Virus record (IMG/VR): IMGVR_UViG_3300009130_000005 | Location: 32,001-96,000 of that record | Reading direction: 5' to 3' (one strand) | Length of the DNA stretch: 64,000 bases | Source of the DNA: a virus | Shown here: positions 1 through 64,000 of the stretch, piece by piece | Numbering within the stretch: position 1 is the stretch's first letter | Layout: every line of letters starts with the position of its first letter | The notes under the pieces: generated by a model | Told to the model about the DNA's origin: nothing | Seen by the model: the letters and a program-made list of their open reading frames with translations, nothing else | Databases searched by the model: none | Position numbers and translations under genes: made by a program

Positions 1-543
1 TTTGGCCTAAGACTAACAGCTTGCGAGGGAACTTCGACTGAAAATAATTGCCATAAAATAATCGTTTTTGCTAAGAATGATTCAGGATGCAAGCTATTAA
101 ACAAGGTATACAGTGAAGCATTCAAAGGGGAGACGCCAGCAATAGACATCAGAAAACTTAAAGAAGTCTGGAACGAAGAAAGCCTAAAGCTTGCGATACC
201 CTTTTATGATTCTTTTATATTTAACAACACAATGTCTTTTGCAAATTGTGTGCCAAGCTTTAATTTTACAAAGCCAACGCTTTTTATAGAGAACAATCAA
301 CTACCATTTGATGGTCTGATCAAGGAAAGGGTAGAGAGGTTTGCGTCTCAAAAAAATCTTGATACAGAAAAAGTAAAGACAATTTATTATAAAAACAGAG
401 AAGACTTTGAGGCATTCCAAACATATAAATGTATTTGCAATAGAACAGGATGGGGAGGAAGGGCCGTATCAATACAAAAGCCAAACTTAGACCATTGCGG
501 TAGTAGAGAATTCTGCCTAGAAAGCTGGAAGGAGCAAGTATGA
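1..543 (+). CDS. PHP domain of DNA polymerase III alpha as a stand-alone ORF (5'-partial)
   Basis: Frame of ORF 232..543 is open back to base 1 (FGLRLTAC...HKIIVFAKNDSGCKLLNKVYSEA, typical DnaE PHP segment). ATGA overlap with the next gene. Confidence 0.7.
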   Translation, partial: FGLRLTACEGTSTENNCHKIIVFAKNDSGCKLLNKVYSEAFKGETPAIDIRKLKEVWNEESLKLAIPFYDSFIFNNTMSFANCVPSFNFTKPTLFIENNQLPFDGLIKERVERFASQKNLDTEKVKTIYYKNREDFEAFQTYKCICNRTGWGGRAVSIQKPNLDHCGSREFCLESWKEQV

Positions 544-1181
544 AAGAAAACCTATTAAGATTTAAGAAGTCACAAAAGTATGTGATATTTGACTATGAAA
601 CTTGTCACTTAAATTTGGCGAGCAGCGACAACAAACCTTGGCAACTTTCATTCATAGTTGCAGACCTTAACAAGGTTTACGAAAAACAAGATTATTATCT
701 TAAATGGGATAATTTAAACATCTCAGACGAAGCAGCGAGAATTACTGGGTTTTCAAAAAAAACCTACGAAAAAAAGGCGGTTTGCCCCAAGAAAGCTTTA
801 GATCATTTTGAAAAGTATCTTTATGATGACGATATTATCCCTCTGGGCCACAACGTTCTAGGCTTTGATGTTTATATTCACAATATCCACAGAAAGCTTT
901 GCGGACAAAAACCAAACTTTTCTTACATTAAAAAAATAATTGATACGAATTGTTTGGCAAAAGCATCTGCAGAAAAAATTAAACTACCAGAACATGAAGA
1001 CAGAATAGCATGGCAGTATAGCTTGAATGGGTATATAAAGAGGGGTCTTAAGACAAGCCTGCAATTTTGTGCAAAAAAATATGGTATAGATTTTGACCCT
1101 AAAAAATTACATAACGCCTTGTATGATATATCAATAAACTACGAGGTATTCAAGAAACAGCTTTGGGATATAGAAATATGA
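540..1181 (+). CDS. DEDDh 3'-5' exonuclease (DnaQ/epsilon-like)
   Basis: ExoI FDYET, ExoII GHNVLGFD, ExoIII HNALYD motifs. Confidence 0.85.
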   Translation: MKENLLRFKKSQKYVIFDYETCHLNLASSDNKPWQLSFIVADLNKVYEKQDYYLKWDNLNISDEAARITGFSKKTYEKKAVCPKKALDHFEKYLYDDDIIPLGHNVLGFDVYIHNIHRKLCGQKPNFSYIKKIIDTNCLAKASAEKIKLPEHEDRIAWQYSLNGYIKRGLKTSLQFCAKKYGIDFDPKKLHNALYDISINYEVFKKQLWDIEI

Positions 1182-3736
1182 GTTTCACAAAAGAATTCGA
1201 ACAATACTCAGACTACGCTCCTCCAGGAGTTAGGCTACCAAAAATTAAGATCGAGAGTAGATACTACAAGCAACTAGGAACTTCTTCAGATATATCTAAC
1301 TACGAATTCCTGAGAGAGCTTTGTCTAAAAGCGGTAAAGGACAAGAAGATTTCCAAGCTTCCCAATAAAAAAGTTTACTACGAAAGAATAAAGGAAGAAC
1401 TCTCTATATTGCAAGAGCTTGGATTTGTTGACTACATATTACTTAACTGGGATATTCTAAACTTTTGCCACGAAAGCAACATACCAACAGGTCCAGGCAG
1501 AGGCTCAGCAGCAGGCTCTTTAATTTTATTTTTAATTGGAGTTACTCAAGTAGACCCTATTAAATACGATTTGTTTTTCGAGAGGTTTGTGTCTAAAAGT
1601 AGAGCAAAGAAGGTTGAGAAAGATGGAGTGACCTACCTTGATGGCAGCTTGCTTGCAGATGTTGATAATGACATAGCTTATGAACATAGGCAAAAAGTAA
1701 TCAAATACATTGAAGACAAGTATCCCAGCAGAACTTGTAAAATTTTAACACTTAATACTCTAACAGCAAAGCTTTGCGCTAAAGAGTGCGGTAAGATTGT
1801 TGGAGGCTTTTCAGAGCAAGAGGTTAACGAGGTGAGCGATTTAATTCCAAAAAAGTTTGGAAAAGTTGCTCCATTAAAAGATGCAGAGAAAGAGAGTGAG
1901 CCATTCGCAAAATGGGCAAAAGAAAACCCTCAAGTATTTAAAATCGCAAAAAAGATAGAGGGCTTAAATAAAAATACTGGCGTACACCCAAGTGGAATAG
2001 CAATCTCTTACCAAAAGCTAGAGGAAATATGCCCACTTCAGACTACATCAGACGGAGACATTGTAAGCGGGTACGATATGAACTGGGTAGCAGAGCTCAT
2101 GGTCAAGTTTGATATTTTAGGGCTCAGGACTCTCAGTGTTATTTATAATACATGCCAAGAAATAGGCATTAACCCCAACGATATTAACCTTGAGAGCAAG
2201 GATATATATTCAAATTTGCAAAACTTAATTACGCCACACGGAATATTTCAAATTGAGGCTGACACAGATTTCAGGGTATGCAGGAAGCTTAAACCCAGAA
2301 ACCTAGATGAATTGAGTGCAGTAATAGCAATTGCTAGGCCAGGAGCATTAGACTTCTTAGATAACTATTCTCGCTATAGAGAGACTTCTGAGTTTCAAAG
2401 CGTACATAGTTTATTTGACGATATATTGAGAAGCACGGCGGGAATACCATTATACCAAGAGCAGCTCATGCAAATGGCTGTAAAGGTAGGCTTTACTCTT
2501 GATGAAGCGGAGCAATTGAGAAGAATTGTAGGAAAGAAAAAGGTTGACAAAATGCCAGCGTGGAAAAAGAAAATTAAAGACAAGATAGAAGAAGGAGGCT
2601 TCGATGAAGAAGCAGGAGAAATACTATGGAGGGTTGCAGAGGATAGCGCAAACTATTCATTTAATAAATCTCACAGCATAAGCTATTCTTTTTTGGCTGC
2701 ATGGACGACTTACCTAAAATTTAAATACCCTCAGGAATTTTTCTTAAGTCTACTTAAAATGACCAAATTTGAACCTTCACCCCAAGAAGAAATCAATAAA
2801 GTTTGTCAGGAGTTGCCAAGATTTAACTTTGAATTATTACCGCCCGATCTAGGGCTGTCTCGAATGGATTTCTCTAGAGAAGGGGACAATATAAGGTTTG
2901 GACTAAATAGCATCAAAGGGGTTAGCGAGAAGTCTCTAGAAGCCTTAAGGAGTTTCAGAGAGACAGAAACTCCCAACAAATACGATGTCTTTATGTCTGC
3001 AAAGCAAGCAGGACTCAACATAGGAATACTCTCAGCACTCATACAAGCGGGAGCACTTTCATCCTACAAGCAAAATAGGTCACTGCTGGTTCTAGAAGCG
3101 CAAGCATTCAACCTATTAACTGAAAGAGAAAAAAGAAACGTCTATATCTTGGGAGAAAAGTACGATTATAAACTTTTAAAATGTATTGCTGATGCAAAAA
3201 ACAATGAACTAATAGGGGATGACGGCAGAAAAATTATGACCCTAAAGCGCTTCGAAACATTCAGAAAAAAGTTTGATCTTTATAAGAAAATATACGAAAA
3301 GAATAAAAAGTATGAGAGTTTTGCCAACTGGTATTTTGAAAATAAGCTATTAGGATATAGCTACACAAGCCGACTTAAAGATATATTCCAAAGCGATATA
3401 GCAAAATTTAAAGACACAATCTGTTTTGAATCCATGGAGAAAGATTCTAGAGATAGGTTCATAGGAACAATAACAGATGTTTTCAAGAAAAAGTCTCAAA
3501 ACGGCAACTCTTATTTAAAACTAACGCTTTCTGATGAAGTGGGAAGCATGCAGGCTATTATAGGAGACTGGGGCAACAGACAAAAACTAACAAACTACCT
3601 TAATAAAGGAAATGCTATGCCCGAAAAAGGTAATATAGTTAGCGTACTGGGAGCAAAAGGAGACGACATTCTTTTTATGGATGACATTAATATATTAGAT
3701 AAGAAAATTTATATGAAGCTCAGCGAGCTAAAGTAA
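1178..3736 (+). CDS. dnaE: DNA polymerase III alpha subunit core (lacks N-terminal PHP)
   Basis: GPGRGSAAGS, DVDND catalytic motif, GVHPSG, KFDILGL, YSFNKSH, C-terminal OB-fold-like region. ATG at 1178 overlaps the exonuclease TGA. Confidence 0.92.
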   Translation: MSFTKEFEQYSDYAPPGVRLPKIKIESRYYKQLGTSSDISNYEFLRELCLKAVKDKKISKLPNKKVYYERIKEELSILQELGFVDYILLNWDILNFCHESNIPTGPGRGSAAGSLILFLIGVTQVDPIKYDLFFERFVSKSRAKKVEKDGVTYLDGSLLADVDNDIAYEHRQKVIKYIEDKYPSRTCKILTLNTLTAKLCAKECGKIVGGFSEQEVNEVSDLIPKKFGKVAPLKDAEKESEPFAKWAKENPQVFKIAKKIEGLNKNTGVHPSGIAISYQKLEEICPLQTTSDGDIVSGYDMNWVAELMVKFDILGLRTLSVIYNTCQEIGINPNDINLESKDIYSNLQNLITPHGIFQIEADTDFRVCRKLKPRNLDELSAVIAIARPGALDFLDNYSRYRETSEFQSVHSLFDDILRSTAGIPLYQEQLMQMAVKVGFTLDEAEQLRRIVGKKKVDKMPAWKKKIKDKIEEGGFDEEAGEILWRVAEDSANYSFNKSHSISYSFLAAWTTYLKFKYPQEFFLSLLKMTKFEPSPQEEINKVCQELPRFNFELLPPDLGLSRMDFSREGDNIRFGLNSIKGVSEKSLEALRSFRETETPNKYDVFMSAKQAGLNIGILSALIQAGALSSYKQNRSLLVLEAQAFNLLTEREKRNVYILGEKYDYKLLKCIADAKNNELIGDDGRKIMTLKRFETFRKKFDLYKKIYEKNKKYESFANWYFENKLLGYSYTSRLKDIFQSDIAKFKDTICFESMEKDSRDRFIGTITDVFKKKSQNGNSYLKLTLSDEVGSMQAIIGDWGNRQKLTNYLNKGNAMPEKGNIVSVLGAKGDDILFMDDINILDKKIYMKLSELK

Positions 3737-3744
3737 GTGTAAAA

Positions 3745-6201
3745 ATGAGTATGGAACTAAAACCTAATTTCACGCCAAGAGCGCAAGAAGCAATTATTGG
3801 ATCAAGAACCATTGCGGAGAAATTCAACAAAAGAATGATTACAGAAAATCATTTATGCTTAAGCGTGGCGAGCACTCAAAGCATCAGCATAGCTGAGTTT
3901 TATGCGGCCTGCGGAATAGATCCTAAAAAAATTATAAAATTTATAAAAAGCAAACTTCAAAAAGGCCCTAAGCCACCAACAAACAAATCTTATTTTTCAA
4001 AGAAGTTTAAAGAAATACTCAACGGAGCAATCAAAGAAGCTCAAAAGTATGAACACGATTATGTTGGGGTAGAACACATCCTCCTATCTATTCTTGACAT
4101 GGAAAGCTCCTTGTTCTGTTTATTTTTAAGGTCAGAGGGTCTCGACTCTGATCAAGCAAAGCTAGCAATCAGGGCAAGATTTCTTGTTAGTGAGATGGAA
4201 AAAGAGCCATCGCGAGCCAGAGCAGAAAACATAATTCAATCTGAAGCTGCAACCATGTCGAACCCAAGCCAAAATGCGAACCTGTTAAAGTATTCCGTTA
4301 ACTTTAATTCCCTCGCGCAAGAGGGTAGATTTGATAATGTAATAGGAAGAGATCAAGAGATTAAAGATATGGCTGAAGTCCTATGCAGGAGATCAAAAAA
4401 CAACCCAATACTGCTAGGAGAACCTGGGGTAGGCAAAACTGCAGTTGTTGAAGGTCTAGCACAGGCAATAGTTGGTGGAAATGCTACAGATTTTCTTTTA
4501 AATAAAACAATATACTCTCTTGACCTTGCAGGAATGATCGCTGGAACAAAGTATAGAGGACAATTCGAGGAAAGATTAAAAAAAGTAATGGAAGAGATTG
4601 CAAATGATTCCACTGCAATTTTATTTATTGACGAAATACACACTTTAGTTGGAGCGGGAAGCGCAGAGGGAACTATGGATGCAGCAAACATACTCAAACC
4701 CTTGCTAGCGAGAGGAGAAATAATGTGTATTGGAGCTACAACAAGGGGTGAGTACAGAAAATCTATATTAAAAGATGGCGCCCTAGACAGAAGATTTCAA
4801 CCAATCTTAGTCGAAGAACCTTCGGAAGAAGAGTGCATTGAAATTCTAGAGGGTATAAAAGATAGGTATGAAAAGTTTCACGGGGTAGCTTATTCGAAAG
4901 AAGCATTAAGTAGAGCGGTTAAATTATCTAGTAGATACATTTTGGACAGACAACTTCCCGACAAAGCAATTGACCTTCTGGATCAAGCAGGATCCAAAGC
5001 GAAAATTAGAGGCTTCAAGAGGCCTCAGGAAGCAATTGCAATTGAACAAGAAATTACAGAGCTATATAAAAGTGAAGAAACTTCTAGTGAACCTCATATT
5101 GTAATCAGAAAAAGGGAAGAGTTACTAGAAAAGTATACCAAACTTATAGAAGACTGGGCAAACGAAGCGGTGAAAAAGAAAATTGACGTAGAAGAAGGTG
5201 ACATATATAAAGTTTTAACCCAAAAAACAGGAATCCCAACCGACGATCTTTCACAAACAGACAAAGATAGGGTATTAAAGTTACAACCAAACCTAAAAAA
5301 ATCAGTAATCGGCCAAGATGAAGCTGTCGAACAAATATGCAAATCAATTTTAAGAAATAAAGCTGGCTTAAACGATTCATCTCGACCCATTGGCTCCTTT
5401 TTATTCCTAGGGTCTAGTGGTGTAGGAAAAACTTATTTAGCAAAAAGGCTTTCAAGCCTTATGTTTGGGGGCGAAGACAACGTCATACAATTAGATATGT
5501 CTGAGTTCGGAGAAAAAGCCTCAACTTCTAAAATTTTAGGGTCTGCACCAGGCTATGTTGGCTACGAAGAAGGGGGTTCAATTATTGAAAAAATCAAAAA
5601 GAAACCTCATAGCGTTGTACTTTTTGATGAAATAGAAAAAGCTCACCCTGAAGTCACCAACTTATTACTTCAAATATTAGAAGAAGGAAAACTGACAGAT
5701 AGCTCAGGAAGACAGGCAAGCTTTCGCAATTGTATAATTATTATTACAGGCAATATCGGCTCTGGATTAACAAAGAAAACGAATCAAGTTGGCTTCGGCG
5801 CAAAAGATATCTCCAGCAAAGAAATCAAACAATCAATTATTGAAGAATCAAAGAAAATTTTAAAACCTGAATTAATAAATAGAATAGAATCGCCAATTAT
5901 ATTTAATAATTTTACAGAAAAAGAGCTTAAATTAATTGCTAACTTAGAACTGCAGTCCCTCGCACGAAGGGCAGAGGATAAAGCTGGCAAACTAAAATTC
6001 AATCCAAGCATAATAAACTATTTGTCAAAAAAAGCTTCAGCCATGAACGATGGAGCACGACCCATAAGGAAAATTATAAAAGACGAAATAGAAAACCCTC
6101 TTGCGGAATTACTAATGAAAGGAGACCTTGTGTCGGCAAATTTAACAACAGTTTCTTATTATAAAACCAAACAAGAGGTAAAATTCTCAATTAAAGAGTA
6201 A
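3745..6201 (+). CDS. clpC: ClpC/ClpA-type Hsp100 AAA+ ATPase
   Basis: Clp N-domain repeats, two Walker A motifs (GEPGVGKT, GSSGVGKT), GYVG pore loop, VGF ClpP-docking loop. Confidence 0.88.
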   Translation: MSMELKPNFTPRAQEAIIGSRTIAEKFNKRMITENHLCLSVASTQSISIAEFYAACGIDPKKIIKFIKSKLQKGPKPPTNKSYFSKKFKEILNGAIKEAQKYEHDYVGVEHILLSILDMESSLFCLFLRSEGLDSDQAKLAIRARFLVSEMEKEPSRARAENIIQSEAATMSNPSQNANLLKYSVNFNSLAQEGRFDNVIGRDQEIKDMAEVLCRRSKNNPILLGEPGVGKTAVVEGLAQAIVGGNATDFLLNKTIYSLDLAGMIAGTKYRGQFEERLKKVMEEIANDSTAILFIDEIHTLVGAGSAEGTMDAANILKPLLARGEIMCIGATTRGEYRKSILKDGALDRRFQPILVEEPSEEECIEILEGIKDRYEKFHGVAYSKEALSRAVKLSSRYILDRQLPDKAIDLLDQAGSKAKIRGFKRPQEAIAIEQEITELYKSEETSSEPHIVIRKREELLEKYTKLIEDWANEAVKKKIDVEEGDIYKVLTQKTGIPTDDLSQTDKDRVLKLQPNLKKSVIGQDEAVEQICKSILRNKAGLNDSSRPIGSFLFLGSSGVGKTYLAKRLSSLMFGGEDNVIQLDMSEFGEKASTSKILGSAPGYVGYEEGGSIIEKIKKKPHSVVLFDEIEKAHPEVTNLLLQILEEGKLTDSSGRQASFRNCIIIITGNIGSGLTKKTNQVGFGAKDISSKEIKQSIIEESKKILKPELINRIESPIIFNNFTEKELKLIANLELQSLARRAEDKAGKLKFNPSIINYLSKKASAMNDGARPIRKIIKDEIENPLAELLMKGDLVSANLTTVSYYKTKQEVKFSIKE

Positions 6202-6259
6202 AAAAACTTGACTTTTGTCTATTTTTCGGGTAATCTATAATAGATCTTTGAAAATTTAT

Positions 6260-6657
6260 GGGGGTGTTCTGGATTCGACTGATGTTGGATTCCTGCACCG
6301 CAAGTCGGAGATGCACTTGGCTTCGATACAAATGTGCAAAGCTTTACATGGCGCTAAAAACCGTGTTAGAGCCCTCGGTCTTAAGAACCGTCTCGCTGCA
6401 AAGCGTTTCGGCTTCAAGAGCCGTAAGCTCGCCTTAGCAGCTTAACCTGCTAACCTCTTACCTTTTGACGCAGATAAGGAGGATAAGGGGTCATCGATCT
6501 GCAAAACAGAAAAGGTTTACCTGTTAATAAACTGTAAATAATTGTAACAGGAAGTTCGATGTTAGTATCAACAACTCAAAAAGAAACTAACTAAACTTGT
6601 AGACGTGCTTGATTGAAGGCACTCAGGACGCGGGTTCAACTCCCGCCACCTCCACCA
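6260..6657 (+). ncRNA. ssrA: tmRNA
   Basis: 5' GGGGGTG...GGATTCGAC; 3' GCGGGTTCAACTCCCGCCACCTCCACCA; G3-U70 alanine identity pair; internal tag ORF 6350-6445 ending LALAA*. Confidence 0.95.
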
Positions 6658-6669
6658 TTTTTATTTTAT

Positions 6670-7473
6670 TTATTTATTTATTGGTAAAACAAAATGAGGC
6701 GAAGATACAATAAAAAATGGGTTCAATAAATTTTCTTTGTTATATTGCATTTTTTTTCCTAAGTTTTCTCCTTCGGCAATGTATACAGCTGCTCCACTTT
6801 CCTCAGCTATTACCTGCGGGGCACCAGTATCCCATTCCATCGTCGGACCAAACCTTGGGTAGACATCAGCAGCTCCTTCAGCAATAATACAAAACTTAAG
6901 AGAGCTTCCAATATTTAAAGTTTCTACTTGGTATTGACGCTCGACTTTTTCTATGAAATTTGCGGTAGCCTCATTCATATGAGACTTGCTGGCGACAATT
7001 TTAATTTTTTTTCCATATGGATTGATAGAATATTTTGAATAGATTCTTTCTTTATTCTTAAAAGCGCCACAACCCTTTATTGCATGGTATTGGTCTTGCT
7101 TTTTTGGGCAAGCGACATAGCCAAAGATTGGCTCGTGACCCTTACATAAAGCTATATTAACGCAGAAGTCATCCCCTCCTTTTATAAATTCCTTCGTGCC
7201 ATCAATTGGATCTATTAGCCAATAATAATCCCATTTAGAACGCTCTTCAAAAGGAACTTGCTTATCTTCTTCGGATATTATATTTTTTATATCGGAATGC
7301 TTCTCCAAAAAATTTCTTATTCTTCCATTAGAATGAATGTCAGCAATAGTTAGAGGGCTTTGATCTTCCTTATATGAAACAGCACCTTTTTGACCTTGAA
7401 TAGCCACAATCTCTTCAGAAAGTTCTTTTCCAAATTCATGAAGAGAGTCAATAAAAGACTCAGTTATATCCAT
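6670..7473 (-). CDS. cysQ: 3'(2'),5'-bisphosphate nucleotidase CysQ (inositol monophosphatase family)
   Basis: SEE, WLIDPIDGTKEF, GSSLKFC, PTMEWDTGA motifs. Confidence 0.9.
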   Translation of the reverse strand: MDITESFIDSLHEFGKELSEEIVAIQGQKGAVSYKEDQSPLTIADIHSNGRIRNFLEKHSDIKNIISEEDKQVPFEERSKWDYYWLIDPIDGTKEFIKGGDDFCVNIALCKGHEPIFGYVACPKKQDQYHAIKGCGAFKNKERIYSKYSINPYGKKIKIVASKSHMNEATANFIEKVERQYQVETLNIGSSLKFCIIAEGAADVYPRFGPTMEWDTGAPQVIAEESGAAVYIAEGENLGKKMQYNKENLLNPFFIVSSPHFVLPINK

Positions 7474-7475
7474 TA

Positions 7476-8303
7476 TTACTCTGGTCGTTTGCCTAAAGGC
7501 TTACCATCTTGCCCAATTTCGCCTGCTCGTATTTTTGTAGCAGATACGGATTGTAATTCCTTACTAAGTTCAAGTTGTTCAATATTATAACCAACTCCTC
7601 TGCCGTAAAAGACATCGGTAATGTTAGGAAGCTCTACGACTTTTATTTTATCACCGAATTCTACGCAAGCCGCATGAATTTCAGCTTTAACTTTTTCAAA
7701 ATCATAAGGGTTTGAATCGTCTATCCCAGCAACATCTCTTAAGGCTATACAGCATTGACCGCTACGTTTAATAGATTCCGCTACCAAAGTTTTATGACCA
7801 ACATGAAATGGCTGATACCTTCCAATTAATAAGGCTGTTGGAGCTTGATTATCCCATTTTTCTGTTTTGTATATATTTTTCAATGCTATTTCGCACCACT
7901 CATCAGGAGTACCTTCCCTTAAAATAAGGTCGTGTTCGTCCCATCTTTTATCTTTGGTTGGGTCTTCGAATAATTTATTCGTATCTTCATATCTTCCTTC
8001 TTTAATTCTGTCTACCCATATAACAAAGTCAGGATTAAAAAGTTTTCGAGCCTCTTCTGTTGGGCAACAAAAGTCAGAGATTACATAACCTCCTCCAAGT
8101 TTTGCCCAATCAGCAAGTTTCCCCATTCTTCTGGCATGCTCATTTCTGTCGTCTTCAGAGAATCCAAGATCTTTATGAATTTCTTGACGAACTGCGTCAG
8201 CATTATACCACACGGCGTTTAATCTAGGAACAAGCTTTTCAGCAAGCGTTGTCTTTCCAGAACCTGGAAGACCCATGATAAGTATTTTTCTTTTAGGTTT
8301 CAT
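7476..8303 (-). CDS. cysC: Adenylylsulfate kinase-like domain fused to a HIGH-family nucleotidyltransferase domain
   Basis: N-terminal GLPGSGKTT...DLGFSEDDRNEHARR (APS kinase-like); C-terminal GRYQPFHVGH and SATKIR. Probable start ATG 8303 (MKPKRK). Confidence 0.75.
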   Translation of the reverse strand: MKPKRKILIMGLPGSGKTTLAEKLVPRLNAVWYNADAVRQEIHKDLGFSEDDRNEHARRMGKLADWAKLGGGYVISDFCCPTEEARKLFNPDFVIWVDRIKEGRYEDTNKLFEDPTKDKRWDEHDLILREGTPDEWCEIALKNIYKTEKWDNQAPTALLIGRYQPFHVGHKTLVAESIKRSGQCCIALRDVAGIDDSNPYDFEKVKAEIHAACVEFGDKIKVVELPNITDVFYGRGVGYNIEQLELSKELQSVSATKIRAGEIGQDGKPLGKRPE

Positions 8304-8471
8304 GCTACTATATACATTAAAATTTTTCAAAAAGGAACTGTAAAAAGTCGCTTGAGCAGAAAAAAAATAAAAACGAAAATCAAACAACAGTGGACGATAT
8401 ACAAAACAACCCTATTTGTTTTTGAAAAATAACTTGACAAATTAATACATATATGGTAAAGTATATACATA

Positions 8472-9008
8472 ATGAATTTACTAGAGAAAACAAAAACTTA
8501 CCTCGTAGGACATATGCAATATGTTAGCGGAAGAAATTGGAGGGAAGAAGTTACTGATCAATTAAAGCCTCTAAGCATTACTTGTTTTGATCCTTACAAA
8601 AAACCATTCATGAAAGATGTCGAAGAAGACGAAGCATCTAGACAAGAAATGGAGACTTGGATGAAGACAAAGCAGTACGACAGAGTGACAGAAAGAATGA
8701 AGACAGTTAGGGCATATGATCTAAACTTGGTAGATAGAAGCGACTTTATTGTTGCGCACCTTGTGCCTGATGTAGCCTCTTGGGGTAGCGCAGAGGAAAT
8801 TGTCACGGCAGTGAGAATGAAGAAGCCTGTGTTTGTCAGTATGGAAGGTGGAAAATCAAAGACTCCACTATGGATGCTAGGAATGTTTCCTCATAAATAT
8901 ATTTATAATAGTCTTGACGAAATCATCGAAATGTTGTATGCTATAGACAGTGGAAATAAACCGATAGACTCCGATAGATGGAGGCTTCTTAGAAAAGAAT
9001 TTAGATAA
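8472..9008 (+). CDS. Nucleoside 2-deoxyribosyltransferase-like protein
   Basis: YLVG, DLNLVDRSDFIVA, GSAEEI pattern of the NDT fold. Confidence 0.6.
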   Translation: MNLLEKTKTYLVGHMQYVSGRNWREEVTDQLKPLSITCFDPYKKPFMKDVEEDEASRQEMETWMKTKQYDRVTERMKTVRAYDLNLVDRSDFIVAHLVPDVASWGSAEEIVTAVRMKKPVFVSMEGGKSKTPLWMLGMFPHKYIYNSLDEIIEMLYAIDSGNKPIDSDRWRLLRKEFR

Positions 9009-9103
9009 ACAATAATATTATAGAATAAAATGCTAATTGAACTAATATCAATTTTAATCTTAAGTTACTTATTATATCAACGATGGGAGTACGGTAGTTA
9101 ATT

Positions 9104-9460
9104 ATGAAAAATCAAGGAATTCCAAAAGGACAAAAAGTTACAATGGGCGAGAGCATTCCCGCCCCTCAGCTAGGGAGCTCTTTCAAGGCTCCATCAATGC
9201 AATATATTCAAGCGATATATAATCAGTTCGCGGGGGCCAGAGAAGAAGCTCTAGCAGACCTAACTGTTTATTTACAAAACCCTGTTGGCGTGGGAGAGCA
9301 TCCACATATCGGTGAAGAAATTAAAAACCTAGTGAAAAGGGTGGATGAATACGATTCTCTTGTAGAATGTATGGAAAAGCATTTTGTACAAGGAAAAGCT
9401 ACAGATGCTAACCAGCAAAATAACACTGAAGACACGAACACTCCAAGCGAAGCGCCTTAA
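9104..9460 (+). CDS. Conserved phage hypothetical protein
   Basis: Intact ORF with NPVGVGEHP motif. Confidence 0.55.
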   Translation: MKNQGIPKGQKVTMGESIPAPQLGSSFKAPSMQYIQAIYNQFAGAREEALADLTVYLQNPVGVGEHPHIGEEIKNLVKRVDEYDSLVECMEKHFVQGKATDANQQNNTEDTNTPSEAP

Positions 9461-9635
9461 TGAACGGAAAAACAGCAAAGGCATTAAGAAATTTATTCAA
9501 TCCCAAAGAGGGAGATGAAGTTAGCAAAAAAGCTTACAGAGTAGCGAAGAGAAATTACCAAAAACTTAATCAGGAACAAAGACGAGAATTTATTAAAAAT
9601 TTAGAAACAGTACAAAATTCAAACAAATAAAAAAT

Positions 9636-9935
9636 ATGAGCGATACAAATACATCGGATAATGAGTGGAAAGAACGTGAGCTTGGCGCCCTTTGGCGCAG
9701 AAGCGGAAAGAACCAGAAGTACCTTTCTGGTTATATTAAGCTTGGAGACGAGCTAGAAGAGAGGGAAGTTAGACTTATTGTCTTTACCAATAAGTACAAG
9801 AGTGAGAATGAAAAGGCTCCAGATTTTGTTATCTACGAGTCAACTCCAATGGAACAGCCTGCGAAGACTACTTCCTCGGCAAAATCGGAGACGACTGAAG
9901 AGGAGGACGAAGAGCTCGCAGAACTCCTCAAGTAG
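9636..9935 (+). CDS. DUF736-like protein with acidic tail (possible ssDNA binding)
   Basis: GALW...KYLSGYI...N..K...PDF pattern; acidic C-terminus. Confidence 0.5.
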   Translation: MSDTNTSDNEWKERELGALWRRSGKNQKYLSGYIKLGDELEEREVRLIVFTNKYKSENEKAPDFVIYESTPMEQPAKTTSSAKSETTEEEDEELAELLK

Positions 9936-9996
9936 GATGTCACAAATTAAATTTTGTTGTGTAACTTAAATCAACAACCTTTAATTTATAAATATT

Positions 9997-10347
9997 ATGG
10001 CAATTGACGTAAATCCAACAGGAGTATTTAACGACTACGAGTACACATTAGACGCAAGCTCTGGGCTTCCAGCATCAGAAGGAATTTTTATTCCTCTGGC
10101 GGATATTCCAGAATTTGAAACGGCTGAAGCTAACGAAGCTCTTGGAACAGCTGATTACAGAAAGCTGCTCTGGGGCATGCTTGATGCAACCTACGATCAT
10201 ATTGATGCGCTGGACGATGATGATCAGCCCACCAAATTGACGATCTCAAGAGGAAGTTTGTCTTTTATTGACGACAATACAGCTCAAAGAAGTTATACTC
10301 TTACTTTTAAGTACGACGTACCTGCGATTGAAGTAGACGACGAGTAA
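9997..10347 (+). CDS. Acidic hypothetical protein, paralog of 24710..25096 (possible virion protein)
   Basis: Shares NPTG.F, IPL.D and ADYR.LL with 24710..25096. Confidence 0.55.
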   Translation: MAIDVNPTGVFNDYEYTLDASSGLPASEGIFIPLADIPEFETAEANEALGTADYRKLLWGMLDATYDHIDALDDDDQPTKLTISRGSLSFIDDNTAQRSYTLTFKYDVPAIEVDDE

Positions 10348-11240
10348 TCTAGTCATGGAGGTAGAGTACGGCTTAGTGACGAGTTCCGCTCTTCCTGACA
10401 AGATTAGGGATAGCGAAAACTTTCTTGAAGTAGATGCTTCTCAGTGGTTTGACTTGGTTGAGTATTCAAAAAAGCTAGAACCTCTAAAGGAGAGTGAAAA
10501 GGTTATGGTTCTTTGCGTGGCGCACGGAACACCTGAACAAGAAGCAAGAGAAAGAGAAAGGGAGAAGGCTGAGGCAGAAAAACTTGCTCGGTTAGAAGCT
10601 AAGGAACAAGAAGAAGAAAGAGAAAGGTTGATTAGCGAAGAGATGAAAGAAAAAGAAAATAGGGAAAAGGCTCGATTAAGAGCGAGATCTAGGGAAATAA
10701 TGAACGCTTTATATGGTAGATAGAAAATGAACAAAGACATAGAGGTAAGGGCCGATTTTATTAGGGAAGAATGCGGCAAAAGAGGGGTAAAACTCATGAT
10801 GGATGAATGGCATGATCCTGTATCATTTATTTCATTAACGAATGAACGCGGAGACATGGCATCGGTTTCGACCAAAGGTGCTGTTTTTGAGAAAGTTTCC
10901 TACGTTCCACAGTGGACTCCTGAAATTGAAAACTGGGCAAGACAAGAAGGCTTTTCTGAGGAAAGAATTAAAGCCCAGAATTTAATCCAGAACGTATCCC
11001 TCAAAGAGGCTGTAGAGTTACTATCATGATCTCAAAAGATAAAACAGTTACGTTTTATAAGTGGAGTAGGAATAATTCCGAGACTTACAATGTACTAGGA
11101 GAAAGAGCGGGAGAGAAAGGAGCTTTAATTTTTTCAGTATACAAGGGTAAAGAAAAGATTGAAGATCAAAATGGTGAACTGGCAATGGAATTTGTTAAAG
11201 AGTTAGCAAAGTCCATTAAGCAATTTAATTAGGAAAAAAA

Positions 11241-12239
11241 ATGGGAAAACTATTGACTTACGATGACGTGTGCCTAGTGCCTAGGTTTTCGGAGTGTGCT
11301 TCAAGAAGCGAGTGCGATGCTTCTACAGAATTTCTTGGCTTCAGGTTTAAACTTCCAGTCATGGCTGCAAACATGAAAGCGGTCATCGACGAAGATTGGG
11401 CAAGGTTCTTTTCTGAAAATGGATATATGTACTCAATGCATAGGTTTGACATTGATATACAAAAATTCATAGAAAATTGCAACCGAGATAATTTTAAACT
11501 AATATCAGCGTCTTTCGGAGTAAAAGACAACGACAAGAGAATCATAGACAACCTTAGGTCTTCTGGCGCGAGGCTTGATATAGCTACCCTAGATATCGCC
11601 CATGGTCACTCACAATCAATGAAGGAAATGCTTAAGTATTTTAAGAAACACTTGCCGAATACAAAGCTAATTGCTGGCAATGTAGCGACGACTGAAGCAG
11701 TAAGAGACCTATACAAATGGGGAGCAGATGCAGTTAAGGTTGGAATCGGTCAAGGAAGCCCATGTACCACAAAAAATAAAACTGGATTTACTATGCCAAT
11801 GTTTTCTTGTGTCAGAAAATGTTCAGGTATGAGTGGTGGAGATACAATTTTTGATGACTGCGGAAGCAATATAGAAGACCACGAAGACATTCCAATCGTA
11901 GCAGATGGAGGGGTCAGATATAATGGAGACATTGCTAAAGCTCTTGTTGCTGGGGCAGATTTCGTAATGGCAGGAGGAATTTTTGCAGCTTGCGCAGATA
12001 GCCCAGCAAAGGAAGTTGAAGTGGATGGAGTTTGGCATAAAGCTTATTTTGGTTCAGCTTCTTTTGAAAACAAAAAAATCAAAAGAAACATTGAAGGAAG
12101 ACTTAGAAAGCTTTCTCAAAATGGTATGTCCCTCAAAGAAAAGCTTGAGGAGATTAAGCAAGATTTACAAAGTGCAGTATCCTATGGGGGAGGAAAAACC
12201 CTTCAAGCATTAAACAGTGTTGACTACGAGATTGTTTAA
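11241..12239 (+). CDS. guaC: GMP reductase
   Basis: LTYDDV, DIAHGHS, IAGNV, KVGIGQGSPCTT, ADGG, GDIAKAL; no CBS domains. Confidence 0.88.
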   Translation: MGKLLTYDDVCLVPRFSECASRSECDASTEFLGFRFKLPVMAANMKAVIDEDWARFFSENGYMYSMHRFDIDIQKFIENCNRDNFKLISASFGVKDNDKRIIDNLRSSGARLDIATLDIAHGHSQSMKEMLKYFKKHLPNTKLIAGNVATTEAVRDLYKWGADAVKVGIGQGSPCTTKNKTGFTMPMFSCVRKCSGMSGGDTIFDDCGSNIEDHEDIPIVADGGVRYNGDIAKALVAGADFVMAGGIFAACADSPAKEVEVDGVWHKAYFGSASFENKKIKRNIEGRLRKLSQNGMSLKEKLEEIKQDLQSAVSYGGGKTLQALNSVDYEIV

Positions 12240-12252
12240 CCTTTTATAATTT

Positions 12253-13167
12253 ATGAAAAAAGCTGTAGTAACAGGTGGTGCAGGATTCATAGGAAGCAAT
12301 TTAAGTAAAGAATTGTTAGACCAAGATTGGCAGGTAAACATTATAGACAATTTTGAGGCAGGAAAAATGTCCAATGTTCCGCTTGGAGCAAAAATTTACC
12401 AAACAGATTTAAGATACGAAGAAAACGAAGAAACAATTCTATCTTGTCTCAAAGGTGCGGATTGCGTTTTCCATCTTGCAGCCCTACCAAGGGTACAACC
12501 ATCTATTGACCACCCAATTGAATACCATGACGCAAATGTTAATGCAACATTAAATATTTTAAACCTATCCAAAGAATCAGGTGTTAAAAAGTTTGTTTTT
12601 AGTTCAACTTCTGCTGTATATGGAGACACAAATCAATTCCCAACTTCAGAGAGTGCGAATATAGAACCTTTAAGTCCTTATGGTTTACATAAATTGGTGG
12701 GAGAAGAGTATTGTTCTTTATTCTCAAAGCTTTATGACATAAAAACAGTATGCCTAAGATACTTTAATGTGTTTGGCAATAATATGCCCCTAGAAGGCGC
12801 GTACACGCTTGTTATGGGCGTTTTCGCAGAACAAATGAGACAAGGTAAACCAATGACAATTAGAGGTGATGGAGAACAAAGGAGAGACTTTGTTCACGTC
12901 AAAGATGTTGCTAGAGCAAACATTCTCGCAGCAACTTCTAAAAAGGTCGGAAAGGGAGAGTGTATAAATATAGGTAGCGGGACAAATCGAAGCGTTAATG
13001 AGATTGCAGACTTAATGGGAAGTAATAAAGTTTTTGTTGATCCAGTTGTTGAACCCAGAATTACATTATGTGATAATTCCTTAGCTCAAAAGCTCTTAGA
13101 CTGGAGCCCAGAGTTTTCCGTAGAGGATTTTATGCCTTGGTGGCTCAAGGAATTAGGTTTGGCATAA
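12253..13167 (+). CDS. NAD-dependent nucleotide-sugar epimerase/dehydratase
   Basis: TGGAGFIG, YGLHK (YxxxK), LRYFNVFG, RDFVHV. Confidence 0.88.
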   Translation: MKKAVVTGGAGFIGSNLSKELLDQDWQVNIIDNFEAGKMSNVPLGAKIYQTDLRYEENEETILSCLKGADCVFHLAALPRVQPSIDHPIEYHDANVNATLNILNLSKESGVKKFVFSSTSAVYGDTNQFPTSESANIEPLSPYGLHKLVGEEYCSLFSKLYDIKTVCLRYFNVFGNNMPLEGAYTLVMGVFAEQMRQGKPMTIRGDGEQRRDFVHVKDVARANILAATSKKVGKGECINIGSGTNRSVNEIADLMGSNKVFVDPVVEPRITLCDNSLAQKLLDWSPEFSVEDFMPWWLKELGLA

Positions 13168-13634
13168 TGGCAAATCTTAAAGATTTAGATTTAGCTTATT
13201 TAGACATGGCTTCTAGGTGGGCAGAACTATCAAAAGCTGTAAGAAAAAAGGTTGGATGCCTTATAGTTAAGGATGGAATGATTATTTCTGATGGTTACAA
13301 TGGAACCCCTAGCGGCTTTGATAATGTTTGTGAAACTAGCATTATGCCAGATTCTATAGCTCCAAAAGATTTAAACGATCACCCTGCAAACGCCTTAATA
13401 ACAAGGCCAGAAGTTCTTCATGCAGAAAGCAATGCAATCACAAAACTTGCAAAATCAACTCAGTCCAGTAACGGAGCAACAATGTATATAACAATATCTC
13501 CTTGTATGGATTGTGCAAAGCTAATAATACAATCGGGAATATCAAGGGTTGTTTACGGTAAATTTTACAAAAATGACAGTGGAATTAAATTATTAAAACA
13601 AGCCAACATAGAAATAATTAATTATGAAAATTAA
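13167..13634 (+). CDS. dCMP deaminase
   Basis: GYNG, HAE, SPCMDC zinc motifs. ATG 13167 overlaps the previous stop. Confidence 0.9.
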   Translation: MANLKDLDLAYLDMASRWAELSKAVRKKVGCLIVKDGMIISDGYNGTPSGFDNVCETSIMPDSIAPKDLNDHPANALITRPEVLHAESNAITKLAKSTQSSNGATMYITISPCMDCAKLIIQSGISRVVYGKFYKNDSGIKLLKQANIEIINYEN

Positions 13635-14055
13635 ATTCAAAAAACTTCACCCTAAGGCGAGAACCCCAGAGCAAGCGCATGAGCATGATGCAGGCTTTGA
13701 CCTTTATGCTTGTAGCATGGACTGGTCAGTTAACGAGGCTAGCGGTCTTTATACTGAGTACGGAACAGGTTTAGCTTTTGAGATTCCAAAAGGTTATGCA
13801 GGCTTTTTATTACCTAGGTCAAGCATATCAAAAACACATCACATGCTAAAGAACTCTGTTGGCTTAATAGACTCTGGGTACAGGGGAGAGGTAAAATTTA
13901 GATTCTCTCCAGATTCAACTAGAAACGCATATGTTGCAGGAGATAAGATTGGCCAAATAGTTTTCTTGAAGCTGCCAGCAGTTCAACTAGAAGAGTCAGA
14001 AGAACTTTCTAATTCTCTTAGGGGAGATGGTGGCTTTGGTTCAACAGGCAAATAA
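13624..14055 (+). CDS. dut: dUTPase (trimeric)
   Basis: AGFDL, PRSS, GLIDSGYRGE, RGDGGFGSTG. Confidence 0.93.
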   Translation: MKIKFKKLHPKARTPEQAHEHDAGFDLYACSMDWSVNEASGLYTEYGTGLAFEIPKGYAGFLLPRSSISKTHHMLKNSVGLIDSGYRGEVKFRFSPDSTRNAYVAGDKIGQIVFLKLPAVQLEESEELSNSLRGDGGFGSTGK

Positions 14056-14109
14056 TTTTTAAAATTTTTCCTTGACCATTTATATAATATATGGTATTAT
14101 TATTCCATA

Positions 14110-14292
14110 ATGAAAAACCAAACTTTAAACAAAGATGGATCTGTCAGGAAACAAGGAAGCGGCAGAACAAAAGGTTCCACTTCTTTTACGACAGTAACTC
14201 TTGGAGAACTCAAACCATTCATCGGAGACAGAACACCTATTGTCGTTAGTAGAGTTTGGCTCCAAAAAATTGGATTTATTAAAAATGTATAG
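14110..14292 (+). CDS. Small basic protein, paralog of 37235..37480
   Basis: Own promoter (TTGACC 14072, TATTAT 14095); GRxKG...VSRxWL motif. Confidence 0.55.
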   Translation: MKNQTLNKDGSVRKQGSGRTKGSTSFTTVTLGELKPFIGDRTPIVVSRVWLQKIGFIKNV

Positions 14293-14821
14293 AAACAAAT
14301 TCGACAAGGACGGAAAGTGTTCGAGGGAAGGTCATTCAGCAGAAGATCTTTTTGAAGAACTGGCAAAAACAAAAGGTTATCTCACAAGAAGGGCAACGAG
14401 AGAAGAAAACATGCACAAACATATTGACATGTTCCTCGAAGGCAGAGACTCCAAAAGCAAAAAGTCCACAGAGGTTTCTGTGGACATAAAAGCCAGAAAA
14501 AGAACATCTCGCAGGGATAAAAAGTTTAATGATGAATGGATTTGGGTAGAACTCAAAAATGTCCAAGGAAGAAAGGGTTGGATTTACGGAGATGCCAACT
14601 TCATAGTCTTCGAAAGAGAAAAAGATTTTGTAGTAGCCTCAAGGCGAAGCATTATTGAATTAATCGAATCAAAAGTTAGGTTTGATTTAGGCTTTGTTGA
14701 TAGGGCTTATCAAGCAAAATATCAAGTCTACCAAAGAAGGGGGCGTAGAGACCAGATTACACAAGTAAAAATGTCAGATATATTAAAACTAAAAAATGTT
14801 TCAAAATGGAACAAAAACTAA
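14285..14821 (+). CDS. PD-(D/E)XK-like nuclease
   Basis: E...HID...VDIK...WVELKN..G..GW pattern. Probable start ATG 14285. Confidence 0.55.
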   Translation: MYRNKFDKDGKCSREGHSAEDLFEELAKTKGYLTRRATREENMHKHIDMFLEGRDSKSKKSTEVSVDIKARKRTSRRDKKFNDEWIWVELKNVQGRKGWIYGDANFIVFEREKDFVVASRRSIIELIESKVRFDLGFVDRAYQAKYQVYQRRGRRDQITQVKMSDILKLKNVSKWNKN

Positions 14822-15394
14822 AATGAGTCTAAATAATAAAATGATGTATGTAGTAACAAGAGGAGGCAGAAGAGTAGAGCCCAATAATTACGACAACGAA
14901 GAAGATGCTCAAGTCAGAGCTTCCAAATTGGTTGAAATGCTCAAGAAGTGTTCGCCACGCTGTGCTGGAAAGGTTGGAATCGTTAAAACAAAAAACCCTA
15001 ATACAATTACATGAAAACAGGAATGATAGACTATATACTTAACAAGTTCTGCCCACTTCTTATTGTTGCAGTGCTATGTTTTTTAAAAATGGGCGCAAAT
15101 ACCTTTGAGCCATATATTATACTAGGTTTAATGCTTTATGCTTCTTACTTTAATTATAAAGTCGGATACGCAATGGGCATTTGCGAGAGCAGAGGATTGA
15201 TTTGAAATGAAAGGTAAATACTATTCCCCAGACCCTTCTAAAGAAGTAAAACTTCTCTCAGATAAGGTAGAGTACCTTGAGAAAAAAATAAGGTCAAAAC
15301 TAGATTATCTACTCAAAGAAATTCAAAAACTCAGGGATAAAAAATAAGCCCAACAACAATATCTTTAATTATTGCAGTCATTGTTTTAGTTGCA

Positions 15395-15706
15395 TTGGCG
15401 ATAAACCTTAATGTCAGACTAAAAAAACTTACAGAAAAACAAAAGAAAGATCTGTCTCAAAGAAAAAGCAGAGAAGTTTTATTTGGACAGTCTGCAGAAA
15501 AAATTGCCCCTTTTCTAGATGAGTTTGGATTTGACCCAAGAGACTCTCAGTTCTTAGGCCAACCAATTGATTATGTAGTTTTCGACGAAGAAGAAGTTTG
15601 TTTTGTTGAAATAAAAACTGGCCAAGCTCGACTAACTACAAAACAAAGAAGAATAAAAAAACTCATAGAAAACAAGAAAGTTTCTTGGAAAGAATTAAGG
15701 ATATGA
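15395..15706 (+). CDS. Endonuclease related to archaeal Holliday junction resolvase
   Basis: GQSAEKIAPF, FLGQPIDYVVF, FVEIKTG. The frame extends to ~15344 with a hydrophobic helix, so the true start is uncertain. Confidence 0.75.
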   Translation: MAINLNVRLKKLTEKQKKDLSQRKSREVLFGQSAEKIAPFLDEFGFDPRDSQFLGQPIDYVVFDEEEVCFVEIKTGQARLTTKQRRIKKLIENKKVSWKELRI

Positions 15707-16290
15707 TTAGTCATGAGCGCAAGTGCATATTTATACATATCCCCAGATGCGGAGGAAGCTCCATGGAACTTGCTCTCGAGGGAAAATCTGCATTTAATCG
15801 CAAAGAAAAGCATCTTATAGCAACAACAGCAAAAAGAATATACAAAGATTATTGGGATGATTATTTTAAATTCTCTTTTATAAGAGACCCTTGGGATAGG
15901 ACAGTTTCATTGTCAAGATGGCCATGGTTTTATGGGTGCAGAGTTAGAAAAGGAAAACTATTAATAAAAGGTTTAAAAAACCTAATAATAGACCCAAGAT
16001 CCAAGAGCAGATTTGACAGAAAAAAACTAAAATTTAAAAAAAACGCAGTCTATTTAAATATCCTTAACGAAGAAATTGACTTTATAGGTAGGTTTGAAAA
16101 TCTACAAGAAGACTGGTTGTACGTCTGCAAGCAAATAGGCTTAGAGCAAAAACCTTTAGGTAATATAAAAAAGTACAAAACCAAATTGAAATATCCACAC
16201 AGGAGCTACTATACTACAGAAACAAAAAATATTGTACAACAAATACACCAAGAAGATATAAATTATTTTAATTATAAATTTGAATATTAA
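15703..16290 (+). CDS. Sulfotransferase family 2 protein
   Basis: FIHIPRCGGSS (5'-PSB loop), FSFIRDPWDRTVS (3'-PB), FIGRFENL, D...F.Y. Confidence 0.8.
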   Translation: MISHERKCIFIHIPRCGGSSMELALEGKSAFNRKEKHLIATTAKRIYKDYWDDYFKFSFIRDPWDRTVSLSRWPWFYGCRVRKGKLLIKGLKNLIIDPRSKSRFDRKKLKFKKNAVYLNILNEEIDFIGRFENLQEDWLYVCKQIGLEQKPLGNIKKYKTKLKYPHRSYYTTETKNIVQQIHQEDINYFNYKFEY

Positions 16291-16316
16291 CTTTGCGCAG
16301 TGTACATAACATAGAT

Positions 16317-17036
16317 ATGGCTAAGAAAAAACGTCCAGCGTTTAATATACCACAGCTCAAACAGAATATTGTCGTAAATTCACTAAAGCTCGACGACAAG
16401 CAATTACATTTTCTAGAAAAGTCTTTATCAAAAAAGACTAAGATAATGTTTGTAAATGGGCCAGCAGGAACGAGCAAGACATACATGGCGGTTTACTCTG
16501 CTTTAAGGTTACTTTCATCTGAAGATGATTTAGATCTTGTTTATGTAAGAACCGTTATAGAAAGTGCCGATAAAGGACTAGGAGCATTGCCAGGAGACCT
16601 TGCAGAGAAATTTAATCCGTACATGATGCCCTTGATGGATAAGTTAGATGAAATGCTACCTCAAAATACATCACTAAAGCATGACTTGTTGGAAAAGGGT
16701 AGAATATCAGCTATGCCAATAAATTTTCTGAGAGGCGCGAGCTGGATTAACAAAGTTATTGTTGCAGATGAAGCGCAAAACTTCACCTTTAAAGAGCTAG
16801 TAACTTTAGTTACAAGAATAGGGGAAAACACAACCCTATTTATATGTGGAGACACAATGCAGAGTGACATAAATGGAAAGAGTGGCTTTGACACGATGTG
16901 TAATATATTCAACAATTACAAGAGCAGACAAAAGGGAATAGAGCATTTCCAATTTACAGAAGATGACATAAAGAGAAGCTCTATATTAAAATATATCATA
17001 TCTACAATTAACGAACACAATGAAAAGAACAGGTAG
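16317..17036 (+). CDS. phoH: PhoH-like ATPase
   Basis: GPAGTSKT, LGALPG, LRGAS, DEAQN, TRIGE, GDTMQSD. Confidence 0.9.
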   Translation: MAKKKRPAFNIPQLKQNIVVNSLKLDDKQLHFLEKSLSKKTKIMFVNGPAGTSKTYMAVYSALRLLSSEDDLDLVYVRTVIESADKGLGALPGDLAEKFNPYMMPLMDKLDEMLPQNTSLKHDLLEKGRISAMPINFLRGASWINKVIVADEAQNFTFKELVTLVTRIGENTTLFICGDTMQSDINGKSGFDTMCNIFNNYKSRQKGIEHFQFTEDDIKRSSILKYIISTINEHNEKNR

Positions 17037-17604
17037 ATATTCATCCATGCCAGATGGATACAGAAGCTCGGATTGGGGCAATAATCACTCGTGTATACCT
17101 GTAAATATGTCAAGATACGCTATAGAAAAATACATTTCGAACAACAAAAAAGGTTTTCTTGGCAAAATTAGCAATTCCTATTGGGACCACTGGGATGCAG
17201 CAGTTTGTGTTAAATTAAAATTTAAAGAATGCGAAGCATTAGCTTTTGCAAATTTAGAACCCTATAGATTTCAAAAATTAACCGATAAAGAAATGAGGAG
17301 CAAAAGTGTAGTCTCGGCAAAATATGCCTTTGCTGAAGCAGCCACTATTGCGATAGAAAGATTATGCTTAAAGGCATTAATCAAGCTTGAGGATGCAGAT
17401 AATATAGACATAACATGCTTCCACTTTAGAAGAATTGACTCAAAAGCAGATGGCTTGATTTTTTTTGGAAGCAATGAGGACGCTTCGATTATAATAAATC
17501 CAACGGCAGAAGAATTAGAAAGAGCGGAAGGATTTGAGAGTTACAATATAGAGTTTAACAAATATAAAGGTCAATCACGCAACGGAAAATATATTTATTC
17601 CTAA
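17020..17604 (+). CDS. Hypothetical protein
   Basis: 194-aa ORF, no recognised motif. Confidence 0.5.
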   Translation: MKRTGRYSSMPDGYRSSDWGNNHSCIPVNMSRYAIEKYISNNKKGFLGKISNSYWDHWDAAVCVKLKFKECEALAFANLEPYRFQKLTDKEMRSKSVVSAKYAFAEAATIAIERLCLKALIKLEDADNIDITCFHFRRIDSKADGLIFFGSNEDASIIINPTAEELERAEGFESYNIEFNKYKGQSRNGKYIYS

Positions 17605-17613
17605 AAAAAAGAC

Positions 17614-17642
17614 TTGACTAAATCACATTTATCAGCTATAAT
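17614..17642 (+). promoter_or_regulatory. sigma70-like promoter of an unassigned ncRNA
   Basis: TTGACT-N17-TATAAT, followed by boxA-like TGTTCTTTTTAA at 17661. Confidence 0.8.
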
Positions 17643-17686
17643 ATAACTCATATTTCAAACTGTTCTTTTTAAATTTTATTGACTTT

Positions 17687-17896
17687 GGAAGTTCTCGACG
17701 GAGGCTTCCTGTGGGTGACCGAACAAGCCTGTCGTTAGCGGGCTAAGGTATGCAGATTCCCTGTGGTGGGGTAGCAGAGTCCAATCGGATGAGCTAAAGA
17801 CCATATACCGAGTCTAATCTGTGGTTCGAAGTAGGAAAACATTGAACTGATGTTAACGCCGAAAAGTTGGAGGTATTCAGTAGTCCTTCCCCACAC
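17687..17896 (+). ncRNA. Unassigned structured ncRNA (~210 nt)
   Basis: GC-rich stretch with no ORF in the track, between a promoter and a terminator; nested stems (TGTGGG/CCCACA, AGCCTGT/GCGGGCT, GCAGATT/AATCTGT, AACATT/GATGTT). Confidence 0.65.
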
Positions 17897-17903
17897 TTAT
17901 TTT

Positions 17904-17932
17904 AAAACCCCCTAGAAATAGGGGGTTTTTTT
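17904..17932 (+). terminator. Rho-independent terminator
   Basis: AAAACCCCCTA-GAAA-TAGGGGGTTTTTTT. Confidence 0.85.
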
Positions 17933-18474
17933 ATTATTATATTTAATGTTTTACATCAAGAAAGATCAGGATAATAGAGACGCAATTTCCTTAATAGAAG
18001 AAGTTATAACTGCGCACAAATCCCTTAAAAAAGAAAAAGAAAAAAGGGTTCTTGATTTATACATGGAATTGCCCAACGAAAAGCTTTTCGAAGAAATTTA
18101 CCTAGAGGAAGAGGAAATACGAAATATAGATATTCAAATTTCTGGAATAGAATACGCAAGAGATTACATTAAGCTAATGACAAAGATTTCAAAAAAATAG
18201 CAGAGAATACTCAAGAATAAAAATCTTCGTGTAATAAAATATATGAGCAAAGAACCTAATTACTTTATAATCTTCTTAATAGTAATTATTATAGGAATTT
18301 ACTCAATATATGAAAAATGTAATGCTAAAAACAAAGAACTAATGAATATTATCGAACAACAGGATCAAGTTATCCTGCAACAAGATAGCGCGATAAAAAA
18401 ACAAGGAGACCTTATATTGTTCTACAATATATTCTACGAACAAAACCGAAACAACCAATACCCTCTTTTCAACC

Positions 18475-18975
18475 ATGACTTTAAGGCAAGCCCTAAGGAA
18501 ATACAATTACAAAACCGTATTTAATATTATATTTAAAATTTTTTTGCAAAACAAATCATATTCAGAAGTATATGCCCTAGATGTAAATTTTCTTAATGCG
18601 TGGAATAATCTAGTTAATACAGAAAGTTACGACAACTATAAAAATTGCTCTATCTATTTGGTTGAGATTGAGGATGACCTAGAAGATCCTCCTGAGCAAA
18701 TCGTAGATGTTTGCCTAATAGATTCCGCCGAAGATGCGCTTCAGGCTTTAGATTTTTTATCTTGGGGAGAAATAATTGACTTGGATATTAAAAATTCCAC
18801 CGACCTTTCGGATAAGGAATGCTTGGCATACATTCTTTGGGAAATCACTTTCTGGGGCTTTAGCGACAGTTCGATTGCAGAACAAAAAGCTAAGTTAAAA
18901 AAGTCTCAAAAAGACTGGGAGCGGGTTGAAAAAGAGCTCAAGGATTTATATAATCCAAGAGATGAATCTTTATAA
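18475..18975 (+). CDS. Hypothetical protein
   Basis: 166-aa ORF with a LWEITFWGF motif. Confidence 0.5.
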   Translation: MTLRQALRKYNYKTVFNIIFKIFLQNKSYSEVYALDVNFLNAWNNLVNTESYDNYKNCSIYLVEIEDDLEDPPEQIVDVCLIDSAEDALQALDFLSWGEIIDLDIKNSTDLSDKECLAYILWEITFWGFSDSSIAEQKAKLKKSQKDWERVEKELKDLYNPRDESL

Positions 18976-19459
18976 AATCCCAACTCACAAGAATTGTCCC
19001 AAAAAAGTTTACGCAGTAGTCGAGATTCCTAAAGGCACCAGCGCAAAATACGAGTATGACCCAGAAATAGGAGTCTTTTTTTATGACAGAAGCCTGCTAA
19101 GTGCAATGACATACCCTGCGAGTTATGGTTTTATCCCAATGACTAAAGCAGAAGATGGAGATGCGCTTGATATTTTAGTTTATAATGCAGTACCCATCGC
19201 AAGAGGTACGGTTGTTGAATGCTTAGTATTAGGAGTGCTAGATATGAATGACGATGGAGAAAAAGATTACAAAATACTTGGCGTCCCTACATCACACGTT
19301 CGATCATATGAAAGCCTTGATGATATTGACCCGCTTTTCTTAGAGGTATCTAAAAACTTTTTCCAACACTACAAAGACCTAAATGGTAAAGATGTCGAAA
19401 TACTTAACTGGCACGACAAACATACTGCAAGAAAAATTATAAATGAAAACTTAATATAA
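18962..19459 (+). CDS. ppa: Family I inorganic pyrophosphatase
   Basis: EIPKG, KYE, YPASYGFIP, DGDALD, D.GEKDYK, FF.HYK. Confidence 0.92.
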   Translation: MNLYKIPTHKNCPKKVYAVVEIPKGTSAKYEYDPEIGVFFYDRSLLSAMTYPASYGFIPMTKAEDGDALDILVYNAVPIARGTVVECLVLGVLDMNDDGEKDYKILGVPTSHVRSYESLDDIDPLFLEVSKNFFQHYKDLNGKDVEILNWHDKHTARKIINENLI

Positions 19460-19696
19460 AAATCAAATGAATAATTCAATGAAAGATGTAAGAAAATACT
19501 ATAAGGAAGAGGTTGATCGGCTAACTGGCGCAGATTTCATGCTGGAGTCGCTCGCTCGGCACTGCGCTTCAAGCATTAACTTGATAGACAGCATAATGGA
19601 CAAAGATAGATTTGCAAAAAATAATAGCGCCAAAGACACTAAAGATTTACTTCTCAGTGTAAGTAATAATATCAATAAGTTAAAACATCTACACAA

Positions 19697-19828
19697 ATGA
19701 AATATTTAAATTTTTTATTATTTTTTATTTTTTCTGGCTGCACCCCAAATTGCAACGAAAATAATTGCGCATGCAATACCTGCAACGACGAGTGCAAAAA
19801 CTGCGAATGCAATAAAGAAAGTGTCTAA
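19697..19828 (+). CDS. Small Cys-rich putative lipoprotein (not in ORF track)
   Basis: MKYLNFLLFFIFSGC-TPNCNENNCACNTCNDECKNCECNKESV; ATGA overlap with the upstream ORF. Confidence 0.55.
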   Translation: MKYLNFLLFFIFSGCTPNCNENNCACNTCNDECKNCECNKESV

Positions 19829-20126
19829 ATCCTCAGCAGGAAAGGGTGACTCCCCTAGAAATAATTTTTCCAAAAATTTTCAAACAAATTATGAAAAAAT
19901 AAATTGGAAAAACCGAAGAGCCAAAAAAAAATTAAAAAAGAAAAAGGATTAACAGTGGACGATAGACAGAAGAAATACGTTGAAAGCACCAAAGGTCAAG
20001 AAGCTCTTTCTCGTGCGAGAAAGAAATACGATGAATCAGACAAAGATAGGCGCAGACAACAAAAAAGAGATTACATGAGAAGAAAGCGCGAGCAAGACCC
20101 AAACTACTGTAAATGGAAATAAATTT

Positions 20127-20942
20127 ATGAAATACATATTAATAGCTATAGCCTTATTGGCATCAAACTGTCTAGCCGCAAGAGATAAAAATCCCTTGCC
20201 AGAAAAGCCAAAGATTGAAAAACCTTCAAAGCCAAAGCATTTTCCCAAGCATTGGGGTCGCCCTCCTCAAATCCAATTAAAGGATTACGTAACTCTTCCT
20301 AATGGATTCGGAAAGGGGAGCTCAACTCTCGCAAACTGGATTAAGGAAAATTTAAAAAAAGACGCAGAAAATAAAAAGCCTGAGACTAAGCCTAAGCCCG
20401 AAATTAAGCCCAAGCCCAAGCCTAACAGGCCTTCAAGGCCAAATCCAAGACCTGAACCCCCTAAAGAGGTAAAAGACAAGATGGAAGCCTACAAGGAGGC
20501 ACAAAAAACCCTTCAAGAAGGTTTGAAAAAGAGACTCAAGGATTTAGGAGAAAAACCCTCAAGAGAAGCAGTAAGAAAGGAAGTTGAGAAATTTAAAGCA
20601 GAAAACAAATCAGCAATAGATTCTCAAAAATCTTTAGGTAAGGATATTCAAGATTGGCATAAAGACAATAGACCCGAGAGGCCAAAAAGACCCGAACCAA
20701 GCGAAGATGTAAAAAATAAAATGAATGCCCTCAAAGAGCAACAAGAAGCTTTTAAGGGTGTTAGAGACGCTTTCAGGCAAGCAATGGAGCGATCAAAAGA
20801 TATGAGCAAAGAAGATAGAGATGAATTAATTAAACAATTTAAAGAAGCGAGCGCTGAAAATCATAAAGCAATCAAAGAAGCTCACAAAGCTTTACAAAAA
20901 GAAATAAGAGAAATAAAACAAGAAGGTGATCGTAGACAATAA
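20127..20942 (+). CDS. Secreted Pro/Lys-rich coiled-coil protein
   Basis: N-terminal signal peptide, PKP repeats, internally repeated helical unit. Confidence 0.6.
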   Translation: MKYILIAIALLASNCLAARDKNPLPEKPKIEKPSKPKHFPKHWGRPPQIQLKDYVTLPNGFGKGSSTLANWIKENLKKDAENKKPETKPKPEIKPKPKPNRPSRPNPRPEPPKEVKDKMEAYKEAQKTLQEGLKKRLKDLGEKPSREAVRKEVEKFKAENKSAIDSQKSLGKDIQDWHKDNRPERPKRPEPSEDVKNKMNALKEQQEAFKGVRDAFRQAMERSKDMSKEDRDELIKQFKEASAENHKAIKEAHKALQKEIREIKQEGDRRQ

Positions 20943-20959
20943 TTAAAACAAGGATAGAT

Positions 20960-21601
20960 ATGAAAAAGTTGTGGATAGTAATACTGGCTGTGTTGTGTAC
21001 AAATTTGTACGCACAAAAAAATAATAACAAACCCAAGGACGAAGAACCTGATCAATTACCTACGCAAACTGAAGAACCTACTAAAGAAGAACCTTCGGTT
21101 GATGATAACACAAAACCATCATTACCACCAATTGATTTTGTAGATGAGGTTGAAAACAGTGGAGGTCCTGAAGTTATTGAAGAACTTGAGAAGGTTAAAA
21201 AAGAGAAAGATGATTTGGCAAAGATCATTGTTGATAAAGAGGAAAACGAAGGCAAGTTACTTAAGAGAATAGAAGAACTTCGTGTTTCAAAGGAATCACT
21301 TGAAAAAAACCTTGAAGCTGCAAGTGATTTGATTGACGAACTCAACAAAGAAAAAAAGCAATTGAAATCAAACATCTCGGATTTACAAACAGAACTTGAT
21401 AAACCTGTTGGTTCTTTATTTGATGGTTGGGTTTACTTACCCAAGTCTGGTTGGATTTATACTTCACCTAAAATTTATCCGTATGCGTTTTCTCAAAATG
21501 ACGGATGGTTAAAATACGAACTTGGTACAGACCCAAGACGAGTATTTTATTTTAAGGAAGATGCTTGGAAAGTTTTGAATAAAAAGAAAAACAAATTATA
21601 G
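20960..21601 (+). CDS. Secreted coiled-coil protein with Trp/Tyr-rich C-terminal domain
   Basis: Signal peptide, heptads, GWVYLPKSGWIY...YPY...GWL. Confidence 0.6.
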   Translation: MKKLWIVILAVLCTNLYAQKNNNKPKDEEPDQLPTQTEEPTKEEPSVDDNTKPSLPPIDFVDEVENSGGPEVIEELEKVKKEKDDLAKIIVDKEENEGKLLKRIEELRVSKESLEKNLEAASDLIDELNKEKKQLKSNISDLQTELDKPVGSLFDGWVYLPKSGWIYTSPKIYPYAFSQNDGWLKYELGTDPRRVFYFKEDAWKVLNKKKNKL

Positions 21602-21640
21602 AGACAAGACAAGACGGGGATAGAAGAAAATAATTAGCAA

Positions 21641-22252
21641 ATGATAGATCATCAGTATAAATGCATTTTTATTCATATTAACAAATGCGGAGGAACAACC
21701 TTAGATAGATTATTTAAGGCAAACGCTCGTGGACACAAATCCATTCTATCATACCAAAAGGCTTACCCAAAAAAATTTGACTCTTATTTTAAATTTTCTT
21801 TTACGAGAAATCCATGGGACAAAATGGTGTCGTTTTACCATTACCATGTCAGAAGAGGGTGGCCTTTTAACTGGGATTGGAATAAGAATAACGCCCCTAA
21901 CTTTGAAGATTTCATTAAAATAATTCACACTTATTCAGAAGAAAAAGAAAAAAAGATATGGCCGAAGAAACAGATTCGAAAGCATAAGACAACAACTATG
22001 CGCATGAGTAATCATTTAGATTGGCTGTGTAGTGATAGTGGAGAGATATTAGTTGACTTTATAGGCAAATTAGAGAATTTTCAATCAGATTTCGATCAAG
22101 TCTGCGACAAAATAGGAATGCCAAGGCGAAATCTACCGCACAAAAACAAAAGCAAACACAAGCATTATAGAACTTACTACAACGATGAAACGATTCAAAT
22201 CGTTGCAGAACGATTCTCAAAAGATATTGATTATTTTGGATATCAATTTTAA
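21641..22252 (+). CDS. Sulfotransferase family 2 protein
   Basis: FIHINKCGGTT, FSFTRNPWDKMVS, DFIGKLEN, D...FGY. Confidence 0.82.
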   Translation: MIDHQYKCIFIHINKCGGTTLDRLFKANARGHKSILSYQKAYPKKFDSYFKFSFTRNPWDKMVSFYHYHVRRGWPFNWDWNKNNAPNFEDFIKIIHTYSEEKEKKIWPKKQIRKHKTTTMRMSNHLDWLCSDSGEILVDFIGKLENFQSDFDQVCDKIGMPRRNLPHKNKSKHKHYRTYYNDETIQIVAERFSKDIDYFGYQF

Positions 22253-22274
22253 TTTTAAATTAAACCTATGAAAG

Positions 22275-22301
22275 AACCGCTGTGATTACGGCGGTTTTTT
22301 T
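22275..22301 (+). terminator. Rho-independent terminator
   Basis: AACCGCTGT-GATT-ACGGCGGTTTTTTT. Confidence 0.75.
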
Positions 22302-22315
22302 GTGTAATACATTAT

Positions 22316-22567
22316 ATGTTAAGGTTTTTGCCTGTTTTATTGCTCCTTGGCTGCGTTTCTACGCGTGGCCCACAGCCTTCTGATACCGAATTTAAAGAAG
22401 AAGACAGAAACTGGAAACAAGTGTATGTAGAAGAAATGGAAATTGCCAACGAAAACAACGACACAGAGGCTTATTATTTTTTTCTACAAGAGATTGTCAA
22501 AGAAGAATATAAATTAAAATTCGGAAAAGATCTACCCCCCAATCCTGTTATAAAAATATTAAATTAA
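22316..22567 (+). CDS. Putative lipoprotein
   Basis: LLLLGC lipobox. Confidence 0.55.
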   Translation: MLRFLPVLLLLGCVSTRGPQPSDTEFKEEDRNWKQVYVEEMEIANENNDTEAYYFFLQEIVKEEYKLKFGKDLPPNPVIKILN

Positions 22568-22571
22568 AGCG

Positions 22572-22997
22572 ATGAAAACTGGAATTACCTTCTCAACTTT
22601 CGACTTGCTTCATGCGGGCCATGTAATGATGCTGCAAGAAGCTAAAAGCGTATGCGATTATTTAATTTGCGGCTTACATGTTGACCCGAAAATAGAAAGA
22701 CCTCAAAAAAATTCTCCGACACAATCTCTCCCAGAAAGATATATGCAGCTTTCTTCAGTAAAATATGTTGACGAGATTATACCCTATCAATACGAACAAG
22801 ACCTTTGGGATATTTTAAAAGCATACCAAATAGATATTAGAATAGCTGGAGCAGACCATAAGGGTACAGAATTTAGCGGTTTAGATATTTGCAGGAATTT
22901 AGGAATAGAAGTTTACTATAATCACAGAGACCACGATTTCTCAAGCACAGAACTAAGAAAAAGAATAGCTCAAGCAGAAAAAGAAAAAGATGTTTGA
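22572..22997 (+). CDS. Glycerol-3-phosphate cytidylyltransferase-like (TagD family)
   Basis: FDLLHAGH HIGH motif, YVDEI, FSSTELR. Confidence 0.85.
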   Translation: MKTGITFSTFDLLHAGHVMMLQEAKSVCDYLICGLHVDPKIERPQKNSPTQSLPERYMQLSSVKYVDEIIPYQYEQDLWDILKAYQIDIRIAGADHKGTEFSGLDICRNLGIEVYYNHRDHDFSSTELRKRIAQAEKEKDV

Positions 22998-23690
22998 CAT
23001 TTAAAGGCTAAAATGATAAAATGCCTTTATGTTAAACTTAAAGTACTTAATTGTGGTAATGATAGCTTTTTTATTGGGAACGCAATCAAATTTCAATAAA
23101 CCTATTGCAAAACAAAAGCAAGAACCAAAGATTCTTGAATCAAACAAGCTCAAGGTTTTAGTTACTCATACGGAAGGTTCATACCTCATGGAAATCAATA
23201 GTGTTCCCAAACCGTTTGACGTTGATGGTAGTTACCCTTATGTATTATGGGTTAACGGGAAAAGGTTTAAATTGCCAATGAAAGACCTCAAGGAAATGAT
23301 TGCGAAAATTGGAGAAGAAAATATACCACCTATAGATAATAATGATATACACAAAGGCTGGATGAGATCCTTTTTTGCTGTAGATAACGCAGATTTTCTT
23401 GAATCTAAGGAAAAAATGGCAAGGCAGTGAAAGATAATGAACATTACAAAAAAATTAAAACATATTAATTTTGAATGGAGTGAGTCAGAAAAAACTTTTA
23501 CAATTACAGAAGAAGATGGCAACAGAGTAATCTTAAATAAAGTTTACGCTTTTGCTTTTATGCGGTTTGTGGTTCGTATGGCTCAGAGAAACTGGCTCAG
23601 AACAGGAATGCAGAAAAATAACGATAGCGACACAAGTATAAAAGATGAACTTTTAGAAAATCCAAAGCAAATTGAGTTTAACTACGAATA

Positions 23691-24461
23691 ATGTCTTACA
23701 AACTAACAAGGTACCATAATCGCTTGGGCAACAATATAAGGCAGGTAATTAATGCTTGCACGGCTGCACACAAAGACGGGGCTCATGGGGTAATAATACC
23801 TCGACACAGATGTTTTAAAAAAACATTCATACCAATACATAACAATAATTCCGAAAAAAGAAAAAGAAAAACATGGTTCCATACACCCAAACAAAGAAAA
23901 TGCATGGACCACGAGATGACATCACCGAAGAAAATAGTCGACTTATACCTTCAAGACTTTCTCTGGACTTCTCCAGAATATAACAATACAAAAGATTTAG
24001 TTTTGCACGTAAGAAGCGGTGATATTTTTCGAGGGAAAGGCGCGAGCAGGCATTACCTTCAACCGCCTTATTCTTTTTATGTTAAATGCATAGAGTCTTC
24101 GGAAAAAAATCACATACTTTTAGTTACGGAAAAAGATAGAAGAAATCCAATTATCAATCAGCTTGAGAAAGACTTTTCAAATAACATATCAATACAAACC
24201 TCTAGCCTAAAAGAGGATGTTAAAGCAATTCTGCAGGCAGAAGAGCTTGTGCTAGCAAAATCCAGCTTTTCTAGACAGTTAAGTTTATTCTGCCCCTTCT
24301 TAAAGAAGGTTCATTCTCCATTTTGGCCGTATTCAGTAGGCGGTATAGATTCAATTAACTATAAGTTTCCTAATTATAAAACAGAACCTTGGAAAAATTC
24401 CAAGGAACAGCGCGAAAAAATAATGAGTTACAAAAAAGAGAACATAAAGTTATTCACTTAG
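23691..24461 (+). CDS. GT11 (alpha-1,2-fucosyltransferase)-like glycosyltransferase
   Basis: RLGN, LHVRSGD and SSFS motifs. Confidence 0.5.
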   Translation: MSYKLTRYHNRLGNNIRQVINACTAAHKDGAHGVIIPRHRCFKKTFIPIHNNNSEKRKRKTWFHTPKQRKCMDHEMTSPKKIVDLYLQDFLWTSPEYNNTKDLVLHVRSGDIFRGKGASRHYLQPPYSFYVKCIESSEKNHILLVTEKDRRNPIINQLEKDFSNNISIQTSSLKEDVKAILQAEELVLAKSSFSRQLSLFCPFLKKVHSPFWPYSVGGIDSINYKFPNYKTEPWKNSKEQREKIMSYKKENIKLFT

Positions 24462-24624
24462 CTAAATATTTACCCATATTTTCTGAAAAAAAGTAAACTT
24501 GTTGCATTAATTCTTCTCGCTTCTTACCTTTTTCTTTCTTTGCCTTTTCGTATAAATTCAACACAAAGTCTGCATCTATCTTATATTTAATCTTAACTTC
24601 TTTTGTTTGTTTTTTGTCTTTCAT
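24454..24624 (-). CDS. Small hypothetical protein (56 aa, not in ORF track)
   Basis: MKDKKQTKEVKIKY...GKYLAK*, preceded by a GTGTA motif on the minus strand. Confidence 0.5.
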   Translation of the reverse strand: MKDKKQTKEVKIKYKIDADFVLNLYEKAKKEKGKKREELMQQVYFFSENMGKYLAK

Positions 24625-24709
24625 AAATAATATTACACCTTAAAATTTCTAATTTAAAGATTGTCCGTGTATAATTAATTACAAGACAAAAACCCTTAAT
24701 TATAAGAAT

Positions 24710-25096
24710 ATGCCTATAAATACAAACCCAACTGGATTATTTCCTAAAGCTCAGCTCGGAAGTGATTCACCGTATACTTACCTTGCTGACGGCGATAACA
24801 TTACGTCCACGGGGGGAGGAGTTTACATTCCTTTAGTCGATCTCGATGACTATATTCCCTCAGCAGATGTACTTGACGAGAATCATGGTGATGCAGACTA
24901 CAGATATCTTTTATTAGCTCTAAATGAGGCTGTAATGGACCATCACGGAAGCTTGTCTGCATTAGACAAACCTAAAAATGCCACTCTTACGGAAGGAAAT
25001 TTGCAAACTTCGAAAGATGGTAAAACTACGAAAGTATTCACTCAAAAATTCTTCTATGATACTTCGGACTTAAGGCTGAAGCCAGGCGACGAATAA
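24710..25096 (+). CDS. Hypothetical protein, paralog of 9997..10347
   Basis: Shared NPTG.F, IPL.D and ADYR.LL motifs. Confidence 0.55.
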   Translation: MPINTNPTGLFPKAQLGSDSPYTYLADGDNITSTGGGVYIPLVDLDDYIPSADVLDENHGDADYRYLLLALNEAVMDHHGSLSALDKPKNATLTEGNLQTSKDGKTTKVFTQKFFYDTSDLRLKPGDE

Positions 25097-25116
25097 GTAA
25101 ACTTTTAATTTAACCA

Positions 25117-25147
25117 AAAAAAGCCCAAGATTTTCTTGGGCTTTTTT
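25117..25147. terminator. Rho-independent terminator, possibly bidirectional
   Basis: AAAAAAGCCCAAGA-TTT-TCTTGGGCTTTTTT. Confidence 0.75.
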
Positions 25148-25898
25148 ATTGACTTTTTTGCTAATCAATGCTATCATTTACCCATGAAATTAAATGCAAA
25201 ACAAAAAAAAGTCTTACTTAAGTGCGCAGAAGAACTTAACGAACTATCAACAGTTTTGCTACAGGAAGTTAATAAAAGAAAATGCAAATACAATGATATT
25301 GTCTCAGAAATGCGAGATGTAGAAGCAAGAATTATGGATTTAAGAGACATGCTTATGCCTGACAAAAATTACCCTAACTACAACACCAAGAGTTTAAAGC
25401 TTGGAGATGCAAAAAAATTTCCTTTTTAACTATAATGTATAAAACCTTTTTTCCCACCAAGGCTTTTTTGTAGACTGCTTGTCTAAATATTCCAATATTT
25501 GTGTTTTTAGGACTTGACCTTCTACTGAATTTTTGATATAGTTATCCAATGATTGATTCTTTAATTTGGCCATTCCGCTCCAGTCTTCAAACTGAGCCTC
25601 AGTTAGCCTTAAATATATTTCTTTAAATTTAATTTTATCATCAGGGTCCATATCATAAATATATACACAATGAAAGACGAAAAAGACAGATTATATGAGT
25701 TCAGAGTATGCTACAATGAAGGAGCATATCACTCAGCGGTAAACAGTTATCACTATTATCAAGCCTATAACGCTTATGATGCATTACATTTTCATTGCAA
25801 AATGATGGAAAGGCGAAATATTGACTGTCAAATAATTTCAGTTGAAAGAAAATGTCCTTGGAGAAACAACTGGGTAGACGAAAGTGCAGTTATCCACA

Positions 25899-26450
25899 AT
25901 GAGCATTAAAATTATAGAGGGTAATCTTTTAGATTTCCCGCCATATTGCAAAATTGACCCTAATAAATATTTAGGAATAAATAATATTGCTCATTCTTGT
26001 AATACTAGGAATATTATGGGAGGAGGAATTGCTTTGCAAATAAAGAACAGGTATCCCCAAGCGTATGAAGCGGATACCGAGGCTTACAATAAAGAGTACG
26101 ACAAAAATGGTCAGTACATTAATTGGTTAGGTAAATATTCAAAAGTCGAGATTGAAAGCAAATTTCTTCCGAACAACAAAGGAAGAATTTACAATCTATA
26201 TACTCAAGCTAGTGTGGGAAGAGATAAAAGACAGGTCAGCTACGAAGTATTTTGGAGAGCATTAAAAAATATGCAAGAAGATTTGCTCTTTATTCAGCAT
26301 GAAACAGGAGAACCTCAAGTATTAGGTTTACCTTACGGAATTTCCTGTGGACTTGCAGGAGGTAGTTGGAAAATAATAAAAGCAATTATTGAAGATATTT
26401 TTATTGATTGTTTAGTAAAATGTTACATAGTTAAATTTGAATATGCATAA
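25899..26450 (+). CDS. Macrodomain protein (ADP-ribose binding/hydrolase)
   Basis: IIEGNL, AHSCN...MGGGIA, NLYTQ, GISCGLAGGSW. Confidence 0.82.
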   Translation: MSIKIIEGNLLDFPPYCKIDPNKYLGINNIAHSCNTRNIMGGGIALQIKNRYPQAYEADTEAYNKEYDKNGQYINWLGKYSKVEIESKFLPNNKGRIYNLYTQASVGRDKRQVSYEVFWRALKNMQEDLLFIQHETGEPQVLGLPYGISCGLAGGSWKIIKAIIEDIFIDCLVKCYIVKFEYA

Positions 26451-26451
26451 A

Positions 26452-26527
<76 letters not shown>

Positions 26528-26533
26528 TTTTAT

Positions 26534-26619
26534 GCGGATGTGGCGGAATCGGTAGACGCTACGGACTTAAAATCCGTTGCCCATAGGGCGTGTGGGTTCA
26601 ATTCCCACCATCCGTACCA
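26534..26619 (+). tRNA. tRNA-Leu(UAA)
   Basis: Cloverleaf with long variable arm, anticodon TAA, encoded CCA. Confidence 0.93.
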
Positions 26620-29600
26620 TTTTTTCTCATTGAAATATACGCCTTTAGTTCGCTTCGTTCTTTCTCGCTCATTTCAGAGAAAGCCTTCTTAGCTTGCAAA
26701 AAGGCAATTTTAACCCTTCTTCCGACTGGCGCATCAAAATTTGGATCACTCATATATTTCAATGTAAGATAATCAATAATATCATTATTCATAAAATAAT
26801 CCAAAACCCAACTTTTCAAGTATATAATTTTTTTGTTTTTCTCCCATGTTCCTTACTAAATAATGAACGTAATCCCTTATCCTCATTTCTCTTTTTTTAG
26901 GATCTCCATTCACAAAATACATAAACATCGAACGATTATATAGCTCATCGAAAAGATATTCTTTTATTTTGAGATTTAATGACTTTTTGTATATTTCCAT
27001 TTTTTCATTTTGTGTCATGGCTTCGTAAGTCTCAGAAGCCTCTGTGGTAGCTTTCATTTGATTAACAATAACAAAGCGACCATCCATAGCATTTAATTTT
27101 CTTTGATATATATATTCAAGTATCAAAGATCTTTCTTTGTAAGTAATTTTCATAAGCAATAGTTCTTTATAATTTATACACGCCAACAAACATAAACTGA
27201 CTTAAAAATCAAAAAAAACTTGACTTTGAACAGGAATTATGAGACAATATAAAAATAATGAACAAAACAAGATACACAGAATTTATTATTCTCACAGAAA
27301 TGTGGCAAGACGGAAAATATATAGAGGTTTCAGAAACTATTTTTGAAGAAGATTGGCCTCATGGAAAAGTTGCCAGATTTTGCGCATATATAGCTAAGCA
27401 CCTCGGGTTAAACGAGCTTAATATTTTTTCAAGAATGATATAAATATGAATTCATACATTAAAGAGTTAGCAATAAAACTAGACGTACTTAACGAAGAAA
27501 TTAAGGTAATTGAGTCACGAATCCAACCTCACGATTGCGGTCATCTCAAAACAGCGGTAAGCGTAATGAAGGAGAGAGCAAAGGAAATTAGAGAAGAGCT
27601 TTATAATTTTAATGAGTAAATATGATTCAGTATGGGAAACTCATGATTTTGTAATAAAAAAGCTTACGATCAATGAGGATAAATACAATAACCTTCTAGC
27701 AAACATGAATAGCTATGTCGTAATGTTTAAGAAGGGAGCAATAAAAAGAGAAGAAATCCTAAAAATACTAAAAGAAGGCAGGAAAGTATGTAGCGCATTA
27801 GATAGCCTATACAAGAAACATTTATTAAGTATTAGGGAAATCAGAGAATTAATTAAAGATGACGATGTTCCTAGAGAGCGAGTACCCACGGCAGAAGTGG
27901 TAGATGAACTAGAATCGAGCACTAGAGAGCTTATGACAACTATGGCTCAATCTAGAGAGCTTTTTGACATTATAGAAGAGGAGATTAATTATGGATGATA
28001 ACATTTGCCCAGTCACAGATAGAGAAGATGTAATAGATGATTGCTATATTACTATCGAGTTCGGCTACGGAAGCGATAAAGACATGATGACTTATAATTT
28101 TAATACTGTACATGATATCGTGGGAAAAAAGGTTCTAGAGGCGATACAATCGCTTATGCCAAAAGGTAGGTCTGTTGAAGATTTCGGCAGAAATACGATG
28201 GAAGAACTATTTAATGAAAACTGGTGGGAAGAACTTTCTAAAGAAGAAAGAGAAGACTACAGAAAAAGATGGGGGTTAAAATAATATGAGAGAAGATAAT
28301 ACGACAACAAGAACTTATTTATTAATTGACTATGGAAGACCCCATGCCCATGAATATACAGGCAAGAAGGTTAAAATGACAGAGCAAGAAGCTCATGACA
28401 GAAATTATGCTTTTGCGATAAACAGGGCAAATAAAAGATATATTAAAGATGTTGGGTAATTTTAACCCAAAAGCAATTCAAGAACTTGGCAACCTAAGAG
28501 CAGAGGTTGAAGTGAATGATCCTTTATTTAATTTTGCTAAAACGCATCTTAAAAAAACCTCTTTTAATACCGAACAAGAACTAATTGAATTTTTAAAAAA
28601 ATTACCAGACGATGAATGTGATAGGTTCATATCCATGCTCACCTCCGTACAGTGAGTACAGGAAAAAAGTGAAATCAAAGCTAGATAAAAAAGCTCCCAA
28701 ACTCCCAACAGATACCTGTATGTATATAAATTTCGTCCAAGAGGTATTACAGGATTTGTATGATGATACGGATTGCAAATTATTAGAAGGTAAAATAAAG
28801 TTAATGAATGAAACATTAGAGTATGTGAGAGGAGCCAACGAATCACTTAGGTCCAATGCTTCATTTTGGCGAAATAAGTATATAGACAAATATGAAAAAA
28901 AATCTTGACAAATATAATTTAAAGTGGTACTATTAAGGCATGTCAAACAAAAAAGGATATTCAACCATAGAAGGATGTATTAGACAGTCTTGCGATTTAC
29001 CATTAGATAAATGGAGAATAGAAACCCGAAAAGGTGGAGCTGAGATTTATGTTGAATGCGCAAATCGGTCTATTTTCATTGGAGAAGGTTATAGTCATCA
29101 AGAATATGGCGAAAGCATGGTTCTTGCAAGCGTTATTGAAAAAGCATTAAATGAATACGAAGAAGAGTACGAATGCCACGACAAAGGAACAAACTCTCAC
29201 TTTGATGGACATTGAGCAAAGAAGTCTTAAGTATGTTGAATTTCATATGTTTGAAACATTCAAACCTGTTTTTTTAGAACAAATGCAAGCTCACGGATTA
29301 TGGCATGATTCAGAAGGTTATCCTAGATACGAGAGCATTCTCGAAAATAACATAAGCTATCTTTTCCCACCTTTTGATCCAGATAGCGATGAGTATGATA
29401 CATATCAATTTGGAGAAAACGAAGATTAATACATGAAAGAAGAAATAGCAGAAAACGTTTATTTTAATAGAGGCTATGAAAAAGGATATTCAGAAGCACA
29501 GGAATATCTTTCAAAAAAGTTTGAAAAAATTTTAAGTAAAAACGCACATCAATCATACGAAAAAGGCTTTAGAGAGGGAGCAAATCAAAAAGACAATAAA

Positions 29601-29633
29601 CCATGCGTTTGCGGTTTTTGGGGAGATAAATAA

Positions 29634-29900
29634 ATGAAAATATCAATTACAACAAATAATAAAGTATTTACTGTTGAAGATGAACTTGGTTTTGACTGCA
29701 CAGGCATAAATGAAGCAGTAGAAATGTTCAAGGGTTTACTGGTGTGTGCAGGATTTCACCCCAGCAATGTTGACGATGCTTTTAATACAGAATATCAATG
29801 GTTTACCGAAGAGGAAAGAAATGACAATATGCAAGGTCATCTAAGTCACTCAAATAAAATAGTTAAAGATTGGCATGAAGATTGTCTGAATGGAAAATGA
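29634..29900 (+). CDS. Hypothetical protein, paralog of 34791..35045
   Basis: Shared FKGLLV.AG.HP.NVD..FNTEYQWF. Confidence 0.6.
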   Translation: MKISITTNNKVFTVEDELGFDCTGINEAVEMFKGLLVCAGFHPSNVDDAFNTEYQWFTEEERNDNMQGHLSHSNKIVKDWHEDCLNGK

Positions 29901-30193
29901 TTAATTGGATTAAAGTTGCAGATGAAATTCCCGAAGAAGGTGTAAGATTGCTTTACTTTTTTGAAGGCACAGGAGTATGGACAGGTTTTTACTATGGCAG
30001 AGACGAAGACTACCCCGATTCAAATGACCATATATTTGGTAGCAATGCAGGATTTTTGACAGGTGATGTGACTCATTATTGTTACATTAATTACCCCGAA
30101 GGTGAAGATGCAGAGTGGAGAGTTGACGCAGATAGAGAATTTTTTGAAGAAACTAAATTTCAAATCAACAAAATGAAAGAACCCATTGGCTAA
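29897..30193 (+). CDS. DUF551-like phage protein
   Basis: WIKVADEIP...VTHY pattern. Confidence 0.45.
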   Translation: MINWIKVADEIPEEGVRLLYFFEGTGVWTGFYYGRDEDYPDSNDHIFGSNAGFLTGDVTHYCYINYPEGEDAEWRVDADREFFEETKFQINKMKEPIG

Positions 30194-30640
30194 TCATGTT
30201 TGCAATATCGACACATTTTTAAAATATGTCGATAAAACTGAAAAATATGTACATATATGAAAACATTACATAATACTAAAAATTGCAATTACAGAAGATT
30301 CTTGCATAAAAAATTAAAGCACGGCAAAATAAGCGGTAAGTTTTATAAGTTTCTTTGCAGAAATTTTCCCTATCGAGTTACCGCAAGAGAGGTACAAATT
30401 TGTGTCACACAAGTTCTTAATGGTAAAATGACTGAAAATAAAGCTATTTCTACCCTGCAAGGAGCAAGTAATGAACTTAGACGGCAACAAGAGATGTACA
30501 AATCAAATGTAGAGTGCAGAAAGAAAACAGGATTGAAACAAATAAATAAATGAAACTGCTAAAATGGGTGTGGGAATCAATTTGCGTAATATTAATTCTT
30601 TTTTATTGCATTTGCGCGAGTTTTATGCTAATATTTAATA

Positions 30641-30949
30641 ATGAATAAATACGAAGTAGAAATACAAGAAAACAAAGAAGGTGAACTATACTTTCAAATT
30701 CCAGAAGAGTTACTTGATAAGTTGGGGTGGAAAGAAGGCGACGAACTGAAGTTTATTGAAAAAGGAAATAGCGCATTTCAAATAAAGAAAATGCGCTATG
30801 AGTCAATTGAACTTGATTTCACAGAAGAAGAGTTATACAAATATATGCTTGCAGCTCACGAAAACAAAATGAGCTTCGATGAGTGGGTAGAGATGGCTAT
30901 ATCATCATTCCTAAAGGCTTATGACTCAGATGAGTCAAATAATAAGTAA
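30641..30949 (+). CDS. AbrB/MazE-like DNA-binding protein
   Basis: QIPEELLDKLGWKEGDEL. Confidence 0.6.
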   Translation: MNKYEVEIQENKEGELYFQIPEELLDKLGWKEGDELKFIEKGNSAFQIKKMRYESIELDFTEEELYKYMLAAHENKMSFDEWVEMAISSFLKAYDSDESNNK

Positions 30950-31088
30950 GATTTTATATCACATAGGTGATTGTATTAGCCTATTACTTAAGTTAAATTT
31001 CTTTAGTTGGCTTTATCCAATTTACAATAAAATAATGTTATTAAGTTGTAGGCTTGACAAACACGGAAAAATATGGGAGAATAAATAA

Positions 31089-32096
31089 ATGATATTAGGA
31101 CTTACATGCATTAGCGAACACCTCAAAGACAAGGATAAGAAAAAATATTCTTTTCGTACTATGACCCGAAAGCGGTTTCATCAACTTGAGAGGCATGACG
31201 CAATCAATCAGTTATCAGAAAGAATTCTGCACAATGTAAGAACTACGAGATACATAATCAACCATTGTATATCTCATAACATACTTCATTACCGCTTAAG
31301 TTCTGCTCTATTTCCCTTAATCACTGACAGTCAAACAGATGTAAATCTCGACGACCTTGATCCCATTTGCTTAACTCAAATTAAAGAAGAGTTAGAATTT
31401 GCAGGCAAAATAGCATATAAACATAATTTATCTATTGGCTCTCATCCCGATCAGTTCAATGTTCTTGCCTCCACCAATGAAGATGCAGTAAACAGAACAA
31501 TTAACGAACTAAATTTTCAAGCAAGCGTTCTTGATATGCTAGGTCTTCCGCAAGACCATACCACCCCAATGAACATTCATATTAATTATACTCCAAAAAT
31601 GGATGAAGGCTACGGAATGGTTGCAGATAGATTTTACAAGAATCTTATGCGTTGCGATGCAGGAGTATTCAATCGACTAACTATCGAGAACGAAGATAAA
31701 GGCTTCTTCAATGTAGATAATTGCATTAATTTTAGCGAATATTTACTTGATACATATGATTTTAATTTGCCTGTATGCTACGATAACTTGCACGACTTCT
31801 GCAATCCATCAGAAGAGCGTAATCTTACATTTCAAGCAGAGCGTTGTGCATATACATGGGTAAGCACAAGACAGCCCACAGAAGCTCCTTATAATAACTT
31901 TATTTCTCCTGTCTTTCATTGGTCTGAAGGTAGACCCGATAAGCCAAGAGCTCATGCAGATTATTTTGCACTAGGCAACCTACCGCCTCATATAGCAATT
32001 GATCCCGATTATCCTGCAAAATGGGAATGTGAAGTTAAGGCTAAAGACAAAGCGATTTTCACACTAAGAGAATCTATTTTCGCAGAAATGACTTGA
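31089..32096 (+). CDS. uvsE: UV DNA damage endonuclease
   Basis: LGLTC, YRLSS.LFP, HPDQF, NIH, LTIENED, HAD, E.KAKD. Confidence 0.88.
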   Translation: MILGLTCISEHLKDKDKKKYSFRTMTRKRFHQLERHDAINQLSERILHNVRTTRYIINHCISHNILHYRLSSALFPLITDSQTDVNLDDLDPICLTQIKEELEFAGKIAYKHNLSIGSHPDQFNVLASTNEDAVNRTINELNFQASVLDMLGLPQDHTTPMNIHINYTPKMDEGYGMVADRFYKNLMRCDAGVFNRLTIENEDKGFFNVDNCINFSEYLLDTYDFNLPVCYDNLHDFCNPSEERNLTFQAERCAYTWVSTRQPTEAPYNNFISPVFHWSEGRPDKPRAHADYFALGNLPPHIAIDPDYPAKWECEVKAKDKAIFTLRESIFAEMT

Positions 32097-34790
32097 CCGC
32101 TTACAAATAATAAGTTATAATATATGACATGACAAATTTGGAAAAAGCTATTAACGCAATGGAAGGAACAAAGCTAGAAATAGAAGACATAATTTTTAAA
32201 GTTGGAGATGCCAAACAGAGTCCCACGGAAGACGAGCTACTCAATTTACTAATTGGAGTACAGGCATTATTTTCAGTTAGACAGGAGAGAATAAAGCAAG
32301 AGTTAAATAATATTTCTGAACCGCATCATTTTAATGAGCAAGCATAATCTTTATATTGCCCCTAAACATGGTAAATATAAATTAATAATTACAGATAAAA
32401 AAACTAAAGAAGAAGTCCTCTTAGCTGAAGACGAAAACCAATCAAATTTATTACAAATAATGGATCAATTTGCTAGGTCCAAATATTCAAGACAATTAAC
32501 TGGAAGCGATATATACCTATATGAAGGATAAATTAAAAGAAGAACAAATAAAAACTCCACTCAAGGTTCAAGAAGAGCAAGAAGAAATAAAAGAAGTAGA
32601 AAAAGAAATCAGAGATATTGAAGCAGAACTTGATTGGGCTGAATCTCAAGCCTCGGATGATTATAAATACATTACTCATCTTGAGCATAGACTTGATAAG
32701 CTATACGAGAAATATAACCAAATGGATAATTATGAATCCTTCTAAACCTAGCATCAAAATGCCCCATGTTGGTCTCTGCGAAGTAGAAATTCATTATTCT
32801 CCCGACTTAATTAGAAATAGAATTTCATATGGTTTTTGGAAGCCAATTGTTGAGAATATGGCATGGATGCCTTTTCACAAATTAGTTCATGCAACTAGCA
32901 TTATGTGGAGCCAAATGGATTCTGCTCATAAATTCGGAACAATGAGGCAAGCAGGTTTTGAGCTAGAATCGCTTGCTCTCTGTCTTTTAGAAACAAAAAA
33001 GAATTTTAATCTTGACAAATAATCAACTAAGTAGTATACTTATGTCATGTCTAAAGAAGAAAAGTATCTTAAGCAAATAATTAGCTCCTGCGAGCTTATC
33101 CTTGACGACCTTGAGCAAGGTGCAAGTATATCTCAAAGAGACTTTAATATGCTAGGTCATGCAGATGAAATAATGTTCAGTATGCAACAGAATGTAAGCA
33201 AGGAGCTTAATCCATCTCATTATAATATCAATGCAGGATATAGTAACAATAATAAATAGCTTTTTTATTTTTATAGGATGTTTTATTGGTCTTTGGTTGG
33301 TAATGTTTTTAGCTTTTTTTTACGATGACTAGGATTGTAGATCGGATGGTAGAAGACCTCTTAAATCTCTATTATAAACAAGCCTCTGAACTTCGTAAAG
33401 GAACTATTTTTGGAGGGTGGCATGAAGATGATGTAGAAAAACTAATCTCTAGAGCCTTATGGAGACATGGAAACCAATCTATTACATTAAAAATTAATAA
33501 AGAGCTAGACGATCATCATATCAGCGTTGAAATTGTAGACATAGAAAAACCAAATAATGAAGAATAATATTTTTGAGAAGATTATGGTTATAGAAGACCA
33601 CATAAATAAGTTACTACAAGATTTAGATTTAGGTTTTGAGCATTGTGAAAAAAATCACGATGAGATTACACAAGAGCTTGTTAATGCTTCAAAATCAATT
33701 TCAAAAATATATAGACTAAATAAGGAAAATTTTGATGGCTGACTTTTGTTTGGATTGCGCAGAGAATCTTTTCGGAAAAGAATTACCTTCTGACTTTGAA
33801 GGTATTCTAACAGAAGAAGAAGAAGGGTATACAATATCGGTTCTATGCGAAGGTTGTGGCTATATTGAGGTAGATCATTTAGGTAAAAAGGTAGATAAAG
33901 AATGTTAAACAAATACAAAAGAGAAAAGAATAAATCCCAAATATTCAAAGACTACCATGTGGTTGTCGATGAAGATGGAATAGAAAGAGACTATTGGTTT
34001 TCTGCTCAAAGCGAAGATCATGCTTTGGATATGTTTGCAACATTTGCAGAAGCTAAAAACCTTAGTGCAGAAATAATAAGCGTCACACAAGAATGAAAAT
34101 CAAAGTAGGGTTAAGGGGTAATTCAGATGCAGTATATGGTGTCATCATAAAGTTTGATGACCTTAGCCTTGTAAGTTCTGACAATATTTTTCTTATCGGT
34201 GAAGAGAATAGAAATAAAATGGGGAAAGACCTAGTTTCATTGCTTGAGTCTTTGTCTTGTGTCGATAACCAAATAGAAATAGGTGATAAATTAATCCCAA
34301 TGATTGAGAGAGAATTAAATATAGAAGAAGGAACTTTAAATAGATTTATAAATGAGTGAATCACAATATAAGATATACAAATTAATAAGGAAATTAATGA
34401 ATGATCTTTCTGAAGAAGATTTGAAAGAATTAATTTTAGAAACAAATCAACATGACAGAGGATGAATCAATTCGCCCTTGGGGGTATGGTTACAATAGTG
34501 CCTTGCGAATCCTTAGAGAGTTTGACAAAAAAGTATTTGACTTGACAGATAAGGATGATATATATAATGTAGGTAAATCTAATTTATATAATATCCAAAA
34601 AGATTTAATCCATGAAATATATGGAGCAATAAAAAAAGAGAAAGAAGAATATACCGATGACCAATTTAGTTAATTTTATAAAAAGATTGTTTCGATTATT
34701 CCGCAGGGAGAAAGAGCCGAAATTATCTAAAGCACAAATAGACGAACTAATTGAATCAAATAAAGACATACTATCTAAATTAAAAGATTA

Positions 34791-35045
34791 ATGAAATTAT
34801 CATTGACATTACATGGAAAAACTTATAGCGTAGAATCTGATGAGCAATTCGATGGAACGCAAGTGTCTGAATTGGTTGAGCAATTCAAAGGTTTACTTGT
34901 TAATGCAGGGTATCATCCACATAATGTTGACGAGCTTTTTAATACAGAATATCAATGGTTTAATAATGAAGATTCAGACTTAGAAAAGCGAGTAAAAACT
35001 TTATACGGAGATGACGAAAAAATAGAGCCAAATAACAATGAGTGA
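34791..35045 (+). CDS. Hypothetical protein, paralog of 29634..29900
   Basis: Shared motif as above. Confidence 0.6.
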   Translation: MKLSLTLHGKTYSVESDEQFDGTQVSELVEQFKGLLVNAGYHPHNVDELFNTEYQWFNNEDSDLEKRVKTLYGDDEKIEPNNNE

Positions 35046-36453
35046 AATAATGGATGATTTCGATGCAGGGAAAACGTTTGCACAAAATAAAGTGCTTGAG
35101 CTTATGGATGAAGTAATAGACGAATATAGAACTATTGCAAGAGAAGAGAAGATGGATTCGGAGTCTAGCAGAATACCCAAAGCTCAATTAAACGCAGTGC
35201 TTTTTATGAAACATTGGATTCTTAATGATGGTATTGAAGATGAAGAAGGAAACAGAGTATGCTTAGTTTGGTAAAAATAAATCTAGGGCTAGACCTCATA
35301 AATCACTTTAATAAAAAAATCAAAAAACTAAAAGCGAATGATAATGTCGCAAATAATGCACACATTTATGCAATGAAAAGTTTTATAAAAACAATCGAAA
35401 ACGAGCTATCAAAATAACATGAGGCTACGAGCAATCTTTTGTTGTCTTTATTTTAGCATCCTGCCTTGGTGGGTCTACGAAAACAAAAAACATTACAGAA
35501 GAACATATTGGAAACATCTTAAATTAAACTTTGGTCAAACAAAGATTTGGCTTCTCAAAAATGAAACGCAAGAAGATGTTGACTTTGAAAGAGAGGTAAA
35601 CCCAAGTTGGAAAAAGGTTTTCTCAAATATGATAAGAAAAAAGGCTTGACAAACTTTCAGTCTTATAATATAGTTTAGGGATTATGAGTGGAGAAGGACT
35701 ATCAGTTAGCTTTAGAAGAACGGCAATGACCCAAAAGTCAAATCAAGAACTTCTTAGGGAGTTTCAAGATTTAGTTTATTCTAATAAAAAAATAATGTCG
35801 CACATGAAATGGTATGGTCGTGACCATAGTGTTGAAATTATGGAGCATGGGGACGAAGAGTTAGCTGAGTGGCAACGAGAAGCAGTTGCCATCAAAGATA
35901 CTTTTGAATTTACTATTAGCGTCTATGACTCTTGGCATGAAGATGCAGACATATACGAATCACATAAGCGAGATGATAGCTTTGTTTCTCTTGCGAGTGA
36001 ATTTGCTAGGGATAATTGGTTGCATTATTTCCCCGAAGGCTTTCCTGCTGAATGGATAGAGACGAAAACTATTGATGGAGAAAAATGTTGGAATCACTTT
36101 AATGTTAAACCCGATGATAAAAACATTGACAAGATATGCCAAATATGGCATTCTTATGGGATGGACATGATTACGGAATCTTCTGACAAGATGAAGCGTT
36201 CCTATTGGGAGAGAGCAAGAGAAGGAATCAAAGCAATAATGGAGAAATAAAATGAAAGACGAAATCTTAGTTGAAGAAAAATTTGTAAAGAATAGAGCTA
36301 AACCGCTTTATATAATTACATCCTTCCACTCAAAGGCGATTAATAATATAACTCGCAGGAAAAGCATTGACGAGGTAGACTTGCAGTCCTTACACGACTT
36401 AGGCTACGCAATAGCTCTAAATAAACTTGATGCTTATGGTCACAAGACCTACA

Positions 36454-36495
36454 TCAAGCACAACCTAAGAACCCTCAAGCACAACCTAAGAACCC
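36454..36495 (+). repeat. Perfect in-frame 21-bp tandem duplication
   Basis: TCAAGCACAACCTAAGAACCC x2, giving KHNLRT twice. Confidence 0.9.
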
Positions 36496-37234
36496 GAAAA
36501 GAAATGAAGCACAGATAATGAAATACCAAGTAGGAGTAAAGATTTACAATAGTTTTGAAGTTGAGGCAAGCTCAGAACAAGAAGCGGAACAAAAAGTTAG
36601 AGAGCTAGATGTACATAAAACTTTAATGGATTGCGATTACAATATATGCTACATTGACGAAATAAAACAAACAGAAAATTTAAGCAATAAAGAAATCAAG
36701 GAAAGAGCCGTGCAAGGCAAAGGTTGGTACTAATGAATTCCTTAGAGCTTAAAGATGCGATTCAATCTGAAATTGATAGATTGAGTTCAAACCACGAAGA
36801 AGCAAATATAAACTTAATAAATAATGTATTAAGACCAATGCTTTTATTTATTGATGACCATAATAAAATTATGGCAGAAATATCTAGGATTGGTGGTAAA
36901 CATAGCCTGTAATGTTCAATGATGGCATATCTAACGAGTTTGAAGAAGCTCACCAAAAAGGCTTAACTAGAGGCTTTGATTTAGGTTGGTCTTATAAAGG
37001 AAGGTTTGATAGGCAAATAATCCGAGACGAAATAAATAAATTACAAAAAAGCAAACGACCAAATAAGAGTGCAATAGAAGCGTTGCAGAGCGTATTGGCA
37101 AAGATGGTGAAGCATCCCAATAACAGAGAGAACATCACCTTCAATAGTTGGTAGTTAATTTTATCCAAAAAAATTTACTACTCTCTCTTAAAAAATGTGT
37201 TGACATTCATCACTAGGTCTGTCAGTATTGAATC

Positions 37235-37480
37235 ATGTCAAATAAACGAGGAAGAAAAAAAGGCTATTGTCCTTATGTGGACATTACCTATGAGTCTCTA
37301 GGGGACTATTTAGGGAAGAAGGGATTGGTAAGAGTTAGTCGCTCTTGGCTTGAAGGTCTTGGTTATGAAATATCTGAGTCCAATGAAATAATTATCCCCG
37401 AAGTAATCTTAACAGAAAAAGAATCAAGTAAAGTAGAAGAGGAGTCGAAAATTGAATACAAACTTACACACTTTGAATAG
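37235..37480 (+). CDS. Small protein, paralog of 14110..14292
   Basis: GRKKG...VSRSWL; own promoter with TTGACA at 37200. Confidence 0.55.
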   Translation: MSNKRGRKKGYCPYVDITYESLGDYLGKKGLVRVSRSWLEGLGYEISESNEIIIPEVILTEKESSKVEEESKIEYKLTHFE

Positions 37481-38432
37481 GCATAAACGCTATTTCCCCG
37501 AACTCATTGGGCAGTTAGCAGTAAAGAAAAAACTATCATTTTATCTTGATGCGTTTGAAGCAACAAAACTATCTCCATTTTTGTGTTTAGTTGGAGCTAA
37601 GGGTTTAGGCAAAACAGAGTTTGCAAAAGCCTATGCAAAAAACTTACACAATGATGATGGTAACGGCAGAGCTTTCCTAGAGCTTAATTGCTCGACTATC
37701 AAAAATAATGAGCAATTTTTTGAGCAGATATTTATGCCAATTATCCATGATAATGAGGTAACAATTTTGTTCGATGAAGCTCATGCTTTACCTAAAGATT
37801 TGACTATGGCTTTTTTGACTATCTTCAATACAGAAAAGAACCATACAAAAAACTTTGAATGGGATGGAATGAATTTTGAGTTTGACTTCAAGCGTCAAAC
37901 CTTTATTTTTGCTACAACGGAAAGTGACAAGATTTTTCCACCGCTCAAGGATAGGCTTACTACCATTGACTTTGAGCCATATTCAAGAGATGAGCTTGCA
38001 GAAATTGTAAAGCTCTGTACTCCAAATATCACATTTACGGATGGTGCTTTGGAGAAGGTTGCAAAATCAGTTCGTAATAACCCAAGAAATGCAGTTATGC
38101 GTTCCAAGGAGATTGTTTTGTTTTGTGCGAGCAAAAATACAACTGAGTTCACGGAAGAATCATTCGATGAGCTTTCGGATGCAATAGGAATACTTCCATA
38201 CGGAATTTCCTATACAGAAAGACAAATACTAGATGTACTCAAGGAATGTGGAAGTTGTTCGCTGACAACCCTTTCAGCAAAGATTGGTTTGAGTGCTTCC
38301 GCTCTCCGTAGAGACCATGAAATGTATTTGCTCAACAAGAACCTCATGGAGATTGACGGCAAGCGTAAGATTACCGCTCAAGGCATCAAGGTTTCCGACC
38401 TCGCAAACGCAACACTTGCCTCGGAAGGCTAG
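37452..38432 (+). CDS. ruvB: Holliday junction branch-migration helicase RuvB-like
   Basis: ELIGQ, GAKGLGKT, FDEAH, ATT, PLKDR, PR.A, C-terminal winged helix. Start codon uncertain. Confidence 0.8.
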   Translation: MNTNLHTLNRHKRYFPELIGQLAVKKKLSFYLDAFEATKLSPFLCLVGAKGLGKTEFAKAYAKNLHNDDGNGRAFLELNCSTIKNNEQFFEQIFMPIIHDNEVTILFDEAHALPKDLTMAFLTIFNTEKNHTKNFEWDGMNFEFDFKRQTFIFATTESDKIFPPLKDRLTTIDFEPYSRDELAEIVKLCTPNITFTDGALEKVAKSVRNNPRNAVMRSKEIVLFCASKNTTEFTEESFDELSDAIGILPYGISYTERQILDVLKECGSCSLTTLSAKIGLSASALRRDHEMYLLNKNLMEIDGKRKITAQGIKVSDLANATLASEG

Positions 38433-41400
38433 TATTCATGCGGTATTAGCACTTTTTCAAAAAAAGTGTTGACTTTTACCAAACCTCTGTCATACTTGGT
38501 TACATGATTGATTTTACAAATGAATAGGAAGAATAAATAATTATGCAAGAAATAATAGATAAAATATACGAGCGTATGGACTTCTGTGCAAATGCACATG
38601 GAGCAACGCAAGAAGATGAACACAATTACATTCTTGAGCTAAGTTGCTTGAATGAAGTTTTGGATAAAATAGAGAGATTCCCTTGGAATCATTTTGAAGA
38701 TGAAGCTAACTAAATATCAAAAAGCTCGACTCCTTGAGTATAATTGGGATGTTTATACAACCGAAGATGGTTCTCAAAATTGTGCTTGGATTAGCATCTC
38801 TCCCGAAGATGGCTCAATCTTTGGAGATGTAGTGGAAACTTTGGGCTTGACAGGAGAGGGTAAAGATGTCAAGCTATTGATTGTAGCAACCGCAGAGGAT
38901 ACTGAAGATGAGTAATGCAGTAGATACTTCTTATAGCATATCCGTACCACTTTCAGCAGAAGAGTTGGAAGAAATTTTATATGAAGATAAATCATTTGAG
39001 TGGGTTTTCCCTACAAATGAAAACGAAAATATCAATATAACTATACATATACATCATGGAGAATAAATTAGAAGCAATGAAAAACTTAATAATAAAAACT
39101 GAGTCAGACATAAATGAGGTTACCGAGGCATTGAATGATGCAGGTATTCGTTGCATTGTCTATGAAATGGATGAATATGTTTCGGTATTTGAAAAGCTCG
39201 CTAAACTAAAAGAGCTTGCAGGAGAGGAATAAATTACTATGAGAGCATATCTGATTGAACAACTCAAAGAGCTAGTCAAGTACGAGCAAATAAAGAAGGA
39301 ACACGCTAATGAGATTTTAGAATTATTCGATGAAGAATCGGATGATACTAGCGAACAAACCGCTTTCGAGAAAGCACAACAAGATATGCGAATAGCATTA
39401 CAAGGAGAATGGCAGTAATGAAAATAAAAACTTATGAAGTAGAAATATCAAGCACTACCTATCGCACCTACTATATAGATGCAGAATCCCCAAAAGAAGC
39501 ACAAGCGAGAGCATTTGAAGAAGTAGACGCTGATTGGGAAATAAGCAAGGCATGGAAGCAAAACGCAGAGGTTGCTTTCTGCGAACCTAAAGGTGGAACA
39601 TCCGACATGAGCAACGAGGAATTCGGAAAATACATTCGTGGAGAATAAAATGCTTGACACATCTCAATAACCTGTCATTATAGAAGCATGAAGATAAAAA
39701 ATAAATGGGACGAAGAGTTTGAAGTAAGTGTCGGTGATTGGGTAGGATTCAAATGCGACATTGAACAAATTGGAAGAGTGAAAGAAATTCAAAGAAGAGG
39801 AGCATTGATTATTGAAAACGAAGATGGATTCGATGGAGACTATATCGGTGGAGATACCGAAGCATTGGTTGGATTCGATGAAGTGTGGAAAGAAAGCTAA
39901 TAATGAGAACAACTGAAAGACAATTAAGACAAGGAGAACCAACCATTGACGATATGCGTTGGGACATCGCAGAACACGAAGCAATGAACATGGGTACTAA
40001 ATTACTCATAGAGCTTCTATATCACGGAACAGAAGGGTTAGAGAATATGAATGACTTGGAAGTTCGTGACGAATGGGAAATGTTATTTGGAGATACAGAG
40101 TAATGGGATTGGCACAAGAAATAAATGAAAGACTAGACGCAATGCTTGCATTGGGTAATGACGAAAAAAGCCTAGAAGTTAAGCAAACCTTAATAAAGGA
40201 GCTTAATAAAATAACAGGCAATGGTCAAAATGTAAGAGAAGTGTTCAATAACATTTATTATGTCAATGACATGATGCAAGATAGACTTTTAGTTCAAAAA
40301 GAAAATGAATCAAATAATTATAATAAGGCAAATAAGTGCGACAACTCGCACGAATCAATGAAAGGAAAAATGAAATGAATAATGTAACAAATATAGACTA
40401 CGAGTTGCTTGCAGAGCAAAGAGAAACCCTTCTTAACGCTATTTGGGAAGATGAGCAATCTCCGCTTTGGGGAGTGGTCAATCTACTTGACGCACTTATT
40501 GATGCAGAAGATAGCATCAAGGTAAATCGTTGATGTTCAACAAGTAAAGCTCAAAAGAAAAAAAAGGCTTGACATTACCCAATGACCTGTCATAATGGAT
40601 GGCATGATGAACAAAACAGAATGTAAAGAACAACTTCAACAAGATATAGTTTCTTATCTTGATGGCATGGATGACGAGATTGTTTCCCATGTTTGCAATA
40701 TAGCAATAAGCAACATCAATCAAATTGAAGAGTCAAATGAAGTTGTTCGCCAAACCGAGTTGGACGAGAAATTGTCTCAACTTATATTATCAATAAACAA
40801 GGGAACAGAAACCCTTAACTTAATCGCACAAATTATTAGGAGTAAGTAAGTATGAAAGTAGAAGAAATGTTCGCAGGAAAAGAAGTAGAATTTTTTTACA
40901 AGAAAGATAATTCCATTGTACTAGAAGGAGAGCATATAGGATATGATGTAGAAGTAGGCAATGAGGTTCAGTTGGTTCTGAACGATGACATCTATTGGAA
41001 TCCCGATGCGTCCGTGGAATAGTCTTAATTTTCAAGGAAAATTTGTATTGCTAATGTGCATTGTAAATTTTTTATTCGCAATCTTTTTTGCGGTAAATGG
41101 AAGCTCACTTGCAATACTATCAATTTCTTGTGCAATGCTCTGTGGCATAAGCACATATTCAGATAAATACAAACGATATTAAGTGTAATTATAAGCGAAA
41201 GGAACACACCATGTACTTCAACTATGCAAAAGTAAGATGGGATATATTCTCACCACAAGATATTTACTTCAAAAGCAGTATTCTCACAAGAGGATTGGAA
41301 GATGATATAAATATAATTTCATACAAAAATAAGACCGACTTCCATCGGAACTATACTCACGGAGTTTTTGTCAAATTCAATCATGTAAAAGAAGATTATC

Positions 41401-41786
41401 CAAATGTAGAGATAAATCTTATGGATAGAAGGCAAAGGAAAAATGGGAGCAGACCAATGTATCGCCATCAGTATTTCGATAACCTTGTCTACATTTATAG
41501 CTACCATAAGATGCAAGAATGGGTCAAAGACCCGACAGACCCAACAGGTTGGAAGATGGTAACTAAAGGGCAACCTTTACCTAACGAAGAAGGTTATGCA
41601 ATAGACTTTCACAACTTCCAAGGATACTCTCAAGAGATTTGCCAAGAGCAAATGGACATCGTTTATTCCGTCCGTAACTTCTTGATTGAGAGAATTTTAC
41701 CGATAAAGCAAAAAAAAGTGTTGACAATGGTAGCCTAGTGTGCCATACTTATGGAATAACAATCAAAAACCCGAAAGAAAAAAATT

Positions 41787-44024
41787 ATGATTATTGCACA
41801 AGACAAAGCTAAAAGAATAGTTCAATCGCACGACTTTGATGAAGTCAAATGCACCATTGACGCAGAAGATATGCGTTATGTGGCATCGTTGTTGAGAAAC
41901 AACTATTCCAAACCTATACTTGCGGTCATCCGTGAGATTACTGCAAATGCACTTGACGCTAACCTAGAAGCAGGAGCAAAGAAACGAGCAATCGTAAAAG
42001 TTCCATCTTCTTTTAGCCCTGTTTTCTCTGTAAGAGATTTCGGAGGCGGTTTATCGCAAGAAGATGTATTCGGATTGTATTCTAAGTACGGCAAGTCAAC
42101 CAAGAGAGATTCAAACAACTATATCGGTGCTTTCGGTATAGGTAAGTTTGCTCCACTTTCTTATGGAAACAACTTTACTTGCGTATCCTATCATGGTGGA
42201 AAGAAAACTTCATACGATATTTATGTCAATGACGATGACGATACGAAGATTTCCAAGTTGCATGAAGAACCTAGCAACGAGCCAACAGGCTTGTGCGTAG
42301 AGGTTGCAGTTGCAGATAGTGATGTAGACAAGTTCAAGGAAGAGATTAGGTCTTTCTTCAAGGTCTTTCCAAAAGATGAGCTTCCCGAATTTAAGGGTAT
42401 AGATGAAGAAGATTTCTTCCCTGTTTATGCAAATGCACTAGAAGGCAAGGATTGGTTCTTTGTTGAGCAGAAGAATGACAGGTACTACGGACATAGTTAC
42501 AACTATGGTAGCCAATCGTATGCAATTATGGGTAGAGTTGCCTATCCCCTCGACCCTTCTGCTATCAATTTTGATGGCGAGGATGCAGAGGCATTGCGTG
42601 ACCTAGCTCAATCGCAAGGATTTTATGTGCAATTCCCTATTGGAGACTTGAAACTCCACCATAGTCGTGAATCGCTAGAGTACAACAAACCGACTCAAAA
42701 GAAGATTCTTGAACGCTTGCGTGTGGTCAAGGCTGAAATTGAGGAAATGGCGAAAGAGCGTCTTGAAGGTGCTGAAGATTTGTGGGACGCAAAGTGCAAG
42801 TATGCACAAGTAATGAACGCAATTCCGTATTCATTACAAAATGTTTTTCGCAATAGTTTCTCATGGCAAGGCACTAAAATTACGAGCTTGACTTTCGATA
42901 GACCTTATGGTATGCACGAAAACCTTATCATCAAAGAGTATCGTAAGCGTGATGATGCTAATGCGACAGATGGGTACAAAGTGCAAACCACATCTTGCTC
43001 AAGAGTTATGTGCCAAGTTGACGCATTGCTTGTTATTCAAGATGCTCCAAAGTACGGACTCTCTCTAAGGGCTAGGACTTTATTCAACGAAAATCCTAAT
43101 GTAGATGTTATCTATTCTGTTGAGGCAAAAGATTCTCAAGCAGAAGATTACATAAAGGATGATTGGGACTTTGACTTAATTTTACCTAAAAACAAGATTA
43201 GCTTTGTTAAGGTTGATAAGGCAAAACTCCAACAAGGCACTCGCTCAAGCGGAGAAAGTCGTGCAAGCGTACCTTTGTTTCAGTTTGAAAAGCAGAGTAG
43301 TTGGGGAAACAGGAACTCAGATTTTTGGCTCAATGTAGACAAGAAGCTAGATGAACTTGATTTTTCAGACGATAAGAAGAAGGTTTATGTGGCTATTACT
43401 GCTTACAAGTTGACTGACCATTCCGATTCCTTAGACCAACTGCATACAAAAGTTAAGGCAGTTAAGGAGCATGACGAAGAACTCGTATTGTATGGTGTTC
43501 GCAACAAGGATGTTAAGAAGTTGGACAAGACCGAATGGGTAGAGTTCTACGATTACATGAAGGAAGTTTCTCTTGAATACTGCAAGGAGCATATCGGAGC
43601 AATCAAGAAGGGACGCAAGACGAGAGAGATTGTGAACAATTCTCACAAGTCTGACTCTTGGAGCAAGTTGCAGAGCGTCCTCACGAATGACAATCTGTTC
43701 TCAAGCCTTGACTTAGCCTCAAAGCATCCTCTGCTTGAGCTATACGCTCAATACAAGGCTTGCAAGAACGCTTCTGCTAATGCAGAGTTCAATGCTATGC
43801 TACTCTCTGTTGCAGAGAAGCATCATGCGGAAGAAGTGTCCAAACTCGCTCCTGTCAAGTACACTTGGCAAATGCTTGAAGCTGATTGCAAAGAAATTTG
43901 CGACAAGTACCCTCTGTTGGTCAACATTTCCAATCAAGTTTCCTACTACACAAGGATGAACGAGGACAACTTCGGCAAGAATATTTCCGATTTCATCAAA
44001 TTAGTTGACGAAAATCAAAAATAA
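41787..44024 (+). CDS. rIIA: rIIA-like protein with N-terminal GHKL ATPase domain
   Basis: REITANALDA, VRDFGGG, YGKSTKR, GAFGIG, SRESLEY; followed by an rIIB-like gene. Confidence 0.8.
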   Translation: MIIAQDKAKRIVQSHDFDEVKCTIDAEDMRYVASLLRNNYSKPILAVIREITANALDANLEAGAKKRAIVKVPSSFSPVFSVRDFGGGLSQEDVFGLYSKYGKSTKRDSNNYIGAFGIGKFAPLSYGNNFTCVSYHGGKKTSYDIYVNDDDDTKISKLHEEPSNEPTGLCVEVAVADSDVDKFKEEIRSFFKVFPKDELPEFKGIDEEDFFPVYANALEGKDWFFVEQKNDRYYGHSYNYGSQSYAIMGRVAYPLDPSAINFDGEDAEALRDLAQSQGFYVQFPIGDLKLHHSRESLEYNKPTQKKILERLRVVKAEIEEMAKERLEGAEDLWDAKCKYAQVMNAIPYSLQNVFRNSFSWQGTKITSLTFDRPYGMHENLIIKEYRKRDDANATDGYKVQTTSCSRVMCQVDALLVIQDAPKYGLSLRARTLFNENPNVDVIYSVEAKDSQAEDYIKDDWDFDLILPKNKISFVKVDKAKLQQGTRSSGESRASVPLFQFEKQSSWGNRNSDFWLNVDKKLDELDFSDDKKKVYVAITAYKLTDHSDSLDQLHTKVKAVKEHDEELVLYGVRNKDVKKLDKTEWVEFYDYMKEVSLEYCKEHIGAIKKGRKTREIVNNSHKSDSWSKLQSVLTNDNLFSSLDLASKHPLLELYAQYKACKNASANAEFNAMLLSVAEKHHAEEVSKLAPVKYTWQMLEADCKEICDKYPLLVNISNQVSYYTRMNEDNFGKNISDFIKLVDENQK

Positions 44025-44097
44025 GTGTTGACATATACCACAACATCTGAGATAATATATAGATAATCAAAATTGAAAAACAAAGAAAGATTGAAAA

Positions 44098-45195
44098 ATG
44101 AGTAAAGTACCATACAACATGAGCGAGGATTCCATCACCATCTTTTGGGAAGGAAAGCCTTATACGATTAGAAAAGATAACGCAAATTTCTCTGCGGTAA
44201 AGCAAGCACTACTTGATGCTCGCTATGAGGATGTCGGTTCGCTACTAGACATTGCCAAAGCAGTAGAAGATTTCGTAGAGGGTGATGTAGAAGTCCGTGA
44301 CGAAGTAGTTTACTACAAGGGCAAGCATCGTTTGCATGGAGTTGTCGTAGACAAGCTCTTGGAGATGTTGCGTAGTGGCATGAAGGACTCGACTCCTATC
44401 ACCAACTACATCAGCAGACTCATGGAGAATCCTTCTTCTAACTCTGTTAGCGAGCTTTATACCTTCCTTGGGTATAAGTCGCTTCCAATCACTCCCGAAG
44501 GGAATGTGTTAGGGTACAAGGGAGTTCAATCCGATTTTTGGTCAACCACAGGCAATGCAGATACCATTGTCAAGCAAGGTCAGACCAACGAACGGCATCA
44601 GATTTTCAATGGAGTAGGAGAAACCATCGAAGTCCAACGCAGAAGCGTGGATGACAACAAGGACAATCATTGTTCTTTCGGACTCCATGTTGGTTCGTAT
44701 GATTATGCGAACGGATGGGCAGGAGATGGGGGAAGATTGCTTCTTGTGGAGTTTGACCCACAGGATGCAGTTTCCGTTCCTACTGATTGCAACTTTCAGA
44801 AGTTGAGGGTCTGCAAGTACAAGGTAGTGGCAGATATTACCGACTCTCGCAAAGAGCTTGATAAGGCGGTCTACGAGGCTAATAAGCCTATCTACGGCTC
44901 AAACAATGACCTATCTGAATTGGATGAAGATTGGGATGACTATGATGACGAAGAATCCTTTGACGAGGAAGAAGTTTCCGATTGGGAAGATGAGAGCGTT
45001 CGTCTGATGGTTCGCAATTATGTTGAGAACAAGCATGAGCAAGGAGTTCTTCCAACGCTCAAGCAAATCCAAAGTCGGCTTAAGGGTGAATCCATGACTT
45101 GTCGTGAGATTGCTAGTCTTGTAGAGGATTTGGGATATGTTGTCGGTGATGACGAAGATGTTCCATTCTCACAACAAGAAGTATCGACATTCTAA
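44098..45195 (+). CDS. rIIB: rIIB-like protein
   Basis: NPS...ELY.FL, PITPEG..LGYK, CS.GLHVG, D.VSVP.D, KLRVC.Y. Confidence 0.85.
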   Translation: MSKVPYNMSEDSITIFWEGKPYTIRKDNANFSAVKQALLDARYEDVGSLLDIAKAVEDFVEGDVEVRDEVVYYKGKHRLHGVVVDKLLEMLRSGMKDSTPITNYISRLMENPSSNSVSELYTFLGYKSLPITPEGNVLGYKGVQSDFWSTTGNADTIVKQGQTNERHQIFNGVGETIEVQRRSVDDNKDNHCSFGLHVGSYDYANGWAGDGGRLLLVEFDPQDAVSVPTDCNFQKLRVCKYKVVADITDSRKELDKAVYEANKPIYGSNNDLSELDEDWDDYDDEESFDEEEVSDWEDESVRLMVRNYVENKHEQGVLPTLKQIQSRLKGESMTCREIASLVEDLGYVVGDDEDVPFSQQEVSTF

Positions 45196-47876
45196 TAAAA
45201 ATTTCTAACAACTTAGATACAAACAAAAAAAGGATATAGTAAAAAAATGGAAACACAACAAGTAAATGTAGTAGATTCTTCTCTTAGAGAAGCAAATGAC
45301 GCTCAAGTTGATGCGGTATGGGCAATCCTCAAGTATCGGGAAATCGGTATTTATCGTAAGCTCGCATCCATCAGCGAAGTGTTGAATCTTGATTTTGAGG
45401 AAGTTGTTTCTCAATTTCCTAGTGATGAAGAAGGCAGAGTTCTTGACCACAAGACTCGCCACATGATTCACGATACGCTTATTTCTCTTAGCGAGGAATA
45501 ATCAAATGGCAAAGCGGTTGGGTGCAAGGTTGGGGTTTCTTGCCTCATCCGTTTTTGCTTTTATGATTGGTTGGGTTGCCGTATCATGCGTTCTCTTAGG
45601 TTGCTCCATATTGGGCTATTACCGCCTTTGTGGGGTCGCTAGAAACGCTTGGTGCGGAATCCTCCCATATCAACTATGGAGCGAACATAAACCGAGTGAA
45701 TACGAGTCCTATGGTCAACATCTCAAGTTGAGGCTCAAGGCATCATTAAGATTCCTATTCTTTCGAGAAACCTTGTCAGACATTTCATCACAAGATTCTT
45801 TTCAAGTCAGCTTCAAGGATTGCTTCTCAAACCAAGAACAGAATACAGACAGAAATTGCGGTAAAGATGAAAGCGAATACTCTTATTTATATCAAGGTTG
45901 GAAAGAAGGAAATGGCAACGAATGGAAAGTAAGTAAATAGAAATTTTCTTTTCATTATTCATTCATAGAAAATTATTTTATACTTTGAAAGGCGAATATA
46001 ATTCAAAACAATTCAAAATATAATTCTGAATAATTTATTATTATATTATAAAACATATATTTCCTGTTCAAATCCTATAATTTCAAATGCCTACGAGCAA
46101 CCCATTTCAAACAACCAAATAAGAACAAGCATACATACAATACATATATAAGTAATATACAATATATAAGTAAGAAATAAAGGAATATATAATAATCAAC
46201 AAATAAGATAGAATGATGTTTACTAAGTCCACTCCTTTTCTCTTGCGATTAACCCCCACGCAAATTACATTCAAAATTATTTATTATTAGAATTTACCGC
46301 ACTTCACCTTTTATTCTTATTACTTCAAATAAATAGTTGAACTTTGTAATTGATTATACTTTATACAATATATAATAGAATAGAAAGACAAACAATATGA
46401 ACAAAATAAATAAATTATTCAATAATATAAAAAATTTTATAAAATTCGTGGCAAGCCTTGTCGTGGATGTCGTGAGATTTGTAATTGATAGAATCCGAAA
46501 TAAGGAAAACACAAATAAACATCAAGAAGAAAATCTAGCAACTAGAAGAGAAGCACAAATAAATGCAAATAAGCCAAAACCATTTTACCAAGAAAGAAAT
46601 AAACATGGGTTTCCTCAAGATTGCTCCAAAGCAGTTACCAAATAATACCCACGCGAATTGCAAACAAAATTTTATCAAATAAAGTACAAATAATAATGTT
46701 AGACGCAAGTTGGGAATTTTATCTTATCGTTTCGCTTTTGATTGTTGTTGTTCTAGAAGTTCTGACCACTTAATTTTACGCAATTTTTCGTGCGGTTTCG
46801 CCAGGATTCGCCTAAATAAAGGTGTTCCCGCATTTTTTTCTTAAATTTTTTCGATTTTGATTGACTTTCAACCCCCCATCTGTCAGTATAGTACCATGAA
46901 TAATACAGAAATGCTCAAGCAAAACATCGTTGACAAGCGTTTGACGCTCGCAACACTCATGTACAACGCATCTCAAGAGATGACCGAAGAAGAAGTGGAC
47001 GCTATGAAGGCAGATTGCCAAAGACTTCACCTCTTTGCACTCAACGGAGATTTGCAAGGTGCATTGGACGGAACACAACAACTCATCGACCAAATCCAAG
47101 ACAGGTTCAACAATGAGCGATAACTTTTGGGAAAATATGGAAAGTGTCTCTCAAGTAATGGAAGACCTAGAGAATGAACATAAAAGATTTTTTAGTATAG
47201 ATGAAGAAATTGAACTTCTTAATTATAAAGAAAATTTTGTAAAGTCATGTTTATTTTGGAATGATGCAAATAATGTATCCGATGAAGAAAAGATGTCTCG
47301 TATAAGATGGGAATATAATAATATGTTTGATAATCTTGTAAAATTGATTGATAATAATGTAGAAGAATGGGAAAAAAATTGCGATAATAATAGAAATGAC
47401 GACTACGACATCGAAATCTACGACGAAGACGAAAAAGAAGAGTTCTGAGGAAGGCTCGACCTTAATAAAGGCACTTGAGTCTACTTACGCATGGCAATAT
47501 ATCTGCGACAACAAATTCGGAAAGGAAAACATTCAAATATTAGACTACTCACCGCCAAATAAAAAGGATGTTGAGTGGCTAAGAAAGCAGGGGTACAATG
47601 CAGATGCCTACTCCCCAAATAAAGACCCGAAGCCCAAGCAGAAGTACGACATAGTTATAAGCAAATATTTATTGAATAAAATTGATAACGATACTGAACG
47701 AAATAATGTATTATATAATATAGGCAATTTGACTACTGGTGATGGTTCTATGTTCTTAGTATCAAGTAAAAGAAAAGAAAAAAAGCTAAGTGATTATTGT
47801 ATTTTTTCAAATAAACATTTTTCAATCTATTTCATTTAGGGATTGAAGATAGTTTTACCAAATAATGTGTGTGATT

Positions 47877-47953
47877 GCGGGAGTAGCTCAGTTGGATAGA
47901 GCATCTGCCTTCTAAGCAGAGGGTCGTGAGTTCGAGTCTCACCTCCCGTGCCA
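47877..47953 (+). tRNA. tRNA-Arg(UCU)
   Basis: Cloverleaf, anticodon TCT, encoded CCA. Confidence 0.93.
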
Positions 47954-48996
47954 AAAATTCTCTTAAATTTTGTGAAAAAATGTGTTGACAAACGGGGTAG
48001 AATATGAGATACTATATAAACAATGGGGAAAGAAGCCGATAGAGAAAGAGCCATAATGCGAGAAGTAATCAAGCTCCACAAGAAAATTGATTATCTTACA
48101 GACCAAGTAATGGAGCGACTAGACAAAATGACAGGCGAACAAGCCCAAAAAGATTTTCCGTTTGCACCTACGCCTGACGAAGGTATAAAATCAATAAGAA
48201 TAAAAGGAAGAAACAATGAGTAAATCCGCAACTTGCAGTCGCAATAGTAACATCCAACGCAATATCGAGAATGGACATTACATCCATAACTCTCGATTCC
48301 GTAACTACGGAGAACTTCCCGAAGACCGCCCAAGTTGGGACTTTCGGGTAAAGCGTCACGGACAAGCACTTGCCAAACTAGAACAAGCAGAAAGAAAGAT
48401 TCGTAAACATGGATAATTCAACACAAAAATATGTGGAGTTTGATAAGCTCCAATGGGTATGTAATAAGCCTTTGCCAAGTGTCGGCACAGAGGTAAATGT
48501 CACTATCAATGGCATTGGTCGTTCGGTAGTAGAAAAGTATTTCGTGGAACACGGATTCATTGGACTTATTGTTCAGCCACAAAATCCACCGACTTGGTAT
48601 CGAGAGCAAAATAAGTCTACGAAGGATTCGGCACTTTATGATTGGACTCATTGCCATGTATTTCCTGCGGAAGTCTCCGAGCTTCAAGTTCGGAATAATG
48701 ATGGGAAAGCAGACGAAGAGTTCTACAAAAAGGTACTTCACCCTGCATGATTGATTCAGAAAACTTTTATCTTGTCAAGCAGATTGCTGACCTTCTTGAA
48801 AAGAAACTTGATCTCAAGGTTAAGGATCACGGAATGTGGAGAATACAATGTCTCATACATGATATGATTGAAGAGAAAGAACATATAACAAATAATAAGG
48901 AGAAAGAGAAAATTCATTTAGCGTAATATAATAACAATAAACAAAATCTTTGTAAATAAGCGGTTGGCGTAAGTCCTTCGAGCGGAGGGGTTTGCA

Positions 48997-49015
48997 AAAA
49001 TCGCCCGCCGATTTT
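48997..49015 (+). repeat. Dispersed palindromic element copy R1
   Basis: AAAATCG-CCCGC-CGATTTT. Confidence 0.85.
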
Positions 49016-49668
49016 CTTGAGTTTGTCAAGCTAAATGATTGATAAACTTGTTTGTGAATCATATTTGCGTTTTTTGATTCACAAACGCTAAAAAACTTTT
49101 TTCAATTTCACAAAGAAAAAGGTTGACTTCACCCCAAAACCTGTCATACTAGGTACTATGAATTACGCACAAGAACAACTAGAATACCTTGAGTGGAAGG
49201 CTCAAGCCGAACAAGAAAAACGATATCACCCATGCGACATTAGCGAGGGAGTCTATGCTCTAGTGGATGATGATAGTCCTAGCGAATCGCCAATGTTTTT
49301 CCTTACATTGGAAGGAGCATCAACTTATGCAGAGGGAAGTTACCCTTATTGCAATGGCAATTGGTCGGTATATAGAATTGGTCAAAAGGTAATGTAACTT
49401 TTTCCTTGACAAAGCACCGATAATTTGAGAGAATATATACTATGACACAAAGAAATGCACACATCGACACTCCCGAACAAATTGACGCTTTCAGAGCAAG
49501 AGTATTGTTGAGGGGATTGAAACTAGAAACGCTAGGAATGACTAAACGAGGAGCATCTTGTTATTCCATTATCAAGCAAGAGTATGGGCTGAAGGGCAGT
49601 AAGCAAAAAGTTTACGAGAACTTCAAGAAAATCCTTGACATGAGATAGATAATTTGAGAGAATACACT

Positions 49669-50874
49669 ATGCAAAAACTAGAAAAGCTATACAAGATAGA
49701 CTCGCTTGGGAAACTGAGAGAGTGGACAATGGTTATTGACGGAGACTCATTTCACGCAGAGAAGGGTTTAGTTGGAGGTAAAATCGTATGCGATAAGCCA
49801 ACGACTGCAATCGGCAAGAACGAAGGTAAGGTCAACGAGACTACCAACGAAGAACAAGCATTGCTTGAGGCTCAAGCAAGATGGGACAAGAAACTCAAGG
49901 AAGGTTATGCTCTCACTCCAAAGGAAGCAGAAACCATGAGTTATTACGAACCCATGCTTGCACAAAAGTTTGAAGATAGAGAGAAAGAGATTCAGTCTGT
50001 ATTTGACAATGAAGGCAAAGTCTTTTCTCAAGCCAAACTAGATGGCATCCGTTGCATCATTCGCATGGAAGATGGAGAGATAGTTGCTCGTACTCGCAAG
50101 GGTAGGACTATCGACACAATCCCTCATGTGATTGAGGAACTGAGCGTGTTCTTTGACTGCAACGAAGATGCGATACTAGATGGTGAGTTGTACAATCACG
50201 ACTTGAAGCACGACTTCAACAAGATTGTTTCTCTTGTACGCAAAAAGACTCCCGAAATGACCAAAGGTGATTCGGAAAAAAGTTTTGCAAGAAAAGAAGC
50301 AAAGTATGCTGACGCATTGCAAGAGTCTAAGGGTTTGATTCAGTATTGGGTTTATGATTGCCCAAAGTTGTCAGATGCTTACGATGAGTCAATCGCCTTC
50401 TCCGCTAGAAACTTTATGCTACAAGGAGAGTTCACGGATGTAGTGGATGGGAACTCTGTCAAACTCGTACAGACAGATGAGTCACAATCGTTTGATGAAC
50501 TTGACGAAAAGTATTCAGAGTATATGCAAGATGGTTACGAAGGGCAAATGGTTCGCATCGACTCTCCATATGAGAGCAAGCGTTCAAAGTCTTTGCTCAA
50601 GCGTAAAGAGTTCCAAGATGCAGAATACAAGGTAATTGACATTGAAGAAGGTAATGGCAATCGTAGTGGTACTGCAAAGCATTTGGTGTGCTATTGCGAG
50701 GAAACTGACCAAACCTTCAACTCAAATGTCAAGGGCAACTTTGACTATCTTGCAGAAATCTTAGAGAACAGAGAATACTATATTGGCAAACTTGCCACAA
50801 TCAAGTTCTTTGAGCTTACACCTGATGGAGTGCCTCGCTTTCCTTATGCGATAGCATTTCGAGACTACGAATAA
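49669..50874 (+). CDS. ATP-dependent DNA ligase
   Basis: PMLA, KLDG, LDGELY, EGQMVR, KRS..LLKRK, PRFP. Probable start ATG 49669 just after the -10 element. Confidence 0.92.
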   Translation: MQKLEKLYKIDSLGKLREWTMVIDGDSFHAEKGLVGGKIVCDKPTTAIGKNEGKVNETTNEEQALLEAQARWDKKLKEGYALTPKEAETMSYYEPMLAQKFEDREKEIQSVFDNEGKVFSQAKLDGIRCIIRMEDGEIVARTRKGRTIDTIPHVIEELSVFFDCNEDAILDGELYNHDLKHDFNKIVSLVRKKTPEMTKGDSEKSFARKEAKYADALQESKGLIQYWVYDCPKLSDAYDESIAFSARNFMLQGEFTDVVDGNSVKLVQTDESQSFDELDEKYSEYMQDGYEGQMVRIDSPYESKRSKSLLKRKEFQDAEYKVIDIEEGNGNRSGTAKHLVCYCEETDQTFNSNVKGNFDYLAEILENREYYIGKLATIKFFELTPDGVPRFPYAIAFRDYE

Positions 50875-50895
50875 ACCACAAACATATTGCGAAAA

Positions 50896-51489
50896 ATGAT
50901 TGACCCAAAAAAAGTTACAGACTACAACAGAAACGAATGGCAACTGCAAGAGTTCCTTATCTACTGCGTATGCGTTGCAGGTAAGAAGAGTGAAATTGAA
51001 TCACCAAAGGTTCGCAAGTTTTGCATGGATGCAAGATTTGGATTTGGACTAACTCCATTTGAGCTTATACGCAAACTGCTTTCAGTCTCTTCTGTAGAAG
51101 AAGATGGTTTGATGCAACATCTCAAGAAGTATAAGATTGCACCATATCAGCAACGCTATAATAGCTTCAAGGATATTGCAACCTTACTTGACGGAGATTT
51201 GCGTGAGGTTACAATTGATCAGTTGCAAGAGGTTCGTGGGATCAGCACGAAGACTAGCAGATTCTTTCTTACTCACTCAAGAGAGGATTTCGATGAACCT
51301 GTACTTGATACGCATATTTTGCGATTCCTTACTGACTTTGGATACAAAGATGTTCCGCAGTCAACCCCTCAGAACCCAAAGGTTTACGAAAAGTTTTCCA
51401 AGATATTCAGAAGTATTGCTAGATTTGAGGGTAAAAGCGTTACCGACTTTGATCTAGAGGTATGGACTAAGTATTCCTACGGAAATTGA
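50896..51489 (+). CDS. HhH DNA glycosylase-like protein (Ogg/HhH-GPD superfamily)
   Basis: VRGISTKTSRFFL (HhH with Lys), VLDTHILRFL, DLEVW. Confidence 0.6.
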   Translation: MIDPKKVTDYNRNEWQLQEFLIYCVCVAGKKSEIESPKVRKFCMDARFGFGLTPFELIRKLLSVSSVEEDGLMQHLKKYKIAPYQQRYNSFKDIATLLDGDLREVTIDQLQEVRGISTKTSRFFLTHSREDFDEPVLDTHILRFLTDFGYKDVPQSTPQNPKVYEKFSKIFRSIARFEGKSVTDFDLEVWTKYSYGN

Positions 51490-51524
51490 TTGACAAAGAC
51501 AACAACTTCAACTACTATATTATT

Positions 51525-52253
51525 ATGCAAACATTACAGAAAGCGAAAAAAGATAATTCACGCATTGCTCGTCATGCTGACATCATAGTAACCTCTGATA
51601 GGTACAAACGAGTAGACAACTTCTTCAGCAACCTATCGCTAGGAGTCGTCAAGAAAGAAGAGGCTTATTGGGACGAGCTTACCATCCGTGACGATGCAGA
51701 GTATTTCGCTCGTTGGGTCTTTGGTATAATGAGCGTTCATACTACATGGGAGAGCAATGTGCGAGGTTATAATCTCGCCATGCAAGACTTGTCTTGGACA
51801 ACCTCTAAGGATAGACTAGAGCAGATGGTCATTGATGCAAAGGTTGGAATGTACGAAAGACGCAACAAGGGCTTATGGCAACTTGTTGACAAGTTCCGTG
51901 AAGACCCAAAGCAGTTCTACAAGAAAGAAGATGAAACTTGGCAAGAGTGCAGAAATCGTCTTATAGGTAGCATTTATGGTTTGGCTAACGCAAAGACAAC
52001 TTACTCTATTGCGTTGGCATTCCCTACTGAAGCTCGTCTATGTTGCCTAGATGTCCATTTGCTACGCTTTATGGGGCATGACCTCAAAAAGGGTCACGCA
52101 AGCAATCTGAAGGTCTACGAGGAGATGGAGAACGAGTGGCTAGAGCGTTGCGACAAGTATGATGTCTCACCCAATGTTGCAAGAGAAATCTATTGGAATA
52201 AAGTCCAAAACAGAAGAAACTCTCGCTATTGGTCTTATTGCTTAGAGCGATAA
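51525..52253 (+). CDS. Second HhH DNA glycosylase-like protein
   Basis: IYGLANAK, CLDVHLLRF, Y..ME..W. Confidence 0.55.
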   Translation: MQTLQKAKKDNSRIARHADIIVTSDRYKRVDNFFSNLSLGVVKKEEAYWDELTIRDDAEYFARWVFGIMSVHTTWESNVRGYNLAMQDLSWTTSKDRLEQMVIDAKVGMYERRNKGLWQLVDKFREDPKQFYKKEDETWQECRNRLIGSIYGLANAKTTYSIALAFPTEARLCCLDVHLLRFMGHDLKKGHASNLKVYEEMENEWLERCDKYDVSPNVAREIYWNKVQNRRNSRYWSYCLER

Positions 52254-52811
52254 CAAGAAAGGATATTATCATGGGTATACATCAAAACGCTCCAAATCTT
52301 AACGCATTGATGGAAGAGGGAGAACTTCCCGATGATGCGATATATTATCCTGAATATGACAAGGCAATCCTTGGATTCACGACAAAAGGTCAAATCGTAT
52401 ACGATGTAGACGCTTGTGTGCAATGCTTAGTCGATGACCAAGACATGGGTTACGAGGAGGCTACCGAATATTTTTGGTTCAATACGGAAGGTGCTTACTT
52501 TGGTGACAAAACACCAATTTTCCTAAACCAAAGGGCGCAACATAATGGATAATATTGTTATGTTTTTCTTTTATGTTTTTATTGCCTATTTACTTTTCCT
52601 TCAATACCGATAGAATAAGATGTGAACAAAAGTGAAATAGAGGAATACTTCGAAGCTATCAATTGGTTTGAAAAGCTGCAAAAGGATGAAGTAGAAATAG
52701 AGCAAATAGTCCAAGAGATGTTCCGACTATTCCCCTATACAAGCACAAAGTTATTGCACCAAGGTTTCTTTATGGCGATTGTCTCAATGAACTGATTATC
52801 AGCGATTTGGG

Positions 52812-52830
52812 AAAATCGCCCCACGATTTT
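52812..52830 (+). repeat. Dispersed palindromic element copy R2
   Basis: AAAATCG-CCCCA-CGATTTT. Confidence 0.85.
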
Positions 52831-52939
52831 TTTAAAGCCACATAAATCCTTCATTGTCAACAGTTTTCGTAAGAAAAAAACTTTAGTTTTATGCAATTTA
52901 GGGGTTGACTTCACAAGCTTTTCTGTCATACTATATATT

Positions 52940-53338
52940 ATGAAACGCACTAAGAATGACAAGAAGTATGATCTCGACTTTGACCGCAAAGTCTTTGTCT
53001 ATAAAAACTTGCACAAGGGTTGTTGGAGCATCAAGCAAGATGGTCTTGTTAAGGCTCACGCAACGGAGTTGACCCTTTATGGATGTAATATGTATGTGAA
53101 CCGCAAAGGTAGGCAAAGAGTATTGAGGGAAAAAAGAAAGAATGTTCATGCAGGAATCAAAGGCTACCTCAGGGATGCAGAGCTTGAGCGTGTTTGGGGC
53201 GACTTGCCCGAAGATCAGTTTGACGAGATAACATACAATCCTTACAAGTATTCCTCATTCGTTCACACTAAGGATGAGTCTCCTCGTTGGTTTGGGATTA
53301 TCGCAAAACTTGAAGAAAAAAGAGTACTTATTGCTTGA
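52940..53338 (+). CDS. Conserved phage hypothetical protein
   Basis: VYKNLH...WS...RKNVHA...YNPY pattern. Confidence 0.6.
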   Translation: MKRTKNDKKYDLDFDRKVFVYKNLHKGCWSIKQDGLVKAHATELTLYGCNMYVNRKGRQRVLREKRKNVHAGIKGYLRDAELERVWGDLPEDQFDEITYNPYKYSSFVHTKDESPRWFGIIAKLEEKRVLIA

Positions 53339-53363
53339 CAAAACGCATAAACCCAACTAGACT
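53335..53363 (+). promoter_or_regulatory. Representative sigma70-like leaderless promoter overlapping the upstream stop codon
   Basis: TTGACA (contains the TGA stop)-N17-TAGACT-N6-ATG. Confidence 0.75.
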
Positions 53364-53625
53364 ACTATAATGAAACACAAACTAAGCCGAGAAGACCTTG
53401 AGGTAATCTTTGATGTCCTCAATGTTTATGACCCAAACGACATAAGCCATGTCTACCCCGAAATGGGAGAAAGCGAATTCACTACGCAAGTTGAAAAAAC
53501 TTGGAAGAAAGTCTTGAGTATGCTAGACTATGACCCAACCATTTCATGGGATTATACTCTTGGGAAGCCCGATCCGTTCTGCGAAAATGCTTGACAATCA
53601 CGACCAAAACTGAGAGAATATAACC

Positions 53626-54027
53626 ATGAAAACACTATATATCGTAAGAGGACTTCCAGGAAGTGGCAAGTCTAGCCTAGCAAAGAAAGTCACGGAGTTA
53701 GTATACTCTGCTGACGATTTCTTCACCAACAAGAAGGGTGAATACAATTTCAACGCCAAACTACTCGGCAAAGCACATGAGTGGTGTTGGGGCAAAGTAA
53801 GAGATGCAATGTTCATTGGAGCAAATGCAGTTGCCGTTGCCAATACCTTCACTCAAGCATGGGAGGCAGAAAAGTATTATCAGATTGCAGAGGAATACGG
53901 ATACTCTGTCTTTGTAATTGAATGTCAAAATGACTTCGGTAATGTCCATGATGTACCACAAGAAAGTATTGATGCAATGAGAGAAAGATGGGAAAAAGAC
54001 TTGACTCCTGTCGCCAATCTGTCATAA
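53626..54027 (+). CDS. P-loop kinase (AAA_33 / N4BP2-like polynucleotide kinase)
   Basis: RGLPGSGKS, SADDFF, AH.WC, NTF...WE, NVH.VP. Confidence 0.75.
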   Translation: MKTLYIVRGLPGSGKSSLAKKVTELVYSADDFFTNKKGEYNFNAKLLGKAHEWCWGKVRDAMFIGANAVAVANTFTQAWEAEKYYQIAEEYGYSVFVIECQNDFGNVHDVPQESIDAMRERWEKDLTPVANLS

Positions 54028-54059
54028 TTGAACACATAACACTAACAAAAGGATATATT

Positions 54060-54476
54060 ATGGGATTAGACCAATATGCATACGCAACCCCTAAAGGGAC
54101 AGAAGAACAAGAAGAACTCGCTTATTGGAGGAAGCACAATCGACTCCAAGGATGGATGGAGCAACTTTGGGAAGACAAAGGTAGACCATTCGATGGAGAG
54201 AAAGATGAAGGAAACCCAATGGGTGATTTCAACTGCGTTCCTGTTGAACTTACTTTGTCAGACCTTGAACAACTTGAGGCTCATGTAGAAAACAAAGCAT
54301 TGCCCGAAACAGGTGGGTTCTTCTTTGGTAGCGACTCCTTTGGTTGGACAACTGAAGATGGCGAAGAGTATGGAGAGAATGATTATCATTACAAAGAAGA
54401 TGACCTCCAATTCATCGAAAAAGCTCGTAAAGCTATCGAAGAAGGCAAGAAGGTATTCTACAACTGCTGGTGGTAA
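54060..54476 (+). CDS. Conserved phage hypothetical protein
   Basis: MGLDQY...YWRK.N...GFFFG...Y.CWW. Confidence 0.6.
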   Translation: MGLDQYAYATPKGTEEQEELAYWRKHNRLQGWMEQLWEDKGRPFDGEKDEGNPMGDFNCVPVELTLSDLEQLEAHVENKALPETGGFFFGSDSFGWTTEDGEEYGENDYHYKEDDLQFIEKARKAIEEGKKVFYNCWW

Positions 54477-55818
54477 GATGCAAGTATTGAAACAAATTAT
54501 TGAACATTGGGGTTTTGTTGACTCTCAACAATTACCCGAACTAGCAAAGCATTTTCCCGATACTCCGCTTGTTATCAAATGGGGAGCAATGCCAAGAGAG
54601 CAAATCGTTGCATCAAAAGTTGCTGAACGCATCAAAGAGGTTGAGCAATGGAATCAAGACTATGTTCGTGAGGTTTTTATTTGCTCTGAACAATTTCGCA
54701 AGCTCAAAGAAGTTTTTGGGTTGACAGATGCCTCCTAATCTGAGAGAATACTATAATGCAAACAATAGATATCACACCAACTTGGGAGGCTTGCGTCAAG
54801 ATATACATGGCAGTCCTTGAAAATGAAAACGCATCCTTCACAGGAAAAAGAGAAGCGAGAGCAGAACTCATTCGCCTAGCAAAGATAGTAGACAATCAGA
54901 ACGATAAGGCAAAACAAAAGGAGGAAAACTTTCACCCCGATACAAAAGATAACAACCGATACAACAACGCAGATGTTGATGTAGATATGCTAAACCAAAT
55001 GTACAACCAAACTATATAATCATGGGCAAAAAAGCTAGAGAAAAAGGAATACCTAACGCAGAAACGCATAAAGCTCTGCACACAATCGCAAAGAAGTCTT
55101 CTCACGGAGGCAACAAACCATTGGTAGAATCTTTGACTAATCCTAATGTGATGGTCACGCAAAAGGTTCGCAAGGCACAAGAAAGAAGGAGGGCAGTATA
55201 ATGGGAGAATGGGATTCATATATTGATGCAGTTGTCGCAGTAGACGAACTTGGCACTTTACCTCCTTTGGAGTCTGAACCCGAATACGATGCGGATTCTG
55301 ACACATGGGCTTTACACTTTGAATACGAAGACCCTATGATGGGCGGTAACGATATGGTGACCTTGCACTTCGATAAAGAAGAGGATGCAATCTTTACTGC
55401 AAACAAAATTGTAAGCGATAGGCATATCGCAATGTTGGAACTAGAAAGAAAGAAAGCTGAAAAAGTCCTTGACAAACAAGGCTAATTGTGGCATACTATA
55501 TATTATGAAACTGAAAAAGAAAAAGACAAAACTCGAAAACACTATCACTAACCTTCTTGCGCGTGGCACAGCCATTGCAAGTTTTGACTACAACGGAGTT
55601 TCTCGTAATGTAATCATTGGGGCAAACGCATCGTCCCAAGGAGACAGGCAATGGGGGCAAATGTCCAACAAGGCTATTGTTGAACACAAGGGAAAGAAGT
55701 ATCTTTCTGCTCGTGTCAATAACGACATTGGTCATGTCAAGGCATTCTCCCTCGACAAAATTTCCAATTTTCAAGTTGATGGTTCTGTAGTGTAACCGTT
55801 GGTTAGTGGTGTGTTCAT

Positions 55819-55850
55819 ACGGAGGGTCCATTCGGGCCCTCCGTTTTTTT
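55819..55850 (+). terminator. Rho-independent terminator
   Basis: ACGGAGGGTCC-ATTC-GGGCCCTCCGT followed by a T run. Confidence 0.8.
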
Positions 55851-55902
55851 GTATCCCTGCAAATAGGCAGTCATAAGTATTTGCTCTATCGGGGGTTACG
55901 AA

Positions 55903-55921
55903 AAAATCGCCCGCCGATTTC
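55903..55921 (+). repeat. Dispersed palindromic element copy R3
   Basis: AAAATCG-CCCGC-CGATTTC followed by GTGCCAA. Confidence 0.85.
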
Positions 55922-56031
55922 GTGCCAATTTCACAAGTATCTAATGGGTAGGCAGATAGGCTCACAAAAAAAAACACCCGATTAAGCTTTTTTTTCTTGC
56001 AATTACCTCAGATTCTGTCATACTTATAGTT

Positions 56032-56157
56032 ATGAAAGTGAGAGAGATAAAGATAAGAAAGACCATTCTTTTCACCAAGTCTCGCCCACACAAGGTAAAG
56101 AAGAACACACTACATCGCAAACGCAAACACAAGGAGAACCTAAATCATGTATCTTAA
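56032..56157 (+). CDS. Small basic ArfA-like peptide (not in ORF track)
   Basis: MKVREIKIRKTILFTKSRPHKVKKNTLHRKRKHKENLNHVS; own promoter. Confidence 0.5.
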   Translation: MKVREIKIRKTILFTKSRPHKVKKNTLHRKRKHKENLNHVS

Positions 56158-56442
56158 CGAAGAATATAACGAAAACGAAATCACTACCGCACTTGACGCA
56201 AACGAGCAAGCTATGGACTTGGTTTATGAGTTCGCAATCGCTCCAATGGAGAAAGAAATGACAGAAGAACAAGCCTACGCAATCGCTATTGCAGGTGCAA
56301 CCTTGAAGACCATTGCCCAAAAAGCATACGCTTACGAAAAAATGCAAAAAGGTCAAAATTTGCAAAATTAGGGGTTGACAAACGCACGAATTTTTGAGAT
56401 AATTATAACCATAATCAAGATAATCCAACACGAAAAAAAATT

Positions 56443-57195
56443 ATGAATAGACTAAACCTAAACATCTGCGGTGGCGAACATACTAAAGTGGGCTTCGATG
56501 AAGTCTGTGCAGTAGAGACTCCGCAAGCTACTGAAACTTGGCGACCAATCAGCCATAGCTACCTCATCGACAGGGTTCGCACCCATCTTGATGACAATGG
56601 CTACGAGATTGTCGCTGAAAACCACAACCTCGCTCGTTTCGGGCAACGCTACTTTGGATTGTTCCAAGTAAACAACAAGGACAGAGAGCAAGGCGATAGA
56701 GGCACTATCCTCGGACTTCGCAATGCTCACGACAAGTGCTTTCCTGCAGGACTTTGTGCAGGTGACGCTCCTTTCGTTTGCGACAACCTTGTTTTTCACA
56801 ATGAGATTGTCCTTGCTCGTAGGCATACCAAGAACATTATGACTGACCTTCCGCAAGTCATCGCTCGTACCATCGGCAAGTTGTCGGGTATGTGGAACAC
56901 TCAAGACAAGCGGATTGAGTCCTACAAGGACTATGATGTCACCAATGCTCAAGCAAATGACCTTGTCATCCGTGCTTACCAAGCAGGAGCAATCAGCAAG
57001 GCAAAGATTGCTGATGTCGTTGAGCAATGGGAAACTCCCGAACACCCCGAATTCAAGGATAGGAACATGAACTCCTTGTACAATGGGTTTACGGCAGTTC
57101 TCCGTGGCGGTGTCATGCAGTTGCCAAAGCGTTCTGACGCTCTGCACTCTGTTCTTGACTCTGAAGTCGGACTGACTCTCGCAACCAAATCTTAA
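56443..57195 (+). CDS. DUF932/DUF945-family protein
   Basis: T.TW.PISH, FG, GLRN.HDK, FVCDNL, RRHT, LYN.FT. Confidence 0.7.
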   Translation: MNRLNLNICGGEHTKVGFDEVCAVETPQATETWRPISHSYLIDRVRTHLDDNGYEIVAENHNLARFGQRYFGLFQVNNKDREQGDRGTILGLRNAHDKCFPAGLCAGDAPFVCDNLVFHNEIVLARRHTKNIMTDLPQVIARTIGKLSGMWNTQDKRIESYKDYDVTNAQANDLVIRAYQAGAISKAKIADVVEQWETPEHPEFKDRNMNSLYNGFTAVLRGGVMQLPKRSDALHSVLDSEVGLTLATKS

Positions 57196-57531
57196 TCATA
57201 AACCATAGGAATAACTGATATGAAGCATAACAACCTCTCATCTGTTCTCAATAACCTCAAAGGGCGATTCGTTTCGGTTCTTGTCAAGGATGGTGCAAAT
57301 CGCACTTCCTATTCGGCAAAGCTGAAGAGTCACAACTCTGAGGTGGTAACCTTCGTTGATACTAACGAAAGCAAGGGGCGAGTCTTTCGCAAGGTTCGCA
57401 GGTCTGCGGTGCTTGGGCTGAAAAGCGGTAAGCATTCGTTCCGTAGGACGAAAGCCCTGTAAAGGGCAAATAGGCAAATAGCCGACCAAATAGTCCCAAG
57501 GGCGCAAGCCCTTGGGGCTTAGTGGTTTACG

Positions 57532-57550
57532 GAAATCGCCCAGCGATTTT
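57532..57550 (+). repeat. Dispersed palindromic element copy R4
   Basis: GAAATCG-CCCAG-CGATTTT followed by CATGCCAA. Confidence 0.85.
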
Positions 57551-57635
57551 CATGCCAAAGTTTTTTTGAGAAAAGGCTTGACTTATGGCTGACTTCTGTC
57601 ATAATTGTATTCAGTTCTTTTGATAATCAAGTTGT

Positions 57636-57761
57636 GGGCTTGTAGCTTAGTCTGGTCTAGAGCCTTGTCCTCCTTCATCGTGAAATTCTAGATAAATTAG
57701 CGAACGGAGTAATTACCCGTGGAGCAAACAAGAGGCGGGGGTTCAAATCCCTCCAAGCCCT
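57636..57761 (+). ncRNA. tRNA-like RNA with ~50-nt insertion in the anticodon loop
   Basis: Acceptor GGGCTTG/CAAGCCC, D-arm GCTT...GAGC, T-arm GGGGG-TTCAAAT-CCCTC, 57-nt loop; own promoter (TTGACT 57578, CATAAT 57600). Confidence 0.75.
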
Positions 57762-57856
57762 GCTCTTTCAGTAGATGCAAACGCATTGAACAACGAGGCG
57801 TCAGTACACGCCTACAACCCTTCGGGGAGAGAGAAAGAGGTACAACACACAACACT

Positions 57857-57986
57857 TTGGGCATACAACGGACAAGGCTATGGCGAATGAGTTATATCTT
57901 GCCAAGGATAGGAGGCGAAAGCCGTTTGAACTAGCAGTAAGAATAGCAACAAGTCGGTGGGATGCGAGTGGTTGACCAATGCCCAA
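57857..57986 (+). ncRNA. Putative structured ncRNA (~130 nt)
   Basis: Closing stem TTGGGCAT/ATGCCCAA, TGGCGA/TTGCCA stem, GGC-GAAA-GCC tetraloop. Confidence 0.45.
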
Positions 57987-58963
57987 TCTTTTTCAAAAAA
58001 AACCCTTGACAAAAACACATAATCTGTCATACTTATAATCATGAATAACACGGAATCACAATTAGCTTCATTTGAAAATTTGGAATTCAATCAACACCCT
58101 CGCTTTGCTGAAGGCACGGCTATTCAAGCGAGACTCAAGTTTGGGTCGAGAGACCAATTTGAGATTTCAGTCGTCCAAAACATTGGAAGTGGCACAGGCT
58201 TATATGGTCACGAGGATGACAACACTTACGAAGTCGCAATGTGGTTCGATGGAAGAAACACCATGCTTCCCTTATCTCTTTACGACGATGTTCTCGCAGG
58301 ACAATCTCCAAGCGACATCACTCGCCTAATGCATCAAGCACATCTCAACGATTTTGCTTGGGTTACCCTTCTTCACTCTTTGCGAGACGAACATCGCAAG
58401 GAAATGGAGCTTGACAACTAACCTTAACTCTGTCATTATATATGAATTACTCAACCATAGAAGGTTGCATAAGACAATCAACACAAAACAAAATTATGGA
58501 TACACAAAACAACCAATATATAGTTCTCAAGAATGGAGAACCAATGAACATCAAAGGAACGCTTGAGCAAATTACTCATCATGTACGCTTGCTAGAGCAA
58601 GGACTCAATCGACACCTCCAACACTCACCCTATACTATCGGCAAAGCCGATGCAAACTAATTACAAACAAAAAAAGGTATAACTATGAACGAATTCATAA
58701 ATGCGGTAGATAAAATTGTAACGGCTCAACTTGGACTAAGCGTCCATGACTTAGAGGACTTTGCTTTTTGCGATTACTATGACGAAACTTTTGACCCCGA
58801 TGGTTACGACTATCAAAATGCAGTCGAATCCTGTGCGGAAGATTTTCTCGCTGAAGTTGGGAATCTCTTTGTGATGTAGTGATGTGATTAGTCTCTAGGG
58901 CGAAATAGGAAGATGCCAAATACCTACCCTAGTTCGCAAGTCCTTAGGCATCAGGGGCTTGCG

Positions 58964-58982
58964 AAAATCGCCCCGCGATTTT
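58964..58982 (+). repeat. Dispersed palindromic element copy R5
   Basis: AAAATCG-CCCCG-CGATTTT. Confidence 0.85.
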
Positions 58983-59271
58983 TTTAAAGCGTTTTGTAAG
59001 TAATTAGCCTCCAATGCTTTACGAAAGAAAAAAAGTTAGTTTTATGCGTTTTTGGGGTTGACTTAACCCCCTATTTCTGCATAATGGTATATATGAACGC
59101 TAAAGAAAGAATGAATGAATGGAAAAAGCTTCCCGCTAACACTATCCCGTGGGAAACTTTCAAACGCCTAGTGTCTCAGTTCGGAATGGACGAAGGCATA
59201 AAGAAAGCTCAAAAGATAATTGAAAAAAAGGGTTGACTTCACACGAAAATCTGTCATACTAAAGGGATATT

Positions 59272-59994
59272 ATGATAAAACAAACATTGCTCACATCAGG
59301 AAACGCTAAAATTGTCAAGGGCGAAAAACTTGGCTACATTACAAAAGGGCTTCACTTCGCTCCTGCAAACCTTTCGGGGTTTGAGGTTTGCCGTTGGAGA
59401 AGCAAGGGTTGCACAATGGCTTGCCTCAACACAGCAGGTCGTGGACAAATGGACTCTATTCAAAATGCTCGCATCGCAAAGACAAAGCTATTCTTCGAGA
59501 AGCAGTTTGACTTTCTTGCAAAGCTAACAAAAGAGATTGCTTCCACTATCAAGTCAGCAGCCAAGAAAGAAATGCAAGCAGTTTTTCGTTTGAACCTCAC
59601 GAGCGACATTGCATGGGAATCTGTTTTCTTTGATGAAGAAAAGCCTCAAAACATTTTCGACAAGTTTCCCGAAACGAAATTTTATGATTACACTAAGTCT
59701 TTCGGGCGTATGGCTCAATTCCTCAATGGCGAGTTGCCAAGCAATTACCATTTGACTTTCTCAGCTTCCGAGCATAACCAAAAGCTAGTCGAGATGGTTT
59801 TGGAAATGGGGGGTAATGTTGCCGTGGTCTTTCGTGACCAACTGCCTTGTACTTGGAAGGGTTTTGAAGTTGTCAATGGTGATGCAAACGATTTGCGTTT
59901 CCTTGACAAGTCGGGCGTGGTCGTTGGGCTTATCGAAAAAGGTCTTGCCAAAAAGGACGAAACAGGATTCGTACAGGAAGGGGTAAATTCATGA
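59272..59994 (+). CDS. Gene88/GP88-like Cys-motif phage protein
   Basis: N.K..K, LHFAPA, VC...S.GC...CL..AGRG, RLN.TSD, FYDYTK, GD.NDLRFLD. Confidence 0.6.
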   Translation: MIKQTLLTSGNAKIVKGEKLGYITKGLHFAPANLSGFEVCRWRSKGCTMACLNTAGRGQMDSIQNARIAKTKLFFEKQFDFLAKLTKEIASTIKSAAKKEMQAVFRLNLTSDIAWESVFFDEEKPQNIFDKFPETKFYDYTKSFGRMAQFLNGELPSNYHLTFSASEHNQKLVEMVLEMGGNVAVVFRDQLPCTWKGFEVVNGDANDLRFLDKSGVVVGLIEKGLAKKDETGFVQEGVNS

Positions 59995-60233
59995 GTGACT
60001 ATTACGAATCAGCAAAAGGAATAATGATAACGAGAGACCGAGCCTTGCAAGAGATTCGGAATCACAATCTAGAAAACTTTGAAGAATTTTTTGAAGACTT
60101 AGGAGACAGAGAACATTATGATGCACAATCCGTCTTGATTTGGCTAGGATACTAAATAGCCAGTTTTCAGGACATTCAGCAAATAGGCAAATAGCTAGTC
60201 TTGACCTAAGTTACTCAGTAGTAGGCATTTGCG

Positions 60234-60252
60234 AAAATCGCCCCGCGATTTT
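60234..60252 (+). repeat. Dispersed palindromic element copy R6
   Basis: AAAATCG-CCCCG-CGATTTT followed by TATGCCAA. Confidence 0.85.
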
Positions 60253-60666
60253 TATGCCAATCGCCTAAGCTCTTGATTGAAAAGCTGTTAGGAGGGCCAA
60301 ACCCATACCATTGCCAAGATAGCAATGACGGGCCAACCCATAACAAAAACTAATTGTGCTAATTCCATATGATTACCTTTCGTTGAAAACTCCTGCGTTT
60401 TGCTCTTGGAACTTGAAGTGGCTATCGTGGCAACGAGAGCGAGAACCGCCAAGCTCACGAAAGTTTCGAATCTCACGAGAGACTTCAAAGCGAGCTTGCC
60501 AAGCCTTACCCCAAGCGTCAGATTGCTCTTGTAGAGACTTTGAGGAATCCCAAAGGGCGTTGCACTCTCTGTTGAGAGTTTCGAATTTTTTGTTCAATTC
60601 TTTTATTTCTAACATAAGTATAATCTAATCTATTTTTTCGTAAATTGCAAGCAAAAAGTGATAAAG

Positions 60667-60939
60667 TTATTCACATTGCATAGCTTTCATTTCATCTCCA
60701 ATCTCTTTCATGATTCGGGCTTGCTCGTTTTCTTTGTCGAGCTTTGCCTTTTCATGCTTGAGGTCGAAAAGTTGACCTTTCAGATCTCTAAGAGTTCCGC
60801 CAAAAACATCGTTGGCAACTGCGATAGTCATTGCAGTTTCGGGCGTAGCCCTTGCGTTCATGCGATCAAGTGCGTTTTGCATTTCAGCAATTTCAATTTC
60901 CTTAAGGCGAATGTGTTCTTCTATTTTCATCAATTTCAT
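60667..60939 (-). CDS. Hypothetical coiled-coil protein
   Basis: Minus-strand ORF with its own promoter; ends in CE*. Confidence 0.55.
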   Translation of the reverse strand: MKLMKIEEHIRLKEIEIAEMQNALDRMNARATPETAMTIAVANDVFGGTLRDLKGQLFDLKHEKAKLDKENEQARIMKEIGDEMKAMQCE

Positions 60940-60990
60940 ATATATAATGTAGCAGAGTTAGTTAGTAATTGCAAGCAAAATCGTATCAAG

Positions 60991-61095
60991 TTATTCACAA
61001 TCTTTCTTGTGCTTAACCTTGCGTGAGTATTTGGACTTGTCCTTGTGAGGGCGAGCCTTAGTGAAAACGATTGGGATTCTTACCTTAACTTTCAT
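60991..61095 (-). CDS. Small basic ArfA-like peptide (not in ORF track)
   Basis: MKVKVRIPIVFTKARPHKDKSKYSRKVKHKKDCE; paralog of 56032..56157. Confidence 0.5.
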   Translation of the reverse strand: MKVKVRIPIVFTKARPHKDKSKYSRKVKHKKDCE

Positions 61096-61184
61096 ATATA
61101 GAATATAGCATATAAAGTTAGCTTTGTCAAATTCTTTTTTCAATTATTTTGCAATGCAAACCTCTGACTATCAAAGGCTTAGCC

Positions 61185-61203
61185 GAAATCGGCGGGCGAT
61201 TTT
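61185..61203 (-). repeat. Dispersed palindromic element copy R7 (inverted)
   Basis: GAAATCG-GCGGG-CGATTTT. Confidence 0.85.
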
Positions 61204-61471
61204 CGACTCAGAAGTCGTGCTGGGCGTGGTAGCCGTAGTCGATGTCCTCAGACTCCTCGAAGTCGAGGAGGGCAACCCTGTCCTGCAGGTCACCGATTTC
61301 GTTGCGAATCGCAACTCGGTCAGCAACCGAAAGGACGCAGTCCTTAAGGGTTTCGTGAAGGATGGAGATTTCTTTGAGCATTTCTGATTTAGTCATACAT
61401 ACAACATACCCAAGAAACAGGCAAAAGTCAAGAAAAACTTTCAACTATTTTATGGACTTATTCTATCAGGA

Positions 61472-61490
61472 AAAATCGCCCGCCGATTTC
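61472..61490 (+). repeat. Dispersed palindromic element copy R8
   Basis: AAAATCG-CCCGC-CGATTTC followed by GTGCCAA. Confidence 0.85.
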
Positions 61491-61730
61491 GTGCCAAAAA
61501 CTTTTTTGCTAATTTCATCATTTTTTGCTTGCGTTTACCTTGCTTTCTGTCATTATATAGGGATGAACACAACAAGAAAACCTCTAACCTTAGATTATAC
61601 AAAATGGACATCCTAACAATTATTGCTCTTACGATCATTCTTTTTCGAGAAATTCAAAATTTTTAGTTGACAGAACTTAAAAACTAGTCTAGTATCATAT
61701 ACAGAATCAAGATTGCTAACCTAAACAAAA

Positions 61731-62369
61731 ATGAACATTGCACAAACTATTGATCCCAAACTCATCGAAAACTCCCTCAACTCTGTTGCAACCAATGGGG
61801 TAACGCATCACGGCTACGCTTTTGAAGAGTTTCTTATTCTCGCCCTTGGATTTACCGAGGAAGATGGCACAACCTACCGATCCGTCAAGCAAGGTGGAAC
61901 TCAACTTCACAACCAAGATTTCGACATTCCTGCCGAGGTTGTCGCTCGCAATCCAATCATTCCCCAAAGTCTCCAAGGGAATTGGTCGGTTAAGGCTTGC
62001 GAACATGGCAAGACGATTGGCTTAGGCATGGCAAGCAATCAGTTTGACGCATGGGCTAAGGATGGCATCGTGCAAGCAATCGCATTCTACAAGAAAGAAG
62101 GTGATCGCAAGGTGGTAACTCATTTCTCAATCCATCGCATCGAGCCATCCGCAAAGCTATGGGGCAACCTCACAAAGGAAAAGATTGCCGAGATCGACCC
62201 AATGGTTCGCAAGGACAAGTCGATCACATGGTCAAAAGAGCAAACCAAAAAGCTCAACAGGTCAGCAAACGGCATGATTGGGTTGCGTAACATTTCAAGA
62301 GAAAAGACCAACTCAAGAAACCTTCAATGCTACATGACTTTTTCCAATTATATGCAATTAGTTGCTTGA
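61731..62369 (+). CDS. Hypothetical protein, possible restriction-endonuclease-like fold
   Basis: HG..FE, D.DI, SVK pattern; weak. Confidence 0.4.
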   Translation: MNIAQTIDPKLIENSLNSVATNGVTHHGYAFEEFLILALGFTEEDGTTYRSVKQGGTQLHNQDFDIPAEVVARNPIIPQSLQGNWSVKACEHGKTIGLGMASNQFDAWAKDGIVQAIAFYKKEGDRKVVTHFSIHRIEPSAKLWGNLTKEKIAEIDPMVRKDKSITWSKEQTKKLNRSANGMIGLRNISREKTNSRNLQCYMTFSNYMQLVA

Positions 62370-62400
62370 CAAAAACCCTAGAATCTGAGAGAATACAATT

Positions 62401-62646
62401 ATGCAAAACACTACTACATACAACGGATGGAAGAATCACGCCACTTGGAATGTCGCACTTTGGATTGGTGGCGACCAAGGACTCTACGAGTTCGCCAAGG
62501 AATGCGAAAGCTACAACGATTTTGTGGAGCAACTCCGTGAGGTTTCGGGTGATAGCTCTATCGGATACCAAACCCCCGACAGGGTAGCTTGGAACGATTC
62601 GGGCATTGACATTCCCGAGCTAGACGAGTACATCGCAAACCTCTAA
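62401..62646 (+). CDS. Conserved phage hypothetical protein
   Basis: YNGW.N.ATWNV.LW, TPD.V.W. Confidence 0.6.
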   Translation: MQNTTTYNGWKNHATWNVALWIGGDQGLYEFAKECESYNDFVEQLREVSGDSSIGYQTPDRVAWNDSGIDIPELDEYIANL

Positions 62647-62673
62647 CACTCAAAGCCTTACGCGATTGGCACA

Positions 62674-62692
62674 GAAATCGCGGGGCGATTTT
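62674..62692 (-). repeat. Dispersed palindromic element copy R9 (inverted)
   Basis: TGGCACA followed by GAAATCG-CGGGG-CGATTTT. Confidence 0.85.
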
Positions 62693-63635
62693 TAATCGAT
62701 TTTTTTTTGCGCATTTCTTTGCCATTCAAGGGGTTATGCAATATTTTTGCACGAGATTGCATTTTTGGGCATTTTTTCTCCGCGAAGGGTGAAAGTTTTT
62801 TTGTTTTTCTATTAGTTGTATATCAAGGACTTATGACAATTTAAGGTAGCTGAATACGAATTTGCTTGCGGTTTTGTCAATTTCTGTCATACTGTATTAC
62901 ATGATTAAGATTAAGAAAGTAACCCCAAAGTTCACGAAAGGCGATGTCCTTATTTCACGAGACAACAAAGTCTTTCAATTCATCGAGGCAGTCGAGCATG
63001 ACACGCTTGGCACGATTGCCAAAGTTCGCCCTTACAGGACAAACCGAGAAGTCGGTATCCGTTTCGAGGATGTAAAACTTCATCCGTTTTTTTCTTAATT
63101 TAGCCCTTGACAGGAACCCCTTTTATCTCTAGTATTACAATCATGACAGAATCACAAAGACTCGAACTCATCGCTAACGCAGTAGCTTCCGCCAACAAGG
63201 TCGCTCCACAGTTTCAAGGACTCCTTGACGAGCTAAAGGCTGAAAAGCTCGCTGAGGACTTAGTTCTCGAACATGGTACTCAACACGCCTCGAAGGAGGA
63301 CATTGAAGAGGAGTTTGTCTCCCTCGATGCAGTCGAGTCCGACAAGGACGACATTGACGAAGATGACGAGAACGTTGTCGATATGGATTTCGTCAGCGAG
63401 TCCATGCGTGAAATTTTCAATTCCTAACCACTAACAGAAAGGCAATCATGTATATTCTCAAAAGTATTCTCAACCAAGCGGGCGCCGTTTGGCAAGTCGA
63501 ATCCATTGCCATGCGCAAGGTAGAGGCCGAAAGGCTTCTCAAGCGTAGGCTTTCAACCAATGACGGTTCTCGCCGTTACGGGTTGTTTCCCGCTTCATAA
63601 ACCCTTAAGACTTAGCCACTTATGAAAGTGGCACA

Positions 63636-63654
63636 GAAATCGCGGGGCGATTTT
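63636..63654 (-). repeat. Dispersed palindromic element copy R10 (inverted)
   Basis: TGGCACA followed by GAAATCG-CGGGG-CGATTTT. Confidence 0.85.
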
Positions 63655-64000
63655 CGCTAACCCCTTGGACATCAGTAAGTTAAGCCCTAAAAAAAGATAA
63701 CTTTCTTCATTTTTTTTTGCAATAGCCCTTGACAAAAGGGGTTTCCTGTGCTATATTATATACATGATTAAGAATAAAACTAGACTCATCGAGATTCACG
63801 AATGGACTTCATTCATCTCTGTCAAGATTCACGAAGATGGAGATTACCCACGGGTTCGCTCCGCAAGTACTCTCAAGTACTTCAACGAGATTCTGAAGGA
63901 TGAGCTTTCGCACGCCCGTTCTCTTGGTTACGAGCCACAAATCAAACGCTCAGGCGTTGGCAAGTTTGGCGGTATCAAGTACAAAGACTTGCACAAACTA

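Follow-up and report, generated by a model that had tools for sequence, protein, structure and literature searches.

A divergent manA RNA of an uncultured marine phage lies between its own promoter, a boxA-like leader and a terminator

Introduction

On the plus strand of an uncultured marine phage, a promoter, a structured RNA and a terminator follow one another, with a protein-coding gene close behind. Is this RNA a regulatory leader of that gene, or a product in its own right? The window analysed here is a stretch of 64,000 nucleotides (positions 32,001–96,000 of the IMG/VR record IMGVR_UViG_3300009130_000005), and all coordinates refer to it. A preliminary description, made from the letters alone, had placed at 17614–17932 a dedicated stable phage noncoding RNA, possibly of a new class.

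As shown below, the RNA belongs to the manA family. manA was first described by Weinberg et al. in 2010 (PMC2864571) as an orphan riboswitch candidate of marine phages; its cis-regulatory role is regarded there as certain, and its being a switch as probable. In a preprint of July 2026 (10.64898/2026.07.01.735769), manA members were reported to self-assemble in vitro into RNA cages of 8, 10 and 60 subunits. Before this orphan riboswitch candidate of 2010, no natural RNA had been reported to form an icosahedral cage, and here the cage was seen in vitro only. The preprint still calls the motif putatively cis-regulatory and leaves its genomic surroundings and function aside. The genomic anatomy of manA bears on whether this assembly has any meaning in vivo; the relevant anatomy comprises stand-alone promoter–boxA–manA–terminator units, tRNA-wedged copies, copies that begin at the start site of early promoters, and covarying loop contacts.

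Results

The locus encodes a divergent member of the manA family

A covariance-model scan of the whole 64-kb window with Rfam matched manA RNA (RF01745) to 17687–17899 (+), with 83.4 bits (gathering score 55.2), an E-value of 9.5e-20 and full-length coverage of the model (positions 1–192 of 192). The RNA is thus firmly assigned to manA as a divergent member. The suggestion of a new class was wrong, since a strong match to a known family is what the preliminary description had itself named as speaking against it. The element is caught by a routine Rfam scan, and its label should be manA RNA. What is already known is the family and its fold; what is new is its packaging as a small transcription unit. 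Our literature search found no paper that connects manA with boxA, tRNA arrays or terminators, the supplementary instance and neighbour lists of Weinberg et al. being outside its scope.

The lack of recognisable tRNA, tmRNA, RNase P or SRP signatures was borne out: none of these models matched within 17500–18100 at E-values up to 1, and ARAGORN found no tRNA or tmRNA there. No Rfam antitermination family matched at the locus. The Rfam scan of the 64 kb also gave no match to wcaG RNA (RF01761), which was described alongside manA as a marine phage/cyanophage riboswitch candidate (PMC2864571) but has another fold; in phage S-CREM1, wcaG precedes manA by 373 nt.

A single manA copy is present in the virus record of 116,466 bp. 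Against a model derived largely from cyanophage-type copies, this copy scored lowest of 101 matches (67 bits, vs 87–216 for the other 100 and 113–216 for the full-length ones among them). Being too divergent for a DNA search, it gave no blastn match when 17600–17940 was compared with 50,697 phage records. Judged by its rIIA, which is at most 32.5% alike to that of any cultured phage, the phage that carries it does not belong to the T4-like cyanophages.

The window copy keeps the manA fold

The structural elements of the RNA are as follows, with the source of the pairing in parentheses.

17687–17709, +, P1 hairpin: GGAAGU/GCUUCC plus CUC/GAG, loop GACG (Rfam alignment and MFE fold)
17710–17715, +, 5′ strand (U)GUGGG of the closing helix, pairing with 17890–17895 (Rfam alignment and MFE fold)
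17718–17749, +, AC/GU pairs around the conserved CGAACAA and UAAG strands (Rfam alignment)
17727–17743, +, hairpin GCCUGU-CGUUA-GCGGGC inside the AC/GU pairs (Rfam alignment)
17752–17822, +, three-hairpin domain closed by GCAGAU/AUCUGU (Rfam alignment and MFE fold)
17762–17768, +, loop UGUGGUG of hairpin a
17772–17796, +, hairpin b, extended
17798–17815, +, hairpin c, its loop containing UACC at 17806–17809
17825–17863, +, long hairpin: outer UUCG/CGAA plus an inner stem (Rfam alignment and MFE fold)
17846–17852, +, loop ACUGAUG of the long hairpin
17857–17860, +, conserved internal-loop strand CGCC of the long hairpin
17869–17889, +, 3′ hairpin GGAGG/CCUUC with the 11-nt loop UAUUCAGUAGU at 17874–17884 (Rfam alignment and MFE fold)
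17890–17895, +, 3′ strand CCCAC(A) of the closing helix (Rfam alignment and MFE fold)

Pairs of the window copy were not taken from model R1, because its row was off by one register in several helices. A de novo RNAalifold structure of 13 window-like sequences had a central pairing unlike the Rfam consensus; it was set aside because family-wide counts back the Rfam structure.

The architecture had been correctly described: a GC-rich body (0.49 at 17700–17899, against 0.26–0.37 in the flanks), a 5′ hairpin now identified as P1, a domain closed by TGTGGG and CCCACA, and at least four internal stems, where there are six hairpins. The core of the closing helix, GUGGG (17711–17715) with CCCAC (17890–17894), is a long-range pairing that encloses the fold 3′ of P1. 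In common with RF01745, the window RNA has P1, this closing helix, the conserved strands, the three-hairpin domain and two hairpins 3′ of it, the last being the family's 3′ hairpin, as well as a marine phage origin. All conserved strands and loops are in place (GUGAC.GAA.AA, UAAGGU, the GUGGUG loop, the ACC loop, the GCC internal loop and GGUA..AGUA.UCC), with the variants CGCC for UGCC and UACCG for UACCA. It differs from the family in that P1 and hairpin b are extended and in the sequence of the closing helix: among 100 copies, GGGAG/CUCCC occurs in 92, GGGUG/CACCC in 4, AGGAG/CUCCU in 3 and GUGGG/CCCAC only in the window. The outer stem of the long hairpin has just 4 bp, and 5 of 7 model pairs of this hairpin are non-standard or missing in the Rfam alignment. 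Its inner stem is weakened by an A at 17855, a position occupied by C in 13 relatives.

The fold is supported by homology and covariation; its folding energy adds nothing, being unexceptional for the single sequence (z −1.75; 14 of 200 shuffles fold equally well). In a set of 100 distinct sequences scored at 64 pairs, the paired share of cells was 94.6%, vs 34–43% with slid partners, and double changes were seen at 42 pairs, vs 13–22; none of 500 shuffles reached the observed values. Junction and loop nucleotides are near-invariant. The closing helix covaries family-wide, and the 17718–17749 element shows covariation in A2 helices 3–4. The P1 stem covaries in relatives (GGAAGG/CCUUCC, GGGUCA/UGACCC and GGAUG/CGUCC), as does the helix closing the three-hairpin domain (GCAAAU/AUUUGU in L179, L167 and L138; relatives are given by L numbers).

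That the body holds no reading frame also stood, in that from 17605 to 17945 the plus strand has no ORF of at least 25 aa. On the minus strand, ORFs of 42 and 53 aa run into this region; they were rejected as genes because what is conserved there is an RNA fold, compensatory changes included.

Two pairs of complementary loops covary

GGUG in the loop of hairpin a is complementary to UACC in the loop of hairpin c, and the pair covaries to GGCG/UGCC in L209 and L212. Likewise, UCAG(U) in the loop of the 3′ hairpin is complementary to (A)CUGA in the loop of the long hairpin. The CUG/CAG pairing covaries family-wide (CG in 76, AU in 13), being AUG/CAU in 13 sequences, and CAUUA/UAAUG is found in L175. 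Such covariation fits an intramolecular as well as an intermolecular contact.

Complementary loop pairs of manA were marked "pseudoknot?" in 2010 (PMC2864571) and appear as kissing loops in the 2026 preprint, which reports by cryo-EM a 60-mer, decamers and octamers held by such loops. Assembly was reported at about 3 mg/mL RNA and 10 mM Mg with annealing at 50 °C (10.64898/2026.07.01.735769). The loops named L5, L7, L8 and L9 in the preprint may correspond to the window loops. The window RNA belongs to the same Rfam family and keeps two complementary loop pairs of the kissing-loop kind; the imaged RNAs are other sequences.

A promoter and a conserved boxA-like motif precede the RNA

17614–17642, +, sigma-70-type promoter: −35 TTGACT at 17614–17619, 17-nt spacer, −10 TATAAT at 17637–17642; 11/12
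17662–17673, +, boxA-like leader motif GTTCTTTTTAAA, conserved across window-like copies

The promoter had rightly been called near-consensus. It is the joint best site within 15000–21000, an interval in which promoter-like sites are overall not above chance (22, vs 18.2 ± 3.6 in shuffles). Transcription would start near 17649. Promoters also precede manA in relatives, with 12/12 in L174 and 11/12 in L178 and L186, and, as judged by eye, 12/12 in L205 and 10/12 in L209 and L212. A 38-nt leader with the boxA-like motif separates the putative start from P1 in the window, whereas cyanophage-type copies start at P1.

The motif, already noted in the preliminary description, lies upstream of manA in 15/15 window-like copies, window included. 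In 11/11 window-like loci there is a single occurrence within 200 nt upstream, and the remaining 210,322 nt of these loci have none. It is also found in 4/4 relatives with PhoH synteny, which are independent of the motif definition because they were fetched afterwards. The relatives carry GATCTTTAACA or GTTCTTTAATA, matching the boxA consensus GYTCTTTAANA (Baniulyte et al. 2017, PMC5725501) at 10–11 of 11 positions; the window motif matches at 9/11, or at 11/11 with one inserted T, and the consensus is gamma-proteobacterial and may not be that of the host. The motif is short and AT-rich, and a loose boxA pattern is not enriched in the window (15 matches vs 20.1 expected); the argument for boxA therefore rests on conservation across loci. 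Among those of 108 cyanophage-type copies with at least 200 nt upstream, none has the motif.

As in the boxA/Nus leaders of rRNA operons and other genes (PMC5725501), a GYTCTTTAANA-like motif stands between a promoter and a structured untranslated RNA. Unlike those leaders, the window has no recognised boxC, and a boxB-like hairpin is seen in some relatives only.

A terminator predicted to fold on its own separates manA from the next gene

16293–17036, +, PhoH, upstream of the 194-aa gene
17020–17604, +, 194-aa gene upstream of manA, no family, following PhoH
17904–17932, +, intrinsic terminator: 11-bp stem AAAACCCCCUA/UAGGGGGUUUU (17904–17929), loop GAAA, then seven T
17946–18200, +, next gene, 84 aa, no family, beginning 14 nt past the terminator U-run

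The terminator, which sets the window copy apart from the family at large, is strong, as had been noted (5 GC pairs; −16.6 kcal/mol). In the thermodynamic model, its core pairs have probabilities of 0.9–1.0 and the outermost A-U pair 0.7, and these values are the same with the manA closing helix blocked. With the 3′ arm blocked, the model gave no alternative partner for either terminator arm that could serve as an antiterminator. The terminator is thus predicted to fold independently of the manA fold.

Of the window-like copies, 14 extend far enough downstream to be compared, and 7 of these have a terminator directly 3′ of manA (the window, L124, L138, L174 and L179, and by eye L206 and L212), with stem sequences that vary between them. 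The hairpin recurs in L206, altered by compensatory changes; L212 has another hairpin at the same position.

The only promoter-like site for the 84-aa gene scores 9/12 and overlaps the terminator, and is not convincing. Because of this and of the 14-nt gap, manA and the terminator together could gate this gene. As for a location in a 5′ UTR, a gene on the same strand does begin at 17946, but the strong terminator stands between it and manA. By eye, a similar reading frame begins at the corresponding place in L206. A protein-anchored search of viral contigs gave no relatives for the 84-aa and 194-aa ORFs. PhoH followed by manA is shared with L205, L206, L209 and L212, the L205 manA scoring 34.5 bits with the model built in this analysis, below the Rfam cut-off. 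Among the nine PhoH relatives that are closest, five (L207, L208, L210, L211 and L261) lack manA within 3 kb.

Metatranscriptomes, a check suggested in the preliminary description, yielded one contig each in two runs of two studies, at 17709–17877 and 17703–17862. Both lie on the RNA body and are weak evidence, as such contigs carry neither strand nor transcript ends and the material is not certain to be RNA. Neither run has a contig on the flanks of manA, though missing cover of this kind does not count as evidence. The runs with contigs here are from marine metagenomes; those with small shares of the stretch were left out of any closer habitat call.

manA copies elsewhere adjoin early promoters, varied genes and tRNAs

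In cyanophage-type copies, a promoter of at least 10/12 ends 4–8 nt before P1 in 82/103, vs 10/2400 random positions, so that P1 starts at the inferred transcription start of these early promoters. Genes on the same strand lie downstream of manA in every case, and they are mutually unrelated: gp32, transaldolase, phosphomannomutase, mannose-6-phosphate isomerase, 2OG oxygenase and DNA glycosylase. The next ORF begins a median of 45.5 nt after manA (within 60 nt in 64/106), and only 33/107 copies have a terminator-like hairpin within 100 nt downstream; a 5′-UTR role suits most of the family. Behind the closing helix, 42/107 have a U-rich tract.

Same-strand tRNA genes adjoin 9 of 175 complete copies, and in 7 cyanophage-type loci a tRNA lies directly downstream. 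In L126, the order is tRNA, 0–1 nt (ARAGORN/Rfam), manA, 4 nt, tRNA.

Discussion

Three readings of the locus compete with the one that we favour. The published rating (PMC2864571) would make the manA fold a metabolite sensor that sets the passage of polymerase through the 17904–17932 terminator into the genes from 17946. This reading has in its favour an elaborate junction of several stems whose nucleotides, like those of the loops, hardly vary, the constant position of manA upstream of same-strand genes, and the order promoter–structured RNA–terminator–gene typical of transcriptional riboswitches, with a downstream gene lacking a promoter of its own. However, the terminator is thermodynamically independent of the closing helix in the model and no antiterminator pairing was found; the downstream genes, from gp32, transaldolase, phosphomannomutase and DNA glycosylase to tRNAs, share no pathway; and in L126 manA sits between two tRNA genes. 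Loop–loop pairing accounts for the conserved loops. The papers found by literature search report no ligand, and one of 2023 states that the role of manA remains to be verified. We consider a riboswitch unlikely.

Alternatively, boxA and the manA fold might act in cis like a nut or put site: by themselves, or helped by Nus factors or a phage protein, they would modify the polymerase that has transcribed them and let it pass the terminator behind manA as well as later ones. Varied cargo, including untranslated tRNA genes, speaks for this. The HK022 put RNAs and lambda nut sites are promoter-proximal RNA elements of phage early transcripts with terminators behind them; they are much smaller than manA, and the analogy is functional only. 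The position of manA directly behind early promoters (82/103), the boxA-like motif in all 15 window-like copies and the terminator immediately downstream, conserved in relatives, agree with antitermination. Against it stand the cyanophage-type copies, which lack the motif (0 among those of 108 with at least 200 nt upstream) and the scarcity of terminator-like hairpins nearby (33/107); L126, where manA lies in mid-array and not at the start of the tRNA array; and the unmatched antitermination families of Rfam. Moreover, an element bound to polymerase needs neither covarying loop pairs nor closed oligomers of the kind seen in vitro. Its probability, too, is low. A fold near the 5′ end might instead serve chiefly to guard the transcript against 5′-end-dependent decay, or else to flag a site of processing, and lack any function in trans, in keeping with P1 at the inferred start in 82/103 cyanophage-type copies, the U-rich tract behind the closing helix (42/107) and the tRNA directly downstream in 7 loci. 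But a 200-nt fold of six hairpins with near-invariant loops far exceeds what a stabiliser needs, and in the window, with a 38-nt leader before P1 and a terminator after, there is little to stabilise except the RNA itself. We regard this as very improbable.

That the RNA comes with a promoter of its own, a leader signal like that of rRNA operons and a terminator argues for a free RNA over a gene switch. On balance, we lean towards a discrete, Rho-protected, terminator-bounded phage RNA that is a free and probably oligomeric particle and not a ligand switch. The dedicated stable RNA of the preliminary description is supported insofar as it is a stand-alone unit, by the leader in 15/15 copies, the recurrence of the terminator with changed stems, its lack of coupling to the fold and, weakly, the contigs. 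This stand-alone reading, which falls short of proof, contradicts the published label of a cis-regulatory riboswitch candidate.

Based on these data, we propose a plausible course of events. Host RNA polymerase would initiate at the sigma-70-type promoter, near 17649. The boxA-like leader at 17662–17673 could then recruit NusB/NusE-type factors, by analogy with rRNA operons; these would shield the untranslated, highly structured transcript from Rho and might aid formation of its long-range helix. The intrinsic terminator at 17904–17932 would end transcription to give a discrete RNA of about 285 nt, whose 213-nt core is expected to take the manA fold of P1, long-range closing helix, three-hairpin domain and two further hairpins. 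This RNA would act off any mRNA, most likely as a homo-oligomer formed through GUGGUG–UACC and CUGA–UCAG contacts, as related manA RNAs do in vitro, and read-through of the terminator would supply the downstream genes.

More tentatively, and with appreciable doubt, the proposal may extend to the family. manA RNAs would then be not riboswitches but stable phage-made RNAs, produced in the manner of miniature rRNA or tRNA genes (as boxA units with terminators, as 5′ ends of early transcripts or within tRNA arrays), and selection in infected cells would have favoured the kissing-loop cage or ring, a view suggested by the covariation at both loop–loop contacts. If this is true, few natural examples of a viral gene for a self-assembling RNA particle would be as clean as that in the window.

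Identification of a manA RNA in the window

A scan of the whole window with Rfam 15 revealed a full-length match to manA RNA, RF01745, at 17687–17899 (score 83.4 bits, gathering score 55.2; E 9.5e-20; covering model positions 1–192 of 192). The RNA is therefore a manA family member, and this strong match to a known family refutes the new class proposed in the preliminary description. No tRNA, tmRNA, RNase P or SRP model matched at the locus (Rfam, ARAGORN), in keeping with the lack of such signatures in that description. The window copy is a new, divergent manA member in an informative stand-alone arrangement; the family itself is known and is found by a routine Rfam scan. The elements of the locus are as follows.

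17614–17642, + strand: promoter TTGACT-17-TATAAT, 11/12
between the promoter and the 213-nt body, + strand: AT-rich leader, from the sequence
17904–17932, + strand: terminator, a GC-rich 11-bp hairpin followed by seven T

The 213-nt RNA body has 49% G+C against ~33% for the genome, and the + strand holds no ORF of at least 25 aa in 17605–17945. The minimum-energy fold contains a 5′ hairpin (P1, 17687–17709), the closing helix (U)GUGGG/CCCAC(A) and six internal hairpins. The promoter, leader, G+C-rich body, terminator, missing ORF, 5′ hairpin and closing helix of the preliminary description were thus all recovered, together with more than its "at least four" internal stems. As a single sequence, the RNA has an ordinary folding energy (z −1.75).

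The source IMG/VR record (116,466 bp, ~76% complete by CheckV) carries this one manA copy and encodes DNA polymerase, a Clp-like ATPase, rIIA/rIIB and ligase. Because its rIIA shares at most 32.5% identity with that of any cultured phage, the carrier does not belong to the T4-like cyanophages that first yielded manA. A family-2 sulfotransferase (15685–16290) and an inorganic pyrophosphatase (18926–19459) flank the PhoH–manA region. Elsewhere in the window, a full-length tmRNA (6260–6657, +; Rfam 132 bits; not reported by ARAGORN) lies directly 3′ of a Clp-like ATP-dependent protease/unfoldase gene (3745–6201, +), and a 126-nt match to all 71 positions of the tRNA model (57636–57761, +; 43.7 bits; not called by ARAGORN) points to a tRNA carrying a long insertion or an intron.

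The stretch occurs in marine metagenome runs, and contigs of four runs were compared with 17000–18600. Metatranscriptome runs from two studies yielded one contig each, of 170 nt (17709–17877) and 160 nt (17703–17862), both differing from the window only by A to G at 17807, a loop position also variable in relatives. They are compatible with an expressed RNA, a weak hint because the contigs lack strand and ends and DNA may be present in RNA libraries. Two DNA runs gave additional contigs that match 17705–17903 only, at lower identity, and whose sequence diverges beyond either end; they represent relatives of this manA module in other contexts.

Covariation of the family structure and loop–loop contacts

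Searching with degenerate versions of conserved manA strands gave matches in at least 120 IMG/VR contigs, and both closing-helix strands were present in 108 among the matches listed. The window and 104 distinct copies from among these matches formed a first alignment (A1), from which a covariance model (R1) was built and 101 matches were realigned (A2). The window copy scored lowest with R1 (67 bits); among the matches listed, the other 100 scored 87–216 bits and the full-length ones 113–216. The structure tested on A2 comprised the Rfam structure plus two loop–loop helices, 64 pairs in all.

Pairing in A2, among the matches listed
Cells paired: observed 94.6%; partners slid by 1–3 columns, 34–43%
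Pairs changed on both sides, of 64: observed 42; partners slid by 1–3 columns, 13–22

None of 500 shuffles reached the observed values. These counts lean towards the structure because A2 was itself fitted to the covariance model. The closing helix occurs in four mutually compensating versions (n = 100, among the matches listed): GGGAG/CUCCC in 92, GGGUG/CACCC in 4, AGGAG/CUCCU in 3 and GUGGG/CCCAC in the window.

Across the whole family, complementarity links two pairs of hairpin loops. The first, GUGGUG with (U)UACCA, is invariant in cyanophage-type copies, where four pairs form in 96–97 of 97 among the matches listed. Among 15 window-like copies, its two loops (in the window, a at 17762–17768, and c with UACC at 17806–17809) read GGUG/UACC in 10, GGCG/UGCC, changed on both sides, in 2, the wobble version GGUG/UGCC in 2, and GGUA/UACC in 1. 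The second, CUGUA with UACAG, becomes AUGUA/UACAU in 13 sequences of A2 (column pair 204–241: CG 76, AU 13, UG 1, unpaired 2; both among the matches listed), CAUUA/UAAUG in locus L175, ACUU/AAGU in L205 and (A)CUGA/UCAG(U) in the window. The window-like 3′ loop reads UCAG eight times and ACAG six times, giving a complement of 3–5 nt in this set; the first A of ACAG may belong to the stem. This covariation shows the loop–loop pairings to be under selection, and it does not separate pairing within one molecule from pairing between molecules.

A cryo-EM study (bioRxiv preprint, 1 July 2026, 10.64898/2026.07.01.735769) describes one manA RNA as a 60-subunit icosahedral cage and others as decamers or octamers, all built from pentamers with intermolecular kissing loops, either L5–L7′ and L8–L9′, or L6–P6′, L5–L7′ and L3–L8′; the preprint assigns them no biological function. 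We infer that our two loop pairs are probably its L5–L7′ and L8–L9′.

Leader, promoter and terminator of window-like copies

Patterns for the window version matched 3 viral and 80 metagenome loci. One metagenome match (L155) was rejected as a chance hit in a eukaryotic rRNA spacer, with 5.8S and LSU matches. The GUGGG/CCCAC closing helix is common to 11 distinct complete copies, window included, the other ten all exceeding the Rfam cut-off (80–88 bits). By a second route, the window PhoH protein served as query and 80 related viral loci were fetched, four of which (L205, L206, L209 and L212) carry manA on the same strand 3′ of PhoH; all but L205, which has an inserted hairpin, exceed the cut-off. 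No manA was seen within 3 kb in a further five close PhoH relatives.

Each of the first 11 window-like copies has a single G[T/A]TCTTT[T/A]1-2A[C/A/T]A motif within 200 nt upstream, and those loci contain no other (210,322 nt, both strands, rest of the window included), a count that is partly circular because the same 11 copies served to define the motif. It recurs in 4/4 of the later-fetched PhoH-syntenic loci, as GATCTTTAACA or GTTCTTTTAAA, and is absent upstream of cyanophage-type copies (of the 108, those with 200 nt or more of upstream sequence, among the matches listed) and of 33 'subtype B' copies, a second manA-like group. The gamma-proteobacterial boxA consensus GYTCTTTAANA (PMC5725501) is matched at 10–11 of 11 positions by the relatives and at 9 by the window. 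The boxA-like leader of the preliminary description is, by sequence conservation, a feature of the window-like subtype, and Nus factors would presumably bind it.

Promoters (10–12/12) lie 46–110 nt 5′ of P1 in the window, L174, L178 and L186, and, by eye, 5′ of P1 in L205, L209 and L212. Strong hairpin and T-run terminators follow manA by 13–26 nt in the window, L124, L138, L174 and L179, and, by eye, directly in L206, with the window's hairpin and compensating changes, and L212, with a different hairpin. Terminators are weaker or farther away in L178 and L205; L186 has a very weak hairpin only (−5.5 kcal/mol), and none was seen behind manA in L123, L136, L167 or L209. L166 was too short for this comparison. 

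In eight loci (L124, L136, L179, L166, L186, L178, L138 and L174, not the window) a TTGAGAA...ACTCAA-type hairpin precedes the boxA-like motif, its loop complementary to a short stretch beyond an A-rich spacer (GGGGC/GCCCC, GAGGC/GCCUC, GGAU/AUCC or AGCUU/AAGCU). This looks like a covarying pseudoknot; the hairpin matches no Rfam family. The 33 distinct 'subtype B' copies among L125–L204 (e.g., L125, L130, L133 and L139) share the strands TGACCGAACAA...UAAGGU...GUGGUG and a conserved TTTTTTGACAATTTG upstream, and fall below the Rfam manA cut-off. Directly 3′ of this element, L133 and L139 hold a 61–62-bit manA match and may represent tandem manA-like domains.

Genomic contexts of manA

Among the matches listed, a promoter of at least 10/12 ends 4–8 nt 5′ of P1 in 82 of 103 assessable cyanophage-type loci, compared with 10 of 2400 random positions there, which places the 5′ end of cyanophage-type manA RNA at the start site of early-type promoters. 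The distance to the following same-strand ORF has a median of 45.5 nt (at most 60 nt in 64/106, among the matches listed). These ORFs vary widely (n = 106, among the matches listed): gp32 20, transaldolase 10, DUF6561-like 8, phosphomannomutase-like 4, small unknowns 36 and others 28, including mannose-6-phosphate isomerase, 2OG oxygenase and pyrimidine-dimer glycosylase. A hairpin of −8 kcal/mol or stronger with a T-run lies within 100 nt behind manA in 33/107, and at least seven T within 12 nt behind the closing helix in 42/107, both among the matches listed. A blastn search with one such copy returned 37 phage records, all Prochlorococcus/Synechococcus myoviruses or marine single-cell viruses, where manA mostly has no annotation or lies under a 'hypothetical protein'. 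Six cyanophage-type loci (L015, L017, L018, L024, L029 and L046) share a conserved GACCUAAGAUGCAACU just 3′ of a U-rich tract, about 10–20 nt after manA, which could mark a conserved start region or an additional RNA element. One viral contig (L084) holds two full-length copies (119–315 and 3636–3836, +; 183 and 153 bits) 3.3 kb apart.

A same-strand tRNA gene lies within 24 nt of the closing helix in 9/175 complete copies (ARAGORN, all fetched loci). In the L126 array (1242–1609), tRNA-Asp (to 1316–1317), manA (1318–1532) and tRNA-Asn (from 1537) follow one another; in L175 (820–1106), tRNA-Thr ends 1 nt 5′ of manA; and in seven cyanophage-type loci tRNA-Asn or tRNA-Gly starts 5–19 nt 3′ of it. 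Thus manA sits inside or heads tRNA gene arrays, with gaps of 1–19 nt, in L126, L175, L006, L022, L037, L054, L069, L088 and L093, a placement of which we found no mention in those parts of the manA literature available to us.

Proposed mechanism

Based on these data, we favor, slightly above an even call, a stable-RNA gene. Transcription would start at the host-polymerase promoter and pass through the boxA-type leader into the structured RNA; the intrinsic terminator would then release a free RNA of ~285 nt, whose core probably oligomerizes. Several observations agree with a stable RNA: a terminator that is conserved and not coupled to the manA fold, the leader motif, the tRNA neighbors, downstream genes unrelated to one another, and loop contacts under selection. 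Counting against it are the ORFs that stand, without a terminator, close behind most family members, the gene at 17946, which has no promoter of its own and must rely on read-through, and manA assembly being known in vitro only, from other sequences.

manA was described as a riboswitch candidate in potential 5′ UTRs of mannose/fructose metabolism, nucleotide synthesis, ibpA and photosynthesis genes, with a pseudoknot rated doubtful; apart from two gamma-proteobacteria, nearly all its occurrences were in marine metagenomes and T4-like cyanophages (Weinberg et al. 2010, PMC2864571). A 2023 phage-genome paper has its role still to be verified (PMC9964418), and our literature search found nothing else relevant. 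For the window we consider a riboswitch unlikely: the terminator core pairs with probabilities of 0.9–1.0 (outermost pair 0.7) whether or not the closing helix is allowed, blocking the terminator's 3′ arm leaves its 5′ arm with no other partner, and this thermodynamic model gives no sign of a switch platform. Placement between or before tRNA genes is also more easily understood for a co-processed stable RNA than for a leader that regulates translation or a metabolic gene. A nut/put-like antitermination site, to which the boxA-like motif and the terminator directly behind manA would also be suited, is in our view equally unlikely. A 5′ stabilizer, for which the promoter-proximal start of cyanophage-type copies would speak, seems very improbable. 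The stable-RNA gene remains our preferred reading. The window manA opens no new class; its anatomy gives manA RNA cages a testable biological context.

What the first reader, a model, noticed from the sequence alone, without database searches (positions are those of the whole stretch)
48960..63690. Ten-copy composite intergenic element punctuating the early region
Seen: core (A/G)AAATCG-N5-CGATTT(T/C) with an asymmetric C-rich spacer (CCCGC, CCCCG, CCCCA, CCCAG) at 48997, 52812, 55903, 57532, 58964, 60234, 61185(-), 61472, 62674(-) and 63636(-). All are intergenic, and I saw none in the first 48 kb. Most are flanked on one or both sides by a looser ~25-bp dyad (TAAG-N3-TTG-N5-CAA-N3-TTA type). 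Three are preceded by GCAAATAG, tandem in two (55859, 57466, 60179). They separate modules of 0.3-3.8 kb. Inference: a multi-protein binding platform (operator, recombination site or DNA entry/organisation signal) that I cannot match to a described element.
Basis: partly seen in the sequence, partly recalled or inferred. Interest (0 to 1): 0.85.

Follow-up and report, generated by a model that had tools for sequence, protein, structure and literature searches.

The report
Phage gene-cassette boundary element with sigma-54 box
A short, exactly conserved DNA palindrome marks the borders of small early-gene cassettes in a family of uncultured marine phages; the cassettes have been swapped at these borders, and most copies carry what looks like a binding site for the host's alternative sigma-54 RNA polymerase.

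Summary
AAATCG-N5-CGATTT occurs 10 times in the window, against 0 in shuffles. The 116-kb phage record has 12 copies, all within 17 kb, and none is degenerate. Three IMG/VR relatives carry 9, 6 and 8 exact copies, also clustered.

The element is closest to the PeSL promoter/stem-loop cassettes of T4-type phages. Each copy lies between the end of one early unit and the next sigma70-type leaderless promoter. Cassette order differs between relatives mostly at these copies: 14 of 22 rearranged junctions carry a copy, against 10 of 57 colinear ones. Flanks of single copies are chimeras of different reference copies.

One feature is new. 33 TGGCA boxes flank 30 of the 43 copies, and all 33 keep TGGCA-N8-GC, the sigma-54 -24/-12 geometry. 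Linker length (2 or 3 nt) co-varies with the spacer. A canonical sigma-54 promoter precedes hsp20 in all four phages.

The RNA hairpin is weak (-2.9 to -8.5 kcal/mol). The arms never vary while the spacers do, so a sequence-specific binder is likely.

Sigma-54 binding, its activator, the host and the dyad binder are inferred, not shown. First-stage notes of this scan had flagged the sigma-54 box on this same stretch.

The parts
48998..49014 (+). Dyad copy 1 (spacer CCCGC), no TGGCA box; next sigma70-like promoter is 108 nt to the right
52813..52829 (+). Dyad copy 2 (spacer CCCCA), no box, followed by T7; extra GCGATTT half-site at 52802-52808; sigma70 promoter 75 nt to the right
55904..55927 (-). 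Dyad copy 3 (55904-55920) plus sigma54-type box read on the minus strand (TGGCACGAAATCGGC, 55927 to 55913). It points left into the 3' end of plus-strand gene 55505-55795. Predicted start is near 55901.
57533..57557 (-). Dyad copy 4 (57533-57549) plus minus-strand box (57557 to 57543), back to back with the sigma70 promoter at 57578-57605 that drives the tRNA-like gene
58965..58981 (+). Dyad copy 5 (spacer CCCCG), no box, followed by T7; sigma70 promoter 76 nt to the right (59058-59085)
60235..60259 (-). Dyad copy 6 (60235-60251) plus minus-strand box (60259 to 60245). It appears to lie between converging genes, but the minus-strand ORF on its right is only inferred. An IHF-consensus site starts at 60266 (minus strand).
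61186..61202 (-). Dyad copy 7, no box, just downstream of minus-strand gene 61208-61396 and upstream of the minus-strand sigma70 promoter 61130-61102
61473..61496 (-). Dyad copy 8 (61473-61489) plus minus-strand box (61496 to 61482), pointing in sense toward the sigma70 promoter 61431-61403 and leaderless minus-strand gene 61208-61396
62667..62691 (+). Plus-strand box (62667-62681, TGGCACAGAAATCGC) plus dyad copy 9 (62675-62691); extra CGCGATT half-site at 62661-62667; predicted start near 62693; points in sense toward gene 62901-63098
63629..63653 (+). Plus-strand box (63629-63643) plus dyad copy 10 (63637-63653); predicted start near 63655; 75 nt upstream of sigma70 promoter 63729-63757
55819..55844 (+). 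Separate canonical terminator hairpin (-21.7 kcal/mol, followed by T7), 60 nt before copy 3
57466..57516 (+). Tandem GCAAATAG repeats (57466, 57474; CAAATAG again at 57487) and a strong GCAA-loop hairpin at 57495-57516 (-18.4 kcal/mol) before copy 4. The hairpin stem differs by paired changes in relatives, and the repeat number varies in a marine run.
   Evidence: (table 4)
60179..60194 (+). Tandem GCAAATAG repeats before copy 6
55859..55866 (+). Single GCAAATAG before copy 3

Best explanation
The 17-bp dyad is the conserved core of a composite cassette-boundary element, PeSL-like, in the hyperplastic early region of a family of uncultured marine phages. Each copy sits between the end of one short early transcription unit and the AT-rich upstream region and sigma70-type leaderless promoter of the next.

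Shown by comparison: the copies are the joints at which cassettes have been exchanged, moved and inverted among relatives. Crossovers fall inside the roughly 25-30-bp core, most simply by short-homology recombination.

Inferred: the arms are a sequence-specific recognition site for a dimeric protein, because they never vary while the spacer between them does. In 30 of 43 copies the dyad is fused to a TGGCA box so that a sigma-54-type -24/-12 site (GG-N10-GC) is formed. The -12 GC is taken from the arm/spacer junction, and linker length compensates for the spacer sequence.

My committed mechanism is that host sigma-54 holoenzyme docks on these sites. Where the box faces the next cassette (window 61473, 62675, 63637, and 64835 and 66268 beyond the window), it gives that cassette a second, enhancer-gated input in tandem with its sigma70 promoter. 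Where it faces backwards (55904, 57533, 60235), it sits back to back with the sigma70 promoter or faces the 3' end of the preceding gene, and acts by occupancy or short antisense transcription. The weak hairpin adds at most a modest attenuator effect.
For: Real and clustered: 10 copies against 0 expected; 12 of 12 perfect in the genome, all within genome 80998-98268. Conserved: 9, 6 and 8 exact copies in G001, G002 and G003, with 0 for the reversed control pattern.

Boundary position: gene ends lie 18-120 nt before a copy and sigma70 promoters 24-108 nt after, with a mode at 75-76 nt in 7 of 26.

Shuffling: M1-M2-M3 stay colinear, but M3 is followed by M4 in REF, M8 in G001 and M5 in G002 and G003; M9 and M10 are inverted in G002. 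14 of 22 rearranged junctions against 10 of 57 colinear junctions carry a copy (odds ratio 8.2, p = 2e-4). Flanks are chimeric, e.g. G001 copy 11592 has left flank = REF 57533 (score 28) and right flank = REF 61473 (score 45, next best 18). Contigs of marine runs join at or next to copies, e.g. 62692 to 61498.

Sigma-54 geometry: 33 of 33 boxes have GC at N8 and 0 of 33 at N7 or N9; 19 have a 2-nt linker and 14 a 3-nt linker; there are 14 distinct linker/spacer combinations; 0 of 20000 permutations reach 33, the maximum being 27. TGGCA-N8-GC occurs 10 times in L001 against 1.97 expected.

Canonical TGGCAYG-N4-NTGCA precedes a leaderless hsp20 gene in all four phages while the surrounding sequence diverges. 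There are three perfect TGGCAC-N5-TTGC sites in the genome, two of them in the window against 0.07 expected. E. coli ibpB is sigma-54-controlled, and GG/GC are the conserved positions (PMC2831329, passages read). TCGC -12 variants are among in-vivo sigma-54 sites (PMC4591121, Table 2 passages).

IHF-like sites are enriched near copies. Weak hairpins and separate strong terminators argue that the dyad is not mainly a terminator.
Against: The -12 element reads CGC or GGC, not the TGC that rarely deviates in E. coli sites (PMC4591121), and the phages' own hsp20 promoters keep TGC, so these would be weak or atypical sigma-54 sites.

No sigma-54 activator, sigma-54 homologue or candidate dyad-binding protein was found, though the records are only 39-76% complete. 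The host is unknown, so presence of rpoN is untested.

By my manual reading, many boxes point antisense into the 3' ends of genes (3 of 8 in REF, about 6 of 9 in G001), with no gene to transcribe.

13 of 43 copies have no box yet keep the dyad, so sigma-54 cannot explain the dyad itself.

The two linker classes could stem from one ancestral indel, which would inflate the permutation result.

8 of 22 rearranged junctions have no copy, and other joints fall in sigma70 promoters (58016 to 63136), so the dyad is not the only crossover point.

Roadblock repression by bound sigma-54 holoenzyme was not seen in E. coli (PMC4591121).
Confidence: 0.5

Rival explanations
1. Operator of a global regulator. 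The dyad is simply the binding site of one phage-encoded (or host) dimeric DNA-binding protein that controls or insulates all early cassettes. The models are the many C1 operators of P1, the stoperators of mycobacteriophage L5, or the 12 KorB sites of plasmid RK2 (all recalled from memory). In this reading the TGGCA box is part of an extended site or is incidental.
For: The 6-N5-6 layout puts half-sites one helical turn apart. The arms are invariant (12 of 12 in REF; 23 exact plus 8 one-mismatch copies in relatives) around at least 14 spacer variants. 13 of 43 copies keep the dyad with no box. Some relatives extend the symmetry to TGGCA...TGCCA on both sides (3 copies). The position upstream of promoters fits.
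Against: No helix-turn-helix or other DNA-binding family was found among the 20 distinct early proteins scanned against Pfam (10 of them also against PHROGs), and there is no ParB. The distance to promoters is variable (24-108 nt), and the sites do not overlap -35/-10 as repressor sites usually do. A symmetric binder does not explain why linker length tracks the spacer so as to fix TGGCA-N8-GC.
Confidence: 0.2
2. Plain PeSL-type stem-loop. The dyad is a bidirectional intrinsic terminator or attenuator (A-tract, stem, T-tract) that insulates cassettes. Its sequence identity is kept by frequent recombination among copies, and the sigma-54 likeness is coincidental.
For: The copies lie just after gene ends. 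AAAATCG...CGATTTT symmetry suits both directions. Box-less copies are followed by T-runs (52813 and 58965 by T7). Vibrio phage nt-1 PeSL stems have the similar form A3-4G3-loop-C3T3-4, and PeSL stem-loops were shown to terminate (PMC4122927 text read; PMC2839356 passages read).
Against: Predicted RNA hairpins are weak, -2.9 to -8.5 kcal/mol including the A-U pairs, against -18 to -22 for this phage's own terminators. Only 1 of the 10 copies in the scanned stretch passed the terminator scan. Copies 3 and 4 have separate strong hairpins just upstream. There are no compensatory or wobble changes in 43 copies, yet the spacers vary, which homogenisation by recombination would not allow. The compensated spacing of 33 of 33 boxes is left unexplained.
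Confidence: 0.15
3. Site-specific recombination site. The dyad is the core site of a dedicated recombinase that excises and inserts cassettes, in the manner of an integron.
For: Cassettes are bounded by copies and are moved and inverted. Crossovers map to the core. Inverted arms around a short spacer resemble recombinase core sites.
Against: No tyrosine or serine recombinase, and no HNH nuclease above cut-off, in four records, though these are incomplete. Spacers differ between copies, which would block strand exchange by tyrosine recombinases (established knowledge). Other joints fall in sigma70 promoters, as expected for homology-driven exchange.
Confidence: 0.07

Closest known systems
PeSL (promoter-early stem-loop) cassettes of T4-type phages (Arbiol et al. 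2010, PMC2839356; Comeau et al. 2014, PMC4122927)
   Same: An intergenic composite of stem-loop, AT-rich tract and strong sigma70-like early promoter, concentrated in a hyperplastic region of small ORFs. It lies next to insertions, deletions and replacements between relatives, and is proposed to work by short-homology recombination while insulating cassettes transcriptionally.
   Different: The phage here is not T4-like: it has a DnaE-type polymerase, and its terminase is only about 25% identical to any cultured phage. Promoters are leaderless, with no Shine-Dalgarno. The stem is weak and its sequence invariant. Most copies carry a sigma-54-type -24/-12 box with compensated spacing, which the PeSL texts I read do not describe.
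Sigma-54 (RpoN) dependent promoters, consensus TGGCAC-N5-TTGCW (PMC2831329, PMC4591121)
   Same: GG-N10-GC geometry in 33 of 33 boxes; the -24 half matches (T)TGGCA(C/T)(G/A); IHF-like sites are nearby; canonical examples exist in the same phages upstream of hsp20.
   Different: The -12 half reads TCGC or CGGC instead of TTGC. The site is embedded in an invariant palindrome. Many copies point away from any gene. No activator or upstream activator site was identified.
Multi-copy operators of mobile-element global regulators
   Same: About a dozen near-identical short sites in intergenic positions across a block of transcription units.
   Different: No cognate regulator was found here. The sites sit at cassette borders, not over promoters, and they occur in a phage with no lysogeny genes detected.
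BIME/REP elements with IHF sites of enterobacteria (recalled)
   Same: A mosaic of a conserved palindrome and IHF-like sites in 3' intergenic regions, in either orientation.
   Different: Those are chromosomal, with a different sequence and GC-rich stable stems. The GTDB scan with the class A box+dyad pattern found no comparable host element.

Membership tests
PeSL-type regulatory cassette | Stem-loop immediately upstream of an AT-rich tract and a sigma70-like early promoter, in intergenic space | tested here: met
   By my reading across these calls, promoters lie 24-108 nt from most REF copies (8 of the 10 in the window), with A/T tracts between.
PeSL-type regulatory cassette | Concentrated in a hyperplastic region and associated with indels, replacements or rearrangements between relatives | tested here: met
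   All 12 copies lie within 17 kb. 14 of 22 rearranged junctions carry a copy against 10 of 57 colinear ones. Flanks are chimeric.
PeSL-type regulatory cassette | The stem-loop is an effective transcription terminator | tested here: inconclusive
   Only predicted: -2.9 to -8.5 kcal/mol, and 1 of the 10 copies in the scanned stretch passes the terminator scan. No assay was possible.
PeSL-type regulatory cassette | Shine-Dalgarno sequence and start codon at the 3' end of the element; host phage of the T4 type | tested here: not met
   Promoters are leaderless, with ATG 4-9 nt after the -10, and there is no SD upstream of genes. The phage is not T4-like.
Sigma-54-dependent promoter | GG at -24 and GC at -12, separated by 10 nt | tested here: met
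   33 of 33 boxes; 0 at N7 or N9; 0 of 20000 permutations reach this.
Sigma-54-dependent promoter | Full -12 element TGC (T at -14) | tested here: not met
   All 33 read CGC (14) or GGC (19). The hsp20 promoters of the same phages keep TGC. E. coli in-vivo sites with TCGC exist but have low enrichment scores in Table 2 (PMC4591121 passages).
Sigma-54-dependent promoter | Host encodes RpoN, and an AAA+ enhancer-binding activator acts on the site | not testable with these tools
   The host is unknown. There is no phage sigma-54, and no activator beyond a generic ClpB-like AAA+ match. The records are 39-76% complete.
Sigma-54-dependent promoter | Transcripts start about 12 nt downstream of the GC | not testable with these tools
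   No RNA run was listed.
Intrinsic (Rho-independent) terminator | Stable GC-rich stem followed by a U-tract | tested here: not met
   Stems have 2-3 G-C pairs; the energies are. A U-tract beyond the stem is present in only some copies.
Integron-like attC / recombinase core site | A cognate tyrosine or serine recombinase is encoded with the array | tested here: inconclusive
   0 of 4 records match PF00589 or PF00239, but all the records are fragments.
Known RNA family | Match to an Rfam covariance model | tested here: not met
   Only the tRNA-like hit at 57636-57761 reached E <= 1 across 48800-64000.

The most novel reading that the evidence does not exclude
A family of abundant marine phages has built sigma-54-type promoters into an invariant palindrome at the borders of its mobile early-gene cassettes. 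Every cassette that moves then carries dual control: a constitutive sigma70 leaderless promoter, plus an enhancer-gated or phage-factor-gated sigma-54 site. Backward-facing copies act as antisense or occupancy switches on the preceding cassette. The atypical -12 (CGC/GGC) and the palindrome would then define a new promoter class. It would be read either by sigma-54 holoenzyme with a phage-supplied dyad-binding partner, or without a classical activator.
Probability: 0.25. Interest if true: 0.8.

Novelty: new variant of a known kind. Interest (0 to 1): 0.6.

Why it matters
My four literature searches found no phage described as using host sigma-54 promoters (only a predicted sigma-54-like protein in Pectobacterium phage Q19, PMC7693777). 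If sigma-54 holoenzyme binds here, this would be a case of a virulent-looking phage wiring many early cassettes to the host's stress and nutrient sigma factor. That would parallel the PhoB- and NtcA-responsive promoters of cyanophages (recalled). Whatever the sigma-54 outcome, the data extend PeSL-style cassette shuffling beyond T4-type phages. They give a clean, sequence-defined joint (a 17-bp dyad) for studying how hyperplastic regions of marine phages exchange genes. The phage occurs in marine metagenome runs of 12 studies.

Tried and rejected
Known-element matches:
- megablast of 48900-63700 against 50,697 phage records gave no match.
- Rfam at gathering and E <= 1 thresholds had no family on the copies.
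- A GTDB scan with the class A box+dyad pattern gave 2 single hits in 60-65% GC genomes, inside unrelated sequence. About 1 was expected by chance, so this gave no host or prophage.

Expression: no RNA holder was listed, so neither starts nor strands could be read. The contigs laid give only joints, and several have short sides (21-54 nt) and come from relatives.

Candidate proteins:
- Sigma54_activat hit only the ClpB-like AAA+ protein in G000 and nothing in G001-G003.
- Sigma54_DBD, ParB_N, Phage_integrase, Resolvase and RecA gave 0 of the records searched. HNH gave one sub-threshold hit with a stop codon. All the records are fragments, so these are not absences.
- Pfam on 20 early proteins, and PHROGs on 10 of those plus 10 genes of the late end, gave no DNA-binding family.

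Host: the terminase is only about 25% identical to Firmicutes phages, and the Atlas neighbours of Hsp20 are mostly viral. Both were uninformative.

Ideas dropped:
- N4-type hairpin promoter, because there is no giant virion RNA polymerase ORF (largest ORF 857 aa).
- TTGGCA as a sigma70 -35, because no -10 lies at 17 nt.
- 'Boxes diverge from one centre' holds in REF, but by my manual reading of box strands against gene order it does not hold in G001-G003.
- GCAAATAG as stop codons in all frames covers only two frames.
- The perfect sigma-54 consensus at 55564 is not matched by the box pattern at the homologous place in relatives, so it may be chance.

Full report
CONTEXT. The window is bases 32001-96000 of a single 116,466-bp viral record that CheckV rates 76% complete. 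The record encodes:
- a DnaE-type polymerase, a ClpB-like ATPase, rIIA and an ATP-dependent ligase;
- a large terminase near its end;
- a tmRNA, a manA RNA and tRNAs.

Its terminase is only about 25% identical to that of any cultured phage. The flagged region gave no megablast match in 50,697 phage records. DNA runs holding it are marine (20 runs of 12 studies).

OBSERVATION. The whole record has 12 copies, all between genome 80998 and 98268. It has no 1-mismatch copy, and its only two 2-mismatch hits lie elsewhere. Spacers are GC-rich and asymmetric. The flanking 'looser dyads' are real but heterogeneous: strong hairpins, IHF-consensus-like sites and A/T-tract pairs.

CONSERVATION. An IMG/VR pattern scan found related contigs. 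Whole-record searches give 9, 6 and 8 exact copies in G001, G002 and G003, each clustered within about 13 kb, with 0 hits for the reversed control pattern. Three more fragments (G005-G007) carry 4, 1 and 1 copies at contig ends. In the 16-20 kb fetched from G001-G003 there are also 1, 4 and 3 one-mismatch copies, always at an outer arm position. That makes 43 copies in four genomes. The arms are essentially invariant, while the 5-nt spacer between them takes at least 14 forms. Homogenisation by recombination alone would not produce this pattern. It points to sequence-specific recognition of the arms.

POSITION. About 40 sigma70-type promoters in the record are followed by ATG 4-9 nt after the -10, which makes the mRNAs leaderless. 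Genes lack Shine-Dalgarno sequences. Substitutions against relatives fall at third codon positions of:
- the plus-strand ORFs at 55505, 56147, 57220 and 58685;
- the minus-strand ORF at 61208-61396.

Each copy lies 18-120 nt after a gene end. Most lie 24-108 nt before the next promoter, with a mode at 75-76 nt in 7 of 26 measured.

CASSETTE SHUFFLING. I mapped REF genes onto the relatives.
- Modules M1-M2-M3 are colinear everywhere.
- M3 is followed by M4 in REF, M8 in G001, and M5 in G002 and G003.
- The gp88 module M5 is bounded by copies in all four genomes but has different neighbours in each.
- M9 and M10 are inverted in G002.

For this count I first dropped 16 ORFs as antisense shadows or overlaps. 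Of 22 rearranged junctions, 14 carry a copy; of 57 colinear junctions, 10 do (odds ratio 8.2, p = 2e-4). Eight rearranged junctions have none. Single copies are chimeras. For example, the left flank of G001 copy 11592 matches REF 57533 and its right flank matches REF 61473 (scores 28 and 45, next best 18), so the crossover lies in the core. Contigs from marine runs show joints at copies (62692 to 61498; 61532 to 63626) and also inside sigma70 promoters (58016 to 63136). Their short sides make this supporting evidence only.

This is the behaviour described for PeSLs of T4-type phages. I read parts 1-2 of 3 of the text of PMC4122927 and passages of PMC2839356.

SIGMA-54 BOX. Read on the strand opposite the C-rich spacer, most copies begin (T)TGGCA(C/T)(G/A).
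- Among the 43 copies there are 33 exact TGGCA boxes on 30 copies; 3 copies carry a box on both sides.
- The linker to the arm is 2 nt in 19 boxes and 3 nt in 14.
- In every case the spacer sequence is such that GC falls exactly 8 nt after TGGCA: 33 of 33, against 0 at 7 or 9 nt.
- Permuting linker lengths among the boxes never reached 33 in 20000 trials; the maximum was 27.

This is the GG-N10-GC geometry of sigma-54 promoters (PMC2831329 passages). I noted the pattern, before looking at earlier scan notes, which also mention it.

Independent support comes from hsp20. A canonical TGGCAYG-N4-NTGCA lies 11-13 nt upstream of the ATG of a leaderless hsp20 gene in all four phages, although the surrounding sequence has diverged. 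E. coli ibpB is a known sigma-54 target. The record has three perfect TGGCAC-N5-TTGC sites, two of them in the window against 0.07 expected.

CAVEATS ON SIGMA-54.
- The -12 element at the copies is CGC or GGC, not TGC.
- 13 copies have no box.
- By my manual reading, 3 of 8 boxes in REF and about 6 of 9 in G001 point antisense into gene ends.
- No activator, sigma-54 homologue or dyad binder was found in the four incomplete records.
- The host is unknown.
- No RNA data exist.
- Roadblock repression by bound sigma-54 holoenzyme was not seen in E. coli (PMC4591121 passages).

NOT MAINLY A TERMINATOR. The 21-nt cores fold at -2.9 to -8.5 kcal/mol, counting the A-U pairs that a terminator would need as its U-tract. 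The phage's own terminator-like hairpins reach -18 to -22 kcal/mol and sit just upstream of copies 3 and 4. Copies occur in both orientations relative to transcription.

VERDICT. This is a real, conserved, composite cassette-boundary element. Functionally it is a PeSL analogue in a phage lineage unrelated to the T4 type. Its new features are an invariant dyad and an overlapping sigma-54-type box with compensated spacing. The recombination-joint role is supported by comparison. Sigma-54 docking and a separate dyad binder are inferred. I classify it as a new variant of a known kind.

Noticed in passing
whole record; e.g. window 49123-49160, 53591-53628, 63729-63766: About 40 sigma70-type promoters (TTGACA-N16-18-TG-extended -10) are followed by ATG 4-9 nt after the -10, i.e. 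leaderless mRNAs. Genes throughout the record lack Shine-Dalgarno sequences. This is unusual for a phage with consensus proteobacterial-type promoters and may help identify the host.
   Followed up: partly
L002:3476-3889 (genome 99476-99889, minus strand; window-equivalent 67476-67889): A leaderless hsp20 gene (Pfam HSP20, E = 1.2e-15) sits behind a canonical sigma-54 promoter (TGGCACG-N4-TTGCA). The GG-N10-GC promoter is conserved upstream of the hsp20 homologue in G001, G002 and G003.
   Followed up: yes
window 57636-57761: A 126-nt tRNA-like gene (Rfam tRNA, 43.7 bits) that ARAGORN does not call, directly behind the sigma70 promoter at 57578-57605. It carries a roughly 55-nt insertion relative to a normal tRNA. 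An earlier scan note describes it as a tRNA whose anticodon loop is replaced by a structured domain.
   Followed up: no
window 55564-55578 (+) and 241-255 (-): Two further perfect TGGCAC-N5-TTGC matches. One lies inside plus-strand gene 55505-55795 (sense) and one is antisense inside a plus-strand gene. The first is not matched by the box pattern at the homologous place in the relatives.
   Followed up: partly
window 62661-62702; 60245-60264; 52802-52819: Extra CGATT/AATCG half-sites abut some copies (e.g. GCGATT-GGCAC...). This gives mutually exclusive hairpins (1:2 against 2:3), reminiscent of attenuators. By my manual count over the listings, about 9 of the 33 boxes read CGATTGGCA.
   Followed up: no
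window 57464: A contig of marine run X6 carries one extra GGCAAATA unit here, so the copy number of the GCAAATAG repeat varies in natural populations.
   Followed up: no
window 57495-57516 and homologues in L017, L018, L019: The strong hairpin before the M3-side copies changes by paired substitutions between phages (CCCAAGGGC/GCCCTTGGG, CCTTAGGGG/CCCCTGAGG, GCCCCGAGGAG/CTCCTTGGGGC). It is therefore selected as a structure, unlike the dyad. On the minus strand it is followed by CTATTTG repeats and could terminate a short leftward RNA from the box at 57557.
   Followed up: partly
window 6260-6657 and 17687-17899: The phage encodes a tmRNA (Rfam, 132 bits) and a manA RNA (83 bits). Both were already noted by other reports of this scan.
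   Followed up: no
window 56443-57195; 59093-59236: A DUF932 protein (94-99% identical across the four phages) and a 47-aa protein (96-100% identical in G001 and G003; no match in the G002 stretch fetched) are far more conserved than their neighbours (31-90%). Their function is unknown, and they are candidates for host take-over or regulatory factors.
   Followed up: no

Follow-up and report, generated by a model that had tools for sequence, protein, structure and literature searches.

The window, by which we mean the whole 64,000-nt stretch of DNA from an uncultured marine phage analysed here, contains ten copies of a palindrome, AAATCG-N5-CGATTT, and the 116,466-bp record to which it belongs contains 12, eight of them with a sigma-54-like box. 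Each box forms one flank of the palindrome and lies inside a longer intergenic repeat. A first-pass annotation had reported six TGGCAY-N5-YSGC sites in the window; a scan with the pattern TGGCAYNNNNNYSGC returned exactly six matches, whose positions and letters agree with that report, and all six overlap the palindrome. Two extra boxes lie just past the window end, at genome positions 96827 and 98260.

The boxes fall into two subtypes. Subtype X (TGGCACG AAAT CGGC) is represented by two boxes, both 2 nt from an arm of the type AAATCGGC. The first (55913..55927, minus strand; palindrome 55904-55920) is directed back toward the 3' end and terminator of the plus-strand gene 55469-55795, and the second (61482..61496, minus strand; palindrome 61473-61489) lies upstream of, and points in the same direction as, a small minus-strand gene cluster (~60288-61444). 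Subtype Y (TGGCATGA AAAT CGC) accounts for the other four, each 3 nt from an AAATCGC arm: 57543..57557 (minus; palindrome 57533-57549), 60245..60259 (minus; 60235-60251), 62667..62681 (plus; 62675-62691) and 63629..63643 (plus; 63637-63653). Both plus-strand boxes are co-oriented with the next plus-strand gene, whose sigma-70-like promoter lies ~190 nt further on in the case of 62667..62681 and has its -35 at 63729 in the case of 63629..63643. Our reading of the ORF map agrees that three boxes in this window are antisense. The compensated spacing noted at first pass is likewise real, in that all six boxes keep GG-N10-GC despite the two subtypes.

Four palindromes in the window carry no box. 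They lie at 48998..49014, 52813..52829 (with one mismatch), 58965..58981 and 61186..61202, the last inside the minus-strand cluster. The copy at 48998..49014 has a TTGACA hexamer 9 nt away on the minus strand, an arrangement that recurs at the first array copy in three relatives.

RNA folding and cassette context of the repeat

A palindrome between genes could act as RNA, either as a weak bidirectional terminator or as a processing site, with TGGCA as an incidental flank. In line with this idea, folding of the copies with 7-bp arms gives energies of -10 to -17 kcal/mol and z-scores as low as -3.8, A-runs and T-runs border the stem, and one copy, 62673-62693, received a terminator-like score. 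Against it, five of the ten copies in the window are no more stable than their shuffled counterparts (z > -1.3), and among the four AAATCGGC/AAATCGCCCGC-type copies the hairpin is absent from the minimum-energy fold in three and weakly present in the fourth (61460-61505; -7.0 kcal/mol, z 0.42). Several copies directly follow a separate strong terminator hairpin, their orientation to transcription is mixed, and a hairpin leaves the spacing rule described below unexplained. We consider this explanation highly improbable. An Rfam search over the window gave six matches (tmRNA, manA and four tRNA-like), none of them at the elements.

On the ORF map, the elements are found only between genes or cassettes, and the gene content between them varies among relatives. 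Relative to the genes, 18 of 36 tabulated boxes read as antisense, 17 as sense and one as unclear, on a crude map; GC skew at the point where box orientation flips gave no clear origin. The distance from an element to the next sigma-70-like -35 ranges from ~20 to ~190 nt. One contig from another sample connects window position 55853 to 61186, at the element with palindrome 61186..61202, and others connect 58016 to 63136, at sigma-70-like promoters (three of four runs). Many other-sample contigs terminate at element edges.

This context is reminiscent of PeSLs (promoter-early stem-loops), in which a terminator stem-loop is combined with a sigma-70 early promoter. A related possibility is that the element serves mainly as a recombination or mobility boundary of the PeSL kind, its sequence, box included, being kept for cassette shuffling while the box itself goes unread. 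The exclusive placement between cassettes, the contig joins and ends, and the differing gene content all speak for such a role, as does the precedent of the PeSLs themselves in PMC2839356 and PMC4122927. Homologous recombination, however, requires identity rather than a GG-N10-GC geometry compensated across two subtypes, and a mobility role is compatible with a sigma-54 reading without replacing it. As the main explanation, it appears improbable.

Conserved spacing in related phages

The six window sites far exceed chance: 100 dinucleotide shuffles gave a mean of 0.34 matches, and 0 of the 100 reached six. Since every site is a copy of a single repeat, this statistic establishes only that the repeat is real and not that each box was selected independently, which we tested on relatives' copies instead. 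We surveyed 53 palindromes, that is 106 arms, in six related phage records, seeking TGGCA within 0-7 nt of each arm. TGGCA was present on 43 arms, and every one of them (43/43) keeps GG-N10-GC. Spacing follows arm type: all 25 boxes at spacing 2 adjoin the arm AAATCGGC, all 18 at spacing 3 adjoin AAATCGC, and no other combination of spacing and arm occurs among the 43 boxed arms of the six records. The association is strong (Fisher p 1.6e-12, or 1.3e-7 on 26 distinct strings), with both values inflated by shared ancestry.

The clearest case is the site that follows a pair of genes encoding 250 and 80 amino acids. In the window's record it is the Y box at 57543..57557, with spacing 3 and the loop CTGGG, whereas its orthologues in four relatives (G001, G003, G004 and G011) are of subtype X, with spacing 2 and loops starting with GC. 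Conservation ends exactly at the TTGGCA edge. Judged by its sequence, this is one orthologous site that changed subtype with its GG-N10-GC geometry compensated. The spacing is thus kept in the relatives' homologous copies, and the comparison establishes, at the level of sequence, both the geometry of the site and its compensated conservation.

Sigma-54 consensus, canonical boxes and candidate host

Sigma-54 is the one bacterial sigma factor that rests on DNA and stays silent until an ATPase fires it. We placed the 36 tabulated boxes in the sigma-54 frame and found G at -13 and C at -12 in all 36, with -11 and -10 variable. A G-run comes after the GC doublet. The boxes agree with the extended -24 consensus, (Y)TGGCAC(G/A): T occupies -27 in 30 of 36, -21 holds either C (26 boxes) or T (10), and -20 holds G (21), A (14) or, in a single box, T, which is the kind of variation that the -24 consensus permits. 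The extended -12 consensus, TTGC(A/T), is not matched, since -14 is never T (C in 16, G in 20) and -11 is A or T in six boxes and G or C in 30, mostly G. The first-pass caveat that the -12 is not TTGC therefore holds, and the -12 half is non-canonical in every tabulated box. TCGC at -12 has a known counterpart in E. coli glnAp2, a confirmed strong promoter that reads TTGGCACAGATTTCGCT (Table 1 of PMC4591121). Among the 135 E. coli ChIP-seq sites that we counted by eye in the same source, -14 is C in seven and G in none, so that subtype X (20 of 36 boxes) has no precedent among those 135.

The same phages carry canonical boxes as well. A predicted sigma-54 promoter, TGGCA[CT]G-N4-[TCA]TGCA followed after 11-12 nt by ATG, lies upstream of a leaderless hsp20 gene (PF00011, 1.2e-15) in five of five records, with unrelated flanks, which establishes canonical sigma-54 promoter use by these phages as far as sequence prediction can. 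In a distant relative (G010) we found TGGCACG-N4-NTGCT boxes with a canonical -12; three of them share one repeat, precede a G-rich dyad and are sited between cassettes, and another canonical box stands 15 nt ahead of an amt-like ORF. The phages' own predicted hsp20 and amt promoters thus retain TGC[AT], unlike the repeat boxes. Inspection by eye of the sequence ahead of the hsp20 promoters for a common activator site gave TGTCTCTA-like words in about four of five and nothing firm. Two more canonical boxes in the window's record (window 241, minus strand; 55564, plus strand) had no counterpart in scans of the relatives and are unproven.

These observations bear on a further possibility, that TGGCA belongs, as an outer half-site, to an extended operator, TGGCA-(2/3)-AAATCG-N5-CGATTT-(2/3)-TGCCA, to which a phage or host protein unrelated to sigma-54 binds; the -24/-12 likeness would then be coincidental, arising from two repeat subtypes that spread by descent and recombination. 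Among 47 tabulated palindromes, three have boxes on both sides, face to face, 14 have none, and the remainder carry TGGCA on one side or the other; the palindrome is thus the constant part of the element. An operator would also accommodate the near-equal orientation relative to genes, a -12 half that lacks the consensus T in every copy (and the A/T at -11 in all but the six noted above), and the persistence of the G7-then-C8 rule in all 14 box-free X arms. On the other hand, one protein touching both TGGCA and AAATCG should not accept two spacings, and here the spacing and the place of the GC doublet covary without exception (43/43), to which the compensated orthologous switch adds. Furthermore, the T before TGGCA and the Y and R after it fit the -24 element and the same phages' hsp20 promoters, and in the distant relative the repeated boxes have a canonical -12 and adjoin a different dyad. 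On this evidence, we regard the operator as rather unlikely.

A phage-borne bEBP or rpoN homologue, which the first pass had proposed to look for, was not found: ten phage records, all but one incomplete, yielded neither rpoN nor a true enhancer-binding protein, and PF00158 matched only ClpC-like AAA+ frames of 817-832 aa in G000 (the window's record) and G013, with no match in the other eight. The host phylum was approached through the phage DUF1549/1553/1501 genes, which point to Verrucomicrobiota as the likeliest. Of 121 genomes sampled from this candidate phylum, 120 encode rpoN (PF04552). Verrucomicrobiales MAGs encode proteins with ~50% identity to the phage DUF1501 protein, and five of five of these MAGs carry rpoN; the genomes with the closest DUF1501 appear GC-rich compared with the 37% GC phage. 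We infer an rpoN-positive host from the PVC group. In five Verrucomicrobiales genomes, TTGGCACG-N6-GC and its reversed control each matched 51 times; with no enrichment over the control, a host -12 consensus is not definable from these genomes. T stood at -14 in 25 of the 51 pattern matches. Only one of the five genomes contained a relative of the phage Hsp20, a weak one. Megablast of window positions 55000-64000 against isolated phages gave no match, and tblastn with DnaE, rIIA and a GP88-like protein found only distant relatives (<50% identity), so the isolates point to no host.

A candidate docking element and its relation to known systems

We favour, by a modest preference over all else combined, the reading that the motif is a docking site for sigma-54 holoenzyme built into a cassette-boundary element. 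In this model, TGGCAY-N8-GC would be recognised by the host's sigma-54 (RpoN) RNA polymerase holoenzyme, within a multi-copy intergenic element at one-gene cassette boundaries of the early or accessory region. The -24 half is canonical (T-TGGCA-Y-R) and the -12 half is reduced to an invariant GC doublet, supplied by the inner end of the separately conserved AAATCG-N5-CGATTT, which itself probably binds another protein. The sigma-54 proposal of the first pass stands in its geometry, which is of sigma-54 type and kept in relatives, and in the canonical hsp20 box of the same phages; the non-canonical -12 half, the missing activator gene, the near-even split between sense and antisense boxes, and the palindromes with two boxes or with none weigh against it. 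Binding of holoenzyme to these degenerate sites is what we infer.

Because sense and antisense boxes are about equal, the -14 T and mostly also the -11 A/T that the phage's own predicted hsp20 promoter keeps are absent, and a G-run follows the GC, we lean toward an orientation-tolerant role in which a stable closed complex would act as a boundary roadblock or insulator. Secondarily, a host activator might fire the sites as weak outward promoters. A stronger version, in which these phages employ the holoenzyme not to transcribe but as a structural block bound to DNA, is doubtful. It would have the perfect -24 half, the bare GC and the G-run trap the enzyme in a closed complex unable to open, and the trapped complex would insulate or roadblock between one-gene cassettes in either orientation. 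At high genome copy number, the elements might also form a sigma-54 sink.

Sigma-54 use by virulent phages is almost undocumented, and the literature that we searched yielded neither phage-borne arrays of sigma-54 sites nor viral use of sigma-54 as a structural block. If the sites bind holoenzyme, a widespread marine phage group would link the organisation of its early region to a stress-type transcription route of the host, either for the timing of expression or for separating gene cassettes from one another. The compensated two-subtype geometry provides ready-made mutants.

With sigma-54 promoters such as glnAp2 (PMC4591121), the phage sites share T-TGGCA-Y-R at -24, GC at -13/-12 and the exact GG-N10-GC; subtype Y has three mismatches to glnAp2 over 17 positions and has the same unusual TCGC. 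They differ in that all copies lack the -14 T, subtype X has the -14 G absent from the 135 E. coli sites, G predominates at -11, and neither enhancer site nor activator was found in the phage records. In addition, the core region from -19 to -3 is a conserved palindrome, and the sites are multi-copy and viral. The same source describes non-promoter, intragenic and antisense sigma-54 sites in E. coli and Salmonella that bind inactive holoenzyme; many are antisense or distant from genes, and roadblock and interference roles have been discussed. Each of those sites occurs once, and they are scattered and have mostly low occupancy, whereas each phage genome has 8-9 copies of its site, placed at cassette boundaries and conserved among relatives.

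In PMC12316311, sigma-54 control of chaperone and protease genes is predicted in Planctomycetota and Bacteroidota. The canonical hsp20 box would fit a host in which sigma-54 drives heat-shock genes; that study concerns cellular genes, not phage repeats. Finally, the PeSLs of T4-type phages, as portrayed in PMC2839356 and PMC4122927, resemble the present element in being composite motifs that recur in the spaces between small early genes, with links to gain, loss and swapping of cassettes and a sigma-70-type promoter for each gene. The phage repeat is not a conserved unit in which a sigma-70 early promoter is joined to a terminator stem-loop, its hairpin being unstable in half of the copies and its distance to the -35 variable. 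Rather, it joins a palindrome to a sigma-54-type box in either orientation, with the sigma-70 promoter outside the conserved core.

Boxes and palindromes of the boundary elements

The phage record (116,466 bp, 37% GC, estimated to be 76% complete; IMG/VR virus record), of which the window covers positions 32001-96000, carries a repeated intergenic element built around the palindrome AAATCG-N5-CGATTT and, in most copies, a sigma-54-like box, TGGCAY-N8-GC. Searching the window with the pattern TGGCAYNNNNNYSGC returned six boxes, against a mean of 0.34 in shuffled sequence (six or more in 0 of 100 shuffles), and these are exactly the sites, in coordinates and strand, at which the first-pass annotation had placed a sigma-54-like motif: 55913-55927, 57543-57557, 60245-60259 and 61482-61496 on the minus strand, and 62667-62681 and 63629-63643 on the plus strand. 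Two more, at genome positions 96827 (+) and 98260 (+), bring the record's total to eight. Every box adjoins a palindrome, of which the window holds 10 copies and the record 12, four of the latter without a box.

The repeat unit extends beyond box and palindrome: past the palindrome, on the side away from the box, comes a block of loose conservation, (T)AAAC..TTGAT..ACTTA, which locally fits WATCAA-N4-TTR and often precedes the GC-rich terminator hairpin of the upstream gene. In our ORF map the elements are confined to intergenic positions. The region consists of small genes, each preceded by a TTGACA-N17-TAnnnT promoter of its own, whose -10 is in many cases followed within a few bases by the ATG. 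A tRNA-like gene with a long insertion (57636-57761, +; Rfam 43.7 bits, no ARAGORN call) likewise has its own sigma-70-like promoter, at window 57578. Elsewhere in the window we found a one-piece tmRNA (6260-6657, +; 132 bits) adjoining a ClpC-like gene, and a manA RNA motif (17687-17899, +; 83 bits). A role of the palindrome as an RNA hairpin is unlikely; copies with 7-bp arms do fold well, but only those: five of the ten window copies fold no better than shuffles, and several copies come after a separate strong terminator.

The boxes fall into two subtypes. In X, TGGCA stands 2 nt from the arm AAATCGGC; in Y, it stands 3 nt from the arm AAATCGC. GG-N10-GC is kept in both, bearing out the compensated spacing proposed in the first-pass annotation, and because the palindrome arms are 5 nt apart in X and Y alike, box and palindrome obey two separate rulers.

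The spacing rule among related phages

Scanning viral contigs for the palindrome, and proteins for the neighbouring DUF932-like gene, identified five close relatives with syntenic regions (G001-G004 and G011). Together with G000, the record holding the window, they contain 53 palindromes, or 106 arms, counted with at most one mismatch and with GC-rich centres included. TGGCA lies within 0-7 nt on 43 of the arms, at spacing 2 in 25, all X arms, and at spacing 3 in 18, all Y arms; no other spacing or combination of spacing and arm occurs among the boxed arms of the six records. The spacing thus persists in every boxed arm (43/43). The Fisher p for spacing against arm type is 1.6e-12 (1.3e-7 when only the 26 distinct strings are counted), values that the shared ancestry of the copies overstates. 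The first palindrome of the array (window 48998 in G000; 37443 in G001, 36030 in G003 and 132 in G004) has no box, and in all four records a TTGACA hexamer lies 9 nt from it on the same side.

In the sigma-54 frame (GG at -25/-24, GC at -13/-12), G at -13 and C at -12 are constant, and -11 and -10 are variable. Read in the frame of the palindrome, the invariance of position 8 would be confined to arms with G at position 7, a rule that the palindrome by itself does not explain. Because 14 X arms without a box also follow it, this argument is somewhat weakened. At one orthologous site, past a gene pair encoding 250 and 80 amino acids, the element is Y in G000 (spacer TGA, centre CTGGG) and X in G001, G003, G004 and G011, and conservation stops exactly at the TTGGCA edge. 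Since no other G000 element has that spacer and centre, simple copying from elsewhere in G000 does not account for the subtype switch. We consider it somewhat probable that the boxes are docking sites for sigma-54 holoenzyme embedded in a boundary element; the main rival is that a protein other than sigma-54 binds an extended pseudo-palindrome.

Canonical sigma-54-type sites, regulators and candidate host

A leaderless hsp20 gene lies on the minus strand 3.5 kb beyond the window end (genome 99476-99889, L035:3476-3889; PF00011, 1.2e-15), its ATG 12 nt downstream of TTGGCACGTATATTGCA, a canonical sigma-54-type promoter, TTGGCACG-N4-TTGCA. In five of five records (G000-G004) the orthologous ATG is preceded, at an equal distance, by TGGCA[CT]G-N4-[TCA]TGCA, with spacer and flanks that differ between records. 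Judged by sequence, this box is a textbook sigma-54 promoter footprint, and the predicted promoter is leaderless, as are the phage's sigma-70 genes. TGGCAC-N5-TTGC occurs three times in G000 (0.13 expected). The two perfect matches to TGGCAC-N5-TTGCA other than that of hsp20, at window 241-255 (-) and 55564-55578 (+), had no counterparts in our scans of the relatives, and one of them lies inside an ORF.

A more distant relative, G010 (36.5% GC; DUF932-like protein 52% identical), has seven TGGCAY-N6-TGC sites versus one for the reversed control. Three of the seven form one repeat, TGGCACG-N4-NTGCT followed by GGGGAGGCGGGGCCCC, located between cassettes and, by our reading of the ORF map, aimed back at the 3' end of the neighbouring gene. 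Boxes of sigma-54 type thus recur at cassette borders in a second lineage, here with another dyad and with a -12 that is canonical. The G010 ORF at 41312-42556 (L159), which from its N-terminus looks like an ammonium transporter, starts 15 nt past a canonical box, TTGGCACAATATTTGCT.

Genome positions 8357-11757 (L038, outside the window) carry DUF1549/DUF1553 and DUF1501 genes, gene types characteristic of Planctomycetota and Verrucomicrobiota. Among species genomes, the DUF1501 protein is most similar (about 50% identity) to proteins of Verrucomicrobiales/Akkermansiaceae MAGs, followed by Planctomycetota at 31-38%, which makes Verrucomicrobiota the likeliest host phylum. These MAGs look GC-rich, judged from the matched strings, against 37% GC in the phage, and are therefore not the host itself. 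All five best-matching genomes contain rpoN (PF04552), as do 120 of 121 sampled genomes of Verrucomicrobiota, the candidate host phylum. The ten phage records searched, all but one of them incomplete, yielded neither rpoN nor a true activator gene, PF00158 matching only ClpC-like AAA+ frames. A 276-aa ORF (L035:13637-14467, genome 109637-110467, +) with a Sigma70_r2 match below cut-off (2.2e-4) may encode a phage sigma-like factor. The hsp20 promoter fits the prediction of PMC12316311 that in Planctomycetota and Bacteroidota sigma-54 controls genes for chaperones and proteases.

Possible roadblocks or promoters, and cassette shuffling

The repeat boxes depart from simple promoters at -14, which is C or G in 36 of 36 boxes and T in none, and at -11, which is A or T in just six. 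In a by-eye count of 135 E. coli ChIP-seq sites (PMC4591121, Tables 1-2), -14 is C in seven, including the confirmed promoter glnAp2 TTGGCACAGATTTCGCT, and G in none, so that these tables offer a precedent for Y and none for X. TGC[AT] is preserved in the phages' own promoters of hsp20 and the amt-like ORF, and the sequence after them is rich in A and T, whereas the repeat boxes are succeeded by a G-run. On a crude ATG-only ORF map, by our own reading, 18 of the 36 boxes are antisense to the gene that they face, 17 sense and one unclear; three palindromes bear face-to-face boxes on both sides. Because orientation is mixed, the -12 consensus is missing and the G-run is present, we lean, within the docking-site reading, towards a roadblock or insulator over productive promoters: a closed complex of the holoenzyme at boundary elements would block or insulate in either orientation.

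Sigma-54 promoters on their own are known, and so are intergenic shuffling cassettes of phages; the literature searched gave no account of a phage in which sites of sigma-54 type recur at the borders of cassettes. Contigs from other marine samples join window 55853 to 61186 at an element, skipping 5.3 kb, and, in three of four runs, 58016 to 63136 at sigma-70-like promoters, skipping 5.1 kb, joints that look like cassette shuffling in natural populations. Shuffling accounts for the repetition but not for the compensated geometry. The joined contigs thus suggest that the region is shuffled, as in the PeSL-bearing T4-type phages described in PMC2839356 and PMC4122927.

What the first reader, a model, noticed from the sequence alone, without database searches (positions are those of the whole stretch)
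57636..57761. tRNA-like RNA whose anticodon loop is replaced by a 57-nt structured domain
Seen: intact acceptor, D and T arms. The anticodon stem (TTGT/ACAA) encloses 57670-57726, which can pair CTCC/GGAG and contains a hairpin ACGG...CCGT. No CCA is encoded, unlike the three true tRNAs. It has its own promoter and a boxA-like leader. The insert is far too short for a group I intron. Inference: either an intron-containing tRNA needing protein-catalysed splicing, or a tRNA mimic such as a decoy for anticodon nucleases, synthetases or stringent-response sensors.
Basis: partly seen in the sequence, partly recalled or inferred. Interest (0 to 1): 0.75.

Follow-up and report, generated by a model that had tools for sequence, protein, structure and literature searches.

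The report
Non-decoding tRNA-shaped marine phage RNA
An uncultured marine phage makes, from its own promoter, a folded RNA whose front half is shaped like a tRNA but carries two hairpins with self-complementary tips where the anticodon should be, and whose back half is a very conserved four-armed fold; it belongs to a widespread, uncatalogued RNA family of unknown job.

Summary
Window 57636-57761 scores as tRNA (Rfam 43.7 bits, cut-off 29). Its 5-bp anticodon stem encloses a 59-nt structured insert instead of a 7-nt loop.

It is not a tRNA with an intron:
- Excising a segment leaves no canonical loop in the window copy, and does so in only 16 of 85 parsed relatives.
- There is no bulge-helix-bulge motif.
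- The 116-kb record has no splicing endonuclease, RtcB or RNA ligase.
- No CCA is encoded.

Two nucleotides after the discriminator a near-invariant four-way junction begins (57762-57839). The leader pairs with the tail.

The family occurs in 42 viral, 4 MAG and at least 120 metagenome contigs. It has no Rfam family and no GenBank phage match. Every helix covaries.

The hairpin tips carry palindromes that switch between different palindromes at the same position (GAUC, AAUU, AGCU; CUAG, CAUG). The same signature was used to infer symmetric kissing loops in OLE and GOLLD.

Best reading: a non-decoding tRNA mimic within a roughly 215-nt RNA that self-associates. Its function is unknown.

Earlier follow-ups in this scan reached a similar reading on other genomes.

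The parts
57578..57605 (+). Sigma-70-type promoter: TTGACT, 16 nt, extended -10 TG-CATAAT.
   Evidence: 10 of 12 positions, TG present. The same promoter and leader stand in front of the element in relatives.
57612..57635 (+). Leader (start inferred from the -10 box). Its last 5 nt, GUUGU at 57631-35, form the 5' strand of helix P0.
   Evidence: Leader UGU pairs with tail ACA, and leader UAU with tail AUA, across relatives. Cognate duplex mean is -2.54 kcal/mol against -1.89 for non-cognate; 3 of 2000 permutations reach it.
57636..57761 (+). tRNA-shaped domain: acceptor, D arm, anticodon stem, T arm and discriminator U. No CCA.
   Evidence: Rfam tRNA, 43.7 bits. (covariation in all seven helices). 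(U8, A14, a D-loop G, A21 and T-loop G53, U54, U55, C56, A58, C61 invariant in 23 aligned sequences).
57669..57727 (+). 59-nt insert in place of the anticodon loop. It holds helix CUCC/GGAG; hairpin A (57678-57703, tip palindrome UCUAGA at 57687-92); and hairpin B (57704-57720, 9-nt loop with palindrome GUAAUUAC at 57709-16).
   Evidence: Hairpin stems covary (helices 5 and 6).
57762..57839 (+). Conserved four-way junction:
- P1: 57763-69 with 57833-39
- junction GUAG
- P2: 57775-78 with 57783-86
- junction UGAACAACG, 57787-95
- P3: 57796-57801 with 57808-13
- junction ACAA
- P4: 57818-20 with 57825-27, loop UUCG
- junction AGAG
   Evidence: Model R1 scores 98.7 bits here. 96.8% of cells pair. 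7 of 8 P1 pairs and 2 of 3 P2 pairs change on both sides. P3, P4 and the junctions are nearly invariant.
57840..57846 (+). Tail. ACAAC at 57842-46 is the 3' strand of P0 and pairs with 57631-35.
57857..57983 (+). Third, lineage-specific folded stretch. It is closed by UUGGGCAU/AUGCCCAA (57857-64 with 57969-76) and followed by a U run, the likely end of the transcript.
   Evidence: minimum-free-energy fold; no relative among the fetched loci. RNA-library contigs of two runs match it at about 95-97%. That it belongs to the same RNA is inferred.

Best explanation
Window 57612-57846 (possibly on to about 57983) is a stand-alone, promoter-driven non-coding RNA. It is not a tRNA gene.

Shown:
- Its 5' domain keeps the full tRNA fold, including the nucleotides that build the elbow. 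The anticodon stem, however, opens into a junction with two hairpins instead of a 7-nt loop.
- One to two nucleotides after the discriminator a near-invariant four-way junction begins. This leaves no free CCA end.
- The last five leader nucleotides pair with the tail, enclosing both domains.
- The hairpin tips carry self-complementary sequences. These change from one palindrome to another at the same position across relatives.

Inferred:
- The two tips make symmetric loop-loop (kissing) contacts between copies, so the RNA works as a dimer or higher oligomer.
- The tRNA-shaped module lets it be handled by, or compete for, a host machine that recognises tRNA shape rather than the anticodon (RNase P is the simplest candidate). 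Meanwhile the blocked 3' end and missing anticodon keep it out of translation.
- The invariant four-way junction is the likely effector or partner-binding part.
- Its place among promoter-led small-gene cassettes suggests a role early in infection.
For: - tRNA fold: Rfam 43.7 bits. Covariation is seen in the acceptor, D, anticodon, hairpin A, hairpin B and T helices (93.9% paired, 27 of 30 pairs with double changes, score 0.761 against 0.243).
- Trailer: covariation in P1 and P2 (96.8% paired, score 0.330 against 0.127; slid at most 0.123).
- Spread: 42 viral contigs, 4 MAG contigs and at least 120 metagenome contigs. There is one copy per record in the 12 of 42 related records that hold it.
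- No canonical tRNA: the tRNA-like was delimited in 115 of 123 distinct units, and all 115 are 95-200 nt long, so none is of canonical tRNA size.
- Palindromes in inserts: 62 hexamer palindromes in 28 inserts, against a shuffled mean of 23.0 (sd 4.7, maximum 38).
- Palindromes in predicted loops: 79 of 190 predicted loops, against 12-22 in each of 20 shuffles.
- Palindromes at the hairpin B tip: in 67 aligned RNAs hairpin B has a 7-nt loop in 62. Its central four letters are GATC 49, AGCT 4, AATT 4, CTAG 3, CATG 2, TTAA 2 and none 3.
- Precedent: switching of an internal tetranucleotide between palindromes was used as evidence for intermolecular kissing loops in OLE and GOLLD (bioRxiv 10.1101/2024.12.08.627333, passages read).
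- RNA libraries: contigs from four marine runs of four studies cover the trailer. In three records relatives' contigs run unbroken from the tRNA-like part into the trailer, and there are no joints.
Against: - Oligomerisation is inferred from sequence pattern only; nothing was measured.
- The tip palindromes are A/U-rich, so each contact would be weak.
- The sequences are related, so the counts are not independent events, and the alignments were fitted to the models.
- 3 of 67 hairpin B tips and some distant members (for example L314) carry no palindrome.
- The contigs come from RNA libraries that may hold DNA. They do not cover the window's own insert, so neither expression nor lack of splicing of this copy is directly shown.
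- No partner protein is linked: neighbouring genes are shuffled between relatives.
- 0 of the 4 related records that are at least 90% complete carry the element, so it is dispensable for some relatives.
- The host is unknown.
Confidence: 0.5

Rival explanations
1. Intron-containing tRNA: the insert is cut out and the halves are joined by host or phage enzymes to give a decoding tRNA.
For: The cloverleaf is intact and scores as tRNA. ARAGORN with introns enabled returns a call. Phage tRNAs with unexplained introns are reported in Lak megaphages (PMC6784885, passages read).
Against: - No excision leaves Y32-U33-NNN-R37 in the window copy. Only 16 of 85 relatives allow one, with inconsistent anticodons.
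- The ARAGORN call has G33.
- In many relatives the anticodon stem runs straight into the two hairpins with only 2-3 unpaired nucleotides.
- No bulge-helix-bulge motif is conserved.
- At 59 nt the insert is too short for a group I intron, and no intron family matched.
- The record has no tRNA_int_endo, RtcB or RNA_ligase.
- The 3' end is built into a conserved helix.
- There are no joints in the RNA-library contigs, and one relative's contig holds the insert.
Confidence: 0.05
2. Processing handle: the tRNA-shaped part only recruits RNase P and a 3' endonuclease, releasing the four-way junction (or the tRNA-like piece) as the working RNA, as with MALAT1/mascRNA.
For: The acceptor and T arms and U at -1 (92 of 104) are kept. 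One 220-nt RNA-library contig of a relative begins within a few nucleotides of the tRNA 5' end and lacks the leader (X1 record 1). In 8 of 104 relatives CCA is encoded after the discriminator.
Against: This does not explain the conserved, covarying, palindrome-tipped hairpins. Three contigs bridge the tRNA-trailer junction. P1 starts 1-2 nt after the discriminator and swallows the CCA where one is present. Leader and tail pair.
Confidence: 0.15
3. The palindromic tips bind a symmetric (dimeric) protein rather than each other. The RNA would then be a protein sponge or a ribonucleoprotein scaffold.
For: The palindromes are at exposed tips. Hairpin A's 14-nt loop is conserved well beyond the palindrome.
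Against: Several different palindromes are used at the same tip (GAUC, AAUU, AGCU, CAUG), which fits self-pairing better than a sequence-specific protein. No conserved neighbouring gene was found.
Confidence: 0.2
4. A DNA-level element (operator, origin, restriction or methylation sites) that only happens to look like an RNA.
For: The palindromes are classic DNA-site shapes. The phage avoids some palindromes (CCGG 0, GATC 82 against 174 expected).
Against: Compensatory changes keep helices, including G-U pairs. The tip palindromes are off the symmetry axis of their hairpins (7-nt and 14-nt loops). The promoter and the RNA-library contigs point to an RNA.
Confidence: 0.05

Closest known systems
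ROOL and GOLLD (large ornate phage RNAs, often near tRNA genes) and OLE
   Same: All are phage-borne, promoter-driven, highly structured RNAs of unknown function. The symmetric kissing loops in those RNAs were supported by an internal tetranucleotide switching between palindromes (10.1101/2024.12.08.627333, passages). The same pattern is seen here.
   Different: No Rfam match to any of them anywhere in the window. This RNA is about 215-370 nt, not 500-800 nt. It contains a complete tRNA fold as a domain. Its oligomeric state is untested.
tmRNA
   Same: A tRNA-like domain joined to non-tRNA structure. Phages can encode it; this one does, at window 6260-6657.
   Different: Here the D arm is complete, the 3:70 pair is G-C rather than G-U, and there is no tag reading frame, no pseudoknots and no CCA end. 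Rfam prefers tRNA over tmRNA for this stretch.
Phage T4 species 1 and 2 RNAs (rnaC, rnaD)
   Same: Small stable RNAs of unknown function that stand with phage tRNA genes. rnaC ends in a T arm and acceptor-like stem.
   Different: They are not members. The tRNA-like model gives 16.5 bits on rnaC (family members score 51-121 bits), and the trailer model gives nothing relevant (at most 6.1 bits within rnaD).
Lak megaphage tRNAs with 'enigmatic introns' (PMC6784885)
   Same: Phage tRNA-like genes with unexplained inserts in the anticodon region.
   Different: Those were assigned an isotype, an anticodon and an excision point (passages). Here none can be assigned, and a conserved second domain is attached. 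Their sequences were not compared because supplements are closed.
phi29 packaging RNA (pRNA)
   Same: From my recall: a three-way junction bearing two loops that pair between copies to build a ring, transcribed from an early promoter.
   Different: pRNA loops are complementary to each other, not self-complementary (recalled). There is no Rfam match here and no link to packaging genes.

Membership tests
tRNA (Rfam RF00005) | Cloverleaf with acceptor, D, anticodon and T arms and the conserved elbow nucleotides. | tested here: met
   43.7 bits against a gathering score of 29. Covariation in all arms. Invariant U8, A14, A21 and T-loop letters.
tRNA (Rfam RF00005) | 7-nt anticodon loop with U33 and a purine at 37. 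| tested here: not met
   59 nt of structure stand in its place. All 115 tRNA-likes that could be delimited (of 123 units) are 95-200 nt.
tRNA (Rfam RF00005) | Free 3' end carrying CCA, either encoded or added. | tested here: not met
   The discriminator is followed by GC, which enters helix P1 (85 of 104 relatives). Where CCA is encoded (8 of 104) it is paired in P1. Whether a free end is made in cells is not testable here.
Intron-containing tRNA (protein-spliced, bulge-helix-bulge type) | Excision leaves a canonical anticodon loop, with a bulge-helix-bulge at the splice sites. | tested here: not met
   0 solutions for the window and 16 of 85 for relatives. Junction shapes vary and show no conserved 3-4-3 motif.
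Intron-containing tRNA (protein-spliced, bulge-helix-bulge type) | Splicing endonuclease and ligase available. | tested here: inconclusive
   No tRNA_int_endo, RtcB or RNA_ligase in the 116-kb record. The record is 76% complete and the host is unknown.
Group I intron in a bacterial or phage tRNA | Group I core, a couple of hundred nt or more (size from my recall). | tested here: not met
   The insert is 59 nt. No intron family matched at E up to 1.
tmRNA | G3-U70 alanine identity, a tag reading frame, pseudoknots and a CCA end. | tested here: not met
   G3-C70 in the window; G-U in 10 of 104 relatives. No better tmRNA match. The real tmRNA lies at 6260-6657.
GOLLD, ROOL, OLE, Y RNA, pRNA (Rfam families) | Match to the family's covariance model. 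| tested here: not met
   No match at gathering scores over the whole window or at E up to 1 over 57400-58000.
T4 species 1/2 RNAs | Similarity of sequence and structure to rnaC or rnaD. | tested here: not met
   Models R2 and R1 run on the T4 tRNA region with filters off.

The most novel reading that the evidence does not exclude
The RNA is a small self-assembling particle. Two symmetric kissing loops per copy join copies into dimers, rings or chains that display several tRNA-shaped modules and invariant four-way junctions. This would be a compact relative in principle of the ROOL and GOLLD cages, built on a tRNA scaffold. The phage would use it early in infection to trap or redirect a host factor that recognises tRNA shape.
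Probability: 0.25. Interest if true: 0.85.

Novelty: new variant of a known kind. Interest (0 to 1): 0.7.

Why it matters
tRNA mimicry is known from tmRNA, viral tRNA-like ends and Y-RNA-like RNAs. Self-assembly of phage RNAs is known from ROOL and GOLLD. This family joins the two ideas in a small RNA of about 215 nt that is widespread in marine viral DNA and appears in marine RNA libraries.

It is small enough for direct structural and biochemical work. The palindrome-switching tips give a clean, testable prediction. The near-invariant four-way junction is a candidate new functional RNA motif.

It also warns annotators: tRNA finders either miss it or call it an intron-bearing tRNA with an invented anticodon.

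Tried and rejected
**Leads that went nowhere**
- The single-sequence fold is not unusually stable (z = -1.17).
- Hammerhead, hatchet, pistol and twister-sister readings of the trailer were considered by eye. They were dropped because no Rfam family matched.
- A boxA or nut-site reading of the UGCUCUUU stretch was rejected. It is a strand of P1 that is replaced by unrelated sequences with compensating partners.
- An anti-Shine-Dalgarno mimic (the CCUCCUU in the window's insert) was rejected. Only one subgroup has it, and there it pairs with GGAG.
- A linked partner protein was sought. The commonest neighbour, a 126-aa protein at 58041-58421 with no Pfam match, is within 6 kb in 22 of 39 loci, but at varying positions and on either side.
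- The host could not be found. The four genome-collection hits are MAG contigs of discordant taxa.
- GenBank phages gave no match, or only partial chance-level matches with E at least 0.07.
- An alternative pairing of the leader with P1' was seen in some members but not in distant ones, and was dropped.
- The junction-length tally overstates unpaired lengths because the model holds only part of each helix. It was not used.
- The weak PolyA_pol match (17.8 bits, below the cut-off) lies inside the ClpB-like gene and was dismissed.
- The window's own insert (57636-57737) had no cover in the four laid runs, so that says nothing either way.
- Paper searches listed no description of this family. PMC10690425 reports thousands of candidate viral RNAs whose lists are in supplements I could not open, so the family may be among them.

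Full report
**What is there.** The window is part of a 116-kb linear viral record, about 76% complete. At 57636-57761 on the + strand Rfam's tRNA model matches end to end at 43.7 bits (gathering score 29). 58 nt stand in place of six loop positions. Read directly, the parts are:
- 7-bp acceptor stem
- D arm
- 5-bp anticodon stem CUUGU/ACAAG
- 4-nt variable loop
- T arm with UUCAAAU
- discriminator U

The stem encloses 59 nt (57669-57727). These form a short helix CUCC/GGAG and two hairpins. Default ARAGORN does not call it. With introns allowed it returns 'tRNA-Ala(agc)' with G33, which is an arbitrary solution. The three real tRNAs in the window encode CCA; this element has U-GCU instead. A promoter (TTGACT, 16 nt, TG-CATAAT) ends 30 nt upstream.

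**It is one domain of a larger RNA.** A gene near the element (GP88 family, window 59272-59994) led to 80 related viral loci. BLAST of the element against 198 fetched loci found full-length relatives in three. Many more loci shared the promoter, the leader and a roughly 85-nt stretch directly behind the tRNA-like part, while the tRNA-like body itself differed in sequence.

That stretch folds as a four-way junction:
- P1 (7-8 bp), starting 1-2 nt after the discriminator
- junction GUAG
- P2, a hairpin of variable length capped mostly by a GNRA tetraloop
- junction UGAACAACG
- P3
- junction ACAA
- P4 with a tetraloop
- junction AGAG
- P1'

A covariance model of it (R1) found 33 copies in 100 sources. 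Counts on the resulting alignment of 31 distinct sequences:

| Measure | Observed | Shuffled | Slid |
|---|---|---|---|
| Cells paired | 96.8% | 85.8% | at most 61.3% |
| Covariation score | 0.330 | 0.127 (0 of 500 reach it) | at most 0.123 |

Seven of 8 P1 pairs and 2 of 3 P2 pairs change on both sides. P3, P4 and the junction strands hardly vary. The 'boxA-like' look of the P1 strand is therefore incidental: distant members replace it with unrelated sequences and matching partners.

The last five leader nucleotides can pair with the tail 2-8 nt after P1'. Leader UGU goes with tail ACA, and leader UAU with AUA. Cognate pairs are more stable than non-cognate ones (-2.54 against -1.89 kcal/mol; 3 of 2000 permutations reach it). 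Relatedness inflates this test.

**The tRNA-shaped domain is under selection as a fold.** A second model (R2) aligned 29 family members. Counts on that alignment:

| Measure | Observed | Shuffled | Slid |
|---|---|---|---|
| Cells paired | 93.9% | 65.6% | at most 50.4% |
| Covariation score | 0.761 | 0.243 (0 of 500 reach it) | at most 0.150 |

27 of 30 pairs change on both sides, and every helix, including both insert hairpins, has compensatory changes. Both alignments were fitted to the models, which leans towards the structure. The MAFFT alignment already shows the same helices, with invariant U8, A14, A21 and T-loop letters.

**Spread.** The two-part trailer motif occurs in 42 viral contigs.
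- Of 42 related viral records that could be searched whole, 12 hold it, once each. None of the 4 records that are at least 90% complete does.
- GenBank phages gave no match.
- Rfam 15 has no family for either domain.
- Among 123 distinct units, default ARAGORN calls an abutting tRNA in 3, all forced 86-98-nt calls.
- 115 units could be parsed, giving 104 distinct tRNA-like sequences of 95-200 nt. None is of canonical size.
- The nucleotides after the discriminator are GC in 85 of 104. In 8 of 104 they are CC; in the 6 of these that were printed a full CCA is encoded and is paired inside P1.

**Not an intron.** I took the first five pairs as the anticodon stem and tried every way of removing one segment so that 7 nt remain with Y32, U33 and R37. 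Only 16 of 85 parsed sequences allow any solution, with no consistent anticodon, and the window copy allows none.
- In many relatives the stem runs into the two hairpins with 2-3 unpaired nucleotides.
- The record holds no tRNA-splicing endonuclease, RtcB or RNA-ligase domain. The record is incomplete and the host unknown, so this is weak evidence.
- G3-U70 is absent in the window and present in only 10 of 104 relatives. There is no tag frame, and a true tmRNA lies elsewhere in the window.

**RNA libraries.** One search found 14 runs holding part of the stretch, 11 of them on record as RNA. Contigs of four marine runs from four studies were laid.
- They cover the trailer and the downstream stretch.
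- Three records from relatives run unbroken from the tRNA-like part into the trailer. One of these includes part of the insert.
- No joints were seen.
- One 220-nt contig of a relative begins within a few nucleotides of the tRNA 5' end and ends about 10 nt after the tail helix, which matches the proposed unit.
- These are contigs from libraries that may contain DNA, and the window's own insert is not covered. This is supportive, not proof.

**The hairpin tips.**
- The inserts are rich in self-complementary hexamers: 62 in 28 distinct inserts (1480 nt), against a shuffled mean of 23.0 (sd 4.7, maximum 38 of 1000). The trailers hold 4 in 3012 nt.
- In minimum-free-energy folds of 104 sequences, 79 of 190 hairpin loops carry one, against 12-22 in each of 20 shuffles.
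- In 67 distinct model-aligned RNAs, hairpin B has a 7-nt loop in 62. Its central tetranucleotide is GATC 49, AGCT 4, AATT 4, CTAG 3, CATG 2, TTAA 2 and none 3.
- Hairpin A has a 14-nt loop in 54 of 67. My tally scored CTAG in 40. It scored 23 more on an overlapping GTATAC; in the loops that were printed these also hold ACTAGT or ACATGT. Close relatives differ by CUAG against CAUG. The flanking pair switches among A-U, U-A and C-G.
- The palindromes lie off the symmetry axis of their hairpins, and the two inner letters cannot pair within one loop.
- The cryo-EM study of OLE, ROOL and GOLLD used exactly this pattern, an internal tetranucleotide switching between palindromes such as GGCC, GAUC and AGCU, as evidence for symmetric kissing loops between chains (10.1101/2024.12.08.627333, passages read).
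- The window copy uses UCUAGA and GUAAUUAC. This phage is depleted in GATC (82 against about 174 expected). That fits the idea that palindromy matters rather than the particular letters, but it is speculation.

**Context.** The unit is one cassette among many promoter-led small genes. The same neighbours recur in relatives but in shuffled order and on either side, so no partner gene can be named. In one relative (L315) a second tRNA-like module, with an insert nearly identical to the window's, follows the trailer. A third mini tRNA-like piece ending in CCACCA follows that. The modules therefore combine. In the window a lineage-specific folded stretch (57857-57976) and a U run follow the tail.

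**Reading.** Shown:
- a promoter-led, conserved, covarying two-domain RNA whose first domain is a tRNA fold without an anticodon loop or a free CCA
- a widespread family that is in no catalogue I could search
- palindrome-tipped hairpins

Inferred:
- self-association through those tips
- use of the tRNA shape to engage a host factor that reads shape rather than the anticodon
- an early-infection role

Function remains unknown. Rivals are a processing-handle role, tips that bind a dimeric protein, an intron, and a DNA-level site. Their evidence is weighed in the Rival explanations section.

**Earlier notes of this scan.** Two follow-ups on other genomes described a non-decoding tRNA-shaped marine phage RNA with self-complementary hairpin tips joined to a conserved second RNA. 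My calls reach the same description independently, and I had noted the kissing-loop idea. They add the CCA-bearing subgroup, the leader-tail helix, the excision test, the T4 test and the link to the published palindrome-switching criterion.

Noticed in passing
window 1-64000: CCGG does not occur at all in 64 kb (40-76 expected). ACGT (27 against 101-213) and GATC (82 against 174-213) are also depleted. This looks like restriction-site avoidance.
   Followed up: no
L001-L118 (viral contigs): A pattern for tRNA arms set 72-102 nt apart found at least 118 viral stretches. Many look like other phage tRNAs with 40-60-nt inserts, with recurring motifs such as ACAGCAA or UUACUUC. Some look like a tRNA nested in a tRNA. 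None resembles this family's insert.
   Followed up: partly
L371, L377, L421, L433, L435, L476 (metagenome contigs): A subgroup keeps CCA after the discriminator, but the CCA is the first three letters of trailer helix P1 and pairs with UGG on the far strand. Their tRNA-like bodies start with A1-U72.
   Followed up: partly
L315:5440-5860 (- strand): One transcription unit holds, in order: tRNA-like A, the four-way junction, a second tRNA-like with the window-type insert, a truncated start of a second trailer, and a 64-nt mini tRNA-like piece ending in CCACCA.
   Followed up: partly
window 57857-57983: A roughly 120-nt folded stretch closed by an 8-bp helix and followed by a U run lies behind the unit. 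It is absent from the fetched relatives but is matched at about 95-97% by RNA-library contigs of two runs.
   Followed up: partly
window 6260-6657 and 17687-17899: The phage encodes a full-length tmRNA (132.1 bits), directly behind a ClpB-like ATPase gene (3745-6201), and a manA RNA motif (83.4 bits).
   Followed up: no
window 57495-57516 and about 57528-57548: A 9-bp GC-rich hairpin scored as terminator-like on the - strand. A second small dyad followed by a T run lies just upstream of the promoter. These are probably the end of the preceding cassette.
   Followed up: no
L140:7010-7300: A GP88-neighbour locus without the trailer has, behind the same promoter and leader, a different roughly 105-nt RNA-like stretch with a T arm and long acceptor-like pairing but no D arm.
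   Followed up: no
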